Positions 1 through 64,000 of a DNA stretch of 64,000 nucleotides are shown piece after piece. Position 1 is the first letter of the stretch. Each line of letters starts with the position of its first letter. Both the position numbers and the translations under genes were made by a program. The notes under the pieces were generated by a model. It had not been told where the DNA came from, ran no database searches, and saw only the letters and a program-made list of their open reading frames with translations. The stretch lies in the IMG/VR virus record IMGVR_UViG_3300021387_001128, positions 1,602 to 65,601 of that record; one strand, given 5' to 3'. The stretch is from a virus. Its lineage: Duplodnaviria; Caudoviricetes.

Positions 1-1261
1 GCAAAATAACGGAATCATCGCTTTTTTGTATAAGAATCTTAAACTGCATTCCAGAATCATGGTTGAACAGATACGGTGTTGCTTGGAAGTTTGATCTTGA
101 TACAAACGCCCCGTTTTGATAACGTGCAACCGCGATTTTTGCACCGCCGTTCGGTGTAACCGTGTTTACGTTTATTGGAACATAATCAGAGCTACGAACC
201 GCAGTATCGTTATTTGTTAATGCACCGTTCGATTGTGAAATGAACCCATACTCCAATGGTGCTTGCCATGTTTTTTCAAAAAAAGCAATGTTTCCTTCAA
301 TGTCTTCCGGATATATAGTAGTATCGTTTTTGATAAATGCAACTTTGTGTTTATACCCATCATTTGGAAGAATGTAATATTCTGGACTTGCGAAAAACGA
401 TGCTGATCTGCTGACAAAAGTCCCGTCCTGACTATAATTAACCAAACAAATCTTATTAAAAATTGATTTATTTATCTTGATTCCGTACGAAGTGACGAAA
501 TCTCTTGTAATGATGTTGTGCCCATATTGGTTTATAGCAAACGAACCGCCCACATTAACAAATCCATATTCAATTTCCGGCGTGTTTGAGTAAAGCAAGT
601 TCCCAAAGAACACATGTCTTGCATCGTCTGCCGCAATAGTGCTTCCGTCTGATTTTTTGAGGTTGACCTTGTATTTCCTTCCCGCAAGATGCGAAAGCAC
701 ATAAAAAGAATATGTACTTGATTCATCATCTCTGTGCACATACGTTCCGTTGCTTTCCCAAATTGAAACAGAAAAAGTGTAACCGCTGTCAGCAACAATA
801 TATTCTACTTCATCCGGCAGAAAATCTTCAGTTGCTAAATAACCGTTGTTAGCGCTGAAATTCCCGGTGCTTGATGCGTATATTCCGTTTTTCCAAACAG
901 AATAATTGAGATTCTGCGCCTTTTTATCCCATGTTCCAATTATATCAAGATAGTTTGACGATTGAAAGGCGCTCCTTAACTCACTAATCTCATCCTCAAA
1001 GCTAACCTCATTCCAATGCGCTGCCGTCCACGCTTCAGTCGTCGCAATATCCGTTTTCGCCACATACGGCTTATTGTCATGATAACAATACGTCTTTCCT
1101 GCATATACGGGAAAGGTCAGGTCTGCATAGTCTTTTGCAATGATTACGGTGTCGCCGCGGTCACCTTTTTCTCCTTGAACACCTTGTTCTCCTTGCGGCC
1201 CTACAAGAGCAGGTACTGCTTTCCAATTACCTTGTGAATCTTTTATTTTTAATATATCCAT
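1..1261 (-). CDS. Collagen-headed fibre/accessory virion protein (partial, runs off left end; not in ORF track)
   Basis: Manual translation from ATG 1261 with GAAAGGAG RBS: MDILKIKDSQGNWKAVPALVGPQGEQGVQGEKGDRGD..., open to base 1. N-terminus resembles that of the 1378-2931 protein. Confidence 0.75.
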   Translation of the reverse strand, partial: MDILKIKDSQGNWKAVPALVGPQGEQGVQGEKGDRGDTVIIAKDYADLTFPVYAGKTYCYHDNKPYVAKTDIATTEAWTAAHWNEVSFEDEISELRSAFQSSNYLDIIGTWDKKAQNLNYSVWKNGIYASSTGNFSANNGYLATEDFLPDEVEYIVADSGYTFSVSIWESNGTYVHRDDESSTYSFYVLSHLAGRKYKVNLKKSDGSTIAADDARHVFFGNLLYSNTPEIEYGFVNVGGSFAINQYGHNIITRDFVTSYGIKINKSIFNKICLVNYSQDGTFVSRSASFFASPEYYILPNDGYKHKVAFIKNDTTIYPEDIEGNIAFFEKTWQAPLEYGFISQSNGALTNNDTAVRSSDYVPINVNTVTPNGGAKIAVARYQNGAFVSRSNFQATPYLFNHDSGMQFKILIQKSDDSVIL

Positions 1262-1377
1262 ATTACTTTTTAACTCTCCTTTCTTTTATTAATAAATAAC
1301 AAAAGAGAAAACAGTTCATAATAAGAGCGAGACGTAATCGAATGGAATATCTCTAAAGTCTTGCTCTGTTTAAAAAT

Positions 1378-2931
1378 TTATCCGGCACACATATACGTAA
1401 TCGTCAGCCAGAAGTTCTGATTCGCAGATCTATTCTGCAAAGTATAGAATGTAATCCGATTAGGCGAAGGCAGAATATCGATCAGTGCGATGTTCTCGTT
1501 GTTCGCGCCGCCGCCTTCTGTTCTTGCGATTGGTCTGAGTGCATCGTTTGTGTAAGTGATTGGAATCGTCACATACGTATTGGTAGCCACAGCCTGCGTA
1601 AAAGTAAACACAAAAGCCATATGCACCATATTGCCGCTGCGATATACATAAGCATTGGAGATCGTACCGTCTGTGCTGCTGAAAGATACTTCATTTGAGA
1701 CATCCTGTGTTTTAAGTAGGTTTGCAATATCTGTCAGGCTGATAGGATCACTCCCGCCGTTACCGTTCGCGATAACATCTCCCTGGAACTCACCGTTGCC
1801 ATCGGCTGTCACCTTAAAAGCATTAGACCGATCATTGTTCGCAGTTCCATTTCCGACAACGAAAATCTCATTTCCATCTTGGACCACACGCTTCCAATTG
1901 GACGCTGTGAACACTGTATCAGAATTGGGAGTAATGCATTCATATCCGTATCCGAGTCTGTTGACACGTTTTCCGGCCGCATATTCTGTCCCGGAAACCC
2001 ATTCGTCATATGGAGTTCCTTCAACATTGTAAGAACCGGAAACATGCATTGTTTGAAGATTTGCAATTGTTCCAAAGCCTTCAGCGTGCGAATAATTCCC
2101 GTTTGCGAAATTGCCTTCATTCTCAACATGAGAGGACATTCCGGCCGCAATGCCGTTTTTATGGATTAAGACATTCTTATTAAGGGCTTCGCTGCTGAGA
2201 GTCTTGTTTAAGACAACAGTTCTTGTATCGGCGTTGAAACTGTTGACAACTGCTGTCACTCCGCTCTCTGTAAAAACCATTCCTTTTTCCGGAACAAATG
2301 TGCCGCCGACAACATATGATGTTGAATTTGCGGCTCCTGTAAGAGGACAGTATTGCATTTCAGCTCTGCCCTCTGCATGTGAGTATGCTCCTCTGGCAAC
2401 AGTTCCATAACCTTCGGAATGAGAAGTATTCCCAACGGCAGTCCCAACGCCTTCCGCATGAGAGTTGTCGCCATTGGCAATGCCTGTGTTTTCTGCGTGC
2501 GAACCAGCGCCAGTCGCATAAGACATTGAACCTTCGGCATGAGAGTCCAAACCACTTGCTGTCGTTTGAGATCCGGTCGCAAAAGCATATTGATTGCTTG
2601 CTTCAACTCTATCTCCAAACGCGAAACTTGCAAGGCCAACGCGAGTGTTCTCCTTACGTCCACGGCTAAGAGTTGTTGTGAGCACAGTATCTTCTTTGTC
2701 AGCTTTGCCAGATACATCAAAAGTATCTTCTCCGTTTGGATCGATCCAGGCTCTCACTAAAGGATCTGTTGGTTCTGTGCTCCCATAATAAATACCACTG
2801 TCCCCCTGTTCGCCTTTAGGACCTTGAATACCCGGCTCGCCTGGATCTCCTTTAGGACCTTTCGGCCCTGTAAGAGCGGGTAATGTAATCCATTGTCCGT
2901 TCTCGTCTCTAACTTGAATAATGTTACCCAT
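1378..2931 (-). CDS. Tail fibre/adhesin with collagen-like repeat, YadA-head-like (SHAEG) repeats and a CBM5/12-like module
   Basis: GPKGPKGDPGEPGIQGPKGEQGD; many AxGxxSHAEG repeats; WVSGTEYAAGKRVNRLGYGYECI..ASNW motif. Start placed at MGNIIQ (2931) after AAGGAG. Confidence 0.75.
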   Translation of the reverse strand: MGNIIQVRDENGQWITLPALTGPKGPKGDPGEPGIQGPKGEQGDSGIYYGSTEPTDPLVRAWIDPNGEDTFDVSGKADKEDTVLTTTLSRGRKENTRVGLASFAFGDRVEASNQYAFATGSQTTASGLDSHAEGSMSYATGAGSHAENTGIANGDNSHAEGVGTAVGNTSHSEGYGTVARGAYSHAEGRAEMQYCPLTGAANSTSYVVGGTFVPEKGMVFTESGVTAVVNSFNADTRTVVLNKTLSSEALNKNVLIHKNGIAAGMSSHVENEGNFANGNYSHAEGFGTIANLQTMHVSGSYNVEGTPYDEWVSGTEYAAGKRVNRLGYGYECITPNSDTVFTASNWKRVVQDGNEIFVVGNGTANNDRSNAFKVTADGNGEFQGDVIANGNGGSDPISLTDIANLLKTQDVSNEVSFSSTDGTISNAYVYRSGNMVHMAFVFTFTQAVATNTYVTIPITYTNDALRPIARTEGGGANNENIALIDILPSPNRITFYTLQNRSANQNFWLTITYMCAG

Positions 2932-2954
2932 TTTATTCTCTCCTTTTCGTGGCA

Positions 2955-3653
2955 TTATTCCTTCATCTTAGAGAAATCACCACTAACCCATGCAACCTGA
3001 TTGACATAGCGGATGGCGTGCCAGCCGTTCTCCGCTGTAGCGATCCAGTCGAACGAGTCATTTTTATTACAGACACCAACCTTGTTATATTCTTTGCTGT
3101 TGCCGGTGCGAATGTTAACGCTGTTGGTTGTAATAACCACTTGTTTACACTTCTTCTTTACGGCAAACTGGTCGTAATAGTTCTGACCGTAGTTTGCCCG
3201 GTTTTGCCTGCCTTTCTCGCTGCGGTCAGCAGGCTTTTCATAACGGTCTACAACCACGTCGGATGCTTCCCGTACGGATGTTGCGGCTTTTAATGCGTTC
3301 AAACAGGTTTTGTAGCCTTGCAGCTCTTGCCAGAGAAACTCTAACTGCATGTTTAAATCGCCAATAGATTTTCCATGATCCAGAGCATAGTTCAGTAAGT
3401 TCTCTTTCCGGGTTGGGTAAGTCCATTGGGCAAGACCATACCCGGCCCTGTCATCGACAAAGCCGGGATACAGTCCGTTATCCACTGAATAGGTATATTG
3501 TTCATCGGTCATATTCAGTTTTCGTTCATATGAGCCTTGAAGGTTCCGTGGATTCAGCTTGCTTTCCACATACAGATTACCCATCAGGGCCGCGACGCCA
3601 TAAGAGTTTAATATCTTGGGATATAGAAAATCCCAGACTGCCTTCTCATTCAT
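2955..3653 (-). CDS. Phage tail-type lysozyme (Phage_lysozyme2-like) with C-terminal SH3b; putative endolysin
   Basis: GVAALMGNLYVESKLNP ... GYGLAQWT ... QLEFLWQEL ... YEKPA motifs; C-terminal VNIRTG..W..I....WVSG SH3-like segment. Confidence 0.8.
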   Translation of the reverse strand: MNEKAVWDFLYPKILNSYGVAALMGNLYVESKLNPRNLQGSYERKLNMTDEQYTYSVDNGLYPGFVDDRAGYGLAQWTYPTRKENLLNYALDHGKSIGDLNMQLEFLWQELQGYKTCLNALKAATSVREASDVVVDRYEKPADRSEKGRQNRANYGQNYYDQFAVKKKCKQVVITTNSVNIRTGNSKEYNKVGVCNKNDSFDWIATAENGWHAIRYVNQVAWVSGDFSKMKE

Positions 3654-3973
3654 GGCTCAAGATGCTGATGCAGGCTTAAGACAGCCGCCTCAATCGCAGC
3701 GTCGATAGCAACAGAATCTACTTCATAACCCTGGCTTCCCAGAACGCTGAGAACATAAGCCTTTTTCTGTTTTCCTTCTTCGGAGTTATAAAGCTGCTCA
3801 GCCGCTTTCACAGCGGTAGAAATAGCCATCTTGATAAGAGCCGCCTGATTCTCACTGAGCTTTCCGTTTTCCACGTTGATCTTGCTTTTGATCCACGGGA
3901 TAACAAAATAAGTGAGCACCGCGCTGATAAGCGCAATAACAGCAAGAATAACTTGAGTTAAATCGAAAGTCAT
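3650..3973 (-). CDS. Phage holin (LL-H-like)
   Basis: 107 aa, N-terminal TM helix, AVKAAEQLY..G.QKKAYV..IDAAIEAAV pattern; lies between two cell-wall hydrolases. Confidence 0.75.
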   Translation of the reverse strand: MTFDLTQVILAVIALISAVLTYFVIPWIKSKINVENGKLSENQAALIKMAISTAVKAAEQLYNSEEGKQKKAYVLSVLGSQGYEVDSVAIDAAIEAAVLSLHQHLEP

Positions 3974-3975
3974 AG

Positions 3976-4713
3976 TTATTTCTCCTTTTCAACATTTAGA
4001 TATTTAGCCATCATGTACCAGTTCTTCCGTCTTCCGTAACTGATTCTGGCCCATTTTTCTCCGGGTGCTTCAAGCGTAACGCGTGCTCCAATAGGAATCT
4101 CCTCGTAAAGCTTGCAGGTTGTGGAAGGCTGCTGGCGCATCTTTACATACCTGCCGGACGGAGCGGTAACGATCGCAGTTGCACCGGTGGCCGGCACAGG
4201 ATTTTGCGGTGTGGTGTTTTGCGGAATCGGAATCTTAACGTCTCCTGCCAGTTTGGATAAGATGCCGTAATAGCCCCATTTACCCAATGAAGGATCAACT
4301 TTGACTGTGGGAGAAGTCATATGTGTGATGTTTAAAGGATTAATGCTGGTTACTACGCCGACGTGATAATAATCTTTAAGATCTCCGTTGTAATATGCTC
4401 CGCCTTTTTGATATCTTTTTGGGAGATCCCATTTAGAAGATCCTTTTTCGTAAGCTTTAAAAACAACGTCCCCGACGCGAAGGTCAGAGACGCTGTTAAT
4501 CTTTTTTAATTCCACAATTTCTTTCCGTGCGGCCCAGTTTGAACCGTGGATTCCTGTCCATTTCAGCCCCATTCTTCGGATTGCTCCGATAATAAGTCCA
4601 ATACAGTCACAGGTTCCGTCACTGCCGTCGCCGGGCTGACGGTAAGTAGGTCTTGATCTCTTGATTATATCTACGTATTTTAGAAAACTTTTAAGCTTCT
4701 CTTCGTATGTCAT
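3976..4713 (-). CDS. NlpC/P60-CHAP-like peptidoglycan hydrolase with C-terminal SH3
   Basis: DGTCDCIGLI (Cys nucleophile) and YYHVGVV (His) motifs; C-terminal VKMRQQPS...W..ISY..WYMMAKYL SH3-like segment. Confidence 0.7.
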   Translation of the reverse strand: MTYEEKLKSFLKYVDIIKRSRPTYRQPGDGSDGTCDCIGLIIGAIRRMGLKWTGIHGSNWAARKEIVELKKINSVSDLRVGDVVFKAYEKGSSKWDLPKRYQKGGAYYNGDLKDYYHVGVVTSINPLNITHMTSPTVKVDPSLGKWGYYGILSKLAGDVKIPIPQNTTPQNPVPATGATAIVTAPSGRYVKMRQQPSTTCKLYEEIPIGARVTLEAPGEKWARISYGRRKNWYMMAKYLNVEKEK

Positions 4714-5048
4714 CCGTTTTCTTCTCCTTCCTCTTCAGAATCTTCGTTGCTGTCATTGGCCACAGTGGAAGGATTTGTCGCGGTTCCTTTTAAGCTCAGC
4801 TCAACTTTGGTTCTTTCAAGAGCTCCAAGGATGATCTTTTCTGTCGTGCTGTTATGCGTATAAGCAACTGTATCTAATGCTTTGTTTGCGGTAACAACCA
4901 GCGTCAGATAAACACAGGCCATAGCCGCCTCAGGCCGAAAGTAAATCAGAGCAGCAATGACAAGAAGGTAGATCCCCCAGAAGATCGCTCCGTATCGGGC
5001 GAGCCATTTTGAGAACTGCTGTTTAGGGTCTATAATTTTTCTTTTCAA
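4710..5048 (-). CDS. Two-TM membrane protein in lysis cassette
   Basis: Two hydrophobic helices and an acidic C-tail. TTG start at 5048 follows GAGGGTGA (ORF track extends to 5126). Confidence 0.6.
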   Translation of the reverse strand: MKRKIIDPKQQFSKWLARYGAIFWGIYLLVIAALIYFRPEAAMACVYLTLVVTANKALDTVAYTHNSTTEKIILGALERTKVELSLKGTATNPSTVANDSNEDSEEEGEENG

Positions 5049-5058
5049 AAGATCACCC

Positions 5059-5598
5059 TCATTGCAGGAAATCTCCCTGCTGATATTTATTGTAGAAGAA
5101 CTGATAGTCTGCTTTATACACGTCATTCTGCCAGCCGTATTTCTTTACGATCTTTTCATATTCCTCATTTTCCTTGATGAGGTTCTGGAAATCTTCTTCT
5201 GTATGACGCTCTCCGACGCGTAGGGATCGTGAGAAATTAAGAACATGCACTTTAATTCGGTCTGCCCGTTGTGCGTCTATCTGTTCTTCAATTTTCTCAA
5301 GCCTGTTCTGTGTTTCCTTACAGTTGAATTGCGCATTGTTTTTAATTTCTTCCAGCGCGGCCGTCTGTTTGTCGTCCAGCTCTTTAATCTTCCGTTCTGT
5401 TTCAGTGCGCATGGTTTCGATGTCCTGCTTCAGTCCGCCGGTTAAACGTTCTCCGATCCAGTTCAGAAGAGCGGTAATAGGGGAAAGTTTGATTTTTGAA
5501 AATTCAAAAAACAAAGAAAAGAAAAAGAGTACGATAAGCGCCGACCAGCCAATGTTTTGCGATATCCATTGAGCAGCCGGCTTTACAATTTCATTCAT
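5059..5598 (-). CDS. Membrane-anchored coiled-coil protein (lysis-module associated)
   Basis: N-terminal TM (WSALIVLFFFSLFF) followed by a coiled coil; GAGGTG RBS. Confidence 0.6.
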   Translation of the reverse strand: MNEIVKPAAQWISQNIGWSALIVLFFFSLFFEFSKIKLSPITALLNWIGERLTGGLKQDIETMRTETERKIKELDDKQTAALEEIKNNAQFNCKETQNRLEKIEEQIDAQRADRIKVHVLNFSRSLRVGERHTEEDFQNLIKENEEYEKIVKKYGWQNDVYKADYQFFYNKYQQGDFLQ

Positions 5599-5684
5599 GG
5601 AAGTGCACCTCGCTCATTAATAATTGTTTCGAGCGAGACTGTAAATCATATATACAAATCTCAAATAGTTTCGCTCTGTGCATA

Positions 5685-6260
5685 TTACGCAAACATCGCT
5701 TCAATTTCTGCCGTAGACGCGATTGCGTTGTACAGAGTTCTTCCTGTAATCAGATTTGCGTCCGTAGAATCAGGGGCTGCTGCCGTTGTGTGATCGGTAA
5801 TTCCTACGCTTTCGGCTGAAGCAATGTGTCCCTGTTCTGTGATTCCAATTTTGTATAAACCCTGCGCTTTGGCCGTTGAAACGCGTCCGGAGTCTGTCGC
5901 GTGAGAATAGGCTGTATTTCCGTAATCCCCGCGAAATGCGGTGGAGCTGGTTTCACCAAGCGCAAGGGAGGGAGAGATCTCAACGTAGGAAGATCCGCCC
6001 CAGCGATAGGCAAGATTAGTATCGAGAGTAACATAGATAACGCCCGAATTTCCAGTCAGCGGAAGTTCGGACCATGTAGAACACTCAATAACATCATCAA
6101 CAAATCCGGGAAGCTGATCTGTTCGAACTTTGCCATTCTCGTCAAGCGCAGCTACCCCGTATGTATTTCCGTTGATAACAAATTGATGTGCGGCATCTCC
6201 AAGTTTTTGTGTCCCGTTTCCGATTGGGAGAACGTCTACTCCCAGATTCCATTGTGACAT
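5685..6260 (-). CDS. Hypothetical virion/fibre-associated protein
   Basis: 191-aa ORF with AAGGGAG RBS; GVAALDENGKV..QLPGFVDDVIE...YRWGGSSYVEIS..LALGETS pattern typical of phage fibre proteins. Confidence 0.6.
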   Translation of the reverse strand: MSQWNLGVDVLPIGNGTQKLGDAAHQFVINGNTYGVAALDENGKVRTDQLPGFVDDVIECSTWSELPLTGNSGVIYVTLDTNLAYRWGGSSYVEISPSLALGETSSTAFRGDYGNTAYSHATDSGRVSTAKAQGLYKIGITEQGHIASAESVGITDHTTAAAPDSTDANLITGRTLYNAIASTAEIEAMFA

Positions 6261-6276
6261 AAAGTTCTCCCTTCTT

Positions 6277-7017
6277 TCATGTGATAGTTACATTCCCGTT
6301 GGAAGCAACGGTGAATGTGAGGGTTTGGGTTGTCCCGCCGTTTGGAACAGTGACCGTAAAGGAATTTGATTGTCCGTTTGAAGATGGAAGATTGATTCCG
6401 GCGATATATTTTGTTTGTGAAACTGTTCTGCTCGGCGCGTCCGCGATGCTGGATTGAATCTCAGTTCCGGAAGGAATATAGCCGCCTGCAACACTGGAAA
6501 CCGTGATGTTTGCAGTTGCACTGCCGCCGCCAACGGAGGTAACCTGAACGCCATTGTTTGTATCGCTCAGAGTTACGTTCTGTCCGTTTGTCGATACGGA
6601 AGGAGTCACTTCATTCGTTGCGGATATTTCTCCTGTCGCTTCGTTCAGCTTAAGATAATTATCGGAATGTCCGGTTGATTCCTGAATGTCGCCCGGGTTA
6701 ATCCAGCCGGGCCTGTCAACATTAGATCCACCGCTTGCTGTTGCTTTAACGAGTGCATAATATCCTGAGGCAGGTTCTGTAGAGCTTGCAGCGCCGAAGA
6801 TTTCGCCTGTTGCGTTAGTTGCCTGAGTAGTCGCGGGAGTCGAACTGTCCGGGGAAACAGAAAGATGAATGGACCCGCCGGATGTCTGTGCCTGCTGAAC
6901 GTTAATGTTAACGTTAATATCCGTGTTGACAAACTTATCTTTTGTCCCCATGTGAACGTTGGTTCCATTTTGTTTGGTCACTGTAATATTTGCGGTTCCA
7001 TCAATTAAATTAGGCAC
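6277..7017 (-). CDS. Ser/Thr/Asn-rich beta-strand hypothetical structural protein
   Basis: 246-aa ORF, GTG start after AAGGAG, collinear with the operon. Confidence 0.6.
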   Translation of the reverse strand: MPNLIDGTANITVTKQNGTNVHMGTKDKFVNTDINVNINVQQAQTSGGSIHLSVSPDSSTPATTQATNATGEIFGAASSTEPASGYYALVKATASGGSNVDRPGWINPGDIQESTGHSDNYLKLNEATGEISATNEVTPSVSTNGQNVTLSDTNNGVQVTSVGGGSATANITVSSVAGGYIPSGTEIQSSIADAPSRTVSQTKYIAGINLPSSNGQSNSFTVTVPNGGTTQTLTFTVASNGNVTIT

Positions 7018-7037
7018 TTCTTCTCATCTCCTTTCTT

Positions 7038-7067
7038 AAAAGAATGGGCGGGCGACAGAGCCCGCCC
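7038..7067 (-). terminator. Intrinsic terminator
   Basis: GGGCGGGC-6-GCCCGCCC stem followed on the minus strand by ATTCTTTT. Confidence 0.6.
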
Positions 7068-7074
7068 TTGCAGG

Positions 7075-7488
7075 TTAAGTAACAGCATAGGTATTGTTGA
7101 ATGTTGGCATAGACCCGGAAATCAAGTTGCCATCGATATCGTAAGCCTTGTGGCCGTTAAGAAGATATTCCGAATGTCCCTGAATGTCAGCCGCGTCCGG
7201 GATCAGTTTCGCAAGGCTGATTTTTACATCGTCCGTAAATCCTTTATTCACATAAAGATAATCTCCGGATGAAAGAACAGGAGATGCTTCGGAGTCAGAT
7301 ATATCTGTGTATGTTTTTCCGCTTTCTGCCTGCCTCGTAAACGAAGCAGCCGGCACAACCGTGTCAACCTTAATATTCCGGTCAACAAATGTGTTTTCGG
7401 TAAGAAATGTTTTTGTATGTGTTCCTGCAGTTTCGACTACCTGTTGAAGTGTCCAATCTGTCTTATTGTCAATGATTACACTCGACAT
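7075..7488 (-). CDS. Hypothetical structural protein
   Basis: ORF with GAGGTGA RBS before MSSVII. Confidence 0.6.
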   Translation of the reverse strand: MSSVIIDNKTDWTLQQVVETAGTHTKTFLTENTFVDRNIKVDTVVPAASFTRQAESGKTYTDISDSEASPVLSSGDYLYVNKGFTDDVKISLAKLIPDAADIQGHSEYLLNGHKAYDIDGNLISGSMPTFNNTYAVT

Positions 7489-7500
7489 ATAAATCACCTC

Positions 7501-8232
7501 TTATCCCGATACAGAGCCGTCGTAAACAGGAACGGTAACGTCTTCAGAACCATCGTATTCAAAACTTCCGAAAGTTAATTTGTGCATCTTTGGAACATAC
7601 AATCCTTCTTCGCTGGCTGTGGTAAGCAGCTGAAGAATATTATCTTCCTTCGGGGATAACTTAATAACAAGTTCATACCCGTCCGTAATAACAATACTCT
7701 CGCTGGTAAGATGCCCTAAAATCTTTACACCGTTAATCTGCGGGATGTTGGCAAGATCGTTGTAGTCAGTGTTGGTAACGACATCAATTGGAGTTTCCAG
7801 TTGAATGATATGATAATCCGGGATTGTAACAATCGTCGCGGAAGATTCTGCACTTCTCGGATAATTGACTTCTGTCTCTGGGTCATCTGCTTCTTCATTT
7901 TCAGAAAAAGTCACTTCACCCTTTAATACAAAATCTCCGACAAAACTTTCCTTGATTAAATTCTTATAGGCGATTTGAATATCAAATTTGTACTCGTCGT
8001 ATTGCAGCCTGTTTGTATCTTCAGGTGTGATTTTAAACTGATAATCTCCTTTACCAATTTTGAAAATCTCTCCACGCTTTAAAGATTTTTGAAAGATATA
8101 ATCTCTGCTGTTGACGCTTTCTTTCACGGTAAAGTAGATACTTGTAAAATCAATATCCGAGGCTGTGCCATTCGGAGTGTTCACCATAAAGCGCTGCCAT
8201 TTGATATCGCCTCTCGGCATTGAAATTCTCAT
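7501..8232 (-). CDS. BppU-N-like baseplate upper protein domain protein
   Basis: MRISMPRGD...YFTVK...FQKSL...YQFKITPEDT..L....Y.FDIQI pattern. Confidence 0.55.
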   Translation of the reverse strand: MRISMPRGDIKWQRFMVNTPNGTASDIDFTSIYFTVKESVNSRDYIFQKSLKRGEIFKIGKGDYQFKITPEDTNRLQYDEYKFDIQIAYKNLIKESFVGDFVLKGEVTFSENEEADDPETEVNYPRSAESSATIVTIPDYHIIQLETPIDVVTNTDYNDLANIPQINGVKILGHLTSESIVITDGYELVIKLSPKEDNILQLLTTASEEGLYVPKMHKLTFGSFEYDGSEDVTVPVYDGSVSG

Positions 8233-8254
8233 AAGGCTCAGCCTCCTTTATGAC

Positions 8255-8674
8255 TTACCAGCGGCGCTCTTCCGGATAGTAACCCATCGGGTATCCGTAT
8301 GAGTTATTGCCCATGTTGCTCATATTATTCATATTGCTCATATTGTTTATGGAGCCCATGTTGTTGCTCATTCCATTATTCATCCCGTTGTTCATAGTGC
8401 CGTTCATCGGCCCGTCGGCATAGGAACGCATACGGCCAGAGTTCATACCCATGTTGATCGGAAGGTTCTGCATGGAACGCATATCCGGCTGCATCATTTC
8501 CTGCGGCTGGGAAGATTCCATAATATGGCAGTAGGATGCAATGTTCTTCATAGTATGAGATACCAGTTCAGCCCTGCGAAGATCGCTCTCCGTCATGCCG
8601 CCACCTGAGCGGAACTTCTCTTCAAAGGAGTCCATTTCCCTGCAGAGTTCTTTCATTGTGTAAGGATACATCAT
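8255..8674 (-). CDS. Hypothetical protein with Met/Asn-rich low-complexity C-terminus
   Basis: AAGGAGGTG RBS before MMYPY; C-terminal MNNGMNNGMSNNMGSINNMSNMNNMSNMGNN. Confidence 0.7.
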   Translation of the reverse strand: MMYPYTMKELCREMDSFEEKFRSGGGMTESDLRRAELVSHTMKNIASYCHIMESSQPQEMMQPDMRSMQNLPINMGMNSGRMRSYADGPMNGTMNNGMNNGMSNNMGSINNMSNMNNMSNMGNNSYGYPMGYYPEERRW

Positions 8675-8690
8675 GCTCAACACCTCCTTC

Positions 8691-9146
8691 TCACGCAAGC
8701 CGTGTTACTTCAACATTGAGGTTGCGAACATTCAAAGCCGGAGGCACGGCAGCAACTGTCGCTCCTTCGCTTGCATTCCTGACGCTGATGGTGTAGCAAC
8801 ATCCTGCAGGAACATCAATGATGGCAAACCCGCTGACGTTCCAGTATGCGTCTGCAACGGTAGGAGTTGCGGCGACGATACTGGTAGGGATAACTTCACC
8901 GTCGATCGCGAGTGCAAGCTGGATCTCTCCAACAGTCCCGTCGGCGGGAACAGCGATGTTGCCGTCGAAAGAGCAACGATAACGGGCAAACCCGGCGCAT
9001 GGATTATTTACGATACCGCGAATAGTGAGCACGCCGCTCCCTGGACGATGAAGAACATAACGGCGGGGGCAAGGAATTGCATCGTTAAGAAGGGCCGCAG
9101 CATTCGGTTGAACCAATTGGACTTCATTATAAGTAAACTCAGCCAT
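8691..9146 (-). CDS. Hypothetical beta-sandwich protein (BclA-C-like, tentative)
   Basis: 151 aa, AAAGGAG RBS; MAEFTYNEVQLV..., GCCYTISVRN; resembles a recurrent gut-phage family from memory. Confidence 0.6.
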   Translation of the reverse strand: MAEFTYNEVQLVQPNAAALLNDAIPCPRRYVLHRPGSGVLTIRGIVNNPCAGFARYRCSFDGNIAVPADGTVGEIQLALAIDGEVIPTSIVAATPTVADAYWNVSGFAIIDVPAGCCYTISVRNASEGATVAAVPPALNVRNLNVEVTRLA

Positions 9147-9231
9147 AACTCATTTCTCCTTTGTCAAAATTATGAATACATAAAGATAGGAGCCTACTAA
9201 AACAGGCTCCTAAGATGACAAAATGATTAAA

Positions 9232-9981
9232 TTAAGCAGCAGTGCCGCAGCCGCAACCAAAGTTGTTGGCACAGCAGTTAGGATTCTGCACGACATAGGC
9301 CGGCCGCGGAGTCGGAGCAAGATACTGCTCAAGAGCCGTGGTCTGCGCTTCGTTATTCGCAAGAATCTGAGCCGTCTGAGCGCCCTGAGAAGCGGCAAAA
9401 CGCAGCGCCTGATTGCTGTTGCGCTCCTGATCCAGAGCATTCTGCAGATTAGCAATCCGATTCTCGTAATTCTGCTTGATACCATCCAGCTCCAGCTGGC
9501 AAAGTTTGTCCATAATCTTCTGATTGTTGGCATCGCAGTTAGCACGAGTGTTCGCGGCTTCGCTCGCCATGGTATACTTCAGATCTGCCGTCGCACTACG
9601 ATTTTCACAGCAGCATTGCTGCAGGGAACTCTGAAGAGAGAAATTCTGGTTCATGTCGGCCATCTGTCGAGCATTGGCGGAGATTTCAGCCTGAGCAAAC
9701 CCATTGGCCTGTGCCGTGGTAAGCCCATTAATGCCGTTCATAATAGCGTTCTGGTCAAATCCACGCTGGATTTCGTTGCCGTTACCGCCGTATCCGCCAA
9801 ATCCACCATTGCCCCATCCGAACATAGCCATCCAGACAAGCAGGAACCACATCCAGTTCCCACCAAACATACCACCGTCGTTATTGTTGTAATTCCCAAC
9901 AGGAGCAACGGGCATATACATTCCATTTTCGGGCATCATAGTTTTTTCCTCCGTTTCATAATTATTGTTGCAGTAAGTCAT
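9232..9981 (-). CDS. Gly/Asn-rich, CCC-motif coiled-coil protein (spore-coat-like phage family, tentative)
   Basis: GGMFGGNWMWFLL..GWGNGGFGG, GFDQ, LQQCCCENR, PAYVVQNPNCC..GCGCG motifs. Confidence 0.7.
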   Translation of the reverse strand: MTYCNNNYETEEKTMMPENGMYMPVAPVGNYNNNDGGMFGGNWMWFLLVWMAMFGWGNGGFGGYGGNGNEIQRGFDQNAIMNGINGLTTAQANGFAQAEISANARQMADMNQNFSLQSSLQQCCCENRSATADLKYTMASEAANTRANCDANNQKIMDKLCQLELDGIKQNYENRIANLQNALDQERNSNQALRFAASQGAQTAQILANNEAQTTALEQYLAPTPRPAYVVQNPNCCANNFGCGCGTAA

Positions 9982-10073
9982 ATTTTTTCCCTCTGCATTC
10001 AAAGTCGTTAAAGGAATGAGAAACTAAATAAATAGCCCAATGGAATCACCTTCTTTCAGAGATGATTGATATA

Positions 10074-10103
10074 TAAATAAAGCCCCGGCATTGCTGCCGG
10101 AAC
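10074..10103 (-). terminator. Intrinsic terminator
   Basis: CCGGCA-GCAA-TGCCGG stem followed by GGCTTTATTT on the minus strand. Confidence 0.5.
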
Positions 10104-10122
10104 TCTATTTATACTTTGGAGA

Positions 10123-10392
10123 TTACAGATCGTTTTCAGGTTGAAGTTTTTCCATCGCTTCTTTTATTCGTTCTGGAATGTCTTCTTCAGACGCTTCGCC
10201 ACGATCTACTTTTTCAGCCCACCATTGCATTGCAGTGGTTGGTTCATCTGCGTATTCTTTTGCTTCGCTGTAAACTCTGTTGGTGTTTACAGGGTCCCAT
10301 GCTTCATCGTACGCGATCCCGTCCCGCATTACTTTGTGACCTGTATCGGAAAAAGTAATGATAGTCTTTAAATTGTGAATAATTTGTATCAT
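10123..10392 (-). CDS. Small hypothetical protein
   Basis: GAAAGGA RBS before MIQIIHNL; 89 aa. Confidence 0.6.
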   Translation of the reverse strand: MIQIIHNLKTIITFSDTGHKVMRDGIAYDEAWDPVNTNRVYSEAKEYADEPTTAMQWWAEKVDRGEASEEDIPERIKEAMEKLQPENDL

Positions 10393-10454
10393 AAAATAAT
10401 TCCTTTCTCTCCGTTTTATTAGAGAAACTGAAATAATACAAGATATAAAAAAGA

Positions 10455-11645
10455 TCAAATGCAGAAGCCGGGGAGCACACCATAACTATAGTTGGGGGCG
10501 TTGTCGCTATCGCCACCAGTCGCGCTAACACAAGCAAAAAAAGCAGCACCAGTTGCAGAACGCAACCACCAACCGCCGTTGGTATTGTCGTTGTAAGAGC
10601 GAATACGAGTTGAATTTGTTATTGTAAATATTCCGTCATACACAACACCGGTTGTTTCTTTTATACGCGCTTCTCTGAAGCTTACTTCCTTGGTACTTGG
10701 AATCCAAATCTTATCTGAAGAAACTTGTTCGCTTGTGTCCTCAAACCGATAATAAGGTTTGTTGACACTTTTAATCGCTGCTTGAATATTTGCGGGTAAC
10801 GTTAACATCCAGGTATTATTCAGATAGGTTCTTAAATCGCACGATGCCCATCCGCCAACTGTCGTTTTGGTTGAATTCATTTTTTGATTGTTTCCGGCGC
10901 CAGTGTTGGTACTAAGCAATGTTTTTAATAGCCAACTGGAATTGGCGGTTTTTGTTGCGTCACTGCTTAAAGGATCTTTGTCAATCCCGACAAGCTGAGC
11001 ATAATAAGTAATGCCATCTGTCGTTGTGAGAACTTTTGTATCTCCTACAGAGTAATGATCTCCGATCGTTCCTGCATTCGCATAGCCAATGATCGTATCC
11101 CAGCTGTCAGGGATTGTATCGAATGAACTCAGTGGATAAGAACTAAGCGGCACAATTAAATACTTATTCCAGCTTGAATCAGCTTTATATGTATCAACAA
11201 GATCCGATGGAACATATACTGCCCCCATACCATTAGCGATAGCTGTTCCTGAAAGCCCGTTTAATTGCAGTGTGCATTTTGAATTCTTCGCTAAAACAAG
11301 ATGTGCAAGCTTGGAACAACCACTGAAAGGAACTCCAGCGAAGCTCGTCAGCGCAGGAAACTGAGCAGATCTTAAATTGTTGCAACCATTAAATGCGCCA
11401 CCACCTATGCTCGTCACAGAAGGAAAGTCAGTCGCTTCAATTTCTGTCAGTCCAGTACAACCACGTATGGAATTCATTCCTAAATCTGTTGTTTTAGTAA
11501 GTTTAATATTTGTCAACGAACTGTTGTCCGCAAGAGCATATTTCCTTAATGTAACGACCCCATCTTCTTCCAATGATGTCAATGTGTTTCCAACAAGCCC
11601 GGCAAGCGTTGCGTTATCTCCAATAGTATCTCTGGTATTTGCCAT
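10455..11645 (-). CDS. BspA-type LRR protein with C-terminal DUF6273/C-type-lectin-like domain; putative receptor-binding protein
   Basis: LRR_5-like repeats (SIGGGAFNGCNNLRSAQFP); C-terminal GGWASCDLRTYLN...IWIPS..EV...WWLRSA...GVLPGFCI. Confidence 0.8.
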   Translation of the reverse strand: MANTRDTIGDNATLAGLVGNTLTSLEEDGVVTLRKYALADNSSLTNIKLTKTTDLGMNSIRGCTGLTEIEATDFPSVTSIGGGAFNGCNNLRSAQFPALTSFAGVPFSGCSKLAHLVLAKNSKCTLQLNGLSGTAIANGMGAVYVPSDLVDTYKADSSWNKYLIVPLSSYPLSSFDTIPDSWDTIIGYANAGTIGDHYSVGDTKVLTTTDGITYYAQLVGIDKDPLSSDATKTANSSWLLKTLLSTNTGAGNNQKMNSTKTTVGGWASCDLRTYLNNTWMLTLPANIQAAIKSVNKPYYRFEDTSEQVSSDKIWIPSTKEVSFREARIKETTGVVYDGIFTITNSTRIRSYNDNTNGGWWLRSATGAAFFACVSATGGDSDNAPNYSYGVLPGFCI

Positions 11646-11788
11646 TATATTCACTTCTTTTCTTTAAATATTGCGATCTTTGCTGCATATTTGACATTAT
11701 GCCATTGATGACGTTTTCCTTTTCTTGGTTTATTTTCTGCTTGAATACAACCAAAAATAAAGATTGAGTTTTGCTTTCATGTATAGGA

Positions 11789-14700
11789 TCAGATACAGAA
11801 GCCGAGGAGCACACCCGATGGGTTGGCTGCGGCAGTATTGGTGTTGTAGCCGGCGGCGGTAACGGCAACAAAATCAGTAGCAGAAAATGCGGAACGCAAA
11901 TACCAGTAACCATTAGAACCATTATTGTAGGTACGTATACGTGTAAGGTCTCTAGTTGTAAACGTTCCGTCGTACACAATGCCAGTTGTTTCTTTCAGAT
12001 ACGTCCCTCGCAGATTAATTTCCTGACTGCTTGGAATCCAAAGTTTGTCAGATGTTGTTTGCTCACTGGTGTCTTCAAATCTGTACGAGACTTTATCTAC
12101 AGCTTTGATTGCAGACTGAAGGTTCGCCGGGAATGTTGCCAAAATAGCGGGAAGAGTTGTGTTCCGCATTTCAGTATCCGTCCATCCGCCAACTGTAGTA
12201 CTGGATTTATTCATGTATTTAGCGTCTGAGTTTCCATTGTTATAACTCAATATTGTCTTCAGCAGCCAGGTACTATTCGCCTTGGTTGTATGATCGCTCG
12301 AAAGCGTGTCTTTGTTGATACCGACCAACTGCGCATAATAATCTATACCGTTGATTGTAAGCTTTTTGATATCATTTACACCGTAATGATCTCCGATCGT
12401 TCCGGCATTGGCGTAACTGATAATCGTATCCCAATCGTCACTAATTGTACTGAAGTCCGTTAATGGATAAGCACTCTTTGGAGAAATAAAGAAGATAGAC
12501 CAGTTTGTAGCCGCCTTGTAGGTATCTACCATGGTATCCGGTACATAAATTGCTCCCCTTCCAGCTGCAATCGCTGTGCTTTCAAGAGCATCTATATTAC
12601 TTAACGTGCAAAGTGTTGTAGAATCAAGAATAACAGCATTCAAATTTATTAAACCCTTAAATATACTCGAAGGGATTGTTACAGTGTCTGTGAATTCCAC
12701 TTTTGTCAAATTTGAACAGCCATTAAACGCGCCATACGTAAGAACCGTTGCAGCGGTTTTCACACTTGTCAGACTAGTCATTTGATAGAATGCAGTATCA
12801 TCGAGCTTTGTATCTTCGTCGTTATCGTATTCCGTCATAGTTCCCTTCAAATACTGCACAACCGGGTTGCTCATGTCTCTAAACACAGCCGTGTATGTTG
12901 CAGATCCTGTAACAGCCGCCAACGTTGGAGTCCAGCCGGTAAATTGGAAATCTCCCTGCTGTGTAGTCGTCGGCGTAGTCCCGTTATAGCTCGGCATAGA
13001 ACCATAAGTATATGTACTGGTCTGAAGTGTCCCGCCGCCGTCTGCGCTGGCCTTAACGAATGTGATCGTATAACTCTGTAGTGTGGTCGTATAAATCGCA
13101 TATACAACTTTATCCTGCGTAAGATTCTTCAGAATGTCTGCACTGACAGTTCCGCTTGTGTTTGAACTCCATCCAGCGAAACTGTAAGAATACTGCGCCG
13201 TGCTGGCTCTGGTCGGAGACGGGCTCTGGCTTGCATTGCCGCCATATCTGACATTTTCAGTTGTAATGGTTGTTTCATCCCAGTCTTTATAAGTCACGGT
13301 AACAGGAGCACGGAATTCGGCAGTATATGTTGCCGGCCCGGTAACTGTCGCCAACGCAGGAGTCCATCCGATAAACGAATATGTGCTTCCGCGAGAGCTG
13401 GTCGGGTTCGATCCGGGATAAGCCGCAGTCTGTCCATAAGCAATATTCACCGTTTCCAGAACGTCGTTGCCGTCGTCCGCACCGCGCCGGAATGTAATCG
13501 GGTACGTATTAACTGTGGTAGTATATACAGCATATACAATTCGGTCGCTAGTGATATTGGTAAGAGCGTTTGTATCCGCGCTTCCGTTAGGAGTCAAACT
13601 CCACCCGGACGGGGTGTAAGTATACTGCACATCTGCTGCTTTATCCGGAGGCAAAAGTCTTGTTCCGCTCCCGCCAGAATGCACAGGTTCAACCCCGATT
13701 GTGGCGCTTCCATCGCTGGTTTTGTAAATAACGCCAGGCATCAGCTCGTCGTATGTGATGGTAACATCAGAATACCGGCTGTGGATTTCATCAACTTCAA
13801 ACGTCGTCGCGCTTTCTACATGGATAGAACCATACACTTGTGCCTTGTTGGTGTTATTACCATTCTGGTCCAATCCGCGCATTGTATCCAGCCTGTCAAA
13901 CATTGTGTAAACATTACCCAATGTTGCCATTTCCCAATGGAAATTATACAGACGGATACGACTTCCGGCCGCAAGTTCGTTAACAATCTCAGCCGTGTCG
14001 ATAATCGGAGCCGGATTCTCAAGCCACAGCGTTGTAATATTGCTGTAGTCCGGGCACACAAATTCTGTCAGCCCGGTGTGGTTTCTCAGGGTTAGATAGG
14101 TAATTGTACCCGGCAGATGAATCTTCTTCATCACACCGCCGTTCGGGAGATCCAAACCGGAGATAGCTGTTCCGTCAAAATAAACCTCTTCCAGTCCGGT
14201 ACATCCGGTCAGGTTAATCGTCTTCTGAGTATCCGCACCAAGGTTTGTACAGTTCCTTGCATCGATCTTTCTCAGCAGTGTGTTATTACCAAGCGTAAGC
14301 GACTTTAAATTCGGGTTGGAATATCCGCTCGCGCTGTCTCCAACTTTAATGTCGGTAAGTTTAATCGCACGGCTGAAGTCGGCAAGACCAACTTTCAACG
14401 GGGAAATATCACCGATAGAACTCAGCGCGCTTGCCGAATAGATATAGATTTCCGTATCGTTCATGTCGGACAGCGGGCAAACAAGTTCGTAAGCATGATC
14501 GCGTTCTCCGCGTGTTCTTACAAGATAGCTGCCGTATTTAATCGTTGGATAAATGTCAGCATAGGGAGTAATAGTAATGTTCCCTTTGGCATATCCACGA
14601 AGCTGAATATAATCCGTCAGCGCATCGCCGGCATTAAACTTGCTGTCCATATAACGGAAGCGGTTGAACAGCCACCATTTGCGTTGCTCGGCCTTGCTTC

Positions 14701-15061
14701 CCTGAAGCATCGGCAGATACGTTGCGTCATTATCATTTTCCAGCGGATCAAGATACTTAAATTTGGCATCTTCATTAAACAATGCTTCAGGCCATTTGTT
14801 CTGATGCTCTTCGAATTGTTTTTCAACTCTGTTGTAACTCAGAATGCCGTCGCTGCGAAGCTGTTTATACATCGCTTCGATCTCATTCGGGAAAGTATCC
14901 CGGAGATTGCACCATAACACGCTGTCCTGTCCGTTAAAAACGTTCGCCCCGTCAACCTGATCCGTATCTTCCAGATTATAACTGAAGACCAGAGAACCTT
15001 CGTTATTTATACCGATAGCGGTATCAAAGTCGTAAGGAAGAAATACTACTTTTTTTCGCAT
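11789..15061 (-). CDS. Multidomain adhesin: C-terminal half of a CotH-like domain, LRRs, Listeria-Bacteroides (Flg_new-like) repeats, BspA LRR, DUF6273-like domain
   Basis: Start MRKKVVFLPYDFDTAIGINNEG after AAGGAGGTG RBS; four F.GW...(V/I)T...Y.A.(F/Y) repeats; C-terminal WYLRSA...GVLLGFCI. Confidence 0.8.
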   Translation of the reverse strand: MRKKVVFLPYDFDTAIGINNEGSLVFSYNLEDTDQVDGANVFNGQDSVLWCNLRDTFPNEIEAMYKQLRSDGILSYNRVEKQFEEHQNKWPEALFNEDAKFKYLDPLENDNDATYLPMLQGSKAEQRKWWLFNRFRYMDSKFNAGDALTDYIQLRGYAKGNITITPYADIYPTIKYGSYLVRTRGERDHAYELVCPLSDMNDTEIYIYSASALSSIGDISPLKVGLADFSRAIKLTDIKVGDSASGYSNPNLKSLTLGNNTLLRKIDARNCTNLGADTQKTINLTGCTGLEEVYFDGTAISGLDLPNGGVMKKIHLPGTITYLTLRNHTGLTEFVCPDYSNITTLWLENPAPIIDTAEIVNELAAGSRIRLYNFHWEMATLGNVYTMFDRLDTMRGLDQNGNNTNKAQVYGSIHVESATTFEVDEIHSRYSDVTITYDELMPGVIYKTSDGSATIGVEPVHSGGSGTRLLPPDKAADVQYTYTPSGWSLTPNGSADTNALTNITSDRIVYAVYTTTVNTYPITFRRGADDGNDVLETVNIAYGQTAAYPGSNPTSSRGSTYSFIGWTPALATVTGPATYTAEFRAPVTVTYKDWDETTITTENVRYGGNASQSPSPTRASTAQYSYSFAGWSSNTSGTVSADILKNLTQDKVVYAIYTTTLQSYTITFVKASADGGGTLQTSTYTYGSMPSYNGTTPTTTQQGDFQFTGWTPTLAAVTGSATYTAVFRDMSNPVVQYLKGTMTEYDNDEDTKLDDTAFYQMTSLTSVKTAATVLTYGAFNGCSNLTKVEFTDTVTIPSSIFKGLINLNAVILDSTTLCTLSNIDALESTAIAAGRGAIYVPDTMVDTYKAATNWSIFFISPKSAYPLTDFSTISDDWDTIISYANAGTIGDHYGVNDIKKLTINGIDYYAQLVGINKDTLSSDHTTKANSTWLLKTILSYNNGNSDAKYMNKSSTTVGGWTDTEMRNTTLPAILATFPANLQSAIKAVDKVSYRFEDTSEQTTSDKLWIPSSQEINLRGTYLKETTGIVYDGTFTTRDLTRIRTYNNGSNGYWYLRSAFSATDFVAVTAAGYNTNTAAANPSGVLLGFCI

Positions 15062-15074
15062 ACTCCCACCTCCT

Positions 15075-18000
15075 TTACACAATTTCAGTTCCCATAAAGC
15101 TAGGGAATGCGTTCTTGGCACGGCTGTCCACCATCAGGAACAGCTCTGTAAAAATGTAATAGAACAAAGCGCTGTCAACTTCGACATAATCACTAAGTTC
15201 ATTACGGAACTTGGCACGGCGATACTCCGCAGAATCAACCGTATAAGTAGTTCCACTATAATTAACGGAAGGAGAAAGAGCATTGTTTGTTGCCTCTGTT
15301 GGATCTGTGCTTTTAATCCAGCTTGCAAACTCAGCCAGTTGGGTAGCGTCCGTATACGGAGGATCAGTATCCGGATAACGGGCTTCGAAGTCATTCAGCC
15401 AGTCATCACCTGTGTAATCGGCGTTCTTCCAGATAACACGGTCACTGGTGTTATTCTTGATTTCCCAGCTTTCATCTCCGTCTTCAAACCCAAATACTTC
15501 TTCAGTTCCCTTATCGTTGTTGAAATTATACTTACCCAGGAAACTCGTCTCTCCGGAAATCGTATTCTGCCAGAAAATAACCATCGGGAAACCGTCAATG
15601 CCTTGTCTCACCTGTTCATTCTCTTCCTGCGCGGGTGTCTTGTATGGACAAGCGTCATTATACGCGATCGCAAGTTCTACGTTGTTCGCACCTTCGCTTG
15701 AAGCAACGTCAGCTTTAAAAGTGAATGTTTTTACGGCAATGGAATCGTCCCGCATTTTATATTTGCTGGAAGTAACTCCGTTTGGATTGGTAAATCCGCC
15801 ATTAAATTTAATCTTATAATTCTTTCTGGCATAATATTGAGAGCTCGTTCCTTGCACGTCGCACTGCGCGTTCGTGAACGTAAAACTCTTAGACGGCTGC
15901 AGTGGATCTGTGTAGCTTCCGCTGACCGTCTTCTTATCGCCTTTGTACTGAGGAAGTTCCGCAGCCGCAATAATCATATAGGGAAGATCAGCCGGCAATT
16001 TCGAGATGACGATATTCCCATAAGCATCGCGAATGTTGTTATGGGCAAACCTCTCCGTCAATAGCGCGCCATCCTGAGTGTCCGCAATCCAGTTGTTAAC
16101 CATCTGTGTAGACGTAAGATCGTTATCATAAATACGGATCGTGTAAACGTCCACAGTATTGTTCGTGCTGTGAATCGTAATGTTGACGGGTGAAACCTGG
16201 CTGAAGTCATCGTTTGTCGGATATTGCGCAACGCCGCTGAGGATGCCGTTCAGGAAGCATCGGATCAGCCGCATTCCGTTTCGTTTGTCGATAACAAATC
16301 CAACGCGAACCCGTTCCTCTTCTTTAAACTGTGTCTTCAGACTGGTCTGCTCGCTGGCGATCATGCAATCCTGAGAAGTAATTTGAATACCACGGCCGGC
16401 ATTCATACAGTCGATAATTACATCACTGTAGTTACGTACATCACGGGTTGCAAATTCAATCTCGACTGTCTTTCCGTTTGTACGAAAGTCCTCTGCGAAG
16501 ATTTTGTAGGGGATTGTCAGCGTCGCGTTGCCCTTCACTCGAAGCGCAACCAGCCCGTCGTCATCCGTCTGCCATCCGTCACTGATGAAATTAAATCCTG
16601 TAAACACAGCCGAAATCTGATCGTTCCCGGTCCCATAAGTCCACACACCGGGATTGGCTTCCATGTTGCTCCGTCCGGCACTGCTCAGATACAGAGCCAG
16701 ATTTTGCGTTTCGGCTTCAACATCAATATCCGATTGCGTTACGTTTACTGTCAATGTTTTTGTCGTACCACCGCTGGAAATTGTAATTGTATTTGAACCA
16801 ACAACATCCATCCGAAGCGTAAAGGTATTTGCTTCACGCCCAACGTTTTCCATCTCCAGCATCGTATTCCCATTCAGCTGAATCGTCACATTGCTGACCA
16901 GGCTGTTGGGATTGTATACCTGATAAGGTACAATAACGGTCGTATATCTCGGAACGCTGTTTGTGCTGAACGCGCTTGCGATAACAGTTGTGTTTGTGCC
17001 GGGAACAATACACAGAATGTTATAATAAAGCACATTGCTCGCAACAGTTTCTCCGTCAATGGTCGCCGTAAACCAAACCCTCAGCGTATGATCTCCATGC
17101 GTCTGTTGAGGAATCGTGTTGCTTACCTGTGTGCCGCTGGTGCTGACAGAAACTGTCGGCAGTTCAGTGCCGTCCACCTCGAAATGCACGGTCTTCACAA
17201 TACTTCCGTAAGGGACAAACGGGAATGCGAATGCGGAATCCCGAACGATAGATCCGTCAAATGGGCTTGTAAGCCGCATTTCAACTGCGTTGATAATAAA
17301 GTTCCGTTTCTTGGATTTGCCGTAGGAGTCAATAACTGTCACAATCACAGTATTGCTGCCGGCGCTCAGATAACTTCCAACACTGACGGTGAAAGATCCC
17401 TGAGGGATATTATTTCTTGTCTCTTTAATCGCGTCGTTGACCGTAACGCGCATAGTTCCGTTGCCTGTGGGAGCCTCCTGCTCCAGGCTGGACCACGTAA
17501 GACTTAACTCTACCTCCGAATTTTGAGCAACAGTTTTACTCGTCCATCCGGTTTCATTAGTCAACGTAACAATGCTGTCGCTGTCAGACTGTCCGCCGCC
17601 GCCTCCGCCGCCGCCAATACCTGTAAGCTCAAAAAGAACATTGTCGCCATGCGTGAAGTATGCCACGCCGTCTTCAACATAGGCGCCGTCAACAGCGCTG
17701 AGAAGTTCTGCCTGAATCTCGTTCAGCGTTTGATTGTTCTCAATCGCCGCGTCAAGATTCAGTTGCGCGTTACCAAACTCTTCCCACTGATTATTTCTGT
17801 AGAACCATTCTGTAAACAGGCTTTCTTCGCCGGAACCGCTGCCGGGAACAAGGTAAAGCGTGTTGCTCACGGGGTTCAAAATGTTTGGTACGCGTGTCTC
17901 GGAATCGTATTCTTCCGGAACGCAAATGTGATAACTGATACCATTCAGGAAGGACACGGAAGTTTGGAGCGTTTCGAGAGCATTCTTGTCAGCCGCGCTC

Positions 18001-18842
18001 ATCAGACCGCTCTGAGAAGAAGTCGCAGTAAGTCCTGGCAGATAACCTAATGTGTTGATATAAATCGTGTTGTTCCCATCGTAGAACATCAGGTAGTTTC
18101 CGCTCGGAATCAAAATCTGAGAAGCTCCGTTTTCGCCAAGAACGGTGTTTCCGTTTACGTTTAAGTTGTATGCAGCAGATGTACTGTGGCCGTATCCTTC
18201 TGTAATGTACGCTTTTAACGTCACGTCTGTAGATCCAGCCGTCCAGTTATAGGCGGAAGGAACGCGCAGCAAGGTATACCCGGCCGCGTTTGGAGTAAAC
18301 CCTTCGTCCGTCCCAAGGAAAAGAGTTCCTGTTGCGGGCCCGTCATACCCTGTCTCAGATTCGGGAACATATGAGACATACCCGATATGTGTGTTAATAT
18401 CGCACGTTTTCCATGTGTTTTGATAATATGTGAGGATAATAATATCTCCGTTGCGGTATTGCTTTTTTAAAGCTTTTCCGCCGGAGGTATATACTGGGAT
18501 AGCCTGAGTCTGAGTTTCGGATAAAAGCAGACTTAAAGTAACATTCTGTCCGTTGCTGGGGAAGGGAAGTTTATAGGCAATGGTTAATCCATTGTATAAC
18601 TCATCAACATCCTCAAGCCTTCCGGTCCAGGCATTCGTAGATGAAGCCTGCGTCCCTTCGACAAACAGGAGCCCCTTTGCCGCTGAGTCGTCTTCAGGTT
18701 CTCCTTCCGGGTTAACCCATAACGTGATATTTGAACCAACAGGTTCCTCAGTGCCAACATAGACTTCATGAGAGCCTTCGATTTCTTCATCCATCAGAGC
18801 TTTAAAAGTCGAAAGACCTTCAAGGTCAATTAACTTTCCCAT
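15075..18842 (-). CDS. Large virion-associated protein: Ig-like/LamG-like domains and N-terminal part of a CotH-like kinase domain
   Basis: QGTSSQYYARKNYKIKF, FTFKADVASSEGANN, GIDGFP, FLGKYNFNNDKG, MVDSRAKN motifs at the C-terminus. Confidence 0.75.
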   Translation of the reverse strand: MGKLIDLEGLSTFKALMDEEIEGSHEVYVGTEEPVGSNITLWVNPEGEPEDDSAAKGLLFVEGTQASSTNAWTGRLEDVDELYNGLTIAYKLPFPSNGQNVTLSLLLSETQTQAIPVYTSGGKALKKQYRNGDIIILTYYQNTWKTCDINTHIGYVSYVPESETGYDGPATGTLFLGTDEGFTPNAAGYTLLRVPSAYNWTAGSTDVTLKAYITEGYGHSTSAAYNLNVNGNTVLGENGASQILIPSGNYLMFYDGNNTIYINTLGYLPGLTATSSQSGLMSAADKNALETLQTSVSFLNGISYHICVPEEYDSETRVPNILNPVSNTLYLVPGSGSGEESLFTEWFYRNNQWEEFGNAQLNLDAAIENNQTLNEIQAELLSAVDGAYVEDGVAYFTHGDNVLFELTGIGGGGGGGGQSDSDSIVTLTNETGWTSKTVAQNSEVELSLTWSSLEQEAPTGNGTMRVTVNDAIKETRNNIPQGSFTVSVGSYLSAGSNTVIVTVIDSYGKSKKRNFIINAVEMRLTSPFDGSIVRDSAFAFPFVPYGSIVKTVHFEVDGTELPTVSVSTSGTQVSNTIPQQTHGDHTLRVWFTATIDGETVASNVLYYNILCIVPGTNTTVIASAFSTNSVPRYTTVIVPYQVYNPNSLVSNVTIQLNGNTMLEMENVGREANTFTLRMDVVGSNTITISSGGTTKTLTVNVTQSDIDVEAETQNLALYLSSAGRSNMEANPGVWTYGTGNDQISAVFTGFNFISDGWQTDDDGLVALRVKGNATLTIPYKIFAEDFRTNGKTVEIEFATRDVRNYSDVIIDCMNAGRGIQITSQDCMIASEQTSLKTQFKEEERVRVGFVIDKRNGMRLIRCFLNGILSGVAQYPTNDDFSQVSPVNITIHSTNNTVDVYTIRIYDNDLTSTQMVNNWIADTQDGALLTERFAHNNIRDAYGNIVISKLPADLPYMIIAAAELPQYKGDKKTVSGSYTDPLQPSKSFTFTNAQCDVQGTSSQYYARKNYKIKFNGGFTNPNGVTSSKYKMRDDSIAVKTFTFKADVASSEGANNVELAIAYNDACPYKTPAQEENEQVRQGIDGFPMVIFWQNTISGETSFLGKYNFNNDKGTEEVFGFEDGDESWEIKNNTSDRVIWKNADYTGDDWLNDFEARYPDTDPPYTDATQLAEFASWIKSTDPTEATNNALSPSVNYSGTTYTVDSAEYRRAKFRNELSDYVEVDSALFYYIFTELFLMVDSRAKNAFPSFMGTEIV

Positions 18843-18863
18843 ATATCTCACTTCCTTTCTTTG

Positions 18864-19139
18864 TTATTTGTGGAAATTCTGCATGGGAATTTGCTGCATG
18901 GTTTGATTAATGTCGTTGTTGGAAATATTTCTGGTGTTTTGCAGATATTGAAAGATTTGGTTCGGATTGTTATACATGCTGTCGGGAATATCCGGGAACC
19001 GCTGCTTTAAATATCCAAACGGATTTTGCATTGCCTGCATCACAGCCTGCATTTTCTGCACGGGATTCATACTTTGCGGAGAAACTGCGTTCCCTGAGTT
19101 CATCATCCCGGACATCATCATGTTGTAGAGTGGATTCAT
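18864..19139 (-). CDS. Small Gln/Asn/Met-rich hypothetical protein
   Basis: 91 aa, overlaps the stop of the upstream gene (ATGA coupling). Confidence 0.65.
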   Translation of the reverse strand: MNPLYNMMMSGMMNSGNAVSPQSMNPVQKMQAVMQAMQNPFGYLKQRFPDIPDSMYNNPNQIFQYLQNTRNISNNDINQTMQQIPMQNFHK

Positions 19140-19570
19140 GCCTGACCACCCCGGCTACGGCCGCTCTGATTGTTGGCCATCATTTCGTTCAGCTTTTTAA
19201 TTTCTTCCTTCAGTTCGTCGAAATCATGTTTCGTCACATACTGACTCATATCATGTCCGGAAAGACCTTCGACCAGAAGGGGGTTCGGCTGTTCTTTCAT
19301 TTCGTAATCAAGTTCCTGCATAGGATTTGCAGCGCCCATCTGATTCCAGCTCTTCAGAAAGATTTTCTTCTCCGTGGAATCCCACAGTACAATAGGTGTA
19401 TTGATAGGCCAGCCAGCAGGCATCTGGAAAGCCTTGGCTCCAACTTCGCCTTCCACCCATTCCATAGACTTGAAGTTCTGATTCGCGTAAGATTGGTTCT
19501 GCTGATACCCGTTATTGTACTGCGGATAGTAGTTCTGATAGTTCGGGTAATTCGGATAATAATTAGCCAT
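19136..19570 (-). CDS. Hypothetical protein with Gln/Asn/Tyr-rich N-terminus
   Basis: MANYYPNYPNYQNYYPQYNNGYQQNQSY then WVEGEVGAKAF..P....LWDS....FLKS motif; AAAGGAG RBS. Confidence 0.7.
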   Translation of the reverse strand: MANYYPNYPNYQNYYPQYNNGYQQNQSYANQNFKSMEWVEGEVGAKAFQMPAGWPINTPIVLWDSTEKKIFLKSWNQMGAANPMQELDYEMKEQPNPLLVEGLSGHDMSQYVTKHDFDELKEEIKKLNEMMANNQSGRSRGGQA

Positions 19571-19587
19571 AATAATTCTCCTTTACG

Positions 19588-19962
19588 TTATGTAATCTTC
19601 CAGAAAAAAGAAGGTGTTTCTCTCGCTGAATCCCAGCTGTCGTAGAAATTCCCATCAATAATACAAATCGCGTGATAGCCTGTTCCGATGATGTATATTC
19701 CCAACGGGAAGTATCTGGTGAATTCTTCCACAGTAATACATCTTGGGCAGGCTTGAGGAAGAACAAACGGTTCAAAACCTTTCAGATATAAGTAATGCCC
19801 CCAGACCGTATCGGCTGAAGGCATATTGCAGTCCTCTCTTCCGAGAGCGCATAATTCGTCATACGTTTGATACCAGGATTGATTCAAAGCAATAGATATG
19901 GCACGGATAACACAGTCCGGAACTTCTTTACCGCACGGATTCGGATTAACCTTGATCCACAT
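19588..19962 (-). CDS. Hypothetical protein, possible papain-like/peptidase fold
   Basis: NPNP....DCVIRAISIAL ... GYHAICIIDG..YDSWDS (Cys, His and Asp present). Confidence 0.6.
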   Translation of the reverse strand: MWIKVNPNPCGKEVPDCVIRAISIALNQSWYQTYDELCALGREDCNMPSADTVWGHYLYLKGFEPFVLPQACPRCITVEEFTRYFPLGIYIIGTGYHAICIIDGNFYDSWDSARETPSFFWKIT

Positions 19963-20349
19963 TTAACTGCTGAATAATCCTTCTATTTCAGATCTTGTGG
20001 CAATAACAAGTTTTTCCGCGATCGTTGTGTTGTCCGTAATCGATACAGGAATATTTAATCCTGTAATGGAAACATTATAGTTTGAATCAGCCTGGATATT
20101 GTTGACGGTATATCGTTTTACGGAGGCGATTTCCTCTGCCCATTCTGCTTCTGTTCCTGTGTATCCAGCCGCTTTTGCTGCAGCGTATGCGGTGACAATT
20201 CCAAAATCCTGCACGGTTCCGTCCGCATATGTAACAATGAAATGTCCATATGTATCGCTTGCACTGTCCGTATTAATCGCGGCGGAAGAAACACTTGCGA
20301 ACACAACAAGGGTTTGAGAAAATTTCGGCCTGAATTTTACCTCAGACAT
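19963..20349 (-). CDS. Hypothetical virion protein
   Basis: GGAGGTG RBS; TAYAAAKAAGYTGTEAEW motif seen in phage fibre-associated proteins. Confidence 0.6.
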   Translation of the reverse strand: MSEVKFRPKFSQTLVVFASVSSAAINTDSASDTYGHFIVTYADGTVQDFGIVTAYAAAKAAGYTGTEAEWAEEIASVKRYTVNNIQADSNYNVSITGLNIPVSITDNTTIAEKLVIATRSEIEGLFSS

Positions 20350-20363
20350 ATGTTCACCTCCTT

Positions 20364-20702
20364 TTACGATCCGCCAAGCTGGCGAATGTGCTGACGCCAC
20401 GTCTCTCCGTAGATTTCGTAGCTAACGGCACGGCCGCTGTTGTTTTTAAAAAATACGTTTAACTCTACTCCATATCTCGTCATCTCTTTGAACAGCAGAG
20501 ACTCAGCCTCTGAAATAATGGAGCTGACGGCTGTTTCGTCGTTTTCCATTTCCGACATCCCGGTGGAAGTGATAATCTTTTCAAGGATAATGTAGCCGCA
20601 TTGACGATATGAAATAATAATTTTTTCCATATCCTCTTTTCTATAAGGAACAACAAATGTCTGGGCGATAGTTTCTCCGGGATGGAACGGTTCAAATTGC
20701 AC
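20364..20702 (-). CDS. Hypothetical protein
   Basis: 112-aa ORF, GTG start after AAGGAAGTG. Confidence 0.55.
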   Translation of the reverse strand: MQFEPFHPGETIAQTFVVPYRKEDMEKIIISYRQCGYIILEKIITSTGMSEMENDETAVSSIISEAESLLFKEMTRYGVELNVFFKNNSGRAVSYEIYGETWRQHIRQLGGS

Positions 20703-20720
20703 GTTATCACTTCCTTTCTT

Positions 20721-20745
20721 AAAGAAGGCCCGGCCGAAGCCGGGC
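20721..20745 (-). terminator. Intrinsic terminator
   Basis: GCCCGGC-TTCG-GCCGGGC followed by CTTCTTT on the minus strand. Confidence 0.6.
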
Positions 20746-20751
20746 TCTTGT

Positions 20752-21120
20752 TTATTCCTCGAAAATTATAAAGTCATCAAGCACTTCAATCTCGTCGATG
20801 GTCATCGGCAGACTGTCGGTAAGTTTAATTGTTGGTTTTTTATAATCCAGATCAACATCGAGCTGCCCAAGTTCTTCCATTTTTTTAAGGAATAGCTCGG
20901 CATTCTCCTTACTGTGGAAGTTAAATTTTCCGGGTTCATCCACATCAGGTTTAAGCTCATTAAGAATCTTTTTCTCTTCTTCACTTTGGAACTCATATTG
21001 ATCCTGTAATGCTTTCTTCAGTTTAAATAAAGCATGAGAAACAGTAGAAGGATATTCTACTTTCTTTTTACGCATCTCTTCAACCATGTTATATGCTGTA
21101 ATAATCTTATATTGTTTCAT
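20752..21120 (-). CDS. Small acidic hypothetical protein downstream of the tail protein
   Basis: 122 aa, AAGGAGG RBS. Confidence 0.65.
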   Translation of the reverse strand: MKQYKIITAYNMVEEMRKKKVEYPSTVSHALFKLKKALQDQYEFQSEEEKKILNELKPDVDEPGKFNFHSKENAELFLKKMEELGQLDVDLDYKKPTIKLTDSLPMTIDEIEVLDDFIIFEE

Positions 21121-21130
21121 ATAATCCTCC

Positions 21131-24100
21131 TTATGATTCTACTGCGAGTTCTACTTCGCTGGACGCGGAACTGTTTGGGCGCCAAACAAGTTGCCATTTC
21201 CCGTTTGATTTCATCCGGTTTATTATACGAGGATAGCTGCTTGCCGTATCTCCAAATATAATTGTTGATATATTGGTATAAGAACCAGATGAGCGAGTTC
21301 CATTGATTAATAAAAAGTTGCCGCCGACCAAAACATCTCCATCATGATTAACTCTGAATATCGGATGTGTCATTTCAATCGCAGAACCAGGATCGGAAGT
21401 CCCACGAATATTGATAAAATAGCTTCCGCTTCCATTCGCGGATAAAGTGGTTGAAACTGTTACACCGTCGGAGTTTGTGTATGTATTTTTAAGACTGCCG
21501 CCGTCAACAACCCAGTTGCCTATTTTACTTCCGTCTCCTGCTGTCAGTGTTCCGCTTATAGATGCGTTTGTAGCTTTTAAATATCCATTGTTTGTCACGT
21601 AAAATGGTATGGAGGCAGCAGCGTTGTAGACGTTTCCGGCCCAGAAGGCAATCGCGCCATTTGCAGTGGAAGGACACATACCCACGGTCGCGCTCGCAAG
21701 CACAGCATTATTACCGATGTGCGATGAATTTATCGCCCAACCGCCAATCGTTCCACTGCTTGCTGTAATAACGCCAGTATTCGACACGGAAAAAGTAGAC
21801 CCAATCGTAAGCTGCCCGCCTGCAATATTAATATTACTTGCATGTACATAACCGTCTGCGGTAACGTAGAATGGTGGTACGCCAGAATAAACTCCGCCAG
21901 CCCAGAAAACGCCAACACCAGTAGTTTCTGATGAAACCATACCAACGGTAGAGCTTTGCCATGTGCTCTTGTTGCCAATATACCCAGAGCCAATATACCA
22001 GCCGCCAACAGTACCGGAAGTGGCTGTGAGCGCACCAGTATTTGTAACCTGGAACGCAACAGTATTGTTGTTTGTAATCCGGATTGAACCGCCGGTAATT
22101 TCAACGTTGGATACTGATAGCTTACCTGTACCTGTAACTTTAAACGGAGTAGCTGAGCTAGCTCTTGTACCACCGGCCCAGATTACAACATCTTCTGATC
22201 CAATGCCGGCAGACATCAATCCAATCGTAGACAAGGTAAGCGTGTCCGCGTTGCCGATAAAGTACCGATGCCCTGTAATCTCGCCAGTGTTCTCGTTAAC
22301 AAGTGTTTGATCACCTATTGTCCAACCAGCAATCGATCCTTTGTTCGCGGTTACAACACCGTCGTTTGTAACAGTAAAGTTACCGCCGCCAATATTAAAC
22401 GAACCTTTGCTGATCGTCGTAGTGCCGTCAGCCGCAACAGAGAATGCTGTACCAATCTGGCTCTTGTAATACGTATTGGTTGCGAAGGTTGCCGCAGAAG
22501 TAAGCTGTGTATAAACATCTTTGCCATCTACTGTATTCTTCGTGTAATAGCTGGCGAAGTTGGTATTCATATCTCCCGGATCAGAAGTAAGCAGTTCATA
22601 CTTAGTCCTGCCGGCCCAGAACACAATCGGGTTCTCAGTCGTCCAGGTAGACGCCAAACCAACCTTGTAGTTGTTGCGGCTGCTCTCGCTGCCTTCGATT
22701 AACCCACCGGCAAGATAACTGTCACCAATATGCCACCCGGCAATGTTACCTGCGGTAGCTCTGATCTCTCCTGACATGTAAACATTGCCGTTAATGTCAG
22801 CATAGAATCCAGAACCCTGGTTCTGTAGATCGGCAGTCGTGTAGGAGACTGCGCCAGTCCCACCGCTCACGTTGCGAACAACATCTCCGAGCATGAGCTT
22901 ATCTGTACCAAGATACACCATTCTGTTGGTGTTCTCTTGAGCATAGACGATATGGCCGCTGTTGATATCTTCTTCGATTAAGAACCCGGCAATATAACCG
23001 CTATACGCTTCTATGTGACCCTTCATCTTAACGTTGCCGTTCTCATCTATTTCGAAGTTGCCAGATTCTACGGTAAACTTACCGGACGGCTGTCCTTCTA
23101 CGCCGGCGAGAATGTTTATAGACGAGCCGCCTGTAATATTCACAGAACCGGAAGCGGTCATGTTTAATTCAGCGCCGCTGAGATTTAGTTCTCCGCCGCT
23201 CTCAATATTGATTACACCACCGGCTCTGGATTTAAACACTTCGGCTGTGTAGTATATGTTCTCAGCCCAGATATGCGTAGAGTCTTCGAGCTGAGTATAA
23301 ACATCTTCTCCGTCTATCGTGGACTTTGTATAGTAATCCTGATAGTTTGCTCCGATATCTCCGGGATCTTCTTCTACCAACGTATACCGCGTCTCGTATG
23401 CGCCGGCTCGAAGGTTGACTTCGCCGCCGGACATAACGTTGACCTGCGCAGGTCTGACGCCTGTAACACCGGATGTAATCTCGATAATGCTGTCGTTGGT
23501 TCGCAGACTGCCGGCAGGCTTCTTCCCGTCGGCCGTGGCGAACAGGGACAGTGTTTTGTTTGCGGAGATATCCAGGTCAGCACCAACAAAAGAACTGAGT
23601 TTTTCCGTTGTAATAGAGTAGTTCTCTATGCGCTGAACATTAAGGTAGCCCGCAACAATCTTCTCTGCGGCAATACCGTCGCCGGTTGCCATCGTTGTAT
23701 ATACCCAGTCACCCCACTCATCCTTGCGGTTGGAGATGCAATACCCGGCGCCGGTTAGCATCATCGCGGATGTACCATCTGCCGCTTCGAATACGATGTT
23801 GCCATGCCGGTCGGTGTACCAACTGGATTCTGTGGATTTCAGCTTAGCTTCCCATTCTCCAATTAACTTGCTGGCATACACAAAGCCTTCTTCGTTTGTG
23901 ATCTCGTTGATCCGGTTGAGAAGGGCCTGCTTGTTTTTGGCTGTGCTGGCAACTTCAGCAATCCGGGTCATCACATCCGTGAAGTCGTGCTGCCCAATTA
24001 GGGAGAGCTGGGTGTTAATGGAGATCTGCGTCTCCCAGGGTTTGTCGTAACACTTGTCAATCTTGTCAATGTAAGCCCAGCAGTTGATATCAATCTCCGG

Positions 24101-27100
24101 GTCCACAAGATGGATCGCGTCTGTAATCTGAATATCCGGCCAGGATACAGGTTCTTCTTCGTCCGCAGAGAATGCCATGTCTAGATTCGCTCCATACAAA
24201 TCCAGATAGGAGATATTGTAAGTAGCTTCCGGATGAGCGATCTCCTTCAGGTTATCCAGGCCGTCTCGATAAAGCTTTGCTTCGTCTCCCGCTACATAAT
24301 CTGTCTCCTGCCAGCGGCCTTCCCGGAACATGTCTCCAAGCAGGTTAGCAAGCTTATTGTCTTCTTCGGTGATCTTAGCCTGTGCGTTTTTAAGCGCCGT
24401 CACATAGTCGAAGTAGATCGTATCAGAGAGATCCGCAAAAGTCTTCGTTAAGTTATTTAGTCCCTTTAGATCTCCGGCTGTCGAAACAGGAGTGAGCATG
24501 GTGTAAGGGAGCTTGTAGTTATCGTTGATAAATGCCTTGCTCTCGTATCCCTGGATACGAACATAATAAGTGTCTAACAGAGTAGTGTTGTAATAATAAA
24601 AAATCGCAGTGGTTGTATTTGTGGATGTGTCATATTTGTCTTCGACTAAAAGAACGAAGCCGTTCTCATCCAAATATGCCGCAACATCCGCGTTCTCAGG
24701 TAGAGCCTTCCACTGTTCCGGTGTAAGGCCACCGGTCTCTCCGAGCTCAACCTTGTAATCTACCGGGATTGCGATCCGGACGTACCGAGCATCCGGCTTG
24801 TACTCCGGGCTGTCGTAGTCTACGGTAGTCTGCTCCGGTACAATAAAGGTTGTGTTGTTCGTTTTCCACCAGCCGCGATACTTCTTGGCTTGGTCGTAGA
24901 ATACGATGATGGCAGTTTCCGGCAGATTGGTTTCATAACCATTGCCGGGATAAACTTCAATATACCGGCTTACAACCTGATTGGTCACTGTATCATCAAC
25001 GGTAATCTCGTGCCCGTCTGTTGAGCTGACCCAACCGGGCGAGAAGAGATCCGCGCTGATAATGTTGCTCTCCATCGGCTTAACAGAATACTGCGGCACA
25101 GTTGTTGCCTGCACGATGTTGGCTACATCATCGTCCTGATATACATAGTTATATGCGGTATCCACCCAGATCTTAGAATCAATCGGGATCATCTTGTCTG
25201 TTGTGAATGCCCACCAGTAATCGTAACCGCTGGGAATCAGATATCTTCCAACCGGCAGCGTAAGACCTTCAACGGTATACTCATACCGTTCAAACAACCC
25301 TTTGTAAAGCTGATCCCTTCTCCTACACAGATACCACACCTGGCTGAAGCAGGTCGTCATCCGTCTGTCGGATGCGGTCTCAAGCTCAACCCATACGCCG
25401 TCAGACAGAACCCAGAGCGTTCTCAGTTTCGTGTTAAAGAAGTAGGCGCCTGCATCTGCCGGCTGGTCACTCATATGAGCAGAGTGATAATACTTCGTAA
25501 ACGCATCCGTCCACTTTGCAACCATCTCTTCTTGTTCTTCGGCGGTTGCTTCTGTATAAGCAGTATCGTTCTCTTTCAAGTAATTCAGATGCTCTTCAAG
25601 CGCGGCCGCCAGATTGGTTGCATAATCAGGATTATCTTCAATCGAAGGAGTGTTCTCTTGCATGTAAACGTAATGCCACTCTTTATCCTTCGGACCGCAG
25701 AAGTAAAGATCGCCTGCCCGGTCTTCCATCGGGTAGTACCGATAGAACCAGCCGTAGGCGTTTTCAACTGCAACGCTTGCGGTCGGTGGTTCAAGCGGAT
25801 TGTCGAGAGAGTCCGTCCAGCGGTTGTCTACAAAGTAAAACGGATGTACTTCAGTAGATACTGCTGTCGAAGTAGTGATCTGCTGCTGCACGATGGCTTC
25901 GTCCTGGAGCTGCAACGCTCCAAGTTTGCCGCTCATACTCACTGTACAGAACAGGTAGAATCGATCAGTAGATTTCCACGGTGGGATTACGCCCTTCTCT
26001 TCTGTGTTCATCGATCCCCACACGGTAATCTTCTTGGGTTCATCTCCCATGTTAAGACCGTAATCGTAATCAGCAGGATAACCGTACTCCGTCATGCGGT
26101 CGTCAATCTGTTTAAGATACACCCGTTCCCAGGATACTGGATCTGTGTCGTGCACAATAAATAGAGCAGACGGAGTACCGGATGTGGGATCGCCATTGGA
26201 TTTGAGCTGCTTGGCAATGTGCCATTCGAAGTAGTTCTTTTTGCTCTCCAGATAGTCAGAACGGTACAGCACACCGTTGTCTCCGCGAGAAGTATCGATC
26301 GTCATTGTAACGCTCTTGTCTTCATTCACGGTGTATCCGGAAATTGCCAGCCGCAAGAATCCTGTCTGGCTGTTGGCCACGTTGCTCAGCTCGGTTAGAC
26401 CGTTTGCCAGTTGTTCAGCCGCCGCCTGAGAGATCTTGTAATACTCTACCATGTCTCTCTGATAGGTAGCCAGCGCCTGCTTCATCTCGTCGTCCAGCAG
26501 GCCAATCTTCTCGTAATAGTCGAAGTTGAACAGGGCAGGGAAGTAGTTCTGCTTCGTTACGACATAAGAATATGTGAATGTCTCCGACTCCGAATCCTTC
26601 TCGGCATAAAAAGACAAATCAGCCGCGTCTTCGATTGGGATGACCGTTGTGTCATAAGTTGCACTGGACGAGCTGCTGGTCATTTTTTTTACAGTAAAAT
26701 CCCAGCGTAGAACAGATCCTGCGCTCAGCTCTTCGTCGATTGTGACATAGTGAGTCTCTCCCAGGTCGTCTGTAAAGTAGAAGTCGTGTATCCAGTTTAC
26801 CTTACGGGTTGGCTGAGTGGAAAGATAATAGGCGTTCCAGTCAGCAGTCCACCGCCGGATCAGCGCAGCTTTCTGGTATTCGTTGGCTGTGGTGTATCTC
26901 TCGGTGGTCTTCTTGTATTCTACGTACTCTGTATCCGTAGAATACCGCGCCATAATCTGTTCTTCTTCTGTAAGCTCCCGTTCTTCTGCTGGGATCTCTG
27001 TGACGATAGCCGCATCAGCAGTAAGTGTGAAGGTAATCTGATTGCGGATAGCATAATCTTCAATCAGATAATAATCATTCTTCGGCTCTTTTGTCAGAGA

Positions 27101-28309
27101 GTAGGCAACTCGACTGCGATCGTTCCACACATAAGACCGTGAAGTAAAGTCCAGCTTGGACCAAATCAACAGATCGCCAGGTTCGATATCGTCCGTAACA
27201 ACAAAATAACGGATCGCACCGTAATCGTCTTTGATTCTGAACTCACTGCCGGCCGGCATAGCATACTGCATTACATATTGATACTCATTGTGCACTGCTG
27301 TCTGAATGCTGCACATGCCATTCATATCGCCGTAAGAACCGTAAGGATAAAGCTTGGTTACGATGTTCTCTGTGTTCAGTGTTCTCGTAACATCCTTCAG
27401 GTTCTTCTCGTAATGCAGCTCGATGGCCTGCCGGTCTCCGGATACAACCAAATTAGGGATCTCGCCTTCTTCAAGATCTTCGGAGAAGGGATTCATCGGC
27501 AGAATATCTACAGAATAAGTCTTGTACCAGTAGTACAGACCGTCTTCGTAAACAGTCGGCTCCGTAAGTTGTTCGTAAGTATAATAAAGGCCGCCCATAT
27601 ATCTGCAGGGTCCGGACGGACGGGATACCGTCCCAGTCTCCGACAGCTTGCAGTAAGCGGAGTAGTTGGTGTCCATGTCTCCGGGATTCTCTTGGAGCAG
27701 GGGATAGCTCTCCGCGTGATAAACAGGTTTAGCATCGAACTTCTCACACATCATCTCGACCATTCTGAAGGCGCCGGTTCCAGCCGAACATTCCAGCGAG
27801 CGGATCTTCTCCGTGGGTTCCGGAGTGTCTTCTTCCAGGAACTCCGCGACTTCACCCACCTTCCAGCCCGTGCCGTCAAGAATCGTTGTCAGCAAGTCCT
27901 TGGCAGTGCCAACGTTGTTGCCTTCGGCATCGTTGAACTCAAGATTCAGATTCTTGGTTTTAAGAAGCTGGCATACATGAGTTGCCTTGACATCGATATT
28001 TTTGGAGAATGCGCTGTGCGTAACCTTGGGTTCCGAGATCAAGAACCAGTCTGTTTCATAGTCGTCTTTAACCCGCAGACGGTAATCCGCAATCAGATAT
28101 TGAATGCGGTAGTTCTCTTCTTCTCCGTCTTCTCCTTGGCAGGTAGACGGGAGTTTAAACGATAGCTCCTTCCATCCATTCCGTTCGGTCGTCACAACCA
28201 CATCGGTTGCCTGACCGGACAGATCTCGTGCACTGTCGTACAGATTACAAATAAATCTGTTGCGATAATCGCAGATATCCAGGCACAAGTTGCGTCCCCT
28301 TCTGTTCAC
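21131..28309 (-). CDS. Large tail tip protein (Tal/prophage tail endopeptidase-like N-terminus, C-terminal beta-repeats)
   Basis: Directly follows Dit; N-terminal LDICD...NGWKELSF.LP...FLI..P...H...L pattern; C-terminal G.I.GW.IG...IGN..STVGM..FWAG..PF.VT repeats. Confidence 0.75.
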   Translation of the reverse strand: MNRRGRNLCLDICDYRNRFICNLYDSARDLSGQATDVVVTTERNGWKELSFKLPSTCQGEDGEEENYRIQYLIADYRLRVKDDYETDWFLISEPKVTHSAFSKNIDVKATHVCQLLKTKNLNLEFNDAEGNNVGTAKDLLTTILDGTGWKVGEVAEFLEEDTPEPTEKIRSLECSAGTGAFRMVEMMCEKFDAKPVYHAESYPLLQENPGDMDTNYSAYCKLSETGTVSRPSGPCRYMGGLYYTYEQLTEPTVYEDGLYYWYKTYSVDILPMNPFSEDLEEGEIPNLVVSGDRQAIELHYEKNLKDVTRTLNTENIVTKLYPYGSYGDMNGMCSIQTAVHNEYQYVMQYAMPAGSEFRIKDDYGAIRYFVVTDDIEPGDLLIWSKLDFTSRSYVWNDRSRVAYSLTKEPKNDYYLIEDYAIRNQITFTLTADAAIVTEIPAEERELTEEEQIMARYSTDTEYVEYKKTTERYTTANEYQKAALIRRWTADWNAYYLSTQPTRKVNWIHDFYFTDDLGETHYVTIDEELSAGSVLRWDFTVKKMTSSSSSATYDTTVIPIEDAADLSFYAEKDSESETFTYSYVVTKQNYFPALFNFDYYEKIGLLDDEMKQALATYQRDMVEYYKISQAAAEQLANGLTELSNVANSQTGFLRLAISGYTVNEDKSVTMTIDTSRGDNGVLYRSDYLESKKNYFEWHIAKQLKSNGDPTSGTPSALFIVHDTDPVSWERVYLKQIDDRMTEYGYPADYDYGLNMGDEPKKITVWGSMNTEEKGVIPPWKSTDRFYLFCTVSMSGKLGALQLQDEAIVQQQITTSTAVSTEVHPFYFVDNRWTDSLDNPLEPPTASVAVENAYGWFYRYYPMEDRAGDLYFCGPKDKEWHYVYMQENTPSIEDNPDYATNLAAALEEHLNYLKENDTAYTEATAEEQEEMVAKWTDAFTKYYHSAHMSDQPADAGAYFFNTKLRTLWVLSDGVWVELETASDRRMTTCFSQVWYLCRRRDQLYKGLFERYEYTVEGLTLPVGRYLIPSGYDYWWAFTTDKMIPIDSKIWVDTAYNYVYQDDDVANIVQATTVPQYSVKPMESNIISADLFSPGWVSSTDGHEITVDDTVTNQVVSRYIEVYPGNGYETNLPETAIIVFYDQAKKYRGWWKTNNTTFIVPEQTTVDYDSPEYKPDARYVRIAIPVDYKVELGETGGLTPEQWKALPENADVAAYLDENGFVLLVEDKYDTSTNTTTAIFYYYNTTLLDTYYVRIQGYESKAFINDNYKLPYTMLTPVSTAGDLKGLNNLTKTFADLSDTIYFDYVTALKNAQAKITEEDNKLANLLGDMFREGRWQETDYVAGDEAKLYRDGLDNLKEIAHPEATYNISYLDLYGANLDMAFSADEEEPVSWPDIQITDAIHLVDPEIDINCWAYIDKIDKCYDKPWETQISINTQLSLIGQHDFTDVMTRIAEVASTAKNKQALLNRINEITNEEGFVYASKLIGEWEAKLKSTESSWYTDRHGNIVFEAADGTSAMMLTGAGYCISNRKDEWGDWVYTTMATGDGIAAEKIVAGYLNVQRIENYSITTEKLSSFVGADLDISANKTLSLFATADGKKPAGSLRTNDSIIEITSGVTGVRPAQVNVMSGGEVNLRAGAYETRYTLVEEDPGDIGANYQDYYTKSTIDGEDVYTQLEDSTHIWAENIYYTAEVFKSRAGGVINIESGGELNLSGAELNMTASGSVNITGGSSINILAGVEGQPSGKFTVESGNFEIDENGNVKMKGHIEAYSGYIAGFLIEEDINSGHIVYAQENTNRMVYLGTDKLMLGDVVRNVSGGTGAVSYTTADLQNQGSGFYADINGNVYMSGEIRATAGNIAGWHIGDSYLAGGLIEGSESSRNNYKVGLASTWTTENPIVFWAGRTKYELLTSDPGDMNTNFASYYTKNTVDGKDVYTQLTSAATFATNTYYKSQIGTAFSVAADGTTTISKGSFNIGGGNFTVTNDGVVTANKGSIAGWTIGDQTLVNENTGEITGHRYFIGNADTLTLSTIGLMSAGIGSEDVVIWAGGTRASSATPFKVTGTGKLSVSNVEITGGSIRITNNNTVAFQVTNTGALTATSGTVGGWYIGSGYIGNKSTWQSSTVGMVSSETTGVGVFWAGGVYSGVPPFYVTADGYVHASNINIAGGQLTIGSTFSVSNTGVITASSGTIGGWAINSSHIGNNAVLASATVGMCPSTANGAIAFWAGNVYNAAASIPFYVTNNGYLKATNASISGTLTAGDGSKIGNWVVDGGSLKNTYTNSDGVTVSTTLSANGSGSYFINIRGTSDPGSAIEMTHPIFRVNHDGDVLVGGNFLLINGTRSSGSYTNISTIIFGDTASSYPRIINRMKSNGKWQLVWRPNSSASSEVELAVES

Positions 28310-28325
28310 TTCGTTCTCACTCCCT

Positions 28326-29432
28326 TTACGAATAAGTTGGTTTATAGATAAATTTAAGTCTTGTTAACGCCATATCGGCGACCGGAGCGATATAAATTTC
28401 GTTGAGCTGGGCCACCATCGTGCGTTCCGTTCCGTTTCCTTCGACACGTTTCTTCAGCTCCAGGCTGTGTTTGTCTACAACCCTGGCAATCTGTATCCAT
28501 TCCCCGTTCAGGTAAATATGTTTGTCTGCGAAATATTTGGTAGCATCTGCCGCCGTTTCTTCTTCAAAGTCGTACAGCATATTGATTACATTAACCCTAT
28601 TGCTGTTGCTATACTGAACGTACAGATCCCGCACCGCAGGGAAAGCCGGCTCAAGAGACAGGAAGCCATAGTCATGATAAAGAAAGCAGATTTTTGTCTC
28701 GGCGCCGCCCTTCATTATGGTTCTGCCATTGATGGGATCGGTGTACAGGTATTGTCCTTCTTCGGTCGTTGCCGCCTTGGTCAGGCCGACAAACTTACAT
28801 TGTTCTCCGTTTGTTTTGTTGGTGATGTACACGCCGGACGGAGCGTCACCCGCAATCTCAATTCCTACAGCTGCAGGTTCGGTCCCGGGGTTCATCAGGA
28901 AAATGGTTGTGGGTTCAGTGATATCTTCTGAGCAGTCCGCTTCGGTTGGCAGGAGCATTGTCTCGCTCTCTACAACAGCAGTGTTACTCATGATATCTGC
29001 GTATTCTTTATCAGTCCTGGTGGAGTACCACACATCGCTTCGTGCGAACGGGTAATAAGCTTTGGCTTTAATAGTAATCAGACCGTTAAGATAATTTGTG
29101 AAGTCTTCTGTAACTTCGGTAATAACCACATGGTAGTAGCACCACGGCCGCCGTTGAAATACCAGCTTGCCAGATGATCCAACTTTGAATACAGAGTAGA
29201 TCTTTGCCATGATACCTCTGTCAATTCTCTCTTCTTCGAAGAAGCAGCGAAGGGTGAACTCCTTGGGCTGCCGTGTTGCTCCGTAAAAGTAACCGCCGTG
29301 ATGTCCGTCAAATGATTCTTCATGAATGTTGGATTGTGCCGGCCTGTAAGCGTAGGTGTCTTCCATCTCGGGAGCATAGTTTAGCCCGAGACTGGCAACG
29401 TCCAAACCATTGAAGGAAAAGCCGCCTTTCAT
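28326..29432 (-). CDS. Distal tail protein (Dit)
   Basis: Directly follows the tape measure gene; MKGGFSFNG...G..FYGAT..P.EF.L.CFF...GKLVF..RP..YY pattern. Confidence 0.75.
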   Translation of the reverse strand: MKGGFSFNGLDVASLGLNYAPEMEDTYAYRPAQSNIHEESFDGHHGGYFYGATRQPKEFTLRCFFEEERIDRGIMAKIYSVFKVGSSGKLVFQRRPWCYYHVVITEVTEDFTNYLNGLITIKAKAYYPFARSDVWYSTRTDKEYADIMSNTAVVESETMLLPTEADCSEDITEPTTIFLMNPGTEPAAVGIEIAGDAPSGVYITNKTNGEQCKFVGLTKAATTEEGQYLYTDPINGRTIMKGGAETKICFLYHDYGFLSLEPAFPAVRDLYVQYSNSNRVNVINMLYDFEEETAADATKYFADKHIYLNGEWIQIARVVDKHSLELKKRVEGNGTERTMVAQLNEIYIAPVADMALTRLKFIYKPTYS

Positions 29433-29559
29433 ATTGTTTCACCTTCTCTCTCTTCTCCTATACATCCCGCTTCGAACGAGACGATGTATACTGTTTTACA
29501 AAAGAACGTATACTGGTTAATAAAGGTTATTAAGTAATATATATAAAATACTGTATAAA

Positions 29560-29594
29560 ATAATAGACGGGAGAGGGGTGGAACCCCTCTCCCG
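29560..29594 (-). terminator. Hairpin/terminator after the tape measure gene
   Basis: CGGGAGAGGGG-5-CCCCTCTCCCG perfect 11-bp stem, then TCTATTATTTT on the minus strand. Confidence 0.6.
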
Positions 29595-29624
29595 AAATAA
29601 TCAAACAAGTTGTCAATCGGAATA

Positions 29625-32600
29625 TCAGAACGCATAACCAGCAAGGTTAAGACCGTTCTTGGACATTTGTTTTGTGAACGCCTGTCCGATTCGCTTTGCA
29701 ACTTCATCGTAATCTGCATCGTCCTTAAGCTCTGCCTGGTTAATCGTAATGTAGATGTCACCTACGTTAGTGTTGTTGGAGACGCCCACGTCAGCAGTAG
29801 GCAAAACGCCGGGGGATACATAAACATAGCTAAGCACATCTGTCAAATCCTGAATAGCTTTGGTGTCGTAAGCATCGAGGAAAGCTTCTGGTTGAGATTT
29901 TGTACCATCAACCCAGGCCGGGCCAGTATAATCTACAAGGCCACCATTAGCGTACTTGTTAATAACCGTGCTGCCAGCTTCAAAGAATGTGCCTTTACCC
30001 TTCTTTTTAGCATCGGCCATAGCCGCACTATTGGCAGCTGCGATAGTAGCTCCGTATCCTTTTCCTGCGTAGCTGACCAATTTGCCGTTTTCGTAGAATG
30101 CCGCAATCGCTTCTGAATAATGGGCTTTCGGATCTGCTGCACCGCCTGCACCGCCACCACCAGATCCACCGGAACCAGATCCGGAACCAGAGCTGGGTTT
30201 AGGCGGTTTATCCGACGGCAGGTCGCCATACTCATCCAATTCAGCAACGTTACTGTTTACAGTTTCCAAATAATTCTCTGCCGAGTTACTAACCCAACCT
30301 TGAGTCTGTTCCCAGGTTGTATCGTTGTTGCCAGTATAGTTATGAATCAGAGCAATAATATCACTAAGGTCTCCAACGATCTCTCTCTGCAGTCCGTCGA
30401 TTGAATACACGTAGTTCTCGATATCTGTCACCGCTTCGAACGTTGCATGAGAATCATCGAACGTTGCATCGTTAATCAAAGACTTAGTGTAGTTATCGTA
30501 CAGCTCGCCCCACTTATAAAGCATGGACTCCCGTCCGGTATCGGACGCATCCCTGTATTCATCGCTCTGCTTCATGTAATCCAGGAAGGACTCGCGGTTA
30601 GAGAAGGCTCCGATAAAATCTTCGTCTTCCCAGTAAGTCTCAGCCAAGCCTTGCATGCTGAGCCAGGTCTTACGCCAGTCGTTCTCCATCTTCTTGCGTG
30701 TCTCTTCAGTAGAGTTCTGATAACTCTTACTAGTAGCCTGCATGAATTTGATATATCGAGCGTAAGCTTCTTCATCAAACTCGGCCGTAATCGAGAAGGA
30801 GAGCATGTCATTTACTTCGCTCTGGAAGTTGTTGGCATCGGCTAAGAACTCGTTGAGATCTTCTTCGCCGGCTGTAACGTAATCGTTAAGAGCCGCAATT
30901 TCATCATCGATCGCTTCTTGCGCGGAAGCCACTTCTTGATCGGCGATCTCCCAGGAGAGCTCCTTCTGCAGATCTTCGATCTTGCGCTGGAGCTCTTTCA
31001 CATCTTTAGTGCGGCTCGGGTCCATCGCGATCAAAGCAAGCTGACGCTGATACTCTGCAAGCTCTTCCCATTTGTCTTCTTGGTTCTGGGCATTCTTGCG
31101 TGCGTTCAGCCGCTCGTTAATCAAAGCCTTCTCTTTGTTCAAGGCTTCTTGCTGTTTCTGGATATCCTTTTTAATCAGGTTCCATCTCTCCTGGTAATTC
31201 TTGCGGATTACATCGATCAGCTGATTTTGCAGATTGATCTCTGCGTTCAGCATGTTCTCTTCTTTTGCAATCCGGTCTTTAATCTCTTTGACAATCTCGT
31301 TCTCAAGCGCCATTCTGACCTGACGAATCTTCTCCGCATTCTGCTCCAGAAGCTTCGTGTTCTTTTCAATCTGGTTATTAACCTGAGCAAGAGCTTCTTC
31401 TTCTTTGCGGATCTCCTGTGTAATCTTGTAGTAGGTCTCTTCGTCGTTGTTGGCTTTAGCATCAGCAAGCAGCTTTTGCAGCTCACCGATATTGGTCTGC
31501 AAAGCGTTCCGCCGCTGAATCTGAGTCTCTTGCTCTCTGCCAAGCATGTAGCCGTAGTTGGTCAACTCACCGTTGTTTTGATAACGGGTCTGTTCATACT
31601 GCTCAAGTTTAATCTCGTGCTGGAACTGCTCGTCCACGCGGTTAAAACTCTCCATCAGCTTTTCCAGGCTGGCCTGATTAACCTGCTTGTTGAGTTTAAC
31701 CATCTCAAGTTCGGTTTGAGCGATACCTTCTCTTGCACTGAGAATCTTCTGGCGAAGTTGATCCCATGCGGTAGGATCGGTAACCGTGCCACTCTTAGCA
31801 TAGGCTTCAAGCCCGGCAAGAAGTTGTCTTTGCTCCTGTAAGCCGCCGGACATCATATCGCGTTGGTTTTTAAGAGTGTTGAAATAGGACTCTTCGTTAC
31901 CAGTCTCTTTATAGATCTCGGCCTGAGTCTGATACATCTTTTGAATGTGATCAGCATCGGCCGCTGCTCTGTCATAATCATCTGCAAGGTCGGCGACAAC
32001 GGATTGTTGCCAAGCTGCTTTGTTTTCAGCCATTGTGTTCATAACGTTGAGAATGGATTCTTCGTAAGCATCGACAGAGTCGCGGGCGTCGTACCAAGCA
32101 TCAGTATGATCCTGCAATCCGAATCCAAACTCATCTTTAAACCCAGCTTCTTCTCTTTCAATCTGATCAAGCACGGATTGCATTTCATCTCTGGCTTTAA
32201 CAAGATCGTCAAGCTGGCTGGCATAAGCAGTGTTTTGCTGGTTAAGCATACCGCGATACACCCATCCGTTGTTTGCCCGTTGGGCCATCTCAGCTCCCGT
32301 GCCGTAAAGGTTAGCATCGCTTACAGCTGTCGCTTGCGCGTGCTCAAGATCCTTTCCGACTTCGGTAACCATCGCGTTGTTAACATCGATCCACTTCTGG
32401 ATATTATCGTTTTGCAGATCAGCAATCTGTTCTCTGATTTCAAGCAGATTGTCTCTTGCTGCGATCCAGGACTCATCACCAAAGGTGGAGTTCTTCATCT
32501 GTTTGATCCAGTCTTTTTCCTGATCTTTAAGAACTGAGATCATAAAATCATTCTGATCCCTGGATTGATTCTGAATAGAGATCCAGTTCTCAGTCTGACC

Positions 32601-35600
32601 GAGCATCTGATACCGATTAGCTCGCTTCTCCAACAAAGAAGAGACGTGCTGTTCAGGTGTCATCTCGTTCTGATGTTGTTCTTCAATCTGCTGGATAATC
32701 TTATTGCGGAGTTCATCCAGAGAGTTCTGGAGATCCGCCATTGCTTCTTCAGCCGCATGAAGCGCATCAGTCAGCGCCCAGTAATCTTCGGAGTCATACT
32801 CCGTACCGGCGAGTTGATCCTGCAACTCCTGAATATGGCCTGCGTAAGCAGACTGCATATTCTGAATAGCAACTTGTTCATCCTGAAGAGACGCGTCGTA
32901 AGCATCGTAATCGTTCATAAAATCATAATGACTCTGGTTAGTCTGAATCATTGTGAGATTATGTTTTAATCTGTCGATCTCGTGCTTCTGTCTTTCGATG
33001 AGTTTTTGTGCGTCGGATTTACCGCCGCCGCCACCGCCACCACCGCCACCAGAATAACCGCTTGGTGTATTGGCAGAAGCAGACGAAGACGAGACACTGG
33101 CTTCGACATCGATTTGGCCGTGTTCGGCTCCGATCGATTTGATGATGTCGATCATGATCGTAGCGATATCACCAGCCATAGATTCTGCAGCTGCTACGTA
33201 ATCGGATTCAATAGATTCAAGCAAAGCGATAAACGCGCTCAAGTCTCCGGACTCGTTAACCTGTGTAACAACATCTACAACCTGATCAAGTGTAATCTTA
33301 TTTTCGCTGATTGCTTGGTTAATATCAGTCAATGCACCTTCGAGCATTGGTTTAAAATGCCCTTGACTAAACGTCTCTTGGGCATCTTTTTCCATAGCGT
33401 CGAGAGCTTCATCAAACTGTTTTTGTGTAAGCTTTTGAACATCTTTCCAATCATCTAATCCAAGGAACTGAGCAAGCAGTCCGCCTTCTTTAGCGCCTAC
33501 CTGTCCTGGCTTCTTGCCACGCATCTTCGATACTGCGGTCAGATTGTTCTGGAGAGTTTTAATGCTCTTGGTCCAGGCCGCAGATTGACGAATAGCATCC
33601 TTGCCACCTTTGGCAAAGTTAGCCATAGCTTCGGCCGCTTCATCGGTATGATCTCCAAGTTTATTAGAAAGCTTTACAGATTTACTCTCCCACTCAGCAT
33701 CAAGATCTTTTTGAGCCTTCTGTGCGCCTTGAAGAGATCCGTAATATTCTTCTACTGCTTTTGAAACGGCTTCATAATCAGGAGAATCTTGTGTAATATC
33801 GCCGATTGTGGCCATGGTATATCTACCACTGGCAGCTTGCTCCACAGCCATTGCGGCATTAAGATAGTTCTCCGGAAGCATAGAAGCATAATCGGCAATC
33901 ATAGCTTTACTGTTGTTCATGTAGAAGCCATTTTCACCAGTTAAGTTGCCAGCTCTCATTTGGTCAAGAAGCAGGTTTGCTCCATAGAACTTCTGATTCT
34001 CCGTTAATCCGGTAAATCCGTTAGACGCGTTTGCCATCCGCATATTGTAGTATTCAAGCTCATACGGATTATACACGTCCCGATCTTCGATTGGTGTTAT
34101 AGTGCCACCCGTAAAACCGGTAACTATTCCGTTTTGACGTGTCGCCATAAAGCCGGCCGCTTCTGCTTCTGCGAGAATGCGATTAGCTTCGGCTCGATTT
34201 GTACCGTAGTTTTGTTTATATGCTTCTTCGTATGCGTCAGCCTGGACTTGGTTCGCGGCCATCTGCGCTTCAATATCGTTGCGTGCTCTCGCCGCGAGAT
34301 CGGAATCTCCGAGCGCCGATTCAAACTCATCGTAATAATCTCTGTTGCCTGTTGCGAGATATTCTTGTGCTCTTCGTAAATCTTCTCCGTGCGTAGTAAC
34401 ATCTGTAATTTGGTTGGAAGCTTCCGCAACTGCAGCCGCAAGTGCCGCAAGGGCAGACTTGAAGGATTCTGCTTCGCCTGTAAAATCAAGTGCGTCTCCT
34501 TCAAAGCTGAACCCAAGATCTTTCATCTTGTTGGCAAGTTCAGGAGAAGAGTCAAGCAGAGCTTTCCAGTTATCTACCTGAGAGCTGCCTACAGAGTTAA
34601 TGAAATCTCCGAAGTTATCGAAGTTCTGGCCTTGAGAGAGAACGCTGAACAGGGAAGTAGCTGCGTTCTGAGTGCGGTTGCTGATATCGTACTGAACTTG
34701 CTGATAGGCCATGTTGGATTCAAGAGAATCAAACCGTCCCTGTTCCAGCAACCAGTTGTTATAAGCATCTCTTGCCGCAGTAAGGTCTCCGCTTTGTCTG
34801 GTTGCGACGGATTTAAAAATGTCGCCACCAGCCATCTGATCAAACGTCCTGGAAAGAACTTCTTGGAGCTGCGGACCAGCGTTGGTCCATCCCTCTTCCA
34901 GTTGTTGAGCCGTCAGACTCGTGATATCCGCTGTACCAAATGCTTGCTGTAATGCCCAGCCGTAGTTCTGTGCCACGTTCCCGGGCTGACCATTCGACAT
35001 TCTGGAGATATAACCAGTAAAACTGTCGAAGTCAGCGCCAAGGTTGACCATATCTTTCCAGACCTGATCGTTTTCATAGAGCTTGTTGAAATCGGCACCG
35101 AGAAGAGTATCGAATACGTCGCCTACCGGTATTCCGTAACCTTCTGGCGTATAGTAATCTCTGTTCAGGTGCGGGACAAAACTATTGGCAGTTCTGTAAA
35201 TAGACTGCAAATCATTTTCGTTAGCAACTTCTCTGGCGTTTTCAACCAGGTTATCATGACGCATCCGGTTGAGATTAATCAGAGACTCGTCATAAACAAA
35301 TGTTCCGTTTTCATATCGATAACCATTTGTTTGTGCAGCCTGAATAATTTGCTGTCTTGCTTCTTCGGTCTGAGATGTAACAAGTTCTTGTTCATATGTG
35401 CTGGCCTGAGCTGTGCGGCCAAGCTGTTGCCGCTCTCTGGCTTGTTGCACATACATATCCCGGTTCTGCAGGAATACGTTCTCGTCCGTAATGCCGAGAA
35501 TACTCATCGCAGCTTCATTCACCTGGGAATACGTGCCGCTGTAAAGCTTAGCAGTTTGCTGGCCGGATTCCATTGAAGCGGTTGTAATCTCTCTTAAAGC

Positions 35601-38600
35601 ATCAGCAATTTTAACCGTATTATCTCCGGATAAATCTTCGATAAGTCGAGTTGTGCCTTCAAGAATCTTCCCAGCTTGTTCAAGGTCGGCTATACCTTCG
35701 ACTTTAAATTGCAACTCAAAAGCTCGTTTTAAAGCCTGACCTTCTTCAGAAGCTTGCTGTCCAGGAGACATCTTCATGTACTGTGCGAGTTCAGGAGAAT
35801 AATCCATCACCGCGTTCCACAAAGAGTCATCCCAGAACTTATATCTTTCAGCCGCTTCGTTATAGTTGAGACCGGACTCTGCAATCTCTGCGGCTCTGTC
35901 TCTCAACTCTCTGTTTGTGTAAACAGGTGTAAAATCTGTACGAGCCGCGCCCGCGCTTACATTGCCGCCAACGAAATTCACGCTGACACCGGATTTATCT
36001 GAAGCACGAATATCAAATCCTAATGGAGAATATTGTTCCTGGATTTTTGCTATCGTTTCCTTTGGAACGTTTTCATATACTCCGGTCTCTTCGTTAAAGT
36101 AATCGGAAAGCCCATATCCCTTTTCGATCTGATCATAGATACTTTGCTCGAATTGGCTTCTTGCTGTGCTGTAAGATTGATTATACGCATTTAAAGCAGT
36201 AGCGTAGTTCTGTCGAACCTGATTTGGATCAATCTTTAAAGCAGATGCAATTGTTTGAATATCACTCTCATTTGGTTGAAGCTCAAGCATCTGCCAATCA
36301 TTCATTCGTGTAAGGCGTGCTTGCTGCAATCCAAGCTCGGCCGCTGTGTTCATATTGGTAGCAGTAAGCTCTTCAGGAGTGGACCCGTAAACCTGATTAA
36401 AAAGATAATCCGTTAAATCCTTTTGCGTGTATCTGCCTTTGCCTGAGTTTACACTTTCCCAAATGTTTATCAGTTCGGTATCAGATCCGCTGTTAATCAA
36501 CTCCAACGCATTTGCAAAAGCAACGTCTTCATTTGTTATGTCTGCGATATCTTTCGATGTTAACAAATGATACAATCCTGCGTACTCTCTGTCGTACTTT
36601 CGGTCTTTAGGTTTAATGTTTTTGTATGCGGCGGTTACGATATCCTGTGGGGATTGTTCCGTTACCGCAGAAGGAGTATTCTCTTCGACGTAGTTTGGGT
36701 TATTCTCTGCGGATTCAACTTCTGCTTGAATCTCGGCAGCGGCGTTGGTTCTAACCCAGTCGTTTAAATGCTCGCCTTTATGATTCTCAAGAAGCCGGTT
36801 TTTAATCGCGGCAGATAGTCCGGGTGTGTCGCTGAATCGAATATCAGTATTGTTTGCAAGATAAGTATCGAGCAAACCTTCTGCTTCTTTGTCAAGTTGC
36901 TCCTGTCTGACGTCTTCGTACCCTGTAAGTACATCAACATCACCTGCGACAACACGGGCAATACCCATCGCCAAACGCCATGGCAAACCTGCGCTAAGCT
37001 TTGTGTTTTTGAAACCTGCTTTAAAATCGCTTAAAAAAGTATTTGTCTCTGTGCCGTACGTTCTGGTTAACTCGTCCCAGTCTTGAGTTGAGAGAACTTT
37101 TTCCAAGGCATTGCTCTGATAAAGTGAAGCAACCAAAGAGTCAAACCCTTGGGCAGTTTCCTGATTGGAACTAATGTTATTTCCTTTGTAATCAATTAAC
37201 CCTTGATATCCAAGTATGTTTCCAAGAGCAACCGCAGTCGAACTTCCATCAGGCTTGTTTCCGTCGTGAGCCAACTGGTGCAGCCAGCCTTCTCTTCGCT
37301 CTTCGTATCCGCCAACAGATGAGCTGTCTCCGCTCATATATGTAACATACTTGTCGTATCCTTCTGTGCCGAAAAGAGAAGTTACAATTTCCTGCTCGGT
37401 CATACCAGCCATTTCAAGACCGGCAAAATTCGAAGCAATGGTCCTTAAAGCATCTTTATCTCCACGTTTTGCAGTGGCGACACTCGCGACGCGCTGATCA
37501 AGCTCACCGTTGAAAAGAAGCCCGGTAGGAGTTGATTCATTAATCTCTTTCGTTTTTTCAGCATATTCTTTTTCCGCGTCGCCGATTGCGATATCGGCAA
37601 GCGTTTTAGCAGATTTTTTATTTGCTTCATCAAGTTTTTGGACTTCTTCTTTCGCTGCCGACACAGTGGATTTCCAGCTGTCCAGCCCGGATGCAGCACT
37701 GCTAACGCTTGAATCAACGCCGCTGAAAGCAGCTTGAAGCGAAGCAAGCGCGGACGTTAAAGCATCGGTCTCTGAAGTGGAAAGGTTACCGTTTGTTTCA
37801 TCGTACTTTTTGCCAAGTGTCTCAGCTTTAGCAATCAGTGATTTATACTTATCGGTCGCGTCTTTATTCTTTTCGGTGAAATTATCGTATTGCTCCTGAG
37901 CGGAAACTTCCCGAATTTTAGGAGCTGAAGTCGTCGCAGACAAACCTTTACCGATCAATCCACCAATACCCATCACGCCGGCGGCCACAGCGACACCAGC
38001 TCCGATAGCAAGCGGTGCGCCGATACCAGGAATCTTAGAAGTAGCAATAATCGTAGTTACAGCGGCCACAGCAGCGCCAACAGCTAAGATCGCAGACAGC
38101 GATCCGCCAAGCACACCATTAAGCGCGGTGATCCCTTGAATAAGACCGGAGATAAAATCAATACTTCCTGTCAAAACATCGTTCGACTCAAGTCCCGCGA
38201 CCAGCTGATCCCAGGAGCTGCGGAGCGTATCAAACGAAGCAGCAAGACCTTGTGCAATAACCTGGTATTTACTCTCAGTAATCCCTTCGCTGTCGCCGGC
38301 CAGTCCAAGCAGCTCTTCGAACTTCGCGCCGCCATCTTCTCCAATGCCTTCCATCAGCGTGGTAAACATATTCGTCATACGTGTACCCGCGATAGCGGAA
38401 GTGATATTAGACTTCTGAACGTCGCTCATGTTCTGCCAGCCCGCCGCGATATCTCTCAGGATATCTGTTGCGGATCTGTAGTTGGCTCTGGATTCATCTG
38501 TGTAAAGATCAATCCCGGCCAACCCAAGTGCAGTCTCAACATCGGAAAGGGAAGTGGTCTCACCGTTCTGATCCCGCACAAACTTCTCTGTCGTAACTTT

Positions 38601-41600
38601 GCGGATACGGGAGAAGATCGTGTTCATCGCAGTACCGACCTGCGTGCCGCTCAGCTGCGTCATGCTGGTCATGACAGTCGCCATGGATACCAGCTCTTCG
38701 TAGCTTACGCCGGCAACCTTTGCGGATGCCGCAGACTTCTGCATGGCCTTGCCGATCTCGTCGGCTGTGGTTGCCGCGTTATCGCCAAGCGCAACCAGCG
38801 CGTCCATCGCTTCGGTGGAAGAATCCACCAGGTTGTTTTGCAATGCGGTAGTAATAATCTTGGTTGCCGCTTCAACCTTGATGCCGGCAACCTGAGAGAA
38901 CTTGATCACGTCTTCGGTCCGGGCCTGCACTTCTTCGTCCGTCAGGCCCTGACGATACAGAGCCGCTTCAGTAGAAGATACATTGGAGACAGAAGTATGA
39001 AGATCGACCGCAGTCTGGAGCGTACGGGAACGCACGTCAGACATCTGGTCATCCGTCTTCATTGTAATCGCCTGGATCTCGACCATCGAAGCGTTAAACT
39101 CTTTGACGAACTTCTTGGTCTCCTGTACGGCTTTATTGAAAATCTGCCGTCCGAAGCGCTGCATCACACGGCCGAGAGAACTTTCAACGGTCGTGAACAG
39201 CTGCTTTGTTGCCAGAGATGTGGTAGTTGCCTGTTTCGCAAATTCGTCCAGCCGCTCAATATCTTTGTTGTAATCTTCGTCTGTCATCAACCCGGCATCA
39301 TGCTTTTTGGTAACATTCTCCCGGATGGCTGCAATCTGCTCAGAATATTGTTTGGCCGCCTGTTCAAGTTTATTCTGCGGCATGAGATGGGATTCAAGCG
39401 AATCCAGTTGTTTGCTGAATGCAGTTTGGTTCTGCTTCTGCATGCCGCCGAGAATACTGTCACGCTTCTTCTTAATCTCGTCCAGGTCTTTACCGATGGC
39501 TTTAGCGTCATCTGTAAACTGATCTCTCAGATTCTTTCCGTATTTTTGATCTTTCGAAAGCGTGAAGAGCTGCTGCTGATCTTCGGAAAGCTCTTTAATC
39601 TTTTTATCCCACGCGTCCAGCGCTTCTACTTGCGCGTCATATGTTCCGTTAATCTTGGAGTCCTGTTCGGTAATGCTCTCAAGAAGATTGTGAGCTCTCA
39701 CAACGGAAGAATCGCTGAAATCCCTGCCGGCCTTTGCTACAAGGCCCGTCTCAGAATCAAGTAGCCGATCAATGCTTGTCTTTTGATCCGGAGCTAAAGT
39801 ATCCCAGAGAGCGGAGTTCTTGAAGTTCTGCAGTTTCCGCTCGTGAGATCTTGCAAAACTGTTGTTCCGGTTGAAATCAATTAGCGACTGTGGAACATCT
39901 TTAAGCTGCTGTTCGCTTCTTAAAATCTGGCCGAAAAGTTTGTTTGAAAACTCCTGCGCCGGCTGTATCAGTTGTGCAAACTGCGCTTGCGCAAGCTGGA
40001 GCATTGAATCAGACGGAGCATTGGGTGTCCAGCCAGGTGGAGTTGTTGGAGGCACAGGCGGAACCGGAGTCTGAGCGTATTGGTTTGGCGCGGTCGGCTG
40101 ATATCCTTTGTCGCTCATCCCGGCATGCTCGGATGTGGATTGTTCCGTCTTCAAAGGTACAGGACGCTCGTCTGGATGTTTATCCATATAGTCGTTCCAT
40201 GCCTTTTGATACTCTTCAAGGTCTTTCAGCTCAGCTCGCCTGGATGCTAAATATTCTTCTTTGGTTTTGCCGTGTGCTTTACCGAAGAAGCTTTCGAGCT
40301 CTTCTCTTGGCCTCTGTTCGTCTGTTTCGATGACTTTTTTAAGCTCGTTGACAGCCCACGAAGGATCGAAGTCGACACTGCTGATCCACCCGTTAAGCTT
40401 TTTCCGTTGAGCTTCCAGCGCGTCTCTCTCCGGATTCGCTGATTTTTGCGGAGCTTTTTGCTCTGCGGATGTTTTAATAATCTCTGTTTGCGCTTCGGTG
40501 ATTTTGCTCGCTTCTTCTGCGACTTCTTGTTGTGCTTCAATCTGCTGCTCGGCCTTTTGAATTTCAGCAGTCATATCCGGTACGTTAACATTTGCAATGT
40601 TCGGTTCCAAACTGCCGCCGCGTTGAATCTGAGCAAACCTGCTTCCAGCAAGAGCCTGCGTAATCTTTTGCGCGGTTTTTGTACCGATGCCTTTAATCTT
40701 GAGAAGTGGATCGAGATTTCCCTCGTTAATCGCGGAGAGCAGATCTGTCTCAGGCAAACCCATGACAGAATCGATCAAAGCGTCTTTGGATTTACCTTTG
40801 CCGAGTACGTTGCGAAGGATCTCCTTCGCTTCTTCTCTGGCGGTCGTTTCAGGCTGCTTTGCCGCAATGTTTTCCAGAATATCTTCTACTTCGAAGGGAA
40901 CCTGTTCTTGCGGCTCCGGAAATCCAGCCTTCACTTCGGCGGGCGTTTTCGGAGTTTGTTTGGGCTTTTGTTGTGTTTCGGCAATCCTCGCCGGAGTAGC
41001 GGAAGGCTGCTGCGCCTGCTTCGGAGGTTGGGTAACCGGAGGAGTTTGAGTAGGCGGCATAACGGGAGCAGAGCCAAACAAAGCATCAACGGGGACGCCT
41101 ATTGCATTCGCGACGTTACTAACCATCGCCTTCGTCTGGTCGTCTTTTTCAACATTCTCTCGTCTCAATCCGTTCTCGGTTAAGTAATCACGCCATGCAA
41201 AAATACCGGCTTCTCTCGCTTTGCGATCGTACTCGTAAGCATATGCGTTAATATCTGTAATCCCTTCGTCAATTAACTGCTTATCGATTTCATGCTCTGC
41301 TGCCTTTTGCAGCTGGGTAACAAAATCCTGTTCTTCTTGCGAAGGTGCGAGGTATCTGCCTGTCGCAATGTTGCGTTTTACATCTCTTGCCGCTTGGGTG
41401 AACCTCCCGGTCGCAGATTCCGGGTTTTTAATTGCGGGCAGGTTGTCAAAGATAGTATCCCAATCGTACTTCAGACTTCCGTCAGGATTTGTGCCTGCCG
41501 CCGGAAGGCCGAAATTCTGGGCATACATCCGGGTAAGAAGCTGTCCGGTAAGGGAACCGCTCGACATTGTGGGGAAAGCCAGCTCGTCGATATTATATTT

Positions 41601-44600
41601 ATTGAGCCGCTCCTGAGAAGCATCTGTCCATACCTGCTTTACTTGGCCGTCTTCATATACGGAATCAAGAGATTTACCGACCCAGTTAAAAATATTACCA
41701 AACGATCTGCCGTATTCTTTTACGGCTTTTTGATCAGGCGTGTCTTCCCATGTGTCGCCTGTTTTACCATGCACGGAAACGACGTCGTAATTGGATTCAA
41801 GATCCAGAATCGCTCTCGCTGCGGCGGTGCTGATCTTTGGATTCCGCAGCAGAGACATAACATCCATCGTTCTGGATGCTCTGCCCATCATAGGAGTATT
41901 CTTTGCCTGCTCCATGATGTAAAGCGCGATATCCTCCGGATTCCGCATATCAAAAGGTTTATCAGCTCTTTTGATACCGCCTTTGCTTTTAACTGATTCT
42001 TTTAAAGCGGCCTGCTCTTCCGGAGTTCGTCCGGCCATTTTCCAGATTTTTGCATTGTCTTCGTTACTGATCTGGAAAACGCGGGCCATCATCTGGTTAA
42101 ATTCTGTGCTGCCTTTGCCGCTCAGCCCGAACAGACCGTTAATATCCCCGTCAAAATCTTCGCCCTGAAGGGCTTCAAGAATAGGGGAACCCGGCCTGAA
42201 GTACAGGGCTTTGGGGTCCATCCCAAGCTGCTCCGCCATCTTCTGGATTTTAGGAGCCATGCTCTTGTCGCGGGCCAGGTTGCTCGCGACGATATTGCCG
42301 CTTATCGTGGCGGGATGCCGCACAATACCAAGCTGATCAAACATGGAACCCAAAGAGATAACGTCGTTATTTCCGAGTTCCAACTCTTCCATCTCTTTGG
42401 GAATCTTGACACCGGCTTTGCGAAGCGCGTTGTTAACAACGTTAATCGGCGCAGGGGCTGCCATATTCCAGGAGTATACTCCGTGCGGAAGAAGCCTGTT
42501 CCCCTCAGAGTAGGATTCGACCATGCTGCTCAGATGTCCACGGATAATGTTCTGAGATTCTTCAGAAGTCAGATCAACCGTTTGATCACCGCCGAAAAGT
42601 TCTCTGCGAATATATTGATCATCCGTAGACAGACGAGTCATTTCATCCATGAAGATCTTGTTGAAATAAGCATCTACAACAGGATCGCTGAACCCAGCAT
42701 TCATCGGGCCGTTCACAAGCTGCTTGGAAAGCCAGCGGCCGGATGTGTTGGATTTGCCATACGTGGTTTTCAGAGAGATGCCGAAACGGGAAACCTGACG
42801 GGATCTCATATCGTTGATCTCTTCCGGAGTCATCCCGGCAAACATCTGATTAAAGTTTTTAATATTGTTTACGTCTTCAATGATATCTGTATCCCAGGGA
42901 ATAATCAGGTCTTCTCCGTTTATCCCTGCACCTTGAATACGAAAATCGCCGTAACGATTCATGATATCTCTGCGCTGCTGCTCAGTAATACCATCTCCGA
43001 TCTTCGCAATCTCTTCTGCGGTTCTTGCGCTCTCGACAATCTGATCTGGATACTGTGTTTTAAGCGCGTTTAAATCCATACGAACATAGGTTGCTTTGCC
43101 GCCATAAGAACGGCCTTGGCCGCCTTCGTTAAACAGCCGGGCGCTGCCCCAGTTCGCACCATCCATATCCTTCCCGAAGTTGCCCACAACAACTTTGACG
43201 TTGGGCGTTCCATAGTCGCGCATAATCTTGTCGCGCATGGACTGCCCAAGGTTCGGGTCTGCGAGCATCTGCTCCGTTGTCGCGTTACCAGAGAACCCAA
43301 ACGGGATACCCCACAGCGTACGGAGATTCTCGCCTTCGGTCGCAGGCAGGTTCTGGTTATACAAACTCTTCGCAAAAGGTTTGTACTCATTGAAGCTGCC
43401 CATTGATGCGCCGTTCGCAAGAAGCTTCAGGCCGGCTTTAAGATGTTCTTCGTTAACAGGCCCTTTTGAACCAACCGGCTTTGGTTCAAGTCCGAGTTCA
43501 TAGCGGCCAAGATCTTCAATCAGATCGTCGCGCATAAACTCTGCGTGTGTCTTTCCTGCTCGGGTAAAGCTGTAATGATGTCCGTTGGCAACGTATCCTT
43601 CTCTGATCCGTTTGGCAAGGTCAGCCTGATATCGTTGGCTGTCTTCGTCTTTCAGATAAGGATCGCTCCATTTTGAATCATACTTAAGATAAATCGCGTT
43701 GTCGTTAAACTCGTTTTGTCCAGCCCTGGATGAATGAGTCATCTGAGAAAGAATGTCGTTCTCCAGACTGCTGGCGAGCGTAACAGTGTGGAAGTCATCA
43801 GGGCTGAAACGCTTCCCGCCTGAAGTTGTGGGCTTCGTGATTCCCTGAGCAGTTCTCCATTTACCGGTTGCCCGGTCCAGATAAACCGGATTGGCGCCGT
43901 TAATCTGAGCGCCGCCTTCCATCATGTCAAGGGTGTATTCTGCATACGCGCTCGTTCTGCGCCTGGGCGCCATGGTGATCGGGCCGGTGTAAATACCTGT
44001 CCCATGGTTCGGGTTAAAAGGCTGAATCCTATCGTAATACCCAGGGTTAATCCAGCTGCCGTAGGCATCGTGTAGCGCGTGGGCTGTGCGTCGGCCGCTG
44101 TCGAAATCAATATTGTTGCCGATTTTACGTTCGACTTTTCGCCATTGAGAAGGATCATCCGGGTTTGTCATCCCGAATTTGCGTTCCCCCATGACGGCGG
44201 TAGAAGCATCACCGAATACAAATCCGGACATCGCGTTAATGTGGCCGCGTGTCAGATTGGGATTGCGATAGAGCCCCCCGTTGCTCTTTGCGTACAGCCC
44301 GGCGCGAACAGCCGCGTCCTGCGCGAGGCGGTCTGTCTCTACAATCTTTTGCAGTGCGGAGATCTCGTCCTGCGTAAGCGGAGTGTTGTCGCCGGCTAAA
44401 GCGCCGAGTATCCGTCTCTGGGCAGGCGCCGCAGTAGGGATCGTTTTAAAAGATTCCGGAAACAGTCCCCGGAATGTAATCGCTTTTTGCGGCATGGCGA
44501 CAGCAGATCCGCCGGTAACAGAAGCCCGCATATATTGCGGTACGTAAATCGGCAGCTGCGAAGTGAGATACTGCTCCATCCGCTGGCTCGAAAAAGCATT

Positions 44601-45149
44601 TGGATGTGCGCTCTGGCGGGGTCCCATAATGGATTTATACTGCGGACTCTCCATAAACCGCGCAACGATATCTCCATCGCTCAGCTTCCCGAGTCCGCCG
44701 GCCATAGACATCGCCGTCTGTTTCAACCCGTTTCCAAGCTGGGTAAATACGCCTTTCAGCCCTTCGTTGAAAGTCTCCGTAACAGTCTTCTCAACACTTG
44801 CTGTAAGATTCTTTGCCATTGCCGTCGAGCTAATAAGATCTTTAACACCGGCTTTGGCAACTTCAACCTGTCTTTTGTAGGATGCTCCCAGCGCATCTCG
44901 CTCCTGCTGAGTAGAAGCTTTTTCATACGCTCTGGATGTTGCGGCAATGTGATTAAGGTTATCAATCCATTGATCGAACCGGGTGTTCATCGCCTGGTTA
45001 TATCCAGGAATACTGGCTGTGTCTCCTCCTGGACGGAAGTCTTCGGACTTCTTTTTGATTTGTTCTATTTTGTCTTCAATGGATTCTGCTTTTTCCGTAA
45101 ATTGACCATCGTCCAGTTGGACTGTTAAAGTTAAAAGTTCATTGTCCAT
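29625..45149 (-). CDS. 5174-aa tape measure protein with an N-terminal YonO/QDE-1-like two-barrel RNA polymerase domain and an HhH motif
   Basis: TP901/PhageMin_Tail-like core at about aa 2000-2260, TM segments at about aa 2340-2395, long coiled coils, C-terminal YANGG..TGPAWVDG...PEAFL; located upstream of Dit. Polymerase motifs: DG (D663), R680..GGK685, RHP (R944), DFDGD (aa 998-1002, nt 42144-42158). Confidence 0.85.
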   Translation of the reverse strand: MDNELLTLTVQLDDGQFTEKAESIEDKIEQIKKKSEDFRPGGDTASIPGYNQAMNTRFDQWIDNLNHIAATSRAYEKASTQQERDALGASYKRQVEVAKAGVKDLISSTAMAKNLTASVEKTVTETFNEGLKGVFTQLGNGLKQTAMSMAGGLGKLSDGDIVARFMESPQYKSIMGPRQSAHPNAFSSQRMEQYLTSQLPIYVPQYMRASVTGGSAVAMPQKAITFRGLFPESFKTIPTAAPAQRRILGALAGDNTPLTQDEISALQKIVETDRLAQDAAVRAGLYAKSNGGLYRNPNLTRGHINAMSGFVFGDASTAVMGERKFGMTNPDDPSQWRKVERKIGNNIDFDSGRRTAHALHDAYGSWINPGYYDRIQPFNPNHGTGIYTGPITMAPRRRTSAYAEYTLDMMEGGAQINGANPVYLDRATGKWRTAQGITKPTTSGGKRFSPDDFHTVTLASSLENDILSQMTHSSRAGQNEFNDNAIYLKYDSKWSDPYLKDEDSQRYQADLAKRIREGYVANGHHYSFTRAGKTHAEFMRDDLIEDLGRYELGLEPKPVGSKGPVNEEHLKAGLKLLANGASMGSFNEYKPFAKSLYNQNLPATEGENLRTLWGIPFGFSGNATTEQMLADPNLGQSMRDKIMRDYGTPNVKVVVGNFGKDMDGANWGSARLFNEGGQGRSYGGKATYVRMDLNALKTQYPDQIVESARTAEEIAKIGDGITEQQRRDIMNRYGDFRIQGAGINGEDLIIPWDTDIIEDVNNIKNFNQMFAGMTPEEINDMRSRQVSRFGISLKTTYGKSNTSGRWLSKQLVNGPMNAGFSDPVVDAYFNKIFMDEMTRLSTDDQYIRRELFGGDQTVDLTSEESQNIIRGHLSSMVESYSEGNRLLPHGVYSWNMAAPAPINVVNNALRKAGVKIPKEMEELELGNNDVISLGSMFDQLGIVRHPATISGNIVASNLARDKSMAPKIQKMAEQLGMDPKALYFRPGSPILEALQGEDFDGDINGLFGLSGKGSTEFNQMMARVFQISNEDNAKIWKMAGRTPEEQAALKESVKSKGGIKRADKPFDMRNPEDIALYIMEQAKNTPMMGRASRTMDVMSLLRNPKISTAAARAILDLESNYDVVSVHGKTGDTWEDTPDQKAVKEYGRSFGNIFNWVGKSLDSVYEDGQVKQVWTDASQERLNKYNIDELAFPTMSSGSLTGQLLTRMYAQNFGLPAAGTNPDGSLKYDWDTIFDNLPAIKNPESATGRFTQAARDVKRNIATGRYLAPSQEEQDFVTQLQKAAEHEIDKQLIDEGITDINAYAYEYDRKAREAGIFAWRDYLTENGLRRENVEKDDQTKAMVSNVANAIGVPVDALFGSAPVMPPTQTPPVTQPPKQAQQPSATPARIAETQQKPKQTPKTPAEVKAGFPEPQEQVPFEVEDILENIAAKQPETTAREEAKEILRNVLGKGKSKDALIDSVMGLPETDLLSAINEGNLDPLLKIKGIGTKTAQKITQALAGSRFAQIQRGGSLEPNIANVNVPDMTAEIQKAEQQIEAQQEVAEEASKITEAQTEIIKTSAEQKAPQKSANPERDALEAQRKKLNGWISSVDFDPSWAVNELKKVIETDEQRPREELESFFGKAHGKTKEEYLASRRAELKDLEEYQKAWNDYMDKHPDERPVPLKTEQSTSEHAGMSDKGYQPTAPNQYAQTPVPPVPPTTPPGWTPNAPSDSMLQLAQAQFAQLIQPAQEFSNKLFGQILRSEQQLKDVPQSLIDFNRNNSFARSHERKLQNFKNSALWDTLAPDQKTSIDRLLDSETGLVAKAGRDFSDSSVVRAHNLLESITEQDSKINGTYDAQVEALDAWDKKIKELSEDQQQLFTLSKDQKYGKNLRDQFTDDAKAIGKDLDEIKKKRDSILGGMQKQNQTAFSKQLDSLESHLMPQNKLEQAAKQYSEQIAAIRENVTKKHDAGLMTDEDYNKDIERLDEFAKQATTTSLATKQLFTTVESSLGRVMQRFGRQIFNKAVQETKKFVKEFNASMVEIQAITMKTDDQMSDVRSRTLQTAVDLHTSVSNVSSTEAALYRQGLTDEEVQARTEDVIKFSQVAGIKVEAATKIITTALQNNLVDSSTEAMDALVALGDNAATTADEIGKAMQKSAASAKVAGVSYEELVSMATVMTSMTQLSGTQVGTAMNTIFSRIRKVTTEKFVRDQNGETTSLSDVETALGLAGIDLYTDESRANYRSATDILRDIAAGWQNMSDVQKSNITSAIAGTRMTNMFTTLMEGIGEDGGAKFEELLGLAGDSEGITESKYQVIAQGLAASFDTLRSSWDQLVAGLESNDVLTGSIDFISGLIQGITALNGVLGGSLSAILAVGAAVAAVTTIIATSKIPGIGAPLAIGAGVAVAAGVMGIGGLIGKGLSATTSAPKIREVSAQEQYDNFTEKNKDATDKYKSLIAKAETLGKKYDETNGNLSTSETDALTSALASLQAAFSGVDSSVSSAASGLDSWKSTVSAAKEEVQKLDEANKKSAKTLADIAIGDAEKEYAEKTKEINESTPTGLLFNGELDQRVASVATAKRGDKDALRTIASNFAGLEMAGMTEQEIVTSLFGTEGYDKYVTYMSGDSSSVGGYEERREGWLHQLAHDGNKPDGSSTAVALGNILGYQGLIDYKGNNISSNQETAQGFDSLVASLYQSNALEKVLSTQDWDELTRTYGTETNTFLSDFKAGFKNTKLSAGLPWRLAMGIARVVAGDVDVLTGYEDVRQEQLDKEAEGLLDTYLANNTDIRFSDTPGLSAAIKNRLLENHKGEHLNDWVRTNAAAEIQAEVESAENNPNYVEENTPSAVTEQSPQDIVTAAYKNIKPKDRKYDREYAGLYHLLTSKDIADITNEDVAFANALELINSGSDTELINIWESVNSGKGRYTQKDLTDYLFNQVYGSTPEELTATNMNTAAELGLQQARLTRMNDWQMLELQPNESDIQTIASALKIDPNQVRQNYATALNAYNQSYSTARSQFEQSIYDQIEKGYGLSDYFNEETGVYENVPKETIAKIQEQYSPLGFDIRASDKSGVSVNFVGGNVSAGAARTDFTPVYTNRELRDRAAEIAESGLNYNEAAERYKFWDDSLWNAVMDYSPELAQYMKMSPGQQASEEGQALKRAFELQFKVEGIADLEQAGKILEGTTRLIEDLSGDNTVKIADALREITTASMESGQQTAKLYSGTYSQVNEAAMSILGITDENVFLQNRDMYVQQARERQQLGRTAQASTYEQELVTSQTEEARQQIIQAAQTNGYRYENGTFVYDESLINLNRMRHDNLVENAREVANENDLQSIYRTANSFVPHLNRDYYTPEGYGIPVGDVFDTLLGADFNKLYENDQVWKDMVNLGADFDSFTGYISRMSNGQPGNVAQNYGWALQQAFGTADITSLTAQQLEEGWTNAGPQLQEVLSRTFDQMAGGDIFKSVATRQSGDLTAARDAYNNWLLEQGRFDSLESNMAYQQVQYDISNRTQNAATSLFSVLSQGQNFDNFGDFINSVGSSQVDNWKALLDSSPELANKMKDLGFSFEGDALDFTGEAESFKSALAALAAAVAEASNQITDVTTHGEDLRRAQEYLATGNRDYYDEFESALGDSDLAARARNDIEAQMAANQVQADAYEEAYKQNYGTNRAEANRILAEAEAAGFMATRQNGIVTGFTGGTITPIEDRDVYNPYELEYYNMRMANASNGFTGLTENQKFYGANLLLDQMRAGNLTGENGFYMNNSKAMIADYASMLPENYLNAAMAVEQAASGRYTMATIGDITQDSPDYEAVSKAVEEYYGSLQGAQKAQKDLDAEWESKSVKLSNKLGDHTDEAAEAMANFAKGGKDAIRQSAAWTKSIKTLQNNLTAVSKMRGKKPGQVGAKEGGLLAQFLGLDDWKDVQKLTQKQFDEALDAMEKDAQETFSQGHFKPMLEGALTDINQAISENKITLDQVVDVVTQVNESGDLSAFIALLESIESDYVAAAESMAGDIATIMIDIIKSIGAEHGQIDVEASVSSSSASANTPSGYSGGGGGGGGGGKSDAQKLIERQKHEIDRLKHNLTMIQTNQSHYDFMNDYDAYDASLQDEQVAIQNMQSAYAGHIQELQDQLAGTEYDSEDYWALTDALHAAEEAMADLQNSLDELRNKIIQQIEEQHQNEMTPEQHVSSLLEKRANRYQMLGQTENWISIQNQSRDQNDFMISVLKDQEKDWIKQMKNSTFGDESWIAARDNLLEIREQIADLQNDNIQKWIDVNNAMVTEVGKDLEHAQATAVSDANLYGTGAEMAQRANNGWVYRGMLNQQNTAYASQLDDLVKARDEMQSVLDQIEREEAGFKDEFGFGLQDHTDAWYDARDSVDAYEESILNVMNTMAENKAAWQQSVVADLADDYDRAAADADHIQKMYQTQAEIYKETGNEESYFNTLKNQRDMMSGGLQEQRQLLAGLEAYAKSGTVTDPTAWDQLRQKILSAREGIAQTELEMVKLNKQVNQASLEKLMESFNRVDEQFQHEIKLEQYEQTRYQNNGELTNYGYMLGREQETQIQRRNALQTNIGELQKLLADAKANNDEETYYKITQEIRKEEEALAQVNNQIEKNTKLLEQNAEKIRQVRMALENEIVKEIKDRIAKEENMLNAEINLQNQLIDVIRKNYQERWNLIKKDIQKQQEALNKEKALINERLNARKNAQNQEDKWEELAEYQRQLALIAMDPSRTKDVKELQRKIEDLQKELSWEIADQEVASAQEAIDDEIAALNDYVTAGEEDLNEFLADANNFQSEVNDMLSFSITAEFDEEAYARYIKFMQATSKSYQNSTEETRKKMENDWRKTWLSMQGLAETYWEDEDFIGAFSNRESFLDYMKQSDEYRDASDTGRESMLYKWGELYDNYTKSLINDATFDDSHATFEAVTDIENYVYSIDGLQREIVGDLSDIIALIHNYTGNNDTTWEQTQGWVSNSAENYLETVNSNVAELDEYGDLPSDKPPKPSSGSGSGSGGSGGGGAGGAADPKAHYSEAIAAFYENGKLVSYAGKGYGATIAAANSAAMADAKKKGKGTFFEAGSTVINKYANGGLVDYTGPAWVDGTKSQPEAFLDAYDTKAIQDLTDVLSYVYVSPGVLPTADVGVSNNTNVGDIYITINQAELKDDADYDEVAKRIGQAFTKQMSKNGLNLAGYAF

Positions 45150-45282
45150 ACCTTGTGCTCCCTTCTATATAAAAATTGACAATCTATTTAAAACAGCATA
45201 AAATGCCAGTATGTCCAATGTCATGAAACACTTCGCTTGATAATAACCTTGAGAGATTAACTAAACAGATCGGAGAATAAGA

Positions 45283-45852
45283 ATGGAAAGATTAAACGAA
45301 CTCAAAGCAAAGCTCGATAAACAAATCAAACAAAGCGAGTTATTTATTGATAACGCCAAAGCTTTAAAGCTGATAGCTGATTCTGCTCTGAGAGAAATGA
45401 CAGATATCAGACTTAATCTGATAGCAATCCAAAATGAAATTGAAGATATATCTGCTCCGAAAAAAGAAGAGCAGACAACAAAAACAAAAATACGCGTACC
45501 GCCAATTATATGTAAAAAATGTGAATGTTGTTTCTTTGTTCAAGAAATACTAGCCCCTGATGAACTCCCTGGCCCATATATACCAGGCAAACCATATTTT
45601 TGCAGTCGTTGTCATACGATCAGCAAAGAATACACAGAGTATATGATATTTGCGGAAGAACAAAAAGCAAAAGGCATCATTGTGAATTATTTTTACGACC
45701 GACCGCCAAAGAAAGAGAGTGACGAATCAAACACTAAATCGGAAGTAATTTGCAATAACAACACTGTGCAGCCACCGGAAATAATGAGATACATGCAGGA
45801 AAAACCATTGCCGCCGGAGAACAATAAATGGGACGATGATTTACCATTTTAA
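45283..45852 (+). CDS. Hypothetical Cys-rich protein ending in an SSB-like DDDLPF tail
   Basis: 189 aa, GGAG RBS; CKKCECC...CSRC; C-terminal WDDDLPF; opposite strand to the tail operon. Confidence 0.6.
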   Translation: MERLNELKAKLDKQIKQSELFIDNAKALKLIADSALREMTDIRLNLIAIQNEIEDISAPKKEEQTTKTKIRVPPIICKKCECCFFVQEILAPDELPGPYIPGKPYFCSRCHTISKEYTEYMIFAEEQKAKGIIVNYFYDRPPKKESDESNTKSEVICNNNTVQPPEIMRYMQEKPLPPENNKWDDDLPF

Positions 45853-45869
45853 GAAGGGAGCAAAACAAT

Positions 45870-46079
45870 ATGAAGAAGCCTGAAAAGACACCTTTTGATC
45901 TCGGCTTTCCGAACGACGGCCCGGAGTACGACCCGGAGATGGATAACGAAACCATCGAACTGCCGGAGGATGTAGATGCCAAACTTCTCGAACTGACAAA
46001 GCCGCCGAAGAAGAAGAGCATCTACGGAGACGAGGATCAGAACGATCTGATGGATATGATCGACAAACATACAGATTGA
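45870..46079 (+). CDS. Small acidic hypothetical protein
   Basis: 69 aa, AAGGGAG RBS. Confidence 0.55.
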   Translation: MKKPEKTPFDLGFPNDGPEYDPEMDNETIELPEDVDAKLLELTKPPKKKSIYGDEDQNDLMDMIDKHTD

Positions 46080-46136
46080 CATTCTCCCTGTTCTGTGCCA
46101 CAATATCTTGTATTTTAAGGGCAGGGGAGTGATTAA

Positions 46137-46382
46137 ATGAGAGGATTAGAATGCCCGATCTGCCATACGGATCAACACCAGCCGCGCTACGAGCAGTACG
46201 GACTCTTCGTCTGTCAGTCCTGCGGCACAGTGCTGGGGTATCTCTGTAAGGGCTGCGACCGTGTTTACCTTGAGAATCATTTGATCCTTCATGGTGACGC
46301 TCAGGTCTGCAAGTTCTGCGGCACGCCGCAGTGGGGTTACACCGAATACGCACGAAATAAAAAAAGGGGAGAGATTGCATGA
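46137..46382 (+). CDS. Small zinc-ribbon protein
   Basis: Four CxxC pairs (CPIC, CQSC, CKGC, CKFC); GGGGAGTG RBS. Confidence 0.65.
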   Translation: MRGLECPICHTDQHQPRYEQYGLFVCQSCGTVLGYLCKGCDRVYLENHLILHGDAQVCKFCGTPQWGYTEYARNKKRGEIA

Positions 46383-46394
46383 TCTCTCCCCTTT
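46363..46394. terminator. Bidirectional terminator between convergent genes
   Basis: AAAGGGGAGAGAT-6-ATCTCTCCCCTTT perfect inverted repeat. Confidence 0.7.
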
Positions 46395-46400
46395 ATCTCT

Positions 46401-46784
46401 TTATTCGGCTGGTTGAGCAGCAACATCCGATTCGCGAATGCTTGCAGCACCGTGGTTCGCCTTCATAAACTCCGTAACCGCCGCGATATAATCCGTCTCT
46501 TCCTGCATCATCGCAGGATCAACTGTAGCGGTAATCACTTCGTGCAGCCAGTTGATCACTTCGTTCTTCTTGCTGTCTCTGGCATTGCGGCGTTCGACTT
46601 CCAATTTAAGGATGTCTTCTACGTCGTACCAGCCGCTGAGATAAGAATCTTCGAGATCGTCCAGCGCGCCAAGCTCTTCACGAAACAGCATGTCCTGCCA
46701 CTCCGGTTCCAGATACCAGGTCCCGTTGTCCAGTTGCTGAATTGTCAGCTCCTTGGCTTTGTAAATAAAAGTAGCGTATGTCAT
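46401..46784 (-). CDS. Hypothetical protein
   Basis: 127 aa, AAGGAG RBS. Confidence 0.6.
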   Translation of the reverse strand: MTYATFIYKAKELTIQQLDNGTWYLEPEWQDMLFREELGALDDLEDSYLSGWYDVEDILKLEVERRNARDSKKNEVINWLHEVITATVDPAMMQEETDYIAAVTEFMKANHGAASIRESDVAAQPAE

Positions 46785-46797
46785 AATCGTTTCTCCT

Positions 46798-46956
46798 TCA
46801 ATACAGCTTCACAACTGGTCCTTCCGTATATCCATGGTCTTCTGTGTAGTAAATTTCGTCGCGGACGACAACCAGTGTGATTTCTCCTTCATCTGTTGCG
46901 ACCGGATAATCTTGTGGAAGTTCTTCCAGCCGGTCAATCACTTCTTTTACTGTCAT
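46798..46956 (-). CDS. 52-aa hypothetical protein (not in ORF track)
   Basis: MTVKEVIDRLEELPQDYPVATDEGEITLVVVRDEIYYTEDHGYTEGPVVKLY; GGTGA RBS; fills the gap between neighbours exactly. Confidence 0.6.
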   Translation of the reverse strand: MTVKEVIDRLEELPQDYPVATDEGEITLVVVRDEIYYTEDHGYTEGPVVKLY

Positions 46957-46962
46957 ACGGAA

Positions 46963-47406
46963 TCACCGTCTTTTGCGCCGGTTGAAGAAAACTTTTTTGT
47001 CTTCCATTATCTGCGTCTCTTTCGCCCCTTTTTCCTGATATACAGGCTCGACGCTGGGCACGGCTTCCTGAACGGGAGTTTCCGGAACAACGCCAAGAAC
47101 ATGAACAGGTTCTTCAACCTTTACTTGAACGGTTTCCGGAAAAGGGTTTGCTTCCTTCAAGGCTGCAAGGTCTTCGATATTCTTTGCCAGCCGGCGTCCG
47201 GATACGCGGTTGTTAATGCCGCCGCTGGTCCACAAATGATAATTGCGCATCGCCTGGAAAAAGATTTCATGAGCGATTGTATCTTCTGGAAAAGGGTTTT
47301 CCTTACACTGGCATACAATATCCGTGCCAATTGAAAACAGATTTTCGGTCCTACCGAATGAATAATTGTTCATTAACTGTTCATACAAATCTCTTAAATT
47401 CTCCAT
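46963..47406 (-). CDS. Hypothetical protein
   Basis: AAAGGAG RBS before MENLRD. Confidence 0.6.
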   Translation of the reverse strand: MENLRDLYEQLMNNYSFGRTENLFSIGTDIVCQCKENPFPEDTIAHEIFFQAMRNYHLWTSGGINNRVSGRRLAKNIEDLAALKEANPFPETVQVKVEEPVHVLGVVPETPVQEAVPSVEPVYQEKGAKETQIMEDKKVFFNRRKRR

Positions 47407-47425
47407 GGTGTAAACTCCTTTTTGT

Positions 47426-47815
47426 TTATTTGAGCATGTCTTCAAACCAGCTCATGTCTCCCAGAACCTTCTCGGCGGTCGCTTTCTGATTCTTTGTATT
47501 CTCAATCACTGTCATGGCTCCTGGGAGGCTCATCATTGCAAACGCGCTGCTCTTCGTGTTCTGTTTATAAAGCGGGTTGGCTTGTGCAATGATCTTGTTG
47601 ATGGCTTCGCCGGACTTCTTGTCGAATACGGTTCTTCCATACATGTTCGAGAGCGATTCGAAGTTAAGTTTCTTCCCAAGCGCGGCAAGCACATCCTGAA
47701 AAAACACATAGCTCATATTGTTGATTTTTTCTTCGTCAACTTCGCCCAAGTGAGCGGCAACTACGGCTACGGCCTCATCCAGACTCAGCGCTTCACTTGG
47801 GCTTCCCTGTTTTTT
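47426..47815 (-). CDS. Tail assembly chaperone gpT-like segment, reached by -1 frameshift
   Basis: The -1 frame is open from A AAA AAC (47809-47815): KKQGSPSEALSLDEAVAVVAAHLGEVDEEKINNMSY...; no RBS for the TTG start. Confidence 0.7.
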   Translation of the reverse strand, partial: KKQGSPSEALSLDEAVAVVAAHLGEVDEEKINNMSYVFFQDVLAALGKKLNFESLSNMYGRTVFDKKSGEAINKIIAQANPLYKQNTKSSAFAMMSLPGAMTVIENTKNQKATAEKVLGDMSWFEDMLK

Positions 47816-48375
47816 CTTGCTGCTTCTTCCTTCTCGTCGATGTGATTCAGCCGGCCAAAGATCTTGGTAATCTGGTCCACCTGTTCTGCATCAAGTTCGT
47901 TGTAGTGATCCCGGACAAAAACGGAATCATTAAACGCCGCAACAAGAAAGTCGTATAACAGCTGGTCTCCATCGCGCTCCTTATCGATTGTTCCTGTAGG
48001 ATAAGTTAGAAGCTCGTAAAGCGGAACAGCTTTAATATACCCGTAGCCTGAAGCCGCTTTATTCCGGAAATACTTCAGCTTTGTGGGTTTGATTTCAATC
48101 TCCTGGCCTTCAACAATAACAACGTTTTCCGTGTTGTGATTGCTTGGCGTTTCTGTTTTCTCCGGAGAAGCTTCCGGAACTGTTTCCTTCAGCTTGGTAA
48201 ATTCCGGAGTGAAATCTGCCGGACGGGAAGGCTCTGGCTGATCCGGCCGTGGTTGTGTATCCGTCGGAACCTGTTTCTCAAACATGTTCTCTACAGGATC
48301 TTTTGCTTTAGGAGGCGTCCCTTCCGGAGTTTCTTTGGGTTGTTTCATAGGAATAGGCATGGGTTTAAATGGCAT
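47785..48375 (-). CDS. Tail assembly chaperone gpG-like
   Basis: First gene after the major tail protein; slippery heptamer A AAA AAC in frame 8 codons before the stop. Confidence 0.7.
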   Translation of the reverse strand: MPFKPMPIPMKQPKETPEGTPPKAKDPVENMFEKQVPTDTQPRPDQPEPSRPADFTPEFTKLKETVPEASPEKTETPSNHNTENVVIVEGQEIEIKPTKLKYFRNKAASGYGYIKAVPLYELLTYPTGTIDKERDGDQLLYDFLVAAFNDSVFVRDHYNELDAEQVDQITKIFGRLNHIDEKEEAARKNREAQVKR

Positions 48376-48401
48376 ATGATTCACCTTCAGTCCTTCAAAA
48401 T

Positions 48402-48437
48402 AAAAAAAAGGGGATACTGCAAGGTTGCAGTATCCCC
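48402..48437 (-). terminator. Strong intrinsic terminator after the major tail gene
   Basis: GGGGATACTGCAA-CC-TTGCAGTATCCCC then a T run on the minus strand. Confidence 0.8.
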
Positions 48438-48513
48438 AAAAGAGATTACATTACTGAAACCTTATATAAAAGCCCGTAAGGGCTGCCTTTAATCGTAAGT
48501 AATCTTTTGCTTA

Positions 48514-49314
48514 TTACTTCAGGTAATAAGCGATGCTGTACGCGCCTTCGTCCGTACGCTTCGCGTCCAGAGCGGTTAATTCGAACTGGAAGGTCGCGGC
48601 GCTCTTATAGCTCGTGTCCATTCCGGGAATGGTGGTGATCCTGGCGCGGAACACCTTCACGATGTAGTAGCCGATGATATCGCTCTCGGTGCAGTCGTCA
48701 CCAGAGCCGTACACGGGCCACAGACACACAGCCTCACCGATCGCGCTTTCCTTATTGGTGACGATAGCTTCCTTCGCAGGCTGAATATAGTCATAGGTAA
48801 CGTCGATGTAGGAGTGAGTCGCATTAAAGTCATCCTTGTAGAAAGTCAGTTTCTTGCCGGAAACCACGAAGTTACCGGTAGCGACAGAGGAGGCTTCGGT
48901 CAGACCGGCGATATACACGCTGTCGGCGACAGGAGACTTGTCCAGCGTCGCTTCCCATGTCTGGCCCACCAGAGTCAGAGACAGATGCTCACCGGTAGAC
49001 ATGACGTAGTTCTCGTTGTCACGCCAGGCGTGATCGCTCTCAGTTTCGGGAGTATCCTTGATGGCATTCGCCATGGAGAAGATACGGGTGTCGAACTTAC
49101 CGGAAGTCAGGCTCATGGTAAAAGTAGACGCACCGGGCAGAACAGCCACGGGGAACAGAGACCAGCCAGCCTGAATGTCAGTGGTTTCAATGTTCGCGCT
49201 AACGGTCGCGGCAGTCAGTTCATCAAAATAGAACTTAGCACCGTCGCAGCGCTTGAACACTACACGCGGAACGTCAGCAACGTAGCCACGCAAAGCTTCA
49301 TTCCAAACAGCCAT
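48514..49314 (-). CDS. Major tail (tube) protein
   Basis: 266 aa from MAVWNEAL after GAGAGG; position between neck genes and chaperones; highly expressed codon style; C-terminal SAATFQFELTALD pattern. Confidence 0.75.
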   Translation of the reverse strand: MAVWNEALRGYVADVPRVVFKRCDGAKFYFDELTAATVSANIETTDIQAGWSLFPVAVLPGASTFTMSLTSGKFDTRIFSMANAIKDTPETESDHAWRDNENYVMSTGEHLSLTLVGQTWEATLDKSPVADSVYIAGLTEASSVATGNFVVSGKKLTFYKDDFNATHSYIDVTYDYIQPAKEAIVTNKESAIGEAVCLWPVYGSGDDCTESDIIGYYIVKVFRARITTIPGMDTSYKSAATFQFELTALDAKRTDEGAYSIAYYLK

Positions 49315-49344
49315 TTTAATGACCTCTCTTATAATGTATTTATA

Positions 49345-49471
49345 TCCGGCTTCATGGCTGTTTCTCCCACAAAACATACATTGCAGCCAGGATATAGCAA
49401 TATAGAGGGCCTTCATAATTGCGAGCTGCTCGCAATCCTTTGCAGCATATCCCAGCTGCCGGGAGAAGAAG
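49345..49471 (-). promoter_or_regulatory. Structured 5' leader of the major tail gene (candidate cis-regulatory RNA)
   Basis: Nested pairings TTCTCCC/GGGAGAA, GCAGCTGGGATAT/ATATCCTGGCTGC and ATTGCGAG/CTCGCAAT; bracketed by TATAAATAC direct repeats. Confidence 0.4.
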
Positions 49472-49477
49472 TATTTA

Positions 49478-49503
49478 TAAAAGCCGCCCATTCTTCAGGC
49501 GGC
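49478..49503 (-). terminator. Intrinsic terminator
   Basis: GCCGCC-9-GGCGGC then TTTT on the minus strand. Confidence 0.5.
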
Positions 49504-49515
49504 GCGAATGTGCTG

Positions 49516-49677
49516 TTATTTGCAAAACAGCGCGCAAACTAACATCTTCAACGTCTTCAACGGATGCTTTCTACGCCATTCAATTGCATATTCCGGATAA
49601 TACTTCAGCTCCGGTACACCAAGGTCTTCAGCGATCATAACCTGCATCGTTGTGGCGTTGAAAAATATAGGGTGCAT
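49516..49677 (-). CDS. 53-aa hypothetical protein (not in ORF track)
   Basis: AGGAG RBS; MHPIFFNATTMQVMIAEDLGVPELKYYPEYAIEWRRKHPLKTLKMLVCALFCK. Confidence 0.45.
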   Translation of the reverse strand: MHPIFFNATTMQVMIAEDLGVPELKYYPEYAIEWRRKHPLKTLKMLVCALFCK

Positions 49678-49689
49678 TGGAACCATCTC

Positions 49690-50154
49690 CTAATAAACTT
49701 TCATATAATAAAATGCAATAGTATACCTGGAATACCCGACTGTTCTTGTTCCGAGATCCCAGTCTCCTGCAGTCCAGAACCGGTATCCGGTATCCGCTAG
49801 ATACCGATCTTTCGTCAGAAGTTTTTGCAAGCGTTCTGCAATCAGATGCGTTCGGAGGATCAGTCCGTCGTCTCCAACGTTCCGCAGCTCTTCATTTTTA
49901 ACATAGATGTCGAATGTGATCATATTCCTGGTCACGTTCGGAACCTTGGTCGGATATCCCTGAATATCTGAATATACAATACGCACTGCCTCATCTGTAA
50001 GAAGATGGTTTGTAAATCCAGCTTTAACAAAATAACGATCTGTAAATTGAATAACCCCAGTATTTTTTGGAAGTTTCATCAGCCGTTTTAGTTCTGCGTC
50101 TTTAAAAATTACAGTACGGATGATGGTGTTCCAAGCTTTAACCCAGCCGAGCAT
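49690..50154 (-). CDS. Putative tail terminator/completion protein
   Basis: Position just upstream of the major tail gene; AGGAGGGTG RBS; ITFDIYV...IAERLQKLL pattern. Confidence 0.55.
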   Translation of the reverse strand: MLGWVKAWNTIIRTVIFKDAELKRLMKLPKNTGVIQFTDRYFVKAGFTNHLLTDEAVRIVYSDIQGYPTKVPNVTRNMITFDIYVKNEELRNVGDDGLILRTHLIAERLQKLLTKDRYLADTGYRFWTAGDWDLGTRTVGYSRYTIAFYYMKVY

Positions 50155-50158
50155 AACA

Positions 50159-50713
50159 TCACCCTCCTGCAGCTCCGCTAATAATTCCGGCAACGTACGC
50201 CTTCAACTGTTCCATAAACTGTGCCTTTGCACGGGTAATAACCTCTTGCATAAATTCACTGAATGCATCTCGAAGCATCGTTCTGATCTCTTCGATCACT
50301 CCCGTTCCAGGTTTTTCGTATCCCGGCACAGGCTCGTGCCAACGTGGCTCGGGAGTAGGAGAGGTATAGGTCGATCCGTCAGGTGCTCTCGATGTACCTT
50401 CAGTACCGCCGGCCAAAGGAGCGCCCATGCCGGCATCAACAATCTCAAGGAACCCGCCCGGATTTCGCTCTTCCATATAGAAGTTTAGCGAGAATTGATT
50501 GTCTGATTGAACAATCTCGCATCGAAAGGCATCGGCTATGGCTTCCATTTCCATTTGTTCCATAGCAATTGCGCCTGCTTTTTCGTCCGGTGCGCCGATC
50601 TCGGATTCGTAAACAAGGAATCTTGATTTGCCAAGGTTTTCCGCAAAAGGCACAAACGCCTGCAGGTTGCCGGCAATCAGGTTAACGAAATCTTCTTGTG
50701 TTGGAGCGCTCAT
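50159..50713 (-). CDS. Putative neck/tail-completion protein
   Basis: 184 aa, located in the head-tail joining block. Confidence 0.5.
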   Translation of the reverse strand: MSAPTQEDFVNLIAGNLQAFVPFAENLGKSRFLVYESEIGAPDEKAGAIAMEQMEMEAIADAFRCEIVQSDNQFSLNFYMEERNPGGFLEIVDAGMGAPLAGGTEGTSRAPDGSTYTSPTPEPRWHEPVPGYEKPGTGVIEEIRTMLRDAFSEFMQEVITRAKAQFMEQLKAYVAGIISGAAGG

Positions 50714-50728
50714 ACGGCATCACCTGTC

Positions 50729-51532
50729 TTAATAACCATGAAGGCCACCTTCTGCTTTGCGAGCCTGGAGTTTCAGCGTCCCATGAGATTCGTCGATCGC
50801 AACGCCCACCCGGTTCACATCGACAATTCGATAGGTTTCATTGCCCCATTCAAAAACGTCGTCTACGTGAATATTTTTCGTGCGATCATTATATTGAACA
50901 GTCATCAGCGTAAGTGCGCTCGGTGTTGAGCCTGGAGTTCCGGAAACAACAGTATATTCAGGTCTTCCGTCGTATCTGTATGCGTTGCATGGAATAGTCG
51001 GAACAATTTCAGTCCATTTTTTATTGTCTTTCTTTTTCTGCTTTCTAATCAGAAATCCATCGTCGTCATATTGATCTTCTATGCTTGGATTACTGTATTC
51101 AACATATCCGTCTTCGTCATAGATCTTTCCGCCTTCAGTAAACCGCATAACGGTCAGCATCATATTGCACCGAAGGGCACGGGATGGAGCGTTGTTAGAC
51201 TGCAGTGCAACTTCCCAATCCAGTACAAAAATCGTTCCGTCGGGTTGAATAAGCATATCGCCTTTTCGAATTCCGCTTGTAACGGAACAGCGAATGTTCA
51301 TATTGTTATCGGTGTTTTCATATCTGGATTTCGTTGAATCTGCATAAATTTCTCCGCGAACATAAGAGGGCACATAATTGCTTTCCTGCCGGTCATACCA
51401 GTTTTTAATAACTTCAAAATCCATATTGGTATTCGGAATATCCCGGTCTAGAAAAGCATCGAAGTCGGCGGCCAGTGTCCGGGGTACACGAAACCGCTTT
51501 GAAGTTCCTTCCGGAACATACGGGATAGGCAT
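50729..51532 (-). CDS. Putative head closure/adaptor protein
   Basis: 267 aa, beta-rich (IRKGDML..DG.IFV; IHVDDVFEWG...YRIVDV); positional. Confidence 0.5.
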   Translation of the reverse strand: MPIPYVPEGTSKRFRVPRTLAADFDAFLDRDIPNTNMDFEVIKNWYDRQESNYVPSYVRGEIYADSTKSRYENTDNNMNIRCSVTSGIRKGDMLIQPDGTIFVLDWEVALQSNNAPSRALRCNMMLTVMRFTEGGKIYDEDGYVEYSNPSIEDQYDDDGFLIRKQKKKDNKKWTEIVPTIPCNAYRYDGRPEYTVVSGTPGSTPSALTLMTVQYNDRTKNIHVDDVFEWGNETYRIVDVNRVGVAIDESHGTLKLQARKAEGGLHGY

Positions 51533-51551
51533 TGGCCGTCGTCTCCTTTCG

Positions 51552-51878
51552 TCAGATCATGTTTGAAAACACTTCGCTTGCCGGGATCTGGTCAGCCCGG
51601 TTTCCATGATAGGTCAGATTCTGAGGCAGCCGCTTAATCGCATTTGCCTGATCCAGCATTTTGTGCCGGATTCTTTTATATCTGTCCAGCATCTCCGGGT
51701 CCCAGTCATTCTTTTGTTTATTCCCGGAGAAGGTATAAAACGCGTCCTCGATTTCAACAATAAGCTTCATCAGTTCTACGTGAAGCATTTCCGTATAATT
51801 AATGAAGTCATATTCTTTCTCGACAACGGTTTCAAGGTTTTTGTTCTTATATTCGATTGTCACTTTCCAATCACTCAT
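51552..51878 (-). CDS. Hypothetical protein, head-tail region
   Basis: 108 aa, GAAGGT RBS. Confidence 0.55.
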   Translation of the reverse strand: MSDWKVTIEYKNKNLETVVEKEYDFINYTEMLHVELMKLIVEIEDAFYTFSGNKQKNDWDPEMLDRYKRIRHKMLDQANAIKRLPQNLTYHGNRADQIPASEVFSNMI

Positions 51879-51893
51879 TTACCTTCAGTTCCT

Positions 51894-52322
51894 TTACGTC
51901 TCTCCAAGAGTATATCGAACCATTTTGTAATAAATGATCCTCCGCTCGTTTTCGAGTTTGTCGAGTGTATCCTTTAGGTTTGCATACGGCTTGTCTGCGT
52001 TTGTTACGGTCAGAGCGTCTGTAGAATAACCGAAAGAATTGTTTACATCGCTCTGGACTTTTGCGAAGAAATTCATTTCGGAGCAGATCTGAATATACCG
52101 CCTTTCATCAAGGGGGATATTGGCATCATACCCAAGTGATTCATCCTCAAGTGTAACATACAGATTCTCGTCGTACACTAAGGCGCGGCCGGTATCTACA
52201 AACAGCCGCTCAATCCCATCGATTACCATTCCGATATAGTCGGAGCTGGCAAGAACGACAGGAGTTTCCTGCCATGCAGTTTTAACCTGCAGCCATTCGG
52301 CCAGTTTTGTAACGTTTAGCAT
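51894..52322 (-). CDS. Putative head-tail connector
   Basis: 142 aa, helical; FGYSTDAL.VTN.DKP..NL motif; positional. Confidence 0.55.
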   Translation of the reverse strand: MLNVTKLAEWLQVKTAWQETPVVLASSDYIGMVIDGIERLFVDTGRALVYDENLYVTLEDESLGYDANIPLDERRYIQICSEMNFFAKVQSDVNNSFGYSTDALTVTNADKPYANLKDTLDKLENERRIIYYKMVRYTLGET

Positions 52323-52341
52323 ACCGGCAGCTCCTTTCTAT

Positions 52342-52788
52342 TTATTCGTTAAGCAGATCCGGGTCTGGAATCTTTTCAAGGATAACTTTCATTTTGCTTT
52401 GAGCCAGATCCATCTCCTGCGCGATCTTCGCGATAGGATATAGTTCGATCGGATCGGTGATTTCTTCCAACCATTTTTCAATCTGCTTCACGGGTTTTTT
52501 CAACATTGCTTCAATCTCGCTCTGATCGTAATGCTTCTGGGCATACGGATCGGTGTAGCCGCCGATATCTTCAAGCGTCAGCCTGTTATTGCTGTTGTCG
52601 AGAATCAGCAGGTCTCCAGACGAGAAGGGTTTGCGCTCGCGGGCGATGCTCTCCAAGTAGAGAATATCGTCAACGGACATAGGTAAAAAACTTTTGGTCC
52701 TGATGATGGGCTTCTGACCGCTGGTCAGAGTAACGCCAATGTCATAATTTGTATTGTTTGAAACTCTGAATCTGATAGTACCATCCAT
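52342..52788 (-). CDS. Hypothetical protein following the major capsid gene
   Basis: 148 aa, GAAGGA RBS. Confidence 0.55.
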   Translation of the reverse strand: MDGTIRFRVSNNTNYDIGVTLTSGQKPIIRTKSFLPMSVDDILYLESIARERKPFSSGDLLILDNSNNRLTLEDIGGYTDPYAQKHYDQSEIEAMLKKPVKQIEKWLEEITDPIELYPIAKIAQEMDLAQSKMKVILEKIPDPDLLNE

Positions 52789-52810
52789 TTCCTTCATCCC
52801 TTTCAAATTA

Positions 52811-52840
52811 AGAAAAGGGGAGAGGCCGAAACCTCTCCCC
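52811..52840 (-). terminator. Intrinsic terminator after the major capsid gene
   Basis: GGGGAGAGG-TTTCGG-CCTCTCCCC then TTTTCTT on the minus strand. Confidence 0.75.
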
Positions 52841-52847
52841 GATTTTT

Positions 52848-53849
52848 TTAGTTAAGGAAGTGCGCGCCGATGGTGGGATTCTTCCCAACAACGAACGCAG
52901 CACCGAACCAGGTGTAGAGCAGCACTTCGTAAGTGCGGCTGTCGATGTTCTGGGAGGGCATCTGATTGACACCACCCTCGTTAACCACCTTCAGGTTACG
53001 GGCATCCTTGGACGCAGCGCCGGGGATAATATAAATCCAGTTCGGATTAAGGATGGGCGTCACGCCATCTTCCTTATAGCCGTTCTCGAACGCGGTCACG
53101 GCACAGCCGTTGTAATTGCCGAGGAAGCCGTTGCGGGCATGCTCGTCCAGCATGTTGCCGCTGAAAGCCATCGTAGGCACGCTGTTGGCGGCCATGCCGG
53201 TAAAGGGAGCCAGCTGACTCACAGCACCCAGATCGCCAACCAGGTTCACAGGACCAAGCCGACGGAAATGCAGGATCTGAGCATCCAGAGTGGCCTGATT
53301 CAGGCCGCCGGTGCTGTTCGCATACCAGGGAGAACCGAAGGGAGCAATCGCAGCCTGCAGAACAGACTCGATAACTTCCATCTTCTTCTCGGTGATGGCA
53401 TCGTTCGCTTCACGGATCAGGTCAGCAATGTTGATCTTGCCCTTGTGCAGGTCGATGATGTTCATCGCCGGACGAGCAGACACTTCCTTGGTGGGAACCA
53501 GGATTTGCTTGTCGGTGATCATGCTGCGGGCAGTCGTGCCACCCTTCGCCTGGATGTAAGCCTTGATGCTGCCCAGACGGACATTGAACAGAGCCTTGTC
53601 GCCATATCCAATATCCTTGGTGTCAGCAATCGTGCCCAGGAAATCGAGAGCATGCTTCTGCAGCTCTTCGACAGTAAAGGCAATCGCCTGACCAATCTGG
53701 TAGGCGTTCTGAGGATTCAGATCCTGGGCCAGTTCCATGATAATCTGATTCGCTTCTTCGATCTTGTCGGAGTCGACACGCTCGTTGCGATGCTGGGCCG
53801 CGAGAACCTGAATCAGCTTCGCGTCACGGGTAATTTTGATATCGCTCAT
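52848..53849 (-). CDS. Major capsid protein (SPbeta YonB-like position)
   Basis: 333 aa, strong codon bias, GGAGGTG RBS, followed by a terminator; downstream of scaffold and decoration genes. Confidence 0.8.
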   Translation of the reverse strand: MSDIKITRDAKLIQVLAAQHRNERVDSDKIEEANQIIMELAQDLNPQNAYQIGQAIAFTVEELQKHALDFLGTIADTKDIGYGDKALFNVRLGSIKAYIQAKGGTTARSMITDKQILVPTKEVSARPAMNIIDLHKGKINIADLIREANDAITEKKMEVIESVLQAAIAPFGSPWYANSTGGLNQATLDAQILHFRRLGPVNLVGDLGAVSQLAPFTGMAANSVPTMAFSGNMLDEHARNGFLGNYNGCAVTAFENGYKEDGVTPILNPNWIYIIPGAASKDARNLKVVNEGGVNQMPSQNIDSRTYEVLLYTWFGAAFVVGKNPTIGAHFLN

Positions 53850-53865
53850 TGTCGTTCACCTCCGA

Positions 53866-54291
53866 TTAACCGATCGTGCCGTCGGCCTTCACGCCGTAGA
53901 CAGTGCCTACAACAGGAGTGCCGGTAACGGCAGTCGTCTTGAATTCTTCTCCCGGCAGCAGCGGATGAGCGCGGAGCAGCTCGCCGACAGCAACAGTGTA
54001 GGCAGAACCGTCATATTCGCAGCTATCGTTCACATCGATGCCGTTCTCAACAAAATAATAGGGCTTAGCCAGCGTATCCACAATAAAGCGGTAGCCGGTC
54101 TGACCGTAAACATCGGTCACTTCTTTACAAAGGAACTTGGTGTTGGTGTCAGCCGCCGGCAGCACAAACTTGCCAGCATCGGTAGAAGTGCCCTTCAGCA
54201 TCAGAATGCCGTTGGGAACAGCAGTAGCCGCGCCGTTCACCAGTTCGCCTTCGTATACATATCCTTGCAGTTTGGACATATATCCAGCCAT
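53866..54291 (-). CDS. Capsid decoration/cement protein
   Basis: 141 aa between scaffold and capsid genes; VGELLRAH.L.PGEEF.TT motif. Confidence 0.65.
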   Translation of the reverse strand: MAGYMSKLQGYVYEGELVNGAATAVPNGILMLKGTSTDAGKFVLPAADTNTKFLCKEVTDVYGQTGYRFIVDTLAKPYYFVENGIDVNDSCEYDGSAYTVAVGELLRAHPLLPGEEFKTTAVTGTPVVGTVYGVKADGTIG

Positions 54292-54314
54292 GGTGATTCA
54301 TTCCTTTCGTTTGG

Positions 54315-55628
54315 TTATCGACTTAAAAGGGAGTACCCGTTGGGTTTCTCCACAGGGTCCAGCAGGGAATACTTATTGCCCTGCGTGGTCATGGAATCCA
54401 TAAACGGATTCACGATCTCAGCAGAAACATTAAACTTTTCCTGAGCCGCCGCGATCTTCTGCTCTTTGAGAGCTTTGATTTCTTCGGCCAGTTGCTTAAC
54501 GGTATCTGTCAGTTCGGCAATCATTTCTTCTGCCGTTTTCTTTTTCTTATCGCTGTCTTCCGGGGTAGGCACAACGTCTCCGGGAGCTTCGTCATCGGAG
54601 TCGTCGGAGTCACCATCCGATTCCTCGGTAGGATCGTCATCCGCAGCGATCTGTGTTTCGGCTACTTCCTTTTCTTCGGGTTCGCCTTCTTCCGCAACTG
54701 CGATACCTTCATCTACCTCAACCAGTTCGCCTTCAACAGGTTCGCTGGTGTAAGTGCGCACTTCAACGGAGGTGGAAACTTCTTTCCCAGTTTCAGTGTC
54801 GTATGCACTAACCCTGGATTCTTCGATGTGTGTTTCGGTAACATAAACAGTCGCGGTTTCCGTCTCAGCCTGAATTTCAGTCTGCTCCGGAGCGGCGGTT
54901 TCTTCCGCCTGGACTTCAGCCGTGGGTTCCTGCTCGGCAACAGTTTCCTTTACCTCTGCAGTTTCTTCGGGCTGAGTTTCTGTGGCTTCGGTTTCCACTT
55001 CTGCCACTTCGAGCTTTTCAACTTCCGCCATTTCCTTCTCACCCCTTTCGGTGTCATCTGCTTCCCGCTGCGCCACAAATTCAAGAGCAACAGCGTCTTC
55101 GCAAGCAGGGAAGGTCACAATGGCCGTGCCTTCCAGATGGTTGTTTTCTGACGCGTCAATCAGGAAAGTACCGTCTTCCAGTTCTTCGTAATCGCCGCAG
55201 GCGATTTCAAAGGAAAACTTCAGCGCGCCGTCAGCGAACAGCTCGGCAATGGCCTTGCTGATCTTCTTGTCGCGCTTTGGAATGCGGGCGTAGCCTACAA
55301 GGTATGCGCCTTCATCGAACTCTTCTTTTTCAAACTGGTAGAAGGACCCGATCTGCGTCGAGTGAAACTCGCCTGTCTTGCTGTCATACAGATGACCAAG
55401 GCGATTGTACCTGCCGTCTTTAAGCGCACGTACGTCCGCATAAAGCGGCAGACCCACATACCGTTCTTCATTGGCGATAATGTCGTCAACAAAGGCTGGA
55501 GTAACAGCCGCCCCGTTAAGATTCGCTTTTGGGGTTTCGAGTATGCGGGCTTTAACAGTCATGAACACGTCAGACTGCTGAAGTTCGGAGATGACAGAAG
55601 CAAAGCTGATAAACTTGGCCTTGTTCAT
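54315..55628 (-). CDS. Prohead protease/scaffold protein (SPbeta YonD-like)
   Basis: N-terminal globular part (ANLNG, LGH, KFSFEI, GTAIVTFPACEDA) followed by an extremely acidic low-complexity scaffold region. Confidence 0.7.
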   Translation of the reverse strand: MNKAKFISFASVISELQQSDVFMTVKARILETPKANLNGAAVTPAFVDDIIANEERYVGLPLYADVRALKDGRYNRLGHLYDSKTGEFHSTQIGSFYQFEKEEFDEGAYLVGYARIPKRDKKISKAIAELFADGALKFSFEIACGDYEELEDGTFLIDASENNHLEGTAIVTFPACEDAVALEFVAQREADDTERGEKEMAEVEKLEVAEVETEATETQPEETAEVKETVAEQEPTAEVQAEETAAPEQTEIQAETETATVYVTETHIEESRVSAYDTETGKEVSTSVEVRTYTSEPVEGELVEVDEGIAVAEEGEPEEKEVAETQIAADDDPTEESDGDSDDSDDEAPGDVVPTPEDSDKKKKTAEEMIAELTDTVKQLAEEIKALKEQKIAAAQEKFNVSAEIVNPFMDSMTTQGNKYSLLDPVEKPNGYSLLSR

Positions 55629-55718
55629 ATTGATCTCCTTTTTGCGTTCATTTGTCAGTGGTGGGAGACAAAGCCAAATGAAGCGAATCTATATCCACAG
55701 CCGAAGCTGGAGATATTG

Positions 55719-55793
55719 TGGCTCTGCGAGCTGGATTCGAACCAGCAGCCGTCCGGTTAACAGCCGGATGCTCTACCGTTGAGCTACCGCAGA
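55719..55793 (-). tRNA. trnN: tRNA-Asn (GUU)
   Basis: TCTGCGG TA GCTC AACGGTA GAGC A TCCGG CTGTTAA CCGGA CGGCT GCTGG TTCGAAT CCAGC TCGCAGA G CCA: full cloverleaf, GTT anticodon, G discriminator, encoded CCA. Confidence 0.95.
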
Positions 55794-56124
55794 ATACGAA
55801 AGAGACCCGGGGAACTTCCCCGGGTCTGCAAACTTCAGCCGCCTATAGGACCAGCGGCGGGGACCGGTTTTCAGTAAACCGTTTAACATCATAAAGCCAT
55901 CACAATATTTAACGACGTGTGAAGCAGCCGTCGTATCTCTATCTAAATGCTTGCATTCTTTATCACAATACAATCTAAAGTAATATTAGTCTACTTAATA
56001 TGGCGCAAAGCGCCTACTAAGTAGACTTATATTACTACACCACTAAACTAAACTATGCCGTGCTATCGCACCTGTACACCCGATAACATCGAATGTGGAT
56101 TGCTCCAAATCCATAGAGATAATA
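55794..56124 (-). ncRNA. Candidate structured RNA between portal and tRNA
   Basis: At least six hairpins in 330 nt, including an interrupted long hairpin at 55980-56035 and a perfect 10-bp stem at 55803-55827; no credible ORF. Confidence 0.4.
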
Positions 56125-57714
56125 TTAACCTGTATCAGAAGCCTTTTGTACAGTTGATGTTTGCATCGATCCGTCGGGATTGGAAGGTTTGGGCATCTTG
56201 CCCCGCTCCGCCGCGTCCGGATCGGATGTACGATCGCTGTCGTCCAATGTAGGCCGACCGGCGCCGTCAGATCCTTCGTTCGTTGTTTCGGCCGCCTGAT
56301 CCCTTGGAGCCAGCAGTTCGTCGATCTCTTCGCGTTCTTCTTTGCGGCGCTCCGCTTCTTTGTCAATGTTGTAGCCATAAGCATCCAGCATCGTCCGGGT
56401 GGAAACCACGCCGTTAGACCACAATTCCTTGCAGGCTTCTCTCAGAGCCTTCTTGCCGGTCATATCCAGCGGTACGAATTTGAACTCCGGTACTTCTTTC
56501 AGGTTGTAGGTTCCCGGAATGATCTCGGTCAGCCGCTCGTTAATGCGGTTCATCATCTCGCAGAACTTGTCCCGGGCCGCATTGATCCGAGCTTCAGCAG
56601 TCTGCATGGATGTCTGTGCGGAAGCGAAGGTGGAACCGTCCTGACTCACGCCGGTAACAACGATTCCGCTGACACCGCCGGCCGCAAGAATATCGTTGTT
56701 GACATCTCGGTATTTATCCCATTGGAACAGATCGTCTGTGTCCGCCTGGATAAAGCTGGCGTTGGCGAGATGATTGGTAACGACCAGCGGGAAGTTGGAC
56801 ATACCCGCCTTGAAGATACGGCTGATCTGCTGGAGTTGGTTGGCATCCGGCAGCATGTCTTGTCCCTTGGTCGGGTCGCCGTACTTAGCATGCACAAAGC
56901 CGCGAATCGCAAGATTCAAGGTAGCCTTCTCGTAAGTTCCGATCAGTTCCTTTTTCGCCAGCGGTTCGAGACAACTCGCGATAAAGGGAATCGCATATCT
57001 GTGCCAGCTCTCCTTGTTGCCCTGCAGAACAAACGTGTTAGCTGGGTTGAGCTGGGCATACTGCTTGCCTTTGTCCAATGCTTCTTTTACTTCTTCAGGA
57101 TATCCTTCGAAGTAAGCTTCAAGGTTGTTCTCCTTGATCCAGCCTTCCTGCACGGTGTAGTTCTTGGCTCGCCATTCGTTGTAGATCGATTGACAGTCGA
57201 AGTCTACAATCGGCATGCCGTTTAAGGAGACGCTGCCGATAACGCATTTGTGAATAGGCAATGTAATAAGCTGACCTTTCAGCAGGTAGCATACAACGTT
57301 TGAATATTTCCAGTATTCAAGAGCGATCCCGTAGATCCTCTCCTTCAGCCGCATCCGTTTATATTGATCTTCGAACAGCTTGATCGTTTTTTTGTTCTTG
57401 CCTGAGAGCACCCAGTCAGAACAGGTGGTAAACGGAACAAACACATGATGCACAATCCCTTTAACAATCGGATCGGCATCGGTGTAGTAGTCGGACAATT
57501 GATAAAGCCGGACAATGTTGCCCTGTTTGTCCCGCAGGATCGCACTGTAGTCGTATCCTGTCAGGTTGCCGCTGAAGGTAATATTGGAGTTGGTGTAGCT
57601 TTGGAATACGTCTTCTTCGTTGTCTTTTGTTGCGCCTACGACTTCTCTCTTGGGAGGGCGAGACGCTTCTGGCGCGGGCGTTCGTACAGCCCGCAGGAAA
57701 TCAAAAAAACCCAA
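56125..57714 (-). CDS. Portal protein (SPbeta YonE-like)
   Basis: 529 aa directly after TerL; TTG start after GGAAGG; YYTDADPIVKGI...; charged C-terminal tail. Confidence 0.85.
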   Translation of the reverse strand: MGFFDFLRAVRTPAPEASRPPKREVVGATKDNEEDVFQSYTNSNITFSGNLTGYDYSAILRDKQGNIVRLYQLSDYYTDADPIVKGIVHHVFVPFTTCSDWVLSGKNKKTIKLFEDQYKRMRLKERIYGIALEYWKYSNVVCYLLKGQLITLPIHKCVIGSVSLNGMPIVDFDCQSIYNEWRAKNYTVQEGWIKENNLEAYFEGYPEEVKEALDKGKQYAQLNPANTFVLQGNKESWHRYAIPFIASCLEPLAKKELIGTYEKATLNLAIRGFVHAKYGDPTKGQDMLPDANQLQQISRIFKAGMSNFPLVVTNHLANASFIQADTDDLFQWDKYRDVNNDILAAGGVSGIVVTGVSQDGSTFASAQTSMQTAEARINAARDKFCEMMNRINERLTEIIPGTYNLKEVPEFKFVPLDMTGKKALREACKELWSNGVVSTRTMLDAYGYNIDKEAERRKEEREEIDELLAPRDQAAETTNEGSDGAGRPTLDDSDRTSDPDAAERGKMPKPSNPDGSMQTSTVQKASDTG

Positions 57715-57746
57715 GGCGCTTCGCCTTCCTTTCCGTTAAATTTGAA

Positions 57747-57862
57747 TTATTGCTCAGCCTGATTCACAAGGGCGCCCGTGCCGATATATGCCAAAGCGCT
57801 TTCGCCGAAGGTACGCAGTCCGCGCACCAACGCAGCCTTTGCCCATTGTCCCCAGTCACGCA
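57747..57862 (-). pseudogene. Degenerate r1t/Dp-1-type holin remnant
   Basis: RBS GAAAGGA, ATG CGT GAC TGG, then after a 1-nt shift QWAKAALVRGLRTFGESALAYIGTGALVNQAEQ*; resembles the first helix of r1t-type holins; second helix absent. Confidence 0.5.
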
Positions 57863-57895
57863 TAGTAATCATCCTTTCACTTAGAACTTAGAATT

Positions 57896-59545
57896 TTAGA
57901 ACCCGACCGCGAATCCCAAACTGGGAGTACCGCGTCGGAATTTTTTTACGTTCTCTTTTTCGAGTTCACTGATAAAGTCGTTTGCCATCGCAAGCGACGA
58001 GTATCTATCCTTGTGCTGATTGTTATGTTGCACATCATAGGTTTTGTTTCCAGACGAGCTGGTCTTCTCTACGATGTTACCCATTTCAAACTGCAAAGCG
58101 TCTGTCTCCAAAAAGATCGCCATCTCTTCTTTAGACATCCGCTTCGACTCGTCTTCGATCTCCTGTTGTCTGGCCCGCATCGTTCTCTCCTGAATCGGGA
58201 GCTCGATCGTCTTCTTCTCCAGCGCAACACGGAGATTGGTATAGATCCGCTGGTTCAGCGTGTTGACGGCCCGGAAGGGATGCAGCACCTGTTTGGCATC
58301 CGGATTGGTAAGAGGCTCGTCGTCTACAACCAGTGGCGGGTATTCTTTCCCGGTGGCCGCATCAATCCACTCCTGATCGAAGAAGCGGTTGAAGCTGTCG
58401 CCGATACCACGGGCATCGTATACGATCTTCTCTGTGTTTGGAAACCGAACATGGTAATATCTGCGAACTTCGTCCGCAAGATAATCCAAAGGCTTCCCGT
58501 TGTAACTCCGGATATTAACCAGCTTTCGATTGTATGTACCGTCTGTCCGTTCGGTGTATTTAACAACCGTAAGAATGGAGTTATCCGATCCTTTGGCTGT
58601 GGATGTAGCGATGTCCAGACAGATAACATATTTGGATTTGGAATTCTTCGGCTGCTCCATCTCAATCTTGTCGAGATTGCGGCAGGTCGATGTAAGATCG
58701 TAGGGAAGTGCGGAGTTATTGGTTGCTCCTAAGAACTTGGAGCCGTACTCCATCTCGAAGGTAGATGCAGGCATCCGCTCTTTTTCCCGCATAAAGAAGT
58801 CCATATCCGTAATGCCGTTGGCAACAGCCGCACGATAATCCAGCGTGCAGCAGAAGACTTCTCTGTCTCCCTTTGCCATCCGGCTCAGGTTCTTCATAAA
58901 CGAAGTGTAGTATTGGTTGCTCTTCTCGCAGGCGGATGTGATTGTAAACGTCTTGGAAGGGAAGTCTTTAAAGCCGTAGCTGAAGCAGATATCCCTTGTC
59001 GTGTTTCGAACAGGGGACACAACCGCTTCCAGTTCTTCCTGATCTACATCCAGCGCTTCGTCGACAATAACAACCTTGGCCCGCTGGCCGCGAGCAGATT
59101 CGATAGATGTCGAGAGCATCATGCTCCCATTTTTTAATGTGCAGCTTGAACTGTCTTTGGAAACCTGCACGAGAGACTTCGCGTTGCTTGCGAGAATCTC
59201 GTTGGCAATGTTCTGGTTCTGCTCCGCCATTAGCTTCAGCTTACCTAATGCAAGGGTAGCCTGTTTACCGGTGGCGGAAACAACAAGCACAATAGCGCCT
59301 GGGTACAGGCAGCAGATCGCAAAGCCGCCAAGAGAAGCCAACCAGGTTTTACCGAATCCACGGGAGCATGTATCGTTGCTGTCAACGCAGTTACCGAGCT
59401 GCCGCATCATCACATGTTGGTCTCTCGTAAGTTTGATAGGAGCAAAAGCATCTTCCACGAAGATATCTAAGTGGGAACGGTAGAACATTAACTGTTCTTC
59501 TATAACGTCCCAGTTTGTAATAACCCCTTGTCTCGCGACGGGCAT
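57896..59545 (-). CDS. terL: Terminase large subunit
   Basis: Walker A SRGFGKT, Walker B VIVDEA, coupling motif TITSA, RNase H-like CLDIA and KDRYSSLAMA. Confidence 0.92.
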   Translation of the reverse strand: MPVARQGVITNWDVIEEQLMFYRSHLDIFVEDAFAPIKLTRDQHVMMRQLGNCVDSNDTCSRGFGKTWLASLGGFAICCLYPGAIVLVVSATGKQATLALGKLKLMAEQNQNIANEILASNAKSLVQVSKDSSSCTLKNGSMMLSTSIESARGQRAKVVIVDEALDVDQEELEAVVSPVRNTTRDICFSYGFKDFPSKTFTITSACEKSNQYYTSFMKNLSRMAKGDREVFCCTLDYRAAVANGITDMDFFMREKERMPASTFEMEYGSKFLGATNNSALPYDLTSTCRNLDKIEMEQPKNSKSKYVICLDIATSTAKGSDNSILTVVKYTERTDGTYNRKLVNIRSYNGKPLDYLADEVRRYYHVRFPNTEKIVYDARGIGDSFNRFFDQEWIDAATGKEYPPLVVDDEPLTNPDAKQVLHPFRAVNTLNQRIYTNLRVALEKKTIELPIQERTMRARQQEIEDESKRMSKEEMAIFLETDALQFEMGNIVEKTSSSGNKTYDVQHNNQHKDRYSSLAMANDFISELEKENVKKFRRGTPSLGFAVGF

Positions 59546-59557
59546 AAGACCAACTCC

Positions 59558-60448
59558 TTACTGGCCGCCGAGATCAAGAGCTTCTACGATATATCTGAAC
59601 TCTTCGATCGTTTTGTCGACGTCATCTTTGGGCCATTCGATTTTCCTTTGCATCGGGTGGCCGTTTGTTTCACAATAAAATGAGATTTCAGACCAGCTCC
59701 CAATCCCGCCCTTGTCTCCTGCTTTGCGTTTGCTCGCGGAGAAGTTGCCGGATTTGGAAAGCAGATCGAAGAGCGTCATCGCATCCTTAACATCCGCAAG
59801 CGTTGCTTGCCCGGCCGCATACTTATCTTGTACGCGGTCGCAGATTAAGGATTGCTTCGCAAGCTTCTTTGCGGTGTCCCGAAGGTTAACGTCGCTGAGC
59901 TCGAAGTCGTTCTCAAGCTGGTTATAATAGTCTTCAAGATACTTCAGCTCTTCTGGTTTAAAGTAACCGTTGAAGAACTCTGAATACTCTTTGACGTTCG
60001 GGTCCTTCTCTTCGATAATCTGTCCGTTCTCTTTGGCTTCCTGATAGCTTTGTGTGTTGATATCGTTGGTGTGATCTTCGAACTTATAGTTGAGCTGCAT
60101 GCTTTTTAAAACATACTGGCAGGTCAACCTGTCTAAGATCAGTTTCCGTCTCTCTTCTGTTGTGTTAACGTAAACTTTCTTTTTGTTGGCTTCCAGCTCA
60201 GCCTTCTTCTGGGAGTTTTCCCACAGCCGCTCGTTCCATTCCCGGCAGTTTTCCCAGAAGTATTCTCTGAGTTCGTCCTTTGTGGAACATTTGATAGCGC
60301 AGGATTTACACCACACGTCCTTGCCGAGCTGATCGGTCCAGTCCCGGTTGGAGTAGAACTCCGAAACAGGCCGGGTCTGTTTGCACTTAGCGCAGATCTT
60401 TGTTGTGGGCGGAGCGGCATTGCGAAGCTTTGCTGTTTTAACAGGCAT
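59558..60448 (-). CDS. Zn-finger protein, candidate terminase small subunit
   Basis: CAKC...CKSC N-terminal zinc finger; immediately upstream of TerL; helical C-terminal half. Confidence 0.5.
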   Translation of the reverse strand: MPVKTAKLRNAAPPTTKICAKCKQTRPVSEFYSNRDWTDQLGKDVWCKSCAIKCSTKDELREYFWENCREWNERLWENSQKKAELEANKKKVYVNTTEERRKLILDRLTCQYVLKSMQLNYKFEDHTNDINTQSYQEAKENGQIIEEKDPNVKEYSEFFNGYFKPEELKYLEDYYNQLENDFELSDVNLRDTAKKLAKQSLICDRVQDKYAAGQATLADVKDAMTLFDLLSKSGNFSASKRKAGDKGGIGSWSEISFYCETNGHPMQRKIEWPKDDVDKTIEEFRYIVEALDLGGQ

Positions 60449-60852
60449 TACTCAGTATCGTCCTGGGTAACGGCTTCAGCCGGGATCTCCTGTTTAGCCG
60501 CAGTTTCAACTTTAGATTCAGCCGCGACTTCAACTGCAGGTTCAGCTTTGTTCTCCGCCTTCTTGTCTTTGCGCATAGGTACAACCTTTTTTTCGTTAAC
60601 ACGCTTCTCCGCTTCGAGCATGCTGTAGAACTCCACCAGCGCTGCAAACAAAGCGGGAGTCTTTTCATACTTGTACTGCGAGATTCCGTAATCCCTTGTC
60701 TTTTTAACAAAGGTGTACTGAATCCCTTTTGATGCAAGGAACTGCACTTCACGGTATCTTTCTGTCTGATACTCCATGTCGAACGCCTTGTTCGGCAGTT
60801 GCCTTCTCTCTCCCTTTTCAATGCGAACAACGTTTGGCTTTTTGTTTTCCAT
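60448..60852 (-). CDS. Hypothetical protein, first gene of the late region
   Basis: AAGGAG RBS before MENKKPN; YKY.KT..LF.AL..FY motif; Ala/Glu/Lys-rich tail. Confidence 0.65.
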   Translation of the reverse strand: MENKKPNVVRIEKGERRQLPNKAFDMEYQTERYREVQFLASKGIQYTFVKKTRDYGISQYKYEKTPALFAALVEFYSMLEAEKRVNEKKVVPMRKDKKAENKAEPAVEVAAESKVETAAKQEIPAEAVTQDDTE

Positions 60853-61278
60853 GTAATCTCTCCTTCTTAACACGAACAATAAAAAATGAATCCAGCAGAT
60901 TGTTCGGTAAATGATTTTAAGGATCTGCTGCTCCTTGCTTTGAAGAGACTCGTTGCAAACGGTCTCTCCCCTTTACATTGATTTTCGAATGACCCGCGAG
61001 TTTTATTCGTGATTTTTATAACAATACTGAAAAACGTTATATAAAATGAGCCGTGAGATTTGCGTGCGGAAGCGACGAGACCTTAAAATACCCCCTGTTT
61101 TTAGTGGGTATGGGTAAAACTTTTCAGCGTAAAATTTACTTGTGGGTTTCCTATATTTTACAGAGAACCAACAAGGAGAATAGCTATACATTTTTGTTGA
61201 GTAGATATAGAGAATGTATAACTGTCTGTGATTCACGCGGTTACTGCGGAAAATAAAAATAGCCCCATACTTTCCCTA

Positions 61279-61420
61279 TAGAGATATAGGAGAAGTATAG
61301 GGTTGAGTTTATGTGAGTGAGGATGGGTGAGGTGGCATGAGGAGGAGAGGATGTAAGGAGGTGGGTTTGAGTTGGAAGAGAGGAGAGGAATTTGAATTTG
61401 AAGGAGGACTTGGAAGAGAA
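61279..61420. other. Purine-rich, almost C-free tract at the strand-switch point
   Basis: About 140 nt on the plus strand with only 2 C residues; GAGGA/GGAGAGG-type short repeats. Confidence 0.7.
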
Positions 61421-61477
61421 CAAAACCCATTTATGAAAAAAATCAAAAAAACATTTTAGCGTAAATTCACGATATTA

Positions 61478-61718
61478 AACAGGACGCCCACAACACACAT
61501 GGACGTCCTGTTTAGTACCCTGAAAGGAGGTGCAGCCAATAAAAGATTGGGAACGTGCCGTGATAGCGGTGCTCGGACTCATTCTAACTTTGGTTCTGCA
61601 GTGTCTGCTGGCTTTTGCGGTCAAGTAGCCTGCGGGCAGGGGCGCATAACCGGCGCCCCTGTGCACCTCTCTTACGTTTTGATGATACCAAATCGCTTTG
61701 AGTATTGTCAATAAAACG
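61478..61718 (+). ncRNA. Candidate multi-branched structured RNA
   Basis: AACAGGACG/CGTCCTGTT, GAGGTGCA(61527)/TGCACCTC(61662) enclosing CAGGGGCGC/GCGCCCCTG, and CGTTTT-GATGATAC/GTATTGTC-AAAACG; flanked by ATTTATGAAAAA direct repeats. Confidence 0.4.
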
Positions 61719-61778
61719 ATTTATGAAAAATAAACAGACAACAGTGCTGTTTATTAATAAATTTTAAGGAGGTATCCC

Positions 61779-61931
61779 ATGTACCAGAGCCCTTATTACG
61801 TAGGAGAGATTGAGTTTTCCTACATCAGCGACGCTGCCCAGTATTGGGCAGACTGTCCGAATGCCGTCGTTACTGATTCAAACGGTGACGAAGTGCCATC
61901 TGAGGACCTTGAATCGATCCTCGGGTGGTAG
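61779..61931 (+). CDS. 50-aa acidic hypothetical protein (not in ORF track)
   Basis: AAGGAGGT RBS; MYQSPYYVGEIEFSYISDAAQYWADCPNAVVTDSNGDEVPSEDLESILGW. Confidence 0.7.
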   Translation: MYQSPYYVGEIEFSYISDAAQYWADCPNAVVTDSNGDEVPSEDLESILGW

Positions 61932-61993
61932 TCCGCCTGACGAGGCCGGGTGGTTCCCGGCCGAAACGAACGTCGTGAGACGTGCGTAGCGGA
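61932..61993 (+). ncRNA. Hammerhead ribozyme, type I
   Basis: Stem I TCCGC/GCGGA; core CTGACGA; stem II GGCCGGG-TGGTT-CCCGGCC; GAAA; stem III CG-A-ACGTC-GTGA-GACGT-G-CG; GUA triplet, predicted cut after 61988. Confidence 0.88.
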
Positions 61994-62043
61994 AAACCGC
62001 AAAATTAAATAAGGAGCATAGCTCCAGGAAAGGAGGCACTCTC

Positions 62044-62139
62044 ATGGGAGTGTCGTTTGTTGTTTGGTTCCCCACGTTGGTTATATTCGTCGCTACCTGG
62101 GAAAGTCTCAGGTATTTAATTAACAAACATGGATTCTAA
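62044..62139 (+). CDS. 31-aa single-TM peptide (not in ORF track)
   Basis: AAAGGAGG RBS; MGVSFVVWFPTLVIFVATWESLRYLINKHGF. Confidence 0.65.
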   Translation: MGVSFVVWFPTLVIFVATWESLRYLINKHGF

Positions 62140-62141
62140 AC

Positions 62142-62201
62142 TCCCGAAACAGGCTTCGGCCTGTCGTCGCAGTGGTGGCTCCCTGCGGCCTGACGATGGG
62201 A
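62142..62201 (+). ncRNA. Hammerhead ribozyme, type II, with one extra nucleotide after A9
   Basis: TCCC GAAA, stem III CAGGC-TTCG-GCCTG, GUC triplet (cut after 62165), stem I GTCGCAG/CTGCGGC, core CTGACGA, extra T, then GGGA closing a short stem II. Confidence 0.75.
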
Positions 62202-62235
62202 AGCTGTCGCGGAACAAGCTAGGAGGTTGTTTGTT

Positions 62236-62442
62236 ATGGCTAAGAAGGTAAAGAAGTTCGATATCCTCGCAAATACTCATTGGTTCGCTGGTTGGAGGTA
62301 TTGCGTCAGCACCTCGACCAGTTTAATTAGCACAAGCTGGATCGAGCACTTCTTTGTAACCAAAGAAGCAGCTTACTCTTTTGCTGCTGAAGCTGAGCGT
62401 CAGGGATATGTATACCTGATCGCAACACCTGAAACCTACTAA
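62236..62442 (+). CDS. 68-aa hypothetical protein
   Basis: AGGAGG RBS before ATG 62236 (MAKKVKKFD...). Confidence 0.7.
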   Translation: MAKKVKKFDILANTHWFAGWRYCVSTSTSLISTSWIEHFFVTKEAAYSFAAEAERQGYVYLIATPETY

Positions 62443-62675
62443 AGTTTGAGGACAGGAGATCCACTGGGTCTCCTGAGTTCAGGCTTTGGTCTGCGGGTTA
62501 CAGATGGACGTTAAGCATCTGAGGGCATGCCGCTGCCCACATCTCGTATGGCACTTACCCAGCGAGAAGCGGTCTTTAATGCTCTACGGAGCAAGGTGTC
62601 AGTAAACACCGCACCGCAATCCCCAGCGGCAACATCGCAGGGAGTCCTGCTAATAAAAACATTGGAGGTAGCCCC

Positions 62676-64000
62676 ATGAAGAATATTATCCGTATTGATC
62701 TCGTCCGTAACACTACTGAGGAAATTGGTATCTTTGATAGCGAGATTACTCGCTGGTTCGACGAGCAGGGTCGTGACGTCGCTTACGACCTGATTAAAGT
62801 TAAGGCCGAAGTTCCCTCCGGCCGTAACGAGTCCGAAGAGATGGACCGTGTAAACTGTGAGCTGACCCGCTACGCCAATCGCGGGTATCAGCTCCCCGTC
62901 CCACACAAACTTGCTGGTGTCACTTATGTTCCGCTGTTTGCGGCGGCGTCTGATGTTCGCAAAGCAACCTCTACTTGGATTAACAAGGAGGTTGCTGAAA
63001 AGTTCTGGAAGTGGGCCATGTGCGGTCTGACTCTTCAGGACGTTAGTGGCAAAATCGCCATTAACAAGTATATGGCCTATATCGGGCTGCTTGCTTCTGC
63101 GAGCAAGCGGTTCGAAGAAGTCTTCGGCCGCACTATCGACATCCGCCGTGTAGCGGTTGTTAAGGACCGCTACGTCAAAGTCATCGGCAACGTTGACTTT
63201 GTTGAAGGTGTCGAAGTCGAGCATAACACCGAGAGGGAACTTGAGATCAACGCGTTCGATGGGTTTGCCATCATTCGCGAAGAGCTCACCGATGGTGAGT
63301 CCTGCTCTCTCCGTCCAGGTCCCTGGGGCAAAGCGTTTGCCCAGGCCACGAACTTCACTGGGCTTCCGGCCAAGTTTGTTGACTTCTGGGGTCGCGAAGT
63401 CCGTACCCAGGACGTCGACATCATTATGTTCGAAAGCTGCTTCAAAGCTGCGAAGCTCTATAAGAGCTGGGAACAGTATTGTGAAGCGTTCGAGCAGCTT
63501 GGACACCACATCTGTGCTTGTGTTCGTGAACACGAGCCCAAGCTGAAGGGCATGCCCTATCAGCAGACCCAGACCTTGTTGGGCGACGATGGAGATGTTG
63601 CTTTGTTCGCAGAGCATAGTGCCGCCACCGTCTCCAAGTATACCGAAATCAAGAACGCCGTTGGTCTGCTGTCTAAATGGCAGAAGGCCGCTGCGAAGGT
63701 CTACAATCCGCTTCTTAAAGAAGCTCATACTGCCCGGTCCATCCAGGATAAGTATGCTTCTAAGAAGCAGGACATGCTCGGTGGTCGTATTCCCGAGCTG
63801 GGTTACAACGCCTTCATCGCTCCGGATATGGTGGCTGTGATTCAGGGAATCTTCGGCTACGAGATCACCGGTGTTCTCAAAGCCGGAGAATGTCATTGCT
63901 CCAACTGCGAAATGGGTGAAGTCGACATCACCCGTAATCCGCACCTGGATAACGCCCACGTTGTGCTCAACAACGTGGAACGTATGCCTTTTGTTTCCAA
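62676..64000 (+). CDS. Free-standing YonO/QDE-1-like two-barrel RNA polymerase (partial, runs off right end; not in ORF track)
   Basis: GGAGGT RBS, ATG 62676, open to the window end (441 codons). Motifs KYMAYIGLLAS, NAFDGFAII (D195), R213-PGPWGK219, DITRNPHL (R420). The DxDGD loop is expected just past the end. Confidence 0.8.
   Translation, partial: MKNIIRIDLVRNTTEEIGIFDSEITRWFDEQGRDVAYDLIKVKAEVPSGRNESEEMDRVNCELTRYANRGYQLPVPHKLAGVTYVPLFAAASDVRKATSTWINKEVAEKFWKWAMCGLTLQDVSGKIAINKYMAYIGLLASASKRFEEVFGRTIDIRRVAVVKDRYVKVIGNVDFVEGVEVEHNTERELEINAFDGFAIIREELTDGESCSLRPGPWGKAFAQATNFTGLPAKFVDFWGREVRTQDVDIIMFESCFKAAKLYKSWEQYCEAFEQLGHHICACVREHEPKLKGMPYQQTQTLLGDDGDVALFAEHSAATVSKYTEIKNAVGLLSKWQKAAAKVYNPLLKEAHTARSIQDKYASKKQDMLGGRIPELGYNAFIAPDMVAVIQGIFGYEITGVLKAGECHCSNCEMGEVDITRNPHLDNAHVVLNNVERMPFVS

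Follow-up and report, generated by a model that had tools for sequence, protein, structure and literature searches.

The window analysed here, a stretch of 64,000 nucleotides from IMG/VR record IMGVR_UViG_3300021387_001128, belongs to a viral contig that is 47% complete, with a genome size of about 140–150 kb. On its minus strand lies a single open frame (29625..45149) that begins with ATG, holds no stop over 15.5 kb and encodes a protein of 5,174 amino acids, P0001, which combines a tape measure protein with a predicted N-terminal RNA polymerase (RNAP). A sequence-only reading of this DNA had described an intact gene with a series of polymerase motifs, and the frame and all of the motif positions proved to be exactly as described.

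The C-terminal part of P0001 is a genuine TP901-type tape measure protein, as that reading had maintained. Both NCBIfam TIGR01760 (tape_meas_TP901; aa 2017–2365, 38055..39101, minus strand; 103.7 bits against a cut-off of 28.8, E 1e-29) and Pfam PhageMin_Tail (PF10145; aa 2049–2255; 99.4 bits against a cut-off of 33.2, E 3e-28) match above their curated cut-offs, and PHROG tape-measure families match as well. Two hydrophobic, Gly/Ala-rich putative membrane segments lie at aa 2339–2400 (37950..38135, minus strand), and the remainder, the ruler part (aa 2401–5174, 29625..37949, minus strand), is long, mostly helical and charged, with glycine runs at nt 33024–33050 and 30141–30191; searches of this part with Pfam, PHROG and NCBIfam detected no enzymatic domain. 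On the N-terminal side of the tape measure core, a linker region (aa 1362–1705, 40035..41066, minus strand) contains the two proline-rich linkers that had been noticed in the sequence, the first Pro/Gln-rich (nt 41022–41066) and the second Pro-rich (nt 40035–40070), with a weak match to a RuvA-domain-II-like helix-hairpin-helix between them (nt 40662–40703). The helix-hairpin-helix was considered as a family-wide module and rejected, being kept in the nearest subfamily only.

The genes around P0001 are consistent with this identity. Directly downstream on the same strand lie a Dit-like gene (28326–29432), for which the Sipho_tail match is weak and below cut-off (E 0.0012), and a gene for a Tal-like protein of 2,392 amino acids (21131–28309; Prophage_tail, E 3e-11), which appear to form a tail-tip module. 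P0001 thus has the position of a tape measure protein, with Dit-like and Tal-like genes following it, as well as hydrophobic segments in a long helical protein. On the other side the neighbourhood needs correcting: immediately upstream there is a small plus-strand cassette (45283–46382) rather than a tail chaperone. Farther upstream, interrupted by the plus-strand cassette, are a gene that weakly matches a tail chaperone and one that probably encodes the tail tube.

The predicted N-terminal polymerase

The first 320 residues of P0001 (44190..45149, minus strand) are helical, coiled-coil-like over approximately aa 1–200 and then a predicted helical bundle. This region is kept within the family; Foldseek with the N-terminal model returned no significant match, so that no known fold can be assigned to aa 1–320. 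It is followed by an alpha/beta domain (aa 322–607, 43329..44186, minus strand), which matches the QDE-1 N-terminal domain weakly and is collinear with the core match, and by the predicted two-barrel RNA polymerase core (aa 571–1225, 41475..43439, minus strand), in which a first double-psi beta-barrel (DPBB-B), a connector of about 130 residues, the second barrel (DPBB-A), a long helix resembling a bridge helix and a trigger-loop region succeed one another. A helical C-terminal extension (aa 1226–1340, 41130..41474, minus strand), modelled with lower confidence, closes the module.

The motifs of DPBB-B fall at aa 660–687 (43089..43172, minus strand) and consist of KDMDGANWGS at aa 660–669, including D663, and GQGRSYGGKAT at aa 677–687, in which the basic residues R680 and K685 appear to point towards the active site. 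DPBB-A carries GIVRHPAT at aa 941–948 (42306..42329, minus strand), whose RxP motif is R944-x-P946, and the DFDGD metal-binding triad at aa 998–1002 (42144..42158, minus strand). By our estimate, chance would supply a lone DxDGD in a protein as long as this one about 0.1 times, and little can be concluded from that motif by itself. The assignment is taken beyond chance by the conservation of the catalytic residues across homologues, together with the fold.

An AlphaFold (AF2) model of aa 560–1340 (pLDDT 81.9, pTM 0.77) supports two DPBB domains that would share a single active site, within the overall core fold of this enzyme class. Searched with Foldseek, the model matches two-barrel RNAPs almost exclusively, with QDE-1 at the top (E 9.5e-7), followed by P74-26 gp62 (E 8e-4), and with RDR2, gp64 and crAss-like phi14:2 gp66 also among the matches; the proposal of a QDE-1/YonO-type two-barrel fold is thereby borne out at the level of modelled structure. 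The connector between the barrels is predicted to be ordered (pLDDT 85–95) and aligns with that of YonO. The strands of DPBB-A are followed by a long helix (residues 456–480 of the model) and a helical hairpin, and the alignment with QDE-1 extends through this part.

At the sequence level the domain is connected to known polymerases by the comparison of profiles. Aligned with a seven-sequence profile of the YonO family, the profile of the fused family gives an hhalign probability of 96.5% (E 9e-10, 281 columns), with the DG, R..K, RxP and DxDGD motifs all in register (RsP...DnDGD in YonO), and a reversed-sequence control for this comparison gives 0.1%. Another alignment of the family, compared by hhalign with single YonO paralogues, gave nothing significant; only the trimmed family-against-family comparison did, and single-sequence comparisons do not resolve the nearest YonO branch. 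Over aa 1–1500, Pfam, PHROG and NCBIfam gave no polymerase matches, and no significant match to the YonO-family models (phrog_8308; Pfam RdRP PF05183) was found; phmmer and the family profile run against PDB sequences returned coiled-coil noise only. Because only profile–profile comparison connects the two, the fused domain is best placed as a distant sister group of the YonO family rather than as a member. Taken together, sequence and model indicate that approximately aa 320–1330 constitute a complete single-chain two-barrel RNAP, which branches within the YonO/QDE-1 clade and has diverged deeply. A polymerase had been expected at about aa 450–1300; the domain is indeed there, although the predicted module is wider than its motifs imply, as the weakly QDE-1-like region at aa 322–607 indicates.

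Conservation of the fusion and loss of cysteine

Homologues with the same combination of RNAP and tape measure protein, the search for which had been suggested on the basis of the sequence, are found in dozens of independent assemblies. Grouping at 50% identity yields 49 clusters (29 at E<1e-30), drawn from assemblies of NCBI, ENA, Logan and JGI, with some present on three to four contigs. Nearly all of the clusters consist of proteins of 3,700–6,000 amino acids with the polymerase domain at about the same offset; the fused architecture occurs on contigs of up to about 151 kb, including one complete genome, and no full-length homologue, however deeply diverged, has lost the fusion. The DxDGD, QGR..K and RxP motifs persist across 39 homologues, the most distant of which are only about 25% identical. 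The acidic residues of the triad (D998, D1000 and D1002), whose conservation was a point on which the sequence-only reading could have failed, are unchanged in 39 of the 39 aligned homologues, while G1001 is replaced by serine in one. D998, D1000, G1001, D1002, Q678, R680, K685, R944, P946 and N957 are all at least 90% conserved among proteins of 24–69% identity.

A tblastn search with aa 400–1400 retrieved nothing from 50,697 GenBank phage records, and no prophage copy emerged from two scans of species-representative prokaryote genomes. In IMG/VR, a scan with P0017 as query found nothing; one with a broader alignment recovered just four loci, which lie on three other records. The homologues are known from uncultured phages only, with no cultured relative.

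A further feature of the family is its near-total lack of cysteine. P0001 has none in 5,174 residues, and the first 1,400 residues are free of cysteine in 36 of 39 family members, the other three having one each. The tape measure protein of Thermus phage P23-45, gp96, likewise has none in 5,002 residues. Free YonO homologues have 14–26 cysteines and the neighbouring virion proteins contain 0.3–2% cysteine. This absence fits a protein that crosses the tail and the cell envelope, probably partly unfolded, and then refolds. As a simple sequence feature it could help to flag ejected enzymes in other phages.

Members of the YonO family proper are encoded alongside the fusion. The window ends within the N-terminal half of a free-standing YonO-family RNAP gene on the plus strand (62676..63998; phrog_8308, E 1.8e-47), which opens a block of genes on the opposite strand and runs off the window. 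Its product is an orthologue (54% identity) of an 859-residue paralogue in a complete related genome (G001), and both this gene and the free genes of G001 are true members of the YonO family (phrog_8308). Free phrog_8308 genes are present in all five of the five IMG/VR records that carry the fusion, two YonO-type genes being found both in G001 and in a 77% complete genome (G004), so that genuine YonO orthologues occur in the same genomes as the fusion. The related phage background is that of Bacillota phages, which the TerL and YomG_N-type tail genes match.

Delivery of the polymerase and alternative readings

We consider the best overall explanation, with a probability of about three in four, to be that the polymerase is delivered with the tape measure protein and transcribes the first viral genes. 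The suggestion of a tail-delivered early RNAP, made from the sequence, is reasonable by analogy: the tail lumen is where tape measure proteins reside until infection, when they are expelled, and a virion RNAP fused to a tape measure protein has been demonstrated experimentally in P23-45 gp96 (Chaban et al., 2024, Nat Commun 15:317; PMC10770324). In the scheme that we propose, the polymerase would be packaged within the tail as one segment of the tape measure protein and would leave the tail just ahead of the DNA, the Pro-rich linkers keeping it attached to the membrane-inserted ruler part. It would then transcribe the first-entering genes independently of the host RNAP. The free YonO-type polymerase gene at the start of the opposite-strand block is probably among these, and its product and the true YonO orthologue could subsequently take over later gene classes.

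Among the alternatives, the one that survives best, though we think it unlikely, is that the active polymerase serves mainly as a mechanical device, a membrane-tethered motor that pulls the genome of about 150 kb into the cell by transcription in the manner of T7 RNAP, with gene expression secondary. The flexible Pro-rich linkers, which would tether the domain to a membrane-inserting ruler, and the large genome are in keeping with such a motor, and transcription concurrent with DNA translocation has also been proposed for P23-45, where it would take place at the pore formed by the tape measure protein (Chaban et al., 2024; PMC10770324). The virion RNAP of P23-45, however, covers only the 9-kb pre-early region, unlike an enzyme that pulls in a whole genome (PMC10770324). 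A motor is also compatible with early transcription by a delivered polymerase, and the sequence does not distinguish the two.

Somewhat less likely again is that the polymerase is never delivered, either because a protease removes it at the linkers during tail assembly, leaving it out of the virion, or because it works only in the producing cell. The modules are separated by two long Pro/Gln-rich linkers, and some tape measure proteins are processed. Retention of the fusion in every full-length homologue would nevertheless be costly if the linkage had no role, and the depletion of cysteine covers the polymerase part, as expected of an exported segment. In P23-45, moreover, virions contain full-length gp96, which is bound to the pre-early genes 5 min after infection (PMC10770324).

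We regard it as improbable that the domain does something other than make mRNA on double-stranded DNA, for example the synthesis of replication primers or transcription of RNA or single-stranded DNA templates. The latter are the templates used by QDE-1 and RDR2, the best structural matches; the nearest relatives in sequence, by contrast, are YonO-family proteins annotated as DNA-directed RNAPs in SPbeta-like phages, and gp96, functionally the nearest analogue, transcribes pre-early genes in a promoter-specific manner (PMC10770324). An inactive relic, kept as a structural plug or length spacer only, is very improbable and we reject it in view of the catalytic residues: even where overall identity has fallen to about 25%, the metal-binding triad and its basic partners are invariant or at least 90% conserved. 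Least credible of all is an artefact, with a chimeric assembly or two separate genes mistaken for one: the contig is metagenomic, but the uninterrupted frame and the recurrence of the architecture across dozens of clusters, drawn from four independent sources and including a complete genome, dispose of this reading.

Comparison with known systems

The fused polymerase differs in its setting from its relatives in both sequence and structure. SPbeta YonO is a free, single-subunit RNAP of 839 residues from a Bacillus phage (phrog_8308), to which profile homology extends from one barrel through the connector to the other. YonO itself acts free in the cytoplasm and has 14 cysteines, whereas the domain of P0001 is fused to a tape measure protein, has no cysteine and is preceded by about 320 extra N-terminal residues, and it has diverged too far from YonO for detection by phmmer, Pfam or PHROG. 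The eukaryotic RNAi polymerases QDE-1 and RDR2 are the best structural matches, over the catalytic core and, weakly, the N-terminal domain that precedes it, although sequence identity is only 10–12% and the biology differs. The crAss-like phi14:2 gp66 and N4 vRNAP are virion RNAPs within large ejected proteins, but these are not tape measure proteins. The N4 enzyme is T7-like rather than two-barrel.

The closest parallel is P23-45 gp96, which also answers the earlier supposition that no fusion of a tape measure protein and an RNAP had been described. This tape measure protein of 5,002 residues has an active virion RNAP at its N-terminus, with DFDGD at residues 779–783; the same type is present in P74-26, G20c and TSP4 (Oshimavirus; PDB 8h2m; Chaban et al., 2024; PMC10770324). 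Experimental demonstration of a tape-measure-fused polymerase is so far known only from this small group of Thermus phages. Like P0001 (5,174 residues), gp96 is a giant tape measure protein with an N-terminal single-chain two-barrel RNAP, a DFDGD motif, membrane segments in the ruler (putative in P0001) and no cysteine. The polymerase begins about 320 residues in from the N-terminus in both cases, the minimal active fragment of gp96 being 327–1124 and the predicted module here about 320–1330, and both phages have a separate gene for a free, non-virion two-barrel RNAP.

These likenesses do not extend to sequence. An hhalign comparison with gp96 gives a probability of 1.6%, the best BLASTP match (E 0.017) lies in the C-terminal ruler part, far from the polymerase, and phmmer and profile searches of the PDB with the fused polymerase did not retrieve 8h2m; membership of P0001 in the gp96 family was accordingly rejected. 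The polymerase of gp96 is also clamp-less and flat, with a short disordered connector, whereas the model of P0001 has an ordered connector of about 130 residues, the length reported for QDE-1, which makes it hard to see how three such domains would fit in a tail tube or pass through it. Since the lineage is related to YonO and lacks sequence similarity to gp96, the fusion probably arose separately, in a different phage group from that of P23-45.

A more extended proposal, to which we would give somewhat less than even odds, joins three elements: an independent fusion of tape measure protein and RNAP from a YonO-like ancestor, in uncultured phages of about 110–150 kb with SPbeta/c-st-like (Bacillota-phage) genes; a cascade of three polymerases, in which the injected tape measure RNAP would be succeeded by an early free YonO paralogue and then by a late YonO orthologue; and the loss of cysteine, in this family and in gp96, as a general signature of polymerases threaded through a tail. 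If this is true, the uncultured fusion phages would be independent of the host RNAP from the first minute.

The concept of a polymerase carried on a tape measure protein is already published, and the present family is of value for its breadth, its evolution and the new test cases it provides rather than for a new principle. A second, YonO-related polymerase lineage on a different tape measure family, with at least 49 clusters (50% identity) in metagenomes, suggests that the strategy is neither an oddity of thermophiles nor a single evolutionary event. It links the fusion to the genetically tractable world of SPbeta and YonO, and it suggests that phages carrying the fusion use cascades of several polymerases. 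What the present family adds is a YonO-related lineage without sequence similarity to gp96, the presence of free YonO-type genes alongside it, and a fused polymerase that, unlike free YonO homologues, is nearly free of cysteine.

The tape measure protein and its N-terminal polymerase

The minus-strand gene at 29625–45149 is a single open frame encoding a protein of 5,174 residues, P0001, whose numbering is used below. Its identity as a genuine tape measure protein (TMP), proposed in the sequence-only reading, is solid. NCBIfam TIGR01760, the TP901-type core, scores 103.7 bits (cut-off 28.8) over residues 2017–2365; Pfam PhageMin_Tail matches with an E value of 3e-28; 13 PHROG tape-measure families match as well; two hydrophobic segments lie at residues 2339–2400 (minus strand); and Dit-like and Tal-like genes follow downstream. 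Upstream, on the same strand, are the genes for TerL, portal and major capsid protein. In a different frame, a 110-aa ORF (29429–29761, minus strand) with no family match overlaps the 3′ end of the gene; its end coincides with the start of the Dit-like gene, and it could be a short linker gene or else spurious. The window is nearly the whole of a 65.6-kb IMG/VR viral contig with a CheckV completeness estimate of 47%, from which the early region is absent.

The polymerase motifs quoted in the sequence-only reading were each found in place on the minus strand: KDMDGANWGS (aa 660–669), GQGRSYGGKAT (aa 677–687), GIVRHPAT (aa 941–948) and DFDGD (aa 998–1002, nt 42144–42158). Pro-rich linkers lie at nt 41022–41066 and nt 40035–40070 (minus strand). 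A weak helix-hairpin-helix in the linker region (LKIKGIGTKTAQKI; 40662–40703, minus strand, aa 1483–1496), with RuvA-domain-II and HHH matches below their cut-offs, is kept in the closest subfamily only (P0003–P0013) and not family-wide.

No Pfam, PHROG or NCBIfam model matches the N-terminal part, and neither phmmer nor the family profile matched it to a PDB sequence. An exhaustive phmmer search with residues 400–1400 against 1.84 billion representatives returned 49 clusters (29 at E<1e-30). Almost without exception these are giant proteins (3,700–6,000 aa) in which the match falls at a similar offset; the short matches look like contig-end fragments. Overall identity drops to 24–30% in the homologue alignments, and the acidic residues D998, D1000 and D1002 are at least 90% conserved, together with G1001, Q678, R680, K685, R944, P946 and N957. 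From 26 aligned sequences, AlphaFold2 gave a confident model of residues 560–1340 (pLDDT 81.9, pTM 0.77), and the significant Foldseek matches listed against the PDB are two-barrel RNA polymerases throughout: QDE-1 first (E 9.5e-7), then P74-26 gp62, RDR2, P23-45 gp64 and crAss-like phi14:2 gp66. These data bear out the structural interpretation of a TMP fused to a two-barrel RNA polymerase, and show that a complete-looking polymerase under purifying selection is covalently part of a genuine TMP. The junction between the two halves appears sound, supported by conservation across independent assemblies.

YonO-type polymerases, fused and free

The P0001 polymerase is too diverged for membership in the YonO family models. 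We compared the fused family (39 sequences, aa 560–1340, trimmed) by hhalign with an alignment of seven YonO-family proteins (SPbeta YonO, two paralogues from G001, a complete relative genome, the window's partial gene, and the Enterocloster, Thomasclavelia and c-st homologues). The label ‘YonO/QDE-1-type’ is right, since this profile–profile match reached a probability of 96.5% (E 9e-10, 281 columns) and the reversed-sequence control 0.1%. The alignment runs from the DG motif of the double-psi beta-barrel DPBB-B through R..K, the connector and RxP to DxDGD; against SPbeta YonO as a single sequence, the fused-family profile gave 57%.

The phage background is unlike that of Thermus phage P23-45: among cultured phages, TerL matches that of Clostridium phage c-st best (30% identity), the 144 TerL-matching phage records are mostly Bacillus, Lactococcus, Clostridium or Clostridioides phages, and the Tal-like protein of the window carries a YomG_N domain. 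The fused domain was found neither in deposited phage genomes (tblastn, 50,697 GenBank phage records) nor in species-representative prokaryote genomes. At 62676–63998 (plus strand), divergent from the virion genes and running off the window, lies the N-terminal half (441 residues) of a free YonO-family gene (phrog_8308, E 1.8e-47), whose product shares 54% identity with the 859-aa paralogue at the head of the plus-strand block in G001. That genome (complete, 150,780 bp) encodes a 5,658-aa TMP-RNAP and two free two-barrel polymerases: the 859-aa YonO paralogue (L008:1056-3635, DYDGD), which matches Pfam RdRP above the cut-off, and a 942-aa YonO orthologue (L009:6536-9364, DVDGD) with 33% identity to SPbeta YonO over 92% of the protein (E 2e-112). 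This complement of one TMP-fused and two free enzymes suggests a cascade of three polymerases. Genes of phrog_8308 occur at least once in all five IMG/VR records with the fusion, and twice in the two most complete; among 14 control genomes only B. subtilis has the family.

Surroundings of the gene

Between the tail-chaperone region and the P0001 gene sits a small plus-strand cassette (45176–46394), with a near-consensus sigma-70-like promoter (TTGACA-17-TAAAAT, 45176–45204, plus strand), three plus-strand ORFs (45283–45852, 45870–46079 and 46137–46382) and a strong bidirectional terminator hairpin at its end (46363–46394). Because this cassette and its terminator lie upstream, the P0001 gene seems to open its own transcription unit. 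Two of the three ORFs have CxxC zinc-ribbon motifs, with one weak TFIIB zinc-ribbon match (E 7.6e-5, below cut-off), and the equivalent position in G001 holds a plus-strand Pif1/Dda-like helicase gene. Elsewhere, two adjacent large ORFs of 1,110 and 1,258 aa (11789–18851, minus strand) match consecutive parts of phrog_14959 (2,494 positions, unknown function) and look like a single protein split in two. A tRNA gene within the head-gene block (55722–55793, minus strand, 70.2 bits) is the sole Rfam family at gathering score in the window; no hammerhead ribozyme reached the Rfam threshold in 61900–62200.

Proposed tail delivery and comparison with P23-45 gp96

P0001 contains no cysteine in 5,174 residues, and the first 1,400 residues have none in 36 of 39 family members and one in each of the other three. 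The TMP of Thermus phage P23-45, gp96 (L018:17288-32296), likewise has none in 5,002; free YonO homologues have 14–26 each, and neighbouring virion proteins are 0.3–2% cysteine. Near-absence of cysteine, which the P23-45 paper does not mention (PMC10770324), may be a signature of tail-threaded proteins.

Pro/Gln-rich linkers set the polymerase apart from the membrane-segment-bearing ruler part of the protein. A tail-delivered RNAP function is plausible from the close analogy with gp96. P0001 would be packaged in the tail and expelled upon infection, the ruler forming or joining a conduit through the envelope; the N-terminal polymerase would transcribe the first-entering DNA, and the free YonO paralogues could take over at a later stage. 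Loss of cysteine would be compatible with non-native passage outside the cytoplasm. The modelled polymerase apparently keeps a connector or clamp element, with which it would have to fit into the tail lumen.

The sequence-only reading knew of no such fusion, but the principle is already published, since Chaban et al. (2024; Nat Commun 15:317, PMC10770324) demonstrated that the N-terminus of the 5,002-aa gp96 is an active two-barrel RNAP, with DFDGD at 779–783 and a minimal active fragment of 327–1124. Five minutes after infection gp96 interacts with a pre-early region of 9 kb; the gene of gp64, a second RNAP that is not a virion component, lies within it. The gp96 structure is flat and clamp-less, and the authors propose transcription during DNA entry, at the tape-measure pore (PMC10770324). 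Our literature search found no paper on TMP-RNAP fusions outside Thermus phages. gp96 and P0001 share no detectable sequence similarity, whether in the polymerase or in the ruler, and the fused-family profile gave hhalign probabilities below 2% with gp96 (aa 1–1300) or gp64 as single sequences. Pfam and NCBIfam revealed no metallopeptidase in P0001. The tape-measure core belongs to a different family, the polymerase fold resembles QDE-1/RDR2 and gp64 more closely than gp96, and the barrel-to-barrel connector, 67 disordered residues in gp96 (PMC10770324), is predicted to be ordered in P0001, where it has about 130 residues and aligns with YonO. Given these differences, the fusion described here is probably an independently evolved instance of the principle known from P23-45.

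Follow-up and report, generated by a model that had tools for sequence, protein, structure and literature searches.

The window, a 64-kb stretch of DNA, is nearly the whole of a 65.6-kb IMG/VR virus contig whose completeness is judged at 47%. Terminase, portal, and giant structural genes occupy the minus strand. The switch to plus-strand transcription falls in a divergent region at ~60.9-61.5 kb, and past it lie four small ORFs with strong Shine-Dalgarno (SD) sites (p32, p50, p31, and p68), followed by a large gene. (Such strong SD usage presumably argues against Bacteroidota as host.) Two hammerhead ribozymes, HH1 and HH2, are set among the small ORFs. The features, in order of position, are these:

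61408-61421, plus strand: candidate promoter motif ACTTGGAAGAGAAC, between the divergently transcribed gene sets; six related phages share it unchanged, with diverged flanks
61530-61628, plus strand: p32, the first small ORF of the operon, encoding a hydrophobic peptide; GTG start, SD AAGGAG
61779-61931, plus strand: p50, ORF with SD AAGGAGG, whose UAG stop (61929-61931) abuts HH1
61932-61993, with a 3' tail to 61999, plus strand: HH1, type I hammerhead (direct reading, descriptor, minimum-energy fold, homologs)
61932-62442, plus strand: block HH1-p31-HH2-p68, 511 nt, present in the window and absent from the matching place in the related locus L012
61989-62165, plus strand: predicted released RNA, 177 nt, bounded by both cut sites, with 5'-OH and 2',3'-cyclic phosphate ends
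62044-62139, plus strand: p31, ORF for a 31-residue hydrophobic peptide; SD AAGGAGG (62030-62036), ATG at 62044, UAA stop (62137-62139)
62142-62201, with a pseudoknot tail to 62205, plus strand: HH2, type II hammerhead (Rfam RF02276, descriptor, homologs)
62206-62235, plus strand: conserved leader GUCGCGGAAC...AGGAGG following HH2, which carries the p68 SD (62221-62226)
62236-62442, plus strand: p68, small ORF 3' of HH2 (ORF list)
62440-62488, plus strand: long hairpin, conserved, which begins with the p68 stop codon (folding energy -28 kcal/mol, z = -3.9)
62676-64000, plus strand: large gene, first 441 codons, the contig ending inside it; homologs 54% identical in L001/L002

The small ORFs differ in their conservation. 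A weak homolog of p32 is present at the matching position in L046, and p50 has homologs in L012 (56% identity), L046, and L030/L031. For p31, no homolog was found among the 101 loci searched; p68 has no Pfam or PHROG match, and no homolog among the loci searched. The L001 homolog of the large, RNA polymerase (RNAP)-like gene (3902-6394, plus strand) encodes 830 residues, contains a DYDGD motif, and matches phrog_8308, a family of unknown function; it gave no Pfam match, and no match in a PDB sequence search. Elsewhere in the window, a tRNA-Asn (GUU) gene (55719-55793, minus strand) lies between structural genes, and related phages have a tRNA at the matching place. In L012, an Rfam abiF RNA match (9365-9401, plus strand; 39.9 bits against a cut-off of 37) directly follows the tRNA gene.

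The motif ACTTGGAAGAGAAC occurs in exact form just once in the window, ~110 nt before the first plus-strand ORF, and is preceded by GGA/TTTGAA-like repeats (context 61383-61471). Its position and invariance make it a candidate promoter of the plus-strand operon, for a phage RNA polymerase. The ribozyme region is probably early, judging from its place (at the divergent switch by the terminase module, and upstream of the large gene) and by analogy with Thermus phage P23-45, whose virion polymerase transcribes the pre-early genes, including the gene for a second polymerase (PMC10770324).

HH1 begins on the base that directly follows the p50 stop codon (0 nt between them). An open stem I of 5 bp (61932-61936 with 61989-61993) leads into a canonical core: CUGACGA (61937-61943) and GAA (61963-61965). 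Stem II has 7 bp (61944-61950 with 61956-61962); stem III has 9 bp (61966-61974 with 61979-61987), contains one A.G mismatch, and is closed by a GUGA loop. The pairs flanking the core are present (A61966-U61987, the 15.1-16.1 pair; G61944-C61962; G61989-C61936), and H17 is A, not G. The cleavage triplet is GUA, and the cut is predicted after A17, position 61988. Four residues of loop II (61951-61954) can form a pseudoknot with the 3' tail (61996-61999). On folding, 61925-62000 gives the three-way junction of a hammerhead as its minimum-energy structure (z = -4.3), with no competing fold. (That fold also shows a distal extension of stem I, 61925-61929 with 61996-62000, which is not conserved in relatives; the pseudoknot is preferred.)

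HH2 begins 2 nt after the UAA stop codon of p31 and has the type II arrangement. Stem II is open and has 4 bp (62142-62145 with 62198-62201); stem III has 6 bp (62149-62154 with 62159-62164) and a UUCG loop; stem I has 7 bp (62166-62172 with 62183-62189) and a 10-nt loop. The core consists of GAA (62146-62148) and CUGACGA (62190-62196); an additional U (62197) is inserted between A9 and G10.1. Here too the core-adjacent pairs are present (A62149-U62164, G62198-C62145, G62166-C62189), and H17 is C, not G. The triplet is GUC, and the cut is predicted after C17, position 62165. Loop I residues GGCU (62177-62180) can pair with the tail AGCU (62202-62205), with one G.U; most relatives have AGCC. 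The weak point of HH2 is stem II, which has just 4 bp and a bulged U. Its 3' strand is taken up by a competing hairpin (62193-62208) in the minimum-energy fold (z = -1.7), where stems I and III do form.

Both elements carry the core that Perreault et al. (2011) require of a hammerhead (Rfam clan CL00010), C3 U4 G5 A6 N7 G8 A9 ... G12 A13 A14, HH2 with the one inserted U. Several searches bear on whether these motifs are real. A hammerhead descriptor of our own, run on both strands of the 64 kb with dinucleotide shuffles as control, gave HH1 and HH2 as its sole strict matches; 0.055 were expected per shuffle. A comparison with the Rfam hammerhead models, proposed as a check in the preliminary description, recognised one of the two. 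Two local searches scored HH2 at 37.1 bits with RF02276 (Hammerhead_II), a borderline pass of the gathering score of 37. HH1 scored 23.2 bits with RF00163 (Hammerhead_1), below the gathering score of 34, because the short 4-bp stem III of that model misaligns the 9-bp stem III of HH1; by structure it is a type I hammerhead nonetheless. Neither element was listed in a whole-window Rfam run at the gathering threshold with fast filters, and an RF02276 search of the window's own record gave no match, unlike the local cmscan. No other ribozyme class was found in 60850-62750 or in 12 related loci, and a blastn search of the GenBank phage collection with 61700-62500 returned no match.

The preliminary description had placed a type I and a type II hammerhead here, cutting after 61988 and 62165, the first starting on the base after one stop codon and the second 2 nt after another, and together releasing a 177-nt piece. 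Direct reading of the sequence bears out both starts and the length of the piece, and direct reading, the descriptor, and the homologs agree on the types and cut sites. Failure of the cores to be conserved in related phages had been named as grounds for giving up the idea; in the homologs the cores are intact and the helices covary.

The comparison drew on 45 related IMG/VR loci, fetched with an alignment of the neighbouring 296-residue protein. (The nearest relatives of that protein, P0001-P0006, are 83-99% identical.) A covariance model, R1, was built from three type I copies, and searching with it recovered eight full-length type I homologs, all in the matching switch region and on the same strand as in the window. 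In the alignment of eight sequences, 96% of cells are paired and 16 of 24 pairs have changed on both sides; because the model itself fitted the alignment, the figures lean towards the structure, yet the size of the effect is considerable. None of 500 shuffles was as good, and sliding the partners abolishes the signal. The four pseudoknot pairs of the HH1 type are 94% paired in the eight homologs, one of them having changed from U-A to C-G in three phages.

Type II homologs came from motif and descriptor searches (MAFFT alignments of type II copies misplaced stem III), and were found in L018, L036, L046, and L051. Comparison of the window with L046, L036, L018, L051, and the metagenome copies shows covariation in stems I and II, according to our own parse rather than a formal test. 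From JGI metagenomes a pattern scan gave 39 loci; the majority are clear type II hammerheads that share loop I with HH2 and have the extra U and an AGCC tail. The pattern forced the extra U in that scan; it was unforced in the IMG/VR scan, where all real matches had it. (L048, L050, L060-L062, and about a dozen of L063-L101 were set aside as chance pattern matches inside coding regions.) The extra base after A9, which the preliminary description regarded as natural, is real: seven of eight type I relatives carry it, as do all the real type II relatives found unforced. It is therefore a family trait, rather than a defect. HH2, as its sequence indicates, is a member of a widespread metagenomic type II subfamily with a loop I/3'-tail pseudoknot and the extra U; it is the common type II family with this pseudoknot that Perreault et al. 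(PMC3088659) described.

Hammerheads also come in pairs in L036, L053, L058, and the L041 contig. The type I pairs of L053 (6530-6584 and 7796-7857, plus strand) and L058 (2456-2518 and 3336-3389, plus strand) lie ~0.9-1.3 kb apart, and the second type I hammerhead on the L041 contig is at L054 301-365 (minus strand). Multiple ribozymes per genome seem common in these uncultured phages. The HH2 homolog of L046 (~3290-3375, minus strand) carries a 23-nt insertion of two mini-hairpins between the extra U and stem II, and could represent either a variant with a branched stem II or a copy that has lost activity. A separate element is shared by L034 (~1560-1680, minus strand) and L041 (~2900-3010, minus strand), two independent copies in the matching early region. 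It is RNA-like and apparently multi-hairpin: AAUGCGC; a GUCGUGAGAC-type hairpin resembling a hammerhead stem III; CUGGUUGG; and AAGCAAUCC. A CUGANGA core is lacking, and Rfam gave no match.

These observations suggest a model of operon processing, in which HH1 and HH2 are active cis-cleaving hammerheads that cut a polycistronic transcript into monocistronic units with hairpin-capped ends. We hold this reading with a probability of about 0.7; that cleavage occurs, when it does so, and what it does to stability and expression are all inferred. The transcript would begin in the divergent intergenic region and run through p32, p50, HH1, p31, HH2, p68, the long hairpin, and the large (RNAP-like) gene. 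Each ribozyme would fold and cut co-transcriptionally and constitutively, just 3' of the preceding stop codon, HH1 aided by its loop II/3'-tail pseudoknot and HH2 by its loop I/3'-tail pseudoknot. The p50 mRNA would then end in the HH1 body. The predicted 177-nt RNA folds with a 4-bp hairpin at its 5' terminus (61989-62000) and the UUCG hairpin of stem III at its 3' terminus (62149-62164). The p68 mRNA would start with HH2 stem I, followed by the conserved leader and its SD.

What such processing might gain the phage is presumably insulation: each small gene would have a defined 5' untranslated region and its own decay rate, whatever lies upstream, and ribozyme-led units could be gained, lost, or shuffled without promoters or terminators of their own. 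Predicted SD accessibility of p31 and p68 is equal in the precursor and in the cleavage products, and therefore any benefit does not come through exposure of the ribosome binding site. The predictions make a gain in stability and context independence more likely. What a 5'-OH end does to an RNA depends on the host RNases. In hosts with RNase J1, such an end can destabilise an RNA rather than stabilise it, as with the glmS ribozyme in Bacillus. The suggestion in the preliminary description that such ends may matter for transcripts made by a phage RNAP in particular is speculative.

Placement at stop codons is a regular property of these ribozymes. Each of the ten that were checked either overlaps the upstream ORF's stop codon or starts 0-2 nt past it. 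In L017 (666-726), L036 (2673-2735), and L041 (3680-3742), all on the minus strand, the upstream stop is itself the UGA (U4 G5 A6) of the CUGAUGA core, so that the catalytic core doubles as a tandem in-frame stop signal. The topology is not tied to the gene upstream: behind the gene for a 'TWEFD' protein (133-138 residues), L017 and L036 have a type I ribozyme but L018 has a type II.

This abutment or overlap is also an argument that cleavage is conditional, with a terminating ribosome occluding stem I of HH1 or stem II of HH2, or with the HH2 hairpin trapping an inactive fold; cutting would then report translation or folding kinetics. We regard this as unlikely. Regulated cleavage of phage hammerheads is raised by Perreault et al. 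(PMC3088659), and the competing hairpin at 62193-62208 provides a candidate for the inactive state. Core base N7 and one tail base also differ in concert between phages, being C and G in the window and L046 but U and A in L018, L036, L087, and L094. That co-change, however, amounts to one event, and a 3-bp mini-hairpin in the tail explains it equally well. In L046, the tail has stayed conserved even though the 23-nt insertion parts the two strands of this alternative helix, and HH1 lacks a competing fold altogether.

Constitutive cutting into single-gene units is also to be distinguished from 3'-end formation as such, in which the ribozymes would replace terminators for a YonO-type virion polymerase that possibly ignores host terminators, perhaps also giving a 5'-3' exonuclease an entry point. 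The setting offers something to this idea, which we nonetheless consider quite improbable. The operon lies upstream of an RNAP-like gene; no convincing intrinsic terminator was found between its small genes; and in P23-45 the pre-early transcripts have their ends at a conserved 26-nt motif of an unusual kind (PMC10770324). But cleavage leaves the polymerase running, genes with good SD sites follow each ribozyme, and homologous ribozyme subfamilies occur in many unrelated metagenomic contexts. Another structure in the operon, the long hairpin at the end of p68, may be a processing signal or an unusual termination signal. It comprises ~21 bp with an internal loop, and no U-tract. It is kept in L012 (~3520-3572, minus strand) and L036 (1935-1981, minus strand), with changes that keep the outer helix paired.

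The long hairpin also marks the right edge of an insertion or deletion. In L012, the stop codon of the p50 homolog joins directly to the sequence that follows the p68 stop in the window, namely this hairpin; therefore the 511-nt block is an indel, and its left edge is the first base of HH1. Other comparisons likewise separate ribozymes from neighbours. The type II ribozyme, the conserved leader, and the SD occur together in six phages, including L018, L036, L046, L087, and L094, and the downstream genes are non-homologous by BLASTP. Homologs of p50 lie downstream of a type II ribozyme in L046 and L036; in the window p50 lies upstream of HH1. This cassette-like distribution suggests that the small genes led by ribozymes could be plug-in units. 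More tentatively, indeed doubtfully, accessory genes in the (pre-)early operon of this group of large phages might turn over as ribozyme-led cassettes, each a hammerhead, a short conserved leader with its SD, and a small ORF, with self-cleavage in place of promoters and terminators setting gene boundaries for a non-canonical phage RNA polymerase. If true, such cassettes would be natural counterparts of synthetic ribozyme insulators, and the idea would account for ribozymes welded to stop codons.

On another reading, the ribozymes merely travel as passengers with mobile gene cassettes, or are relics in decay that now bring the phage no benefit. Their distribution is patchy: of the 45 related loci, ~10 have ribozymes. 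Model, descriptor, motif, and Rfam searches gave none in the four nearest IMG/VR relatives with full flanks (L003, L005, L006, L008; 73-76% identity in the neighbouring 296-residue protein), and therefore the elements are dispensable. The indel relative to L012 also fits. Yet the cores are intact, the helices are kept by many compensatory changes, the pseudoknots are kept, and the rule of position at the stop codon holds across unrelated flanking genes, which together indicate purifying selection on activity and make passengers or relics a very improbable account.

The ends that hammerhead cleavage leaves, 5'-OH and 2',3'-cyclic phosphate, fit the substrates of the RNA ligase RtcB. The preliminary description accordingly allowed that the 177-nt piece, which is short and has both an SD and an ORF, could be circularised; closure of the piece into a stable circle or circular mRNA, whether its ends were joined by RtcB or through self-ligation of a hammerhead, is scarcely credible, however, with type I and type II ends whose stem I partner strand leaves with the upstream fragment and so cannot rebuild a hammerhead, with a predicted product that folds its two ends into separate hairpins, with no RtcB gene on the 65.6-kb contig (47% of the genome), with ribozyme spacing that is not conserved among relatives (~760 nt in L036, and a single ribozyme in most), and with the statement of Perreault et al. 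(PMC3088659) that circular or spliced products of clusters were sought and none found.

The proposed processing of the operon into monocistronic units places the locus among known arrangements. According to Perreault et al. (2011, PMC3088659), hammerhead clusters in prophages often flank single genes or short gene blocks, and the flanked genes vary. The clusters described there include those of Clostridium scindens, Azorhizobium caulinodans, and the ardA cluster of Agrobacterium tumefaciens; three such prophage clusters cleave in vitro, and one in E. coli. Processing into monocistronic units was proposed for them in the same source. The arrangement has thus been described in phages and prophages since 2011, and the present locus is a clean further example. 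It changes nothing in knowledge of hammerheads themselves: it is a good test system, and no new kind of element. For the biological role of bacterial and phage hammerheads, which were found in 2011, the locus provides a compact test case: two topologies; a 177-nt product with a tiny ORF; and, as natural controls, related phages that share the flanking genes minus the ribozymes.

Viroid, satellite, and retrozyme hammerheads share the cleavage chemistry, which is predicted here. Those systems repeat an identical ribozyme, so that the unit ends rebuild the hammerhead and ligate; here two different topologies bound the fragment, and its ends fold apart. Closer in setting is HHphage of the haloviruses HF1 and HF2, which lies 13 nt upstream of an early helicase gene (PMC3088659). 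It too is a hammerhead in an early phage gene leader within a polycistronic transcript. Unlike HH1 and HH2, HHphage as described in that text has core insertions, is salt-dependent and single, and belongs to an archaeal virus.

Both elements resemble their Rfam families while departing from them in detail. HH1 shares with RF00163 the type I core, the open stem I, and the GUA cleavage triplet; its 9-bp stem III with an A.G mismatch and GUGA loop, and its loop II/3'-tail pseudoknot, set it apart. HH2 has the core, open stem II, hairpin-closed stems I and III, and 4-bp loop I/tail pseudoknot of RF02276. Its tail, however, is AGCU (with one G.U) rather than AGCC, and the further conserved tail and SD are specific to this phage group.

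The nearest likeness in arrangement is to the clusters described in the available text of Perreault et al. (PMC3088659), in which at least two cis hammerheads of mixed type, on one strand, bracket a small gene or short block in phage DNA. The cut sites here lie 177 nt apart around one ORF, and the neighbours include terminase and portal genes. The carrier differs from the phages and prophages of that text: an uncultured large phage of lytic type, with the ribozymes at the head of an operon that leads into an RNAP-like gene. Relative to the same text, three observations are new: the placement at stop codons; the leader and SD that follow type II copies; and the indel evidence.

Finally, the predicted action of the cassette recalls RiboJ (PMC6206723), in which a hammerhead ahead of a ribosome binding site removes upstream RNA to leave a context-independent 5' untranslated region. 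RiboJ was engineered from a satellite-RNA ribozyme and a designed hairpin, whereas the cassette here is natural, its cleavage is predicted, and no change in accessibility of the ribosome binding site is expected. The portable combination of ribozyme, leader, and SD could serve as a natural insulator part.

Follow-up and report, generated by a model that had tools for sequence, protein, structure and literature searches.

Cellular RNA polymerase has its simplest relatives in the single-chain two-barrel RNA polymerases (RNAPs). To our knowledge, few of them have been studied, namely YonO, QDE-1 and the RDRs, the crAss-like gp66, and gp64 and gp96 of phage P23-45; as small, self-contained enzymes, they would be attractive for biochemistry and structure work. 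Among phages, we know of host-RNAP-independent transcription throughout infection only for the phiKZ-like jumbo phages, which use multisubunit enzymes. In coliphage N4, the virion RNAP is followed by RNAPII and then by the host RNAP, and its enzymes are T7-like.

In Bacillus phage SPbeta, a single operon of 37 late genes, for structure and lysis, is read by YonO (Forrest et al. 2017, PMC5467207), and the loss of template-dependent RNA synthesis upon mutation of the Asp triad was shown for YonO only (PMC5467207). In Thermus phage P23-45, the virion RNAP is formed by the N-terminal part of gp96, a tape measure of 5,002 aa (Chaban et al. 2024, PMC10770324). It transcribes the pre-early genes, including that of the non-virion RNAP gp64, which reads the early and some middle genes, and the late genes are read by the host RNAP; the P23-45 relatives G18 and phiFa have kept the non-virion RNAP, and the fused virion RNAP is absent (PMC10770324). 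Structures for this pair of enzymes are deposited as PDB 8H2M/8H2N and 8F72.

Herein, we analyzed an ORF at the end of a 64,000-nt stretch of viral DNA (the window). The ORF (62676–63998, plus strand) starts with ATG and comprises 441 codons, stop-free up to the window end. A ribosome-binding site GGAGG (62664–62668, plus strand), read from the sequence, lies 7 nt 5' of the ATG, and homologues begin with the same MK.I residues. The viral contig, a single one of 65,601 bp, stops where the window does; a search for a terminal repeat in it found none, and CheckV gave it a completeness of 47%. Circular closure of this contig was considered and rejected, as joining its end to its start produced a stop after three codons and no terminal repeat was present. 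Taken together, the contig end, the missing repeat, the stop on joining, and the CheckV value indicate that the gene was cut by the assembly. The antisense frame 62511–63959 was likewise rejected as a gene; it is a shadow of the coding strand, and all family evidence came from the plus strand.

The ORF almost certainly encodes a YonO-clade RNA polymerase. Its product matched phrog_8308, a family with no annotated function, at E 1.8e-47 over profile positions 91–521 of 847, a coverage indicating a full-length protein near 800 aa. When the ORF was searched by tblastn against 50,697 phage records, SPbeta yonO was matched over residues 84–430 (E 1e-21, 28% identity), and further matches were found in Psychrobacillus phage Perkons, Clostridium phage D-1873, and Enterocloster phages. 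In metagenomes, the family, hereafter RNAP-A, comprised more than 180 clusters (90% identity) of ~800-aa proteins, and its nearest full-length members were 93%, 88%, and 85% identical to the ORF. BLASTP of the 93%-identical relative against YonO gave E 1e-38 over 618 residues, with its DYDGD opposite the DNDGD of YonO; the RNAP-A family HMM scored YonO at 230.8 bits, and hhalign of the family against YonO gave Prob 100% and E 1.3e-44. On these comparisons, the ORF is predicted to encode the N-terminal 441 residues of a single-chain two-barrel RNA polymerase of ~810 aa, DNA-dependent in this reading, and RNAP-A (PHROG 8308) appears as an uncharacterized sister family of SPbeta YonO.

The earlier note, made from the window alone, had called the ORF a free-standing YonO-like RNAP and had proposed a phylogeny. 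In a quick maximum-likelihood tree (IQ-TREE), the ORF fell inside an RNAP-A clade on a long branch apart from the YonO clade, which set the ORF family off as a clade of its own. RNAP-A resembles SPbeta YonO in its homology over both barrels (26–28% identity), in the D-G, R, K, R-x-P-H, and D-x-D-G-D motifs, and in being a single polypeptide of siphophages. Besides forming a separate clade, it differs from YonO in length (~810 aa vs. 839–942 aa) and at the C-terminus, where RNAP-A relatives have an acidic tail rather than the Cys-rich end of YonO; the C-terminus of the ORF itself lies past the contig end. The gene position differs as well, in that the RNAP-A gene heads an early block, whereas yonO precedes the late operon in SPbeta.

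The part of RNAP-A encoded in the window spans the beta-like double-psi barrel and just enters the beta'-like barrel, of which it has the first strand. The beta-like barrel motif D195-G196 ... R213 ... K219 (63258–63332, plus strand) was invariant in 52 relatives, as were R420, P422, and H423 of the R420-N-P-H sequence opening the beta'-like barrel (63933–63944, plus strand), and BLASTP aligned the D-G, R, and K with their counterparts in YonO. The tape measure protein P0004, encoded elsewhere in the window, carried the series D663-G664, R680, K685, R944-H-P, and D998-F-D-G-D; in 42 tape-measure-fused domains, G664, R680, K685, R944, P946, and D998/D1000/D1002 were invariant. Such invariance in the 52 ORF relatives and the 42 fused domains indicates that the motif series is no chance match. 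It had been noticed before that the ORF and the fused domain share this series with little sequence identity elsewhere, and both observations held: the positions picked out were the conserved ones, and the best pairwise BLASTP match was non-significant (E 1.6). A DxDGD motif had also been predicted 45–60 codons after R420, within 150 nt past position 64000. This was essentially right, as the full-length relatives at 93%, 88%, and 85% identity continued for 20 residues past the ORF end and then had DYDGD, starting 42 codons after R420, equivalent to ~63 nt past position 64000. DYDGD, present in P0160, P0134, P0135, and others, was invariant across the RNAP-A family, and the triad position of the ORF itself lies beyond the contig end.

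The fold of RNAP-A was modeled with AlphaFold2 on the 93%-identical full-length relative, using an alignment of 52 sequences (pLDDT 89.9, pTM 0.84). The top Foldseek matches in the PDB were two-barrel polymerases only, namely RDR2 (6e-17), QDE-1 (1e-13), P23-45 gp64 (6e-8), and phi14:2 gp66 (2e-3). VIA-align gave Z values of 26.6 for RDR2 (621 aligned residues, rmsd 3.9), 25.1 for QDE-1, 16.2 for gp64, 12.3 for gp66, 11.0 for gp96, and ~7 for cellular beta' subunits. As modeled, the overall fold of RNAP-A matches that of the solved single-chain two-barrel polymerases, and the family call made from the window was thereby borne out by sequence, profile, and the model of the relative. Querying the PDB by sequence and by profile gave nothing relevant for the ORF, for a full-length relative, for the family profile, or for the N-terminus of the tape measure.

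The best structural matches of RNAP-A, eukaryotic RDR2 and Neurospora QDE-1 (PF05183; Z 25–27 over ~620–640 residues), are cellular RNA-silencing polymerases that work on RNA or single-stranded DNA, and their identity to RNAP-A was 11–14%. RNAP-A could accordingly be read as polymerizing RNA on RNA templates or as making primers, in the service of replication priming or counter-defense, as these matches are RNA-dependent enzymes and RNA-dependent RNA polymerase is the annotation given to the Perkons homologue. The relatives also matched the Pfam RdRP family PF05183 (cut-off 23.8 bits), with P0002 above the cut-off (25.8) and P0003 just below it (22.9). This match covered residues 456–575 around the Asp triad, beyond the window end, and a Pfam search with the truncated ORF protein gave no match. 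However, YonO, the closest sequence relative with a tested activity, is a processive DNA-dependent RNAP, and the relatives carry a separate primase/helicase, so that a role outside transcription is very improbable.

The surroundings of the ORF were read from the ORF map and the sequence. Below position 60879, every sizeable gene lies on the minus strand and belongs to a siphophage morphogenesis block, which includes the large terminase TerL (57896–59545), the portal (56125–57714), a capsid-like protein (52848–53849), the 5,174-aa tape measure P0004 (29625–45149, with a PF10145 tape-measure core), and Dit (28326–29432), together with large tail proteins. A non-coding gap of ~900 nt (60880–61778) separates this block from the plus-strand early block, and divergent promoters should be expected there. 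Two small ORFs (61779–61931 and 62227–62442, plus strand) and a structured RNA occupy 61779–62442, 5' of the polymerase gene, and probably share its transcript. Among the large genes of the plus-strand block, that of RNAP-A comes first; it reads away from the 60-kb morphogenesis block, so the divergence from the late region described earlier was confirmed, with the morphogenesis genes all on the minus strand, the ORF on the plus strand, and the gap between them. A sigma-70 promoter scan yielded fewer sites than shuffled sequence, and direct repeats across the window resembled chance matches. When the 500 nt upstream of RNAP-A were compared across 11 loci, the only shared words were the ribosome-binding site and two weak 9-mers, found at 8 of the 11 loci compared with 6 in shuffles. 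A conserved promoter motif did not emerge from these searches.

The tape-measure gene lies 17.5 kb from the free-standing RNAP-A gene. Residues 181–1290 of P0004 (41280–44609, minus strand) form a two-barrel RNA polymerase domain by AlphaFold2, Foldseek, and conserved motifs; its DFDGD begins at residue 998 (42144–42158, minus strand), and the PF10145 core lies downstream of the domain. The AlphaFold2 model of this region (pLDDT 85.7, pTM 0.84) matched QDE-1 (Foldseek E 6e-9), RDR2, P74-26 gp62 (4e-4), and P23-45 gp64 (1e-3), and did not match gp96 (E 0.57). With 37 fused domains, hhalign aligned positions 453–960 of the fused domain with positions 14–436 of the RNAP-A family at Prob 75.6% and E 2.4e-5, a comparison that gave a Prob of only 6.7% when 11 sequences were used; positions 509–1006 aligned with YonO 124–543 at Prob 83.8% and E 7.9e-6. 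The model, the Foldseek matches, and the invariant Asp triad all support the claim that the tape measure carries another two-barrel RNAP. The domain was present in 62 clusters (50% identity), nearly all of them proteins of 3,700–6,900 aa, and was found in none of the deposited phage records. A protein identical to P0004 is recorded on a 129,113-bp contig.

Compared with P23-45, this lineage shows the same architecture: the tape measure, of ~5,000 aa, carries a DFDGD polymerase at its N-terminus, and a free-standing two-barrel RNAP is encoded divergently to the structural genes. In contrast to P23-45, neither family of the window gave a significant HMM or hhalign match to gp96 (N-terminal 1,200–1,300 aa) or gp64, and the fused domain matched QDE-1/RDR2 instead of the flat, clampless gp96. 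Considering that profile kinship to gp96 and gp64 is lacking and that both polymerases of the window fall on the YonO side, we regard them as unrelated in sequence family to the P23-45 enzymes, with the architecture in common. The cascade suggested in the earlier note, in which the fused enzyme transcribes the gene of the free-standing one, is therefore plausible but not new in kind, since the scheme of a fused and a free-standing enzyme has already been published for P23-45 (PMC10770324). As the late genes of P23-45 use the host RNAP, full independence from the host is not implied by that precedent.

An alternative is that the host RNAP starts the infection and reads the RNAP-A gene; the fused domain would then be no injected transcriptase for that gene, and RNAP-A would act as a middle or late polymerase in the manner of T7-like phages or SPbeta. 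G18 and phiFa, with a non-virion RNAP and no fused virion RNAP, fit such a start, as do SPbeta, Perkons, and the Enterocloster phages, which have YonO-like genes, and so does the result that no deposited phage record was found to contain the fused domain. Against it, neither the seven large related contigs nor the 42 diverged proteins have lost the Asp triad and R-x-P of the fused domain, and this conservation argues for a selected catalytic role. We consider a host-RNAP start rather improbable.

Two large relatives, one of 150,780 bp that is 100% complete and has end repeats, and one of 108 kb, carried the fused domain, RNAP-A, and a second free-standing homologue of ~940 aa. The ~940-aa proteins P0220/P0221 shared 34% identity with YonO across 879 aa (E 9e-130) and, like YonO, had LQFD(V/N)DGD and a Cys-rich C-terminus with CxxC clusters. 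In the tree, they grouped with SPbeta YonO, Perkons, and D-1873, apart from RNAP-A (SH-aLRT 95). By sequence and tree, P0220/P0221 are thus assigned as the true YonO orthologue. Five further contigs of 105–133 kb each contained both free-standing polymerase genes. In three relatives, the fused domain was missed by single-sequence searches and recovered by an unfiltered HMM search; two of these giant frames had DFDGD, at 975 and at 1138, and the third had the variant DYDAD at 945. All three polymerases were therefore present in seven of seven related contigs of 105–151 kb. The set of three is known from these relatives, and the contig of the window, at 47% completeness, has the fused domain and RNAP-A only. 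Three polymerases in this lineage compared with two is a further difference from P23-45.

The YonO orthologue sits in the replication module of the large relatives. In the complete relative G002, the large plus-strand genes begin with RNAP-A. Small ORFs and six tRNA genes take up the next ~17 kb, after which comes a module with an RT-like gene and the YonO orthologue, and then genes for a Sak-like annealing protein, a primase/helicase, and an exonuclease. Unlike yonO in SPbeta, the YonO orthologue does not adjoin the late operon, the start of which adjoins the RNAP-A gene.

A staged, self-supplied transcription program is likely in this lineage. In the program that we propose, the tape-measure-fused polymerase would enter with the DNA and make the first transcripts, including the RNAP-A message. 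RNAP-A, as the non-virion enzyme, would then read the early and middle genes, including the replication module with the YonO orthologue, and the late morphogenesis block would finally be left to the YonO orthologue, in keeping with the role of YonO in SPbeta. Taken as a whole, the identity of RNAP-A combined with this three-tier program is the explanation we cautiously favor, and the assignment of the three roles, which draws on analogy, is held more tentatively, at a little under an even chance. The comparisons establish identity, fold, the conservation of catalytic positions, the order of the genes, and the joint presence of the three enzymes in relatives; the activity of the enzymes, the carriage of the fused one in the virion, the order of use, the matching of enzyme to gene, and any independence from the host RNAP are what we infer for the program. 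The RNAP-A family would probably supply an early or middle enzyme.

The earlier note had envisaged a cascade of two polymerases, with the RNAP-A product transcribing the ~60-kb late region. Two such enzymes are indeed present, but all seven large relatives carry a third polymerase that is a better late candidate, and the assignment of the late region to RNAP-A is probably wrong. Because the third enzyme is the predicted YonO orthologue and YonO is the late-gene enzyme of SPbeta, it would be likelier than RNAP-A to be the late polymerase. In the two-tier form of the idea, the tape-measure enzyme reads the plus-strand early block, RNAP-A reads the 60-kb late block, and the YonO orthologue serves another class of genes, such as middle or replication genes. 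The late operon and the RNAP-A gene start from one shared intergenic region, and in relatives the YonO orthologue lies ~25 kb off among replication genes rather than beside the late operon. With the late operon start placed next to its gene, RNAP-A as the late enzyme would fit equally well and stays a live rival. Nevertheless, the only characterized member of the clade, YonO, is a late enzyme, and its orthologue is the third polymerase and not RNAP-A, so we judge the two-tier arrangement unlikely, though less so than a start by the host RNAP.

Returning to the three-tier program, its logic is similar to that of N4, with an injected giant polymerase-bearing protein, a staged course, and a second phage polymerase. 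Unlike N4, whose enzymes have the unrelated T7-like fold and which uses the host RNAP last, the lineage described here has three candidates that are all two-barrel paralogues. In its strongest form, the proposal would have three paralogous two-barrel RNAPs run the whole infection, independent of the host RNAP from the first to the last gene, in uncultured siphophages of ~105–150 kb with tails of great length; this form is doubtful, if slightly more probable than the two-tier arrangement. RNAP-A forms a large uncharacterized sister family of YonO on the present comparisons, and it shares one genome with a YonO orthologue and a fused polymerase in every large contig examined. If the three enzymes act in sequence, one and the same virus would have injected, early, and late transcriptases that all diversified from one fold, and the P23-45 strategy would be widespread and would have arisen in an unrelated family.

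The polymerase gene was also considered as a marker of the genome terminus, as less than 1 kb separates it from the start of the record in one contig and in some phage records. This was ruled out by another complete relative with end repeats, in which the gene is at 41 kb. Among bacterial genomes, a single match was found, on a 9.7-kb contig binned in a Paludibacteraceae MAG, which is weak as host evidence. The strong GGAGG sites and the homologues in Firmicutes phages point away from Paludibacteraceae as the host.

The window carries a match to the type II hammerhead ribozyme model (RF02276) on the plus strand at 62142-62209, approximately 470 nt upstream of the start of the YonO-like polymerase ORF. 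The match came from a targeted scan, in which it covered the full model and scored 37.1 bits against a cut-off of 37 (E 4e-5), and it was absent from the list produced by the whole-window gathering scan. In the relatives, the scanned loci around the polymerase gene contained no hammerhead at threshold. If active, the ribozyme would cleave the early transcript just 5' of the ORF at 62227-62442 and the polymerase gene. A strongly purine-rich stretch with GGAGG and GAGGA runs (61290-61420, plus strand) also occurs within the 900-nt divergent intergenic region.

Nearly the entire polymerase ORF is overlapped by an open frame of 482 aa on the minus strand (62511-63959). Because all homology was found exclusively on the plus strand, this frame was rejected as a gene and regarded as a shadow frame.

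Among phage records, a 501-aa homologue is the first annotated gene of Enterocloster phage CB473P3, a 107-kb isolate (L008, 842-2347, plus strand). Its coverage of the YonO-like enzyme is confined to the N-terminal part, and it may represent a split or truncated polymerase. The tape-measure-fused polymerase domain was not found among the deposited phage records. In the related contig G009, the giant frame at 33544-47604 (minus strand) has DYDAD at residue 945 of this domain in place of D-x-D-G-D, so that all three Asp residues are retained and the Gly is lost.

The YonO orthologue of the replication module is split into three pieces in G005, an IMG/VR contig of 132,669 bp (19474-24028, plus strand). 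Gaps of approximately 1.4 kb and 0.3 kb lie between the pieces, and TAA stops are present; the split may be due to introns, homing-endonuclease insertions or decay. In G002, the complete relative, the YonO orthologue is immediately preceded by a reverse-transcriptase-like gene (64986-66122, plus strand; 6987-8123 of its locus L043), which matched phrog_2825 (E 1.6e-38) and phrog_1423, annotated 'Reverse transcriptase'. It could be a diversity-generating reverse transcriptase for variable tail-protein ends, in which case the copy of the window phage would be expected in the half of the genome that was not sequenced.

Within the morphogenesis block of the window, a tRNA gene scoring 70.2 bits is located at 55722-55793 on the minus strand, with the portal gene on one side and the next ORF on the other. 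In G002, six tRNA genes are dispersed among the small early ORFs 3' of RNAP-A, the family to which the window's polymerase ORF belongs (L042, 47.6-54.8 kb, plus strand).
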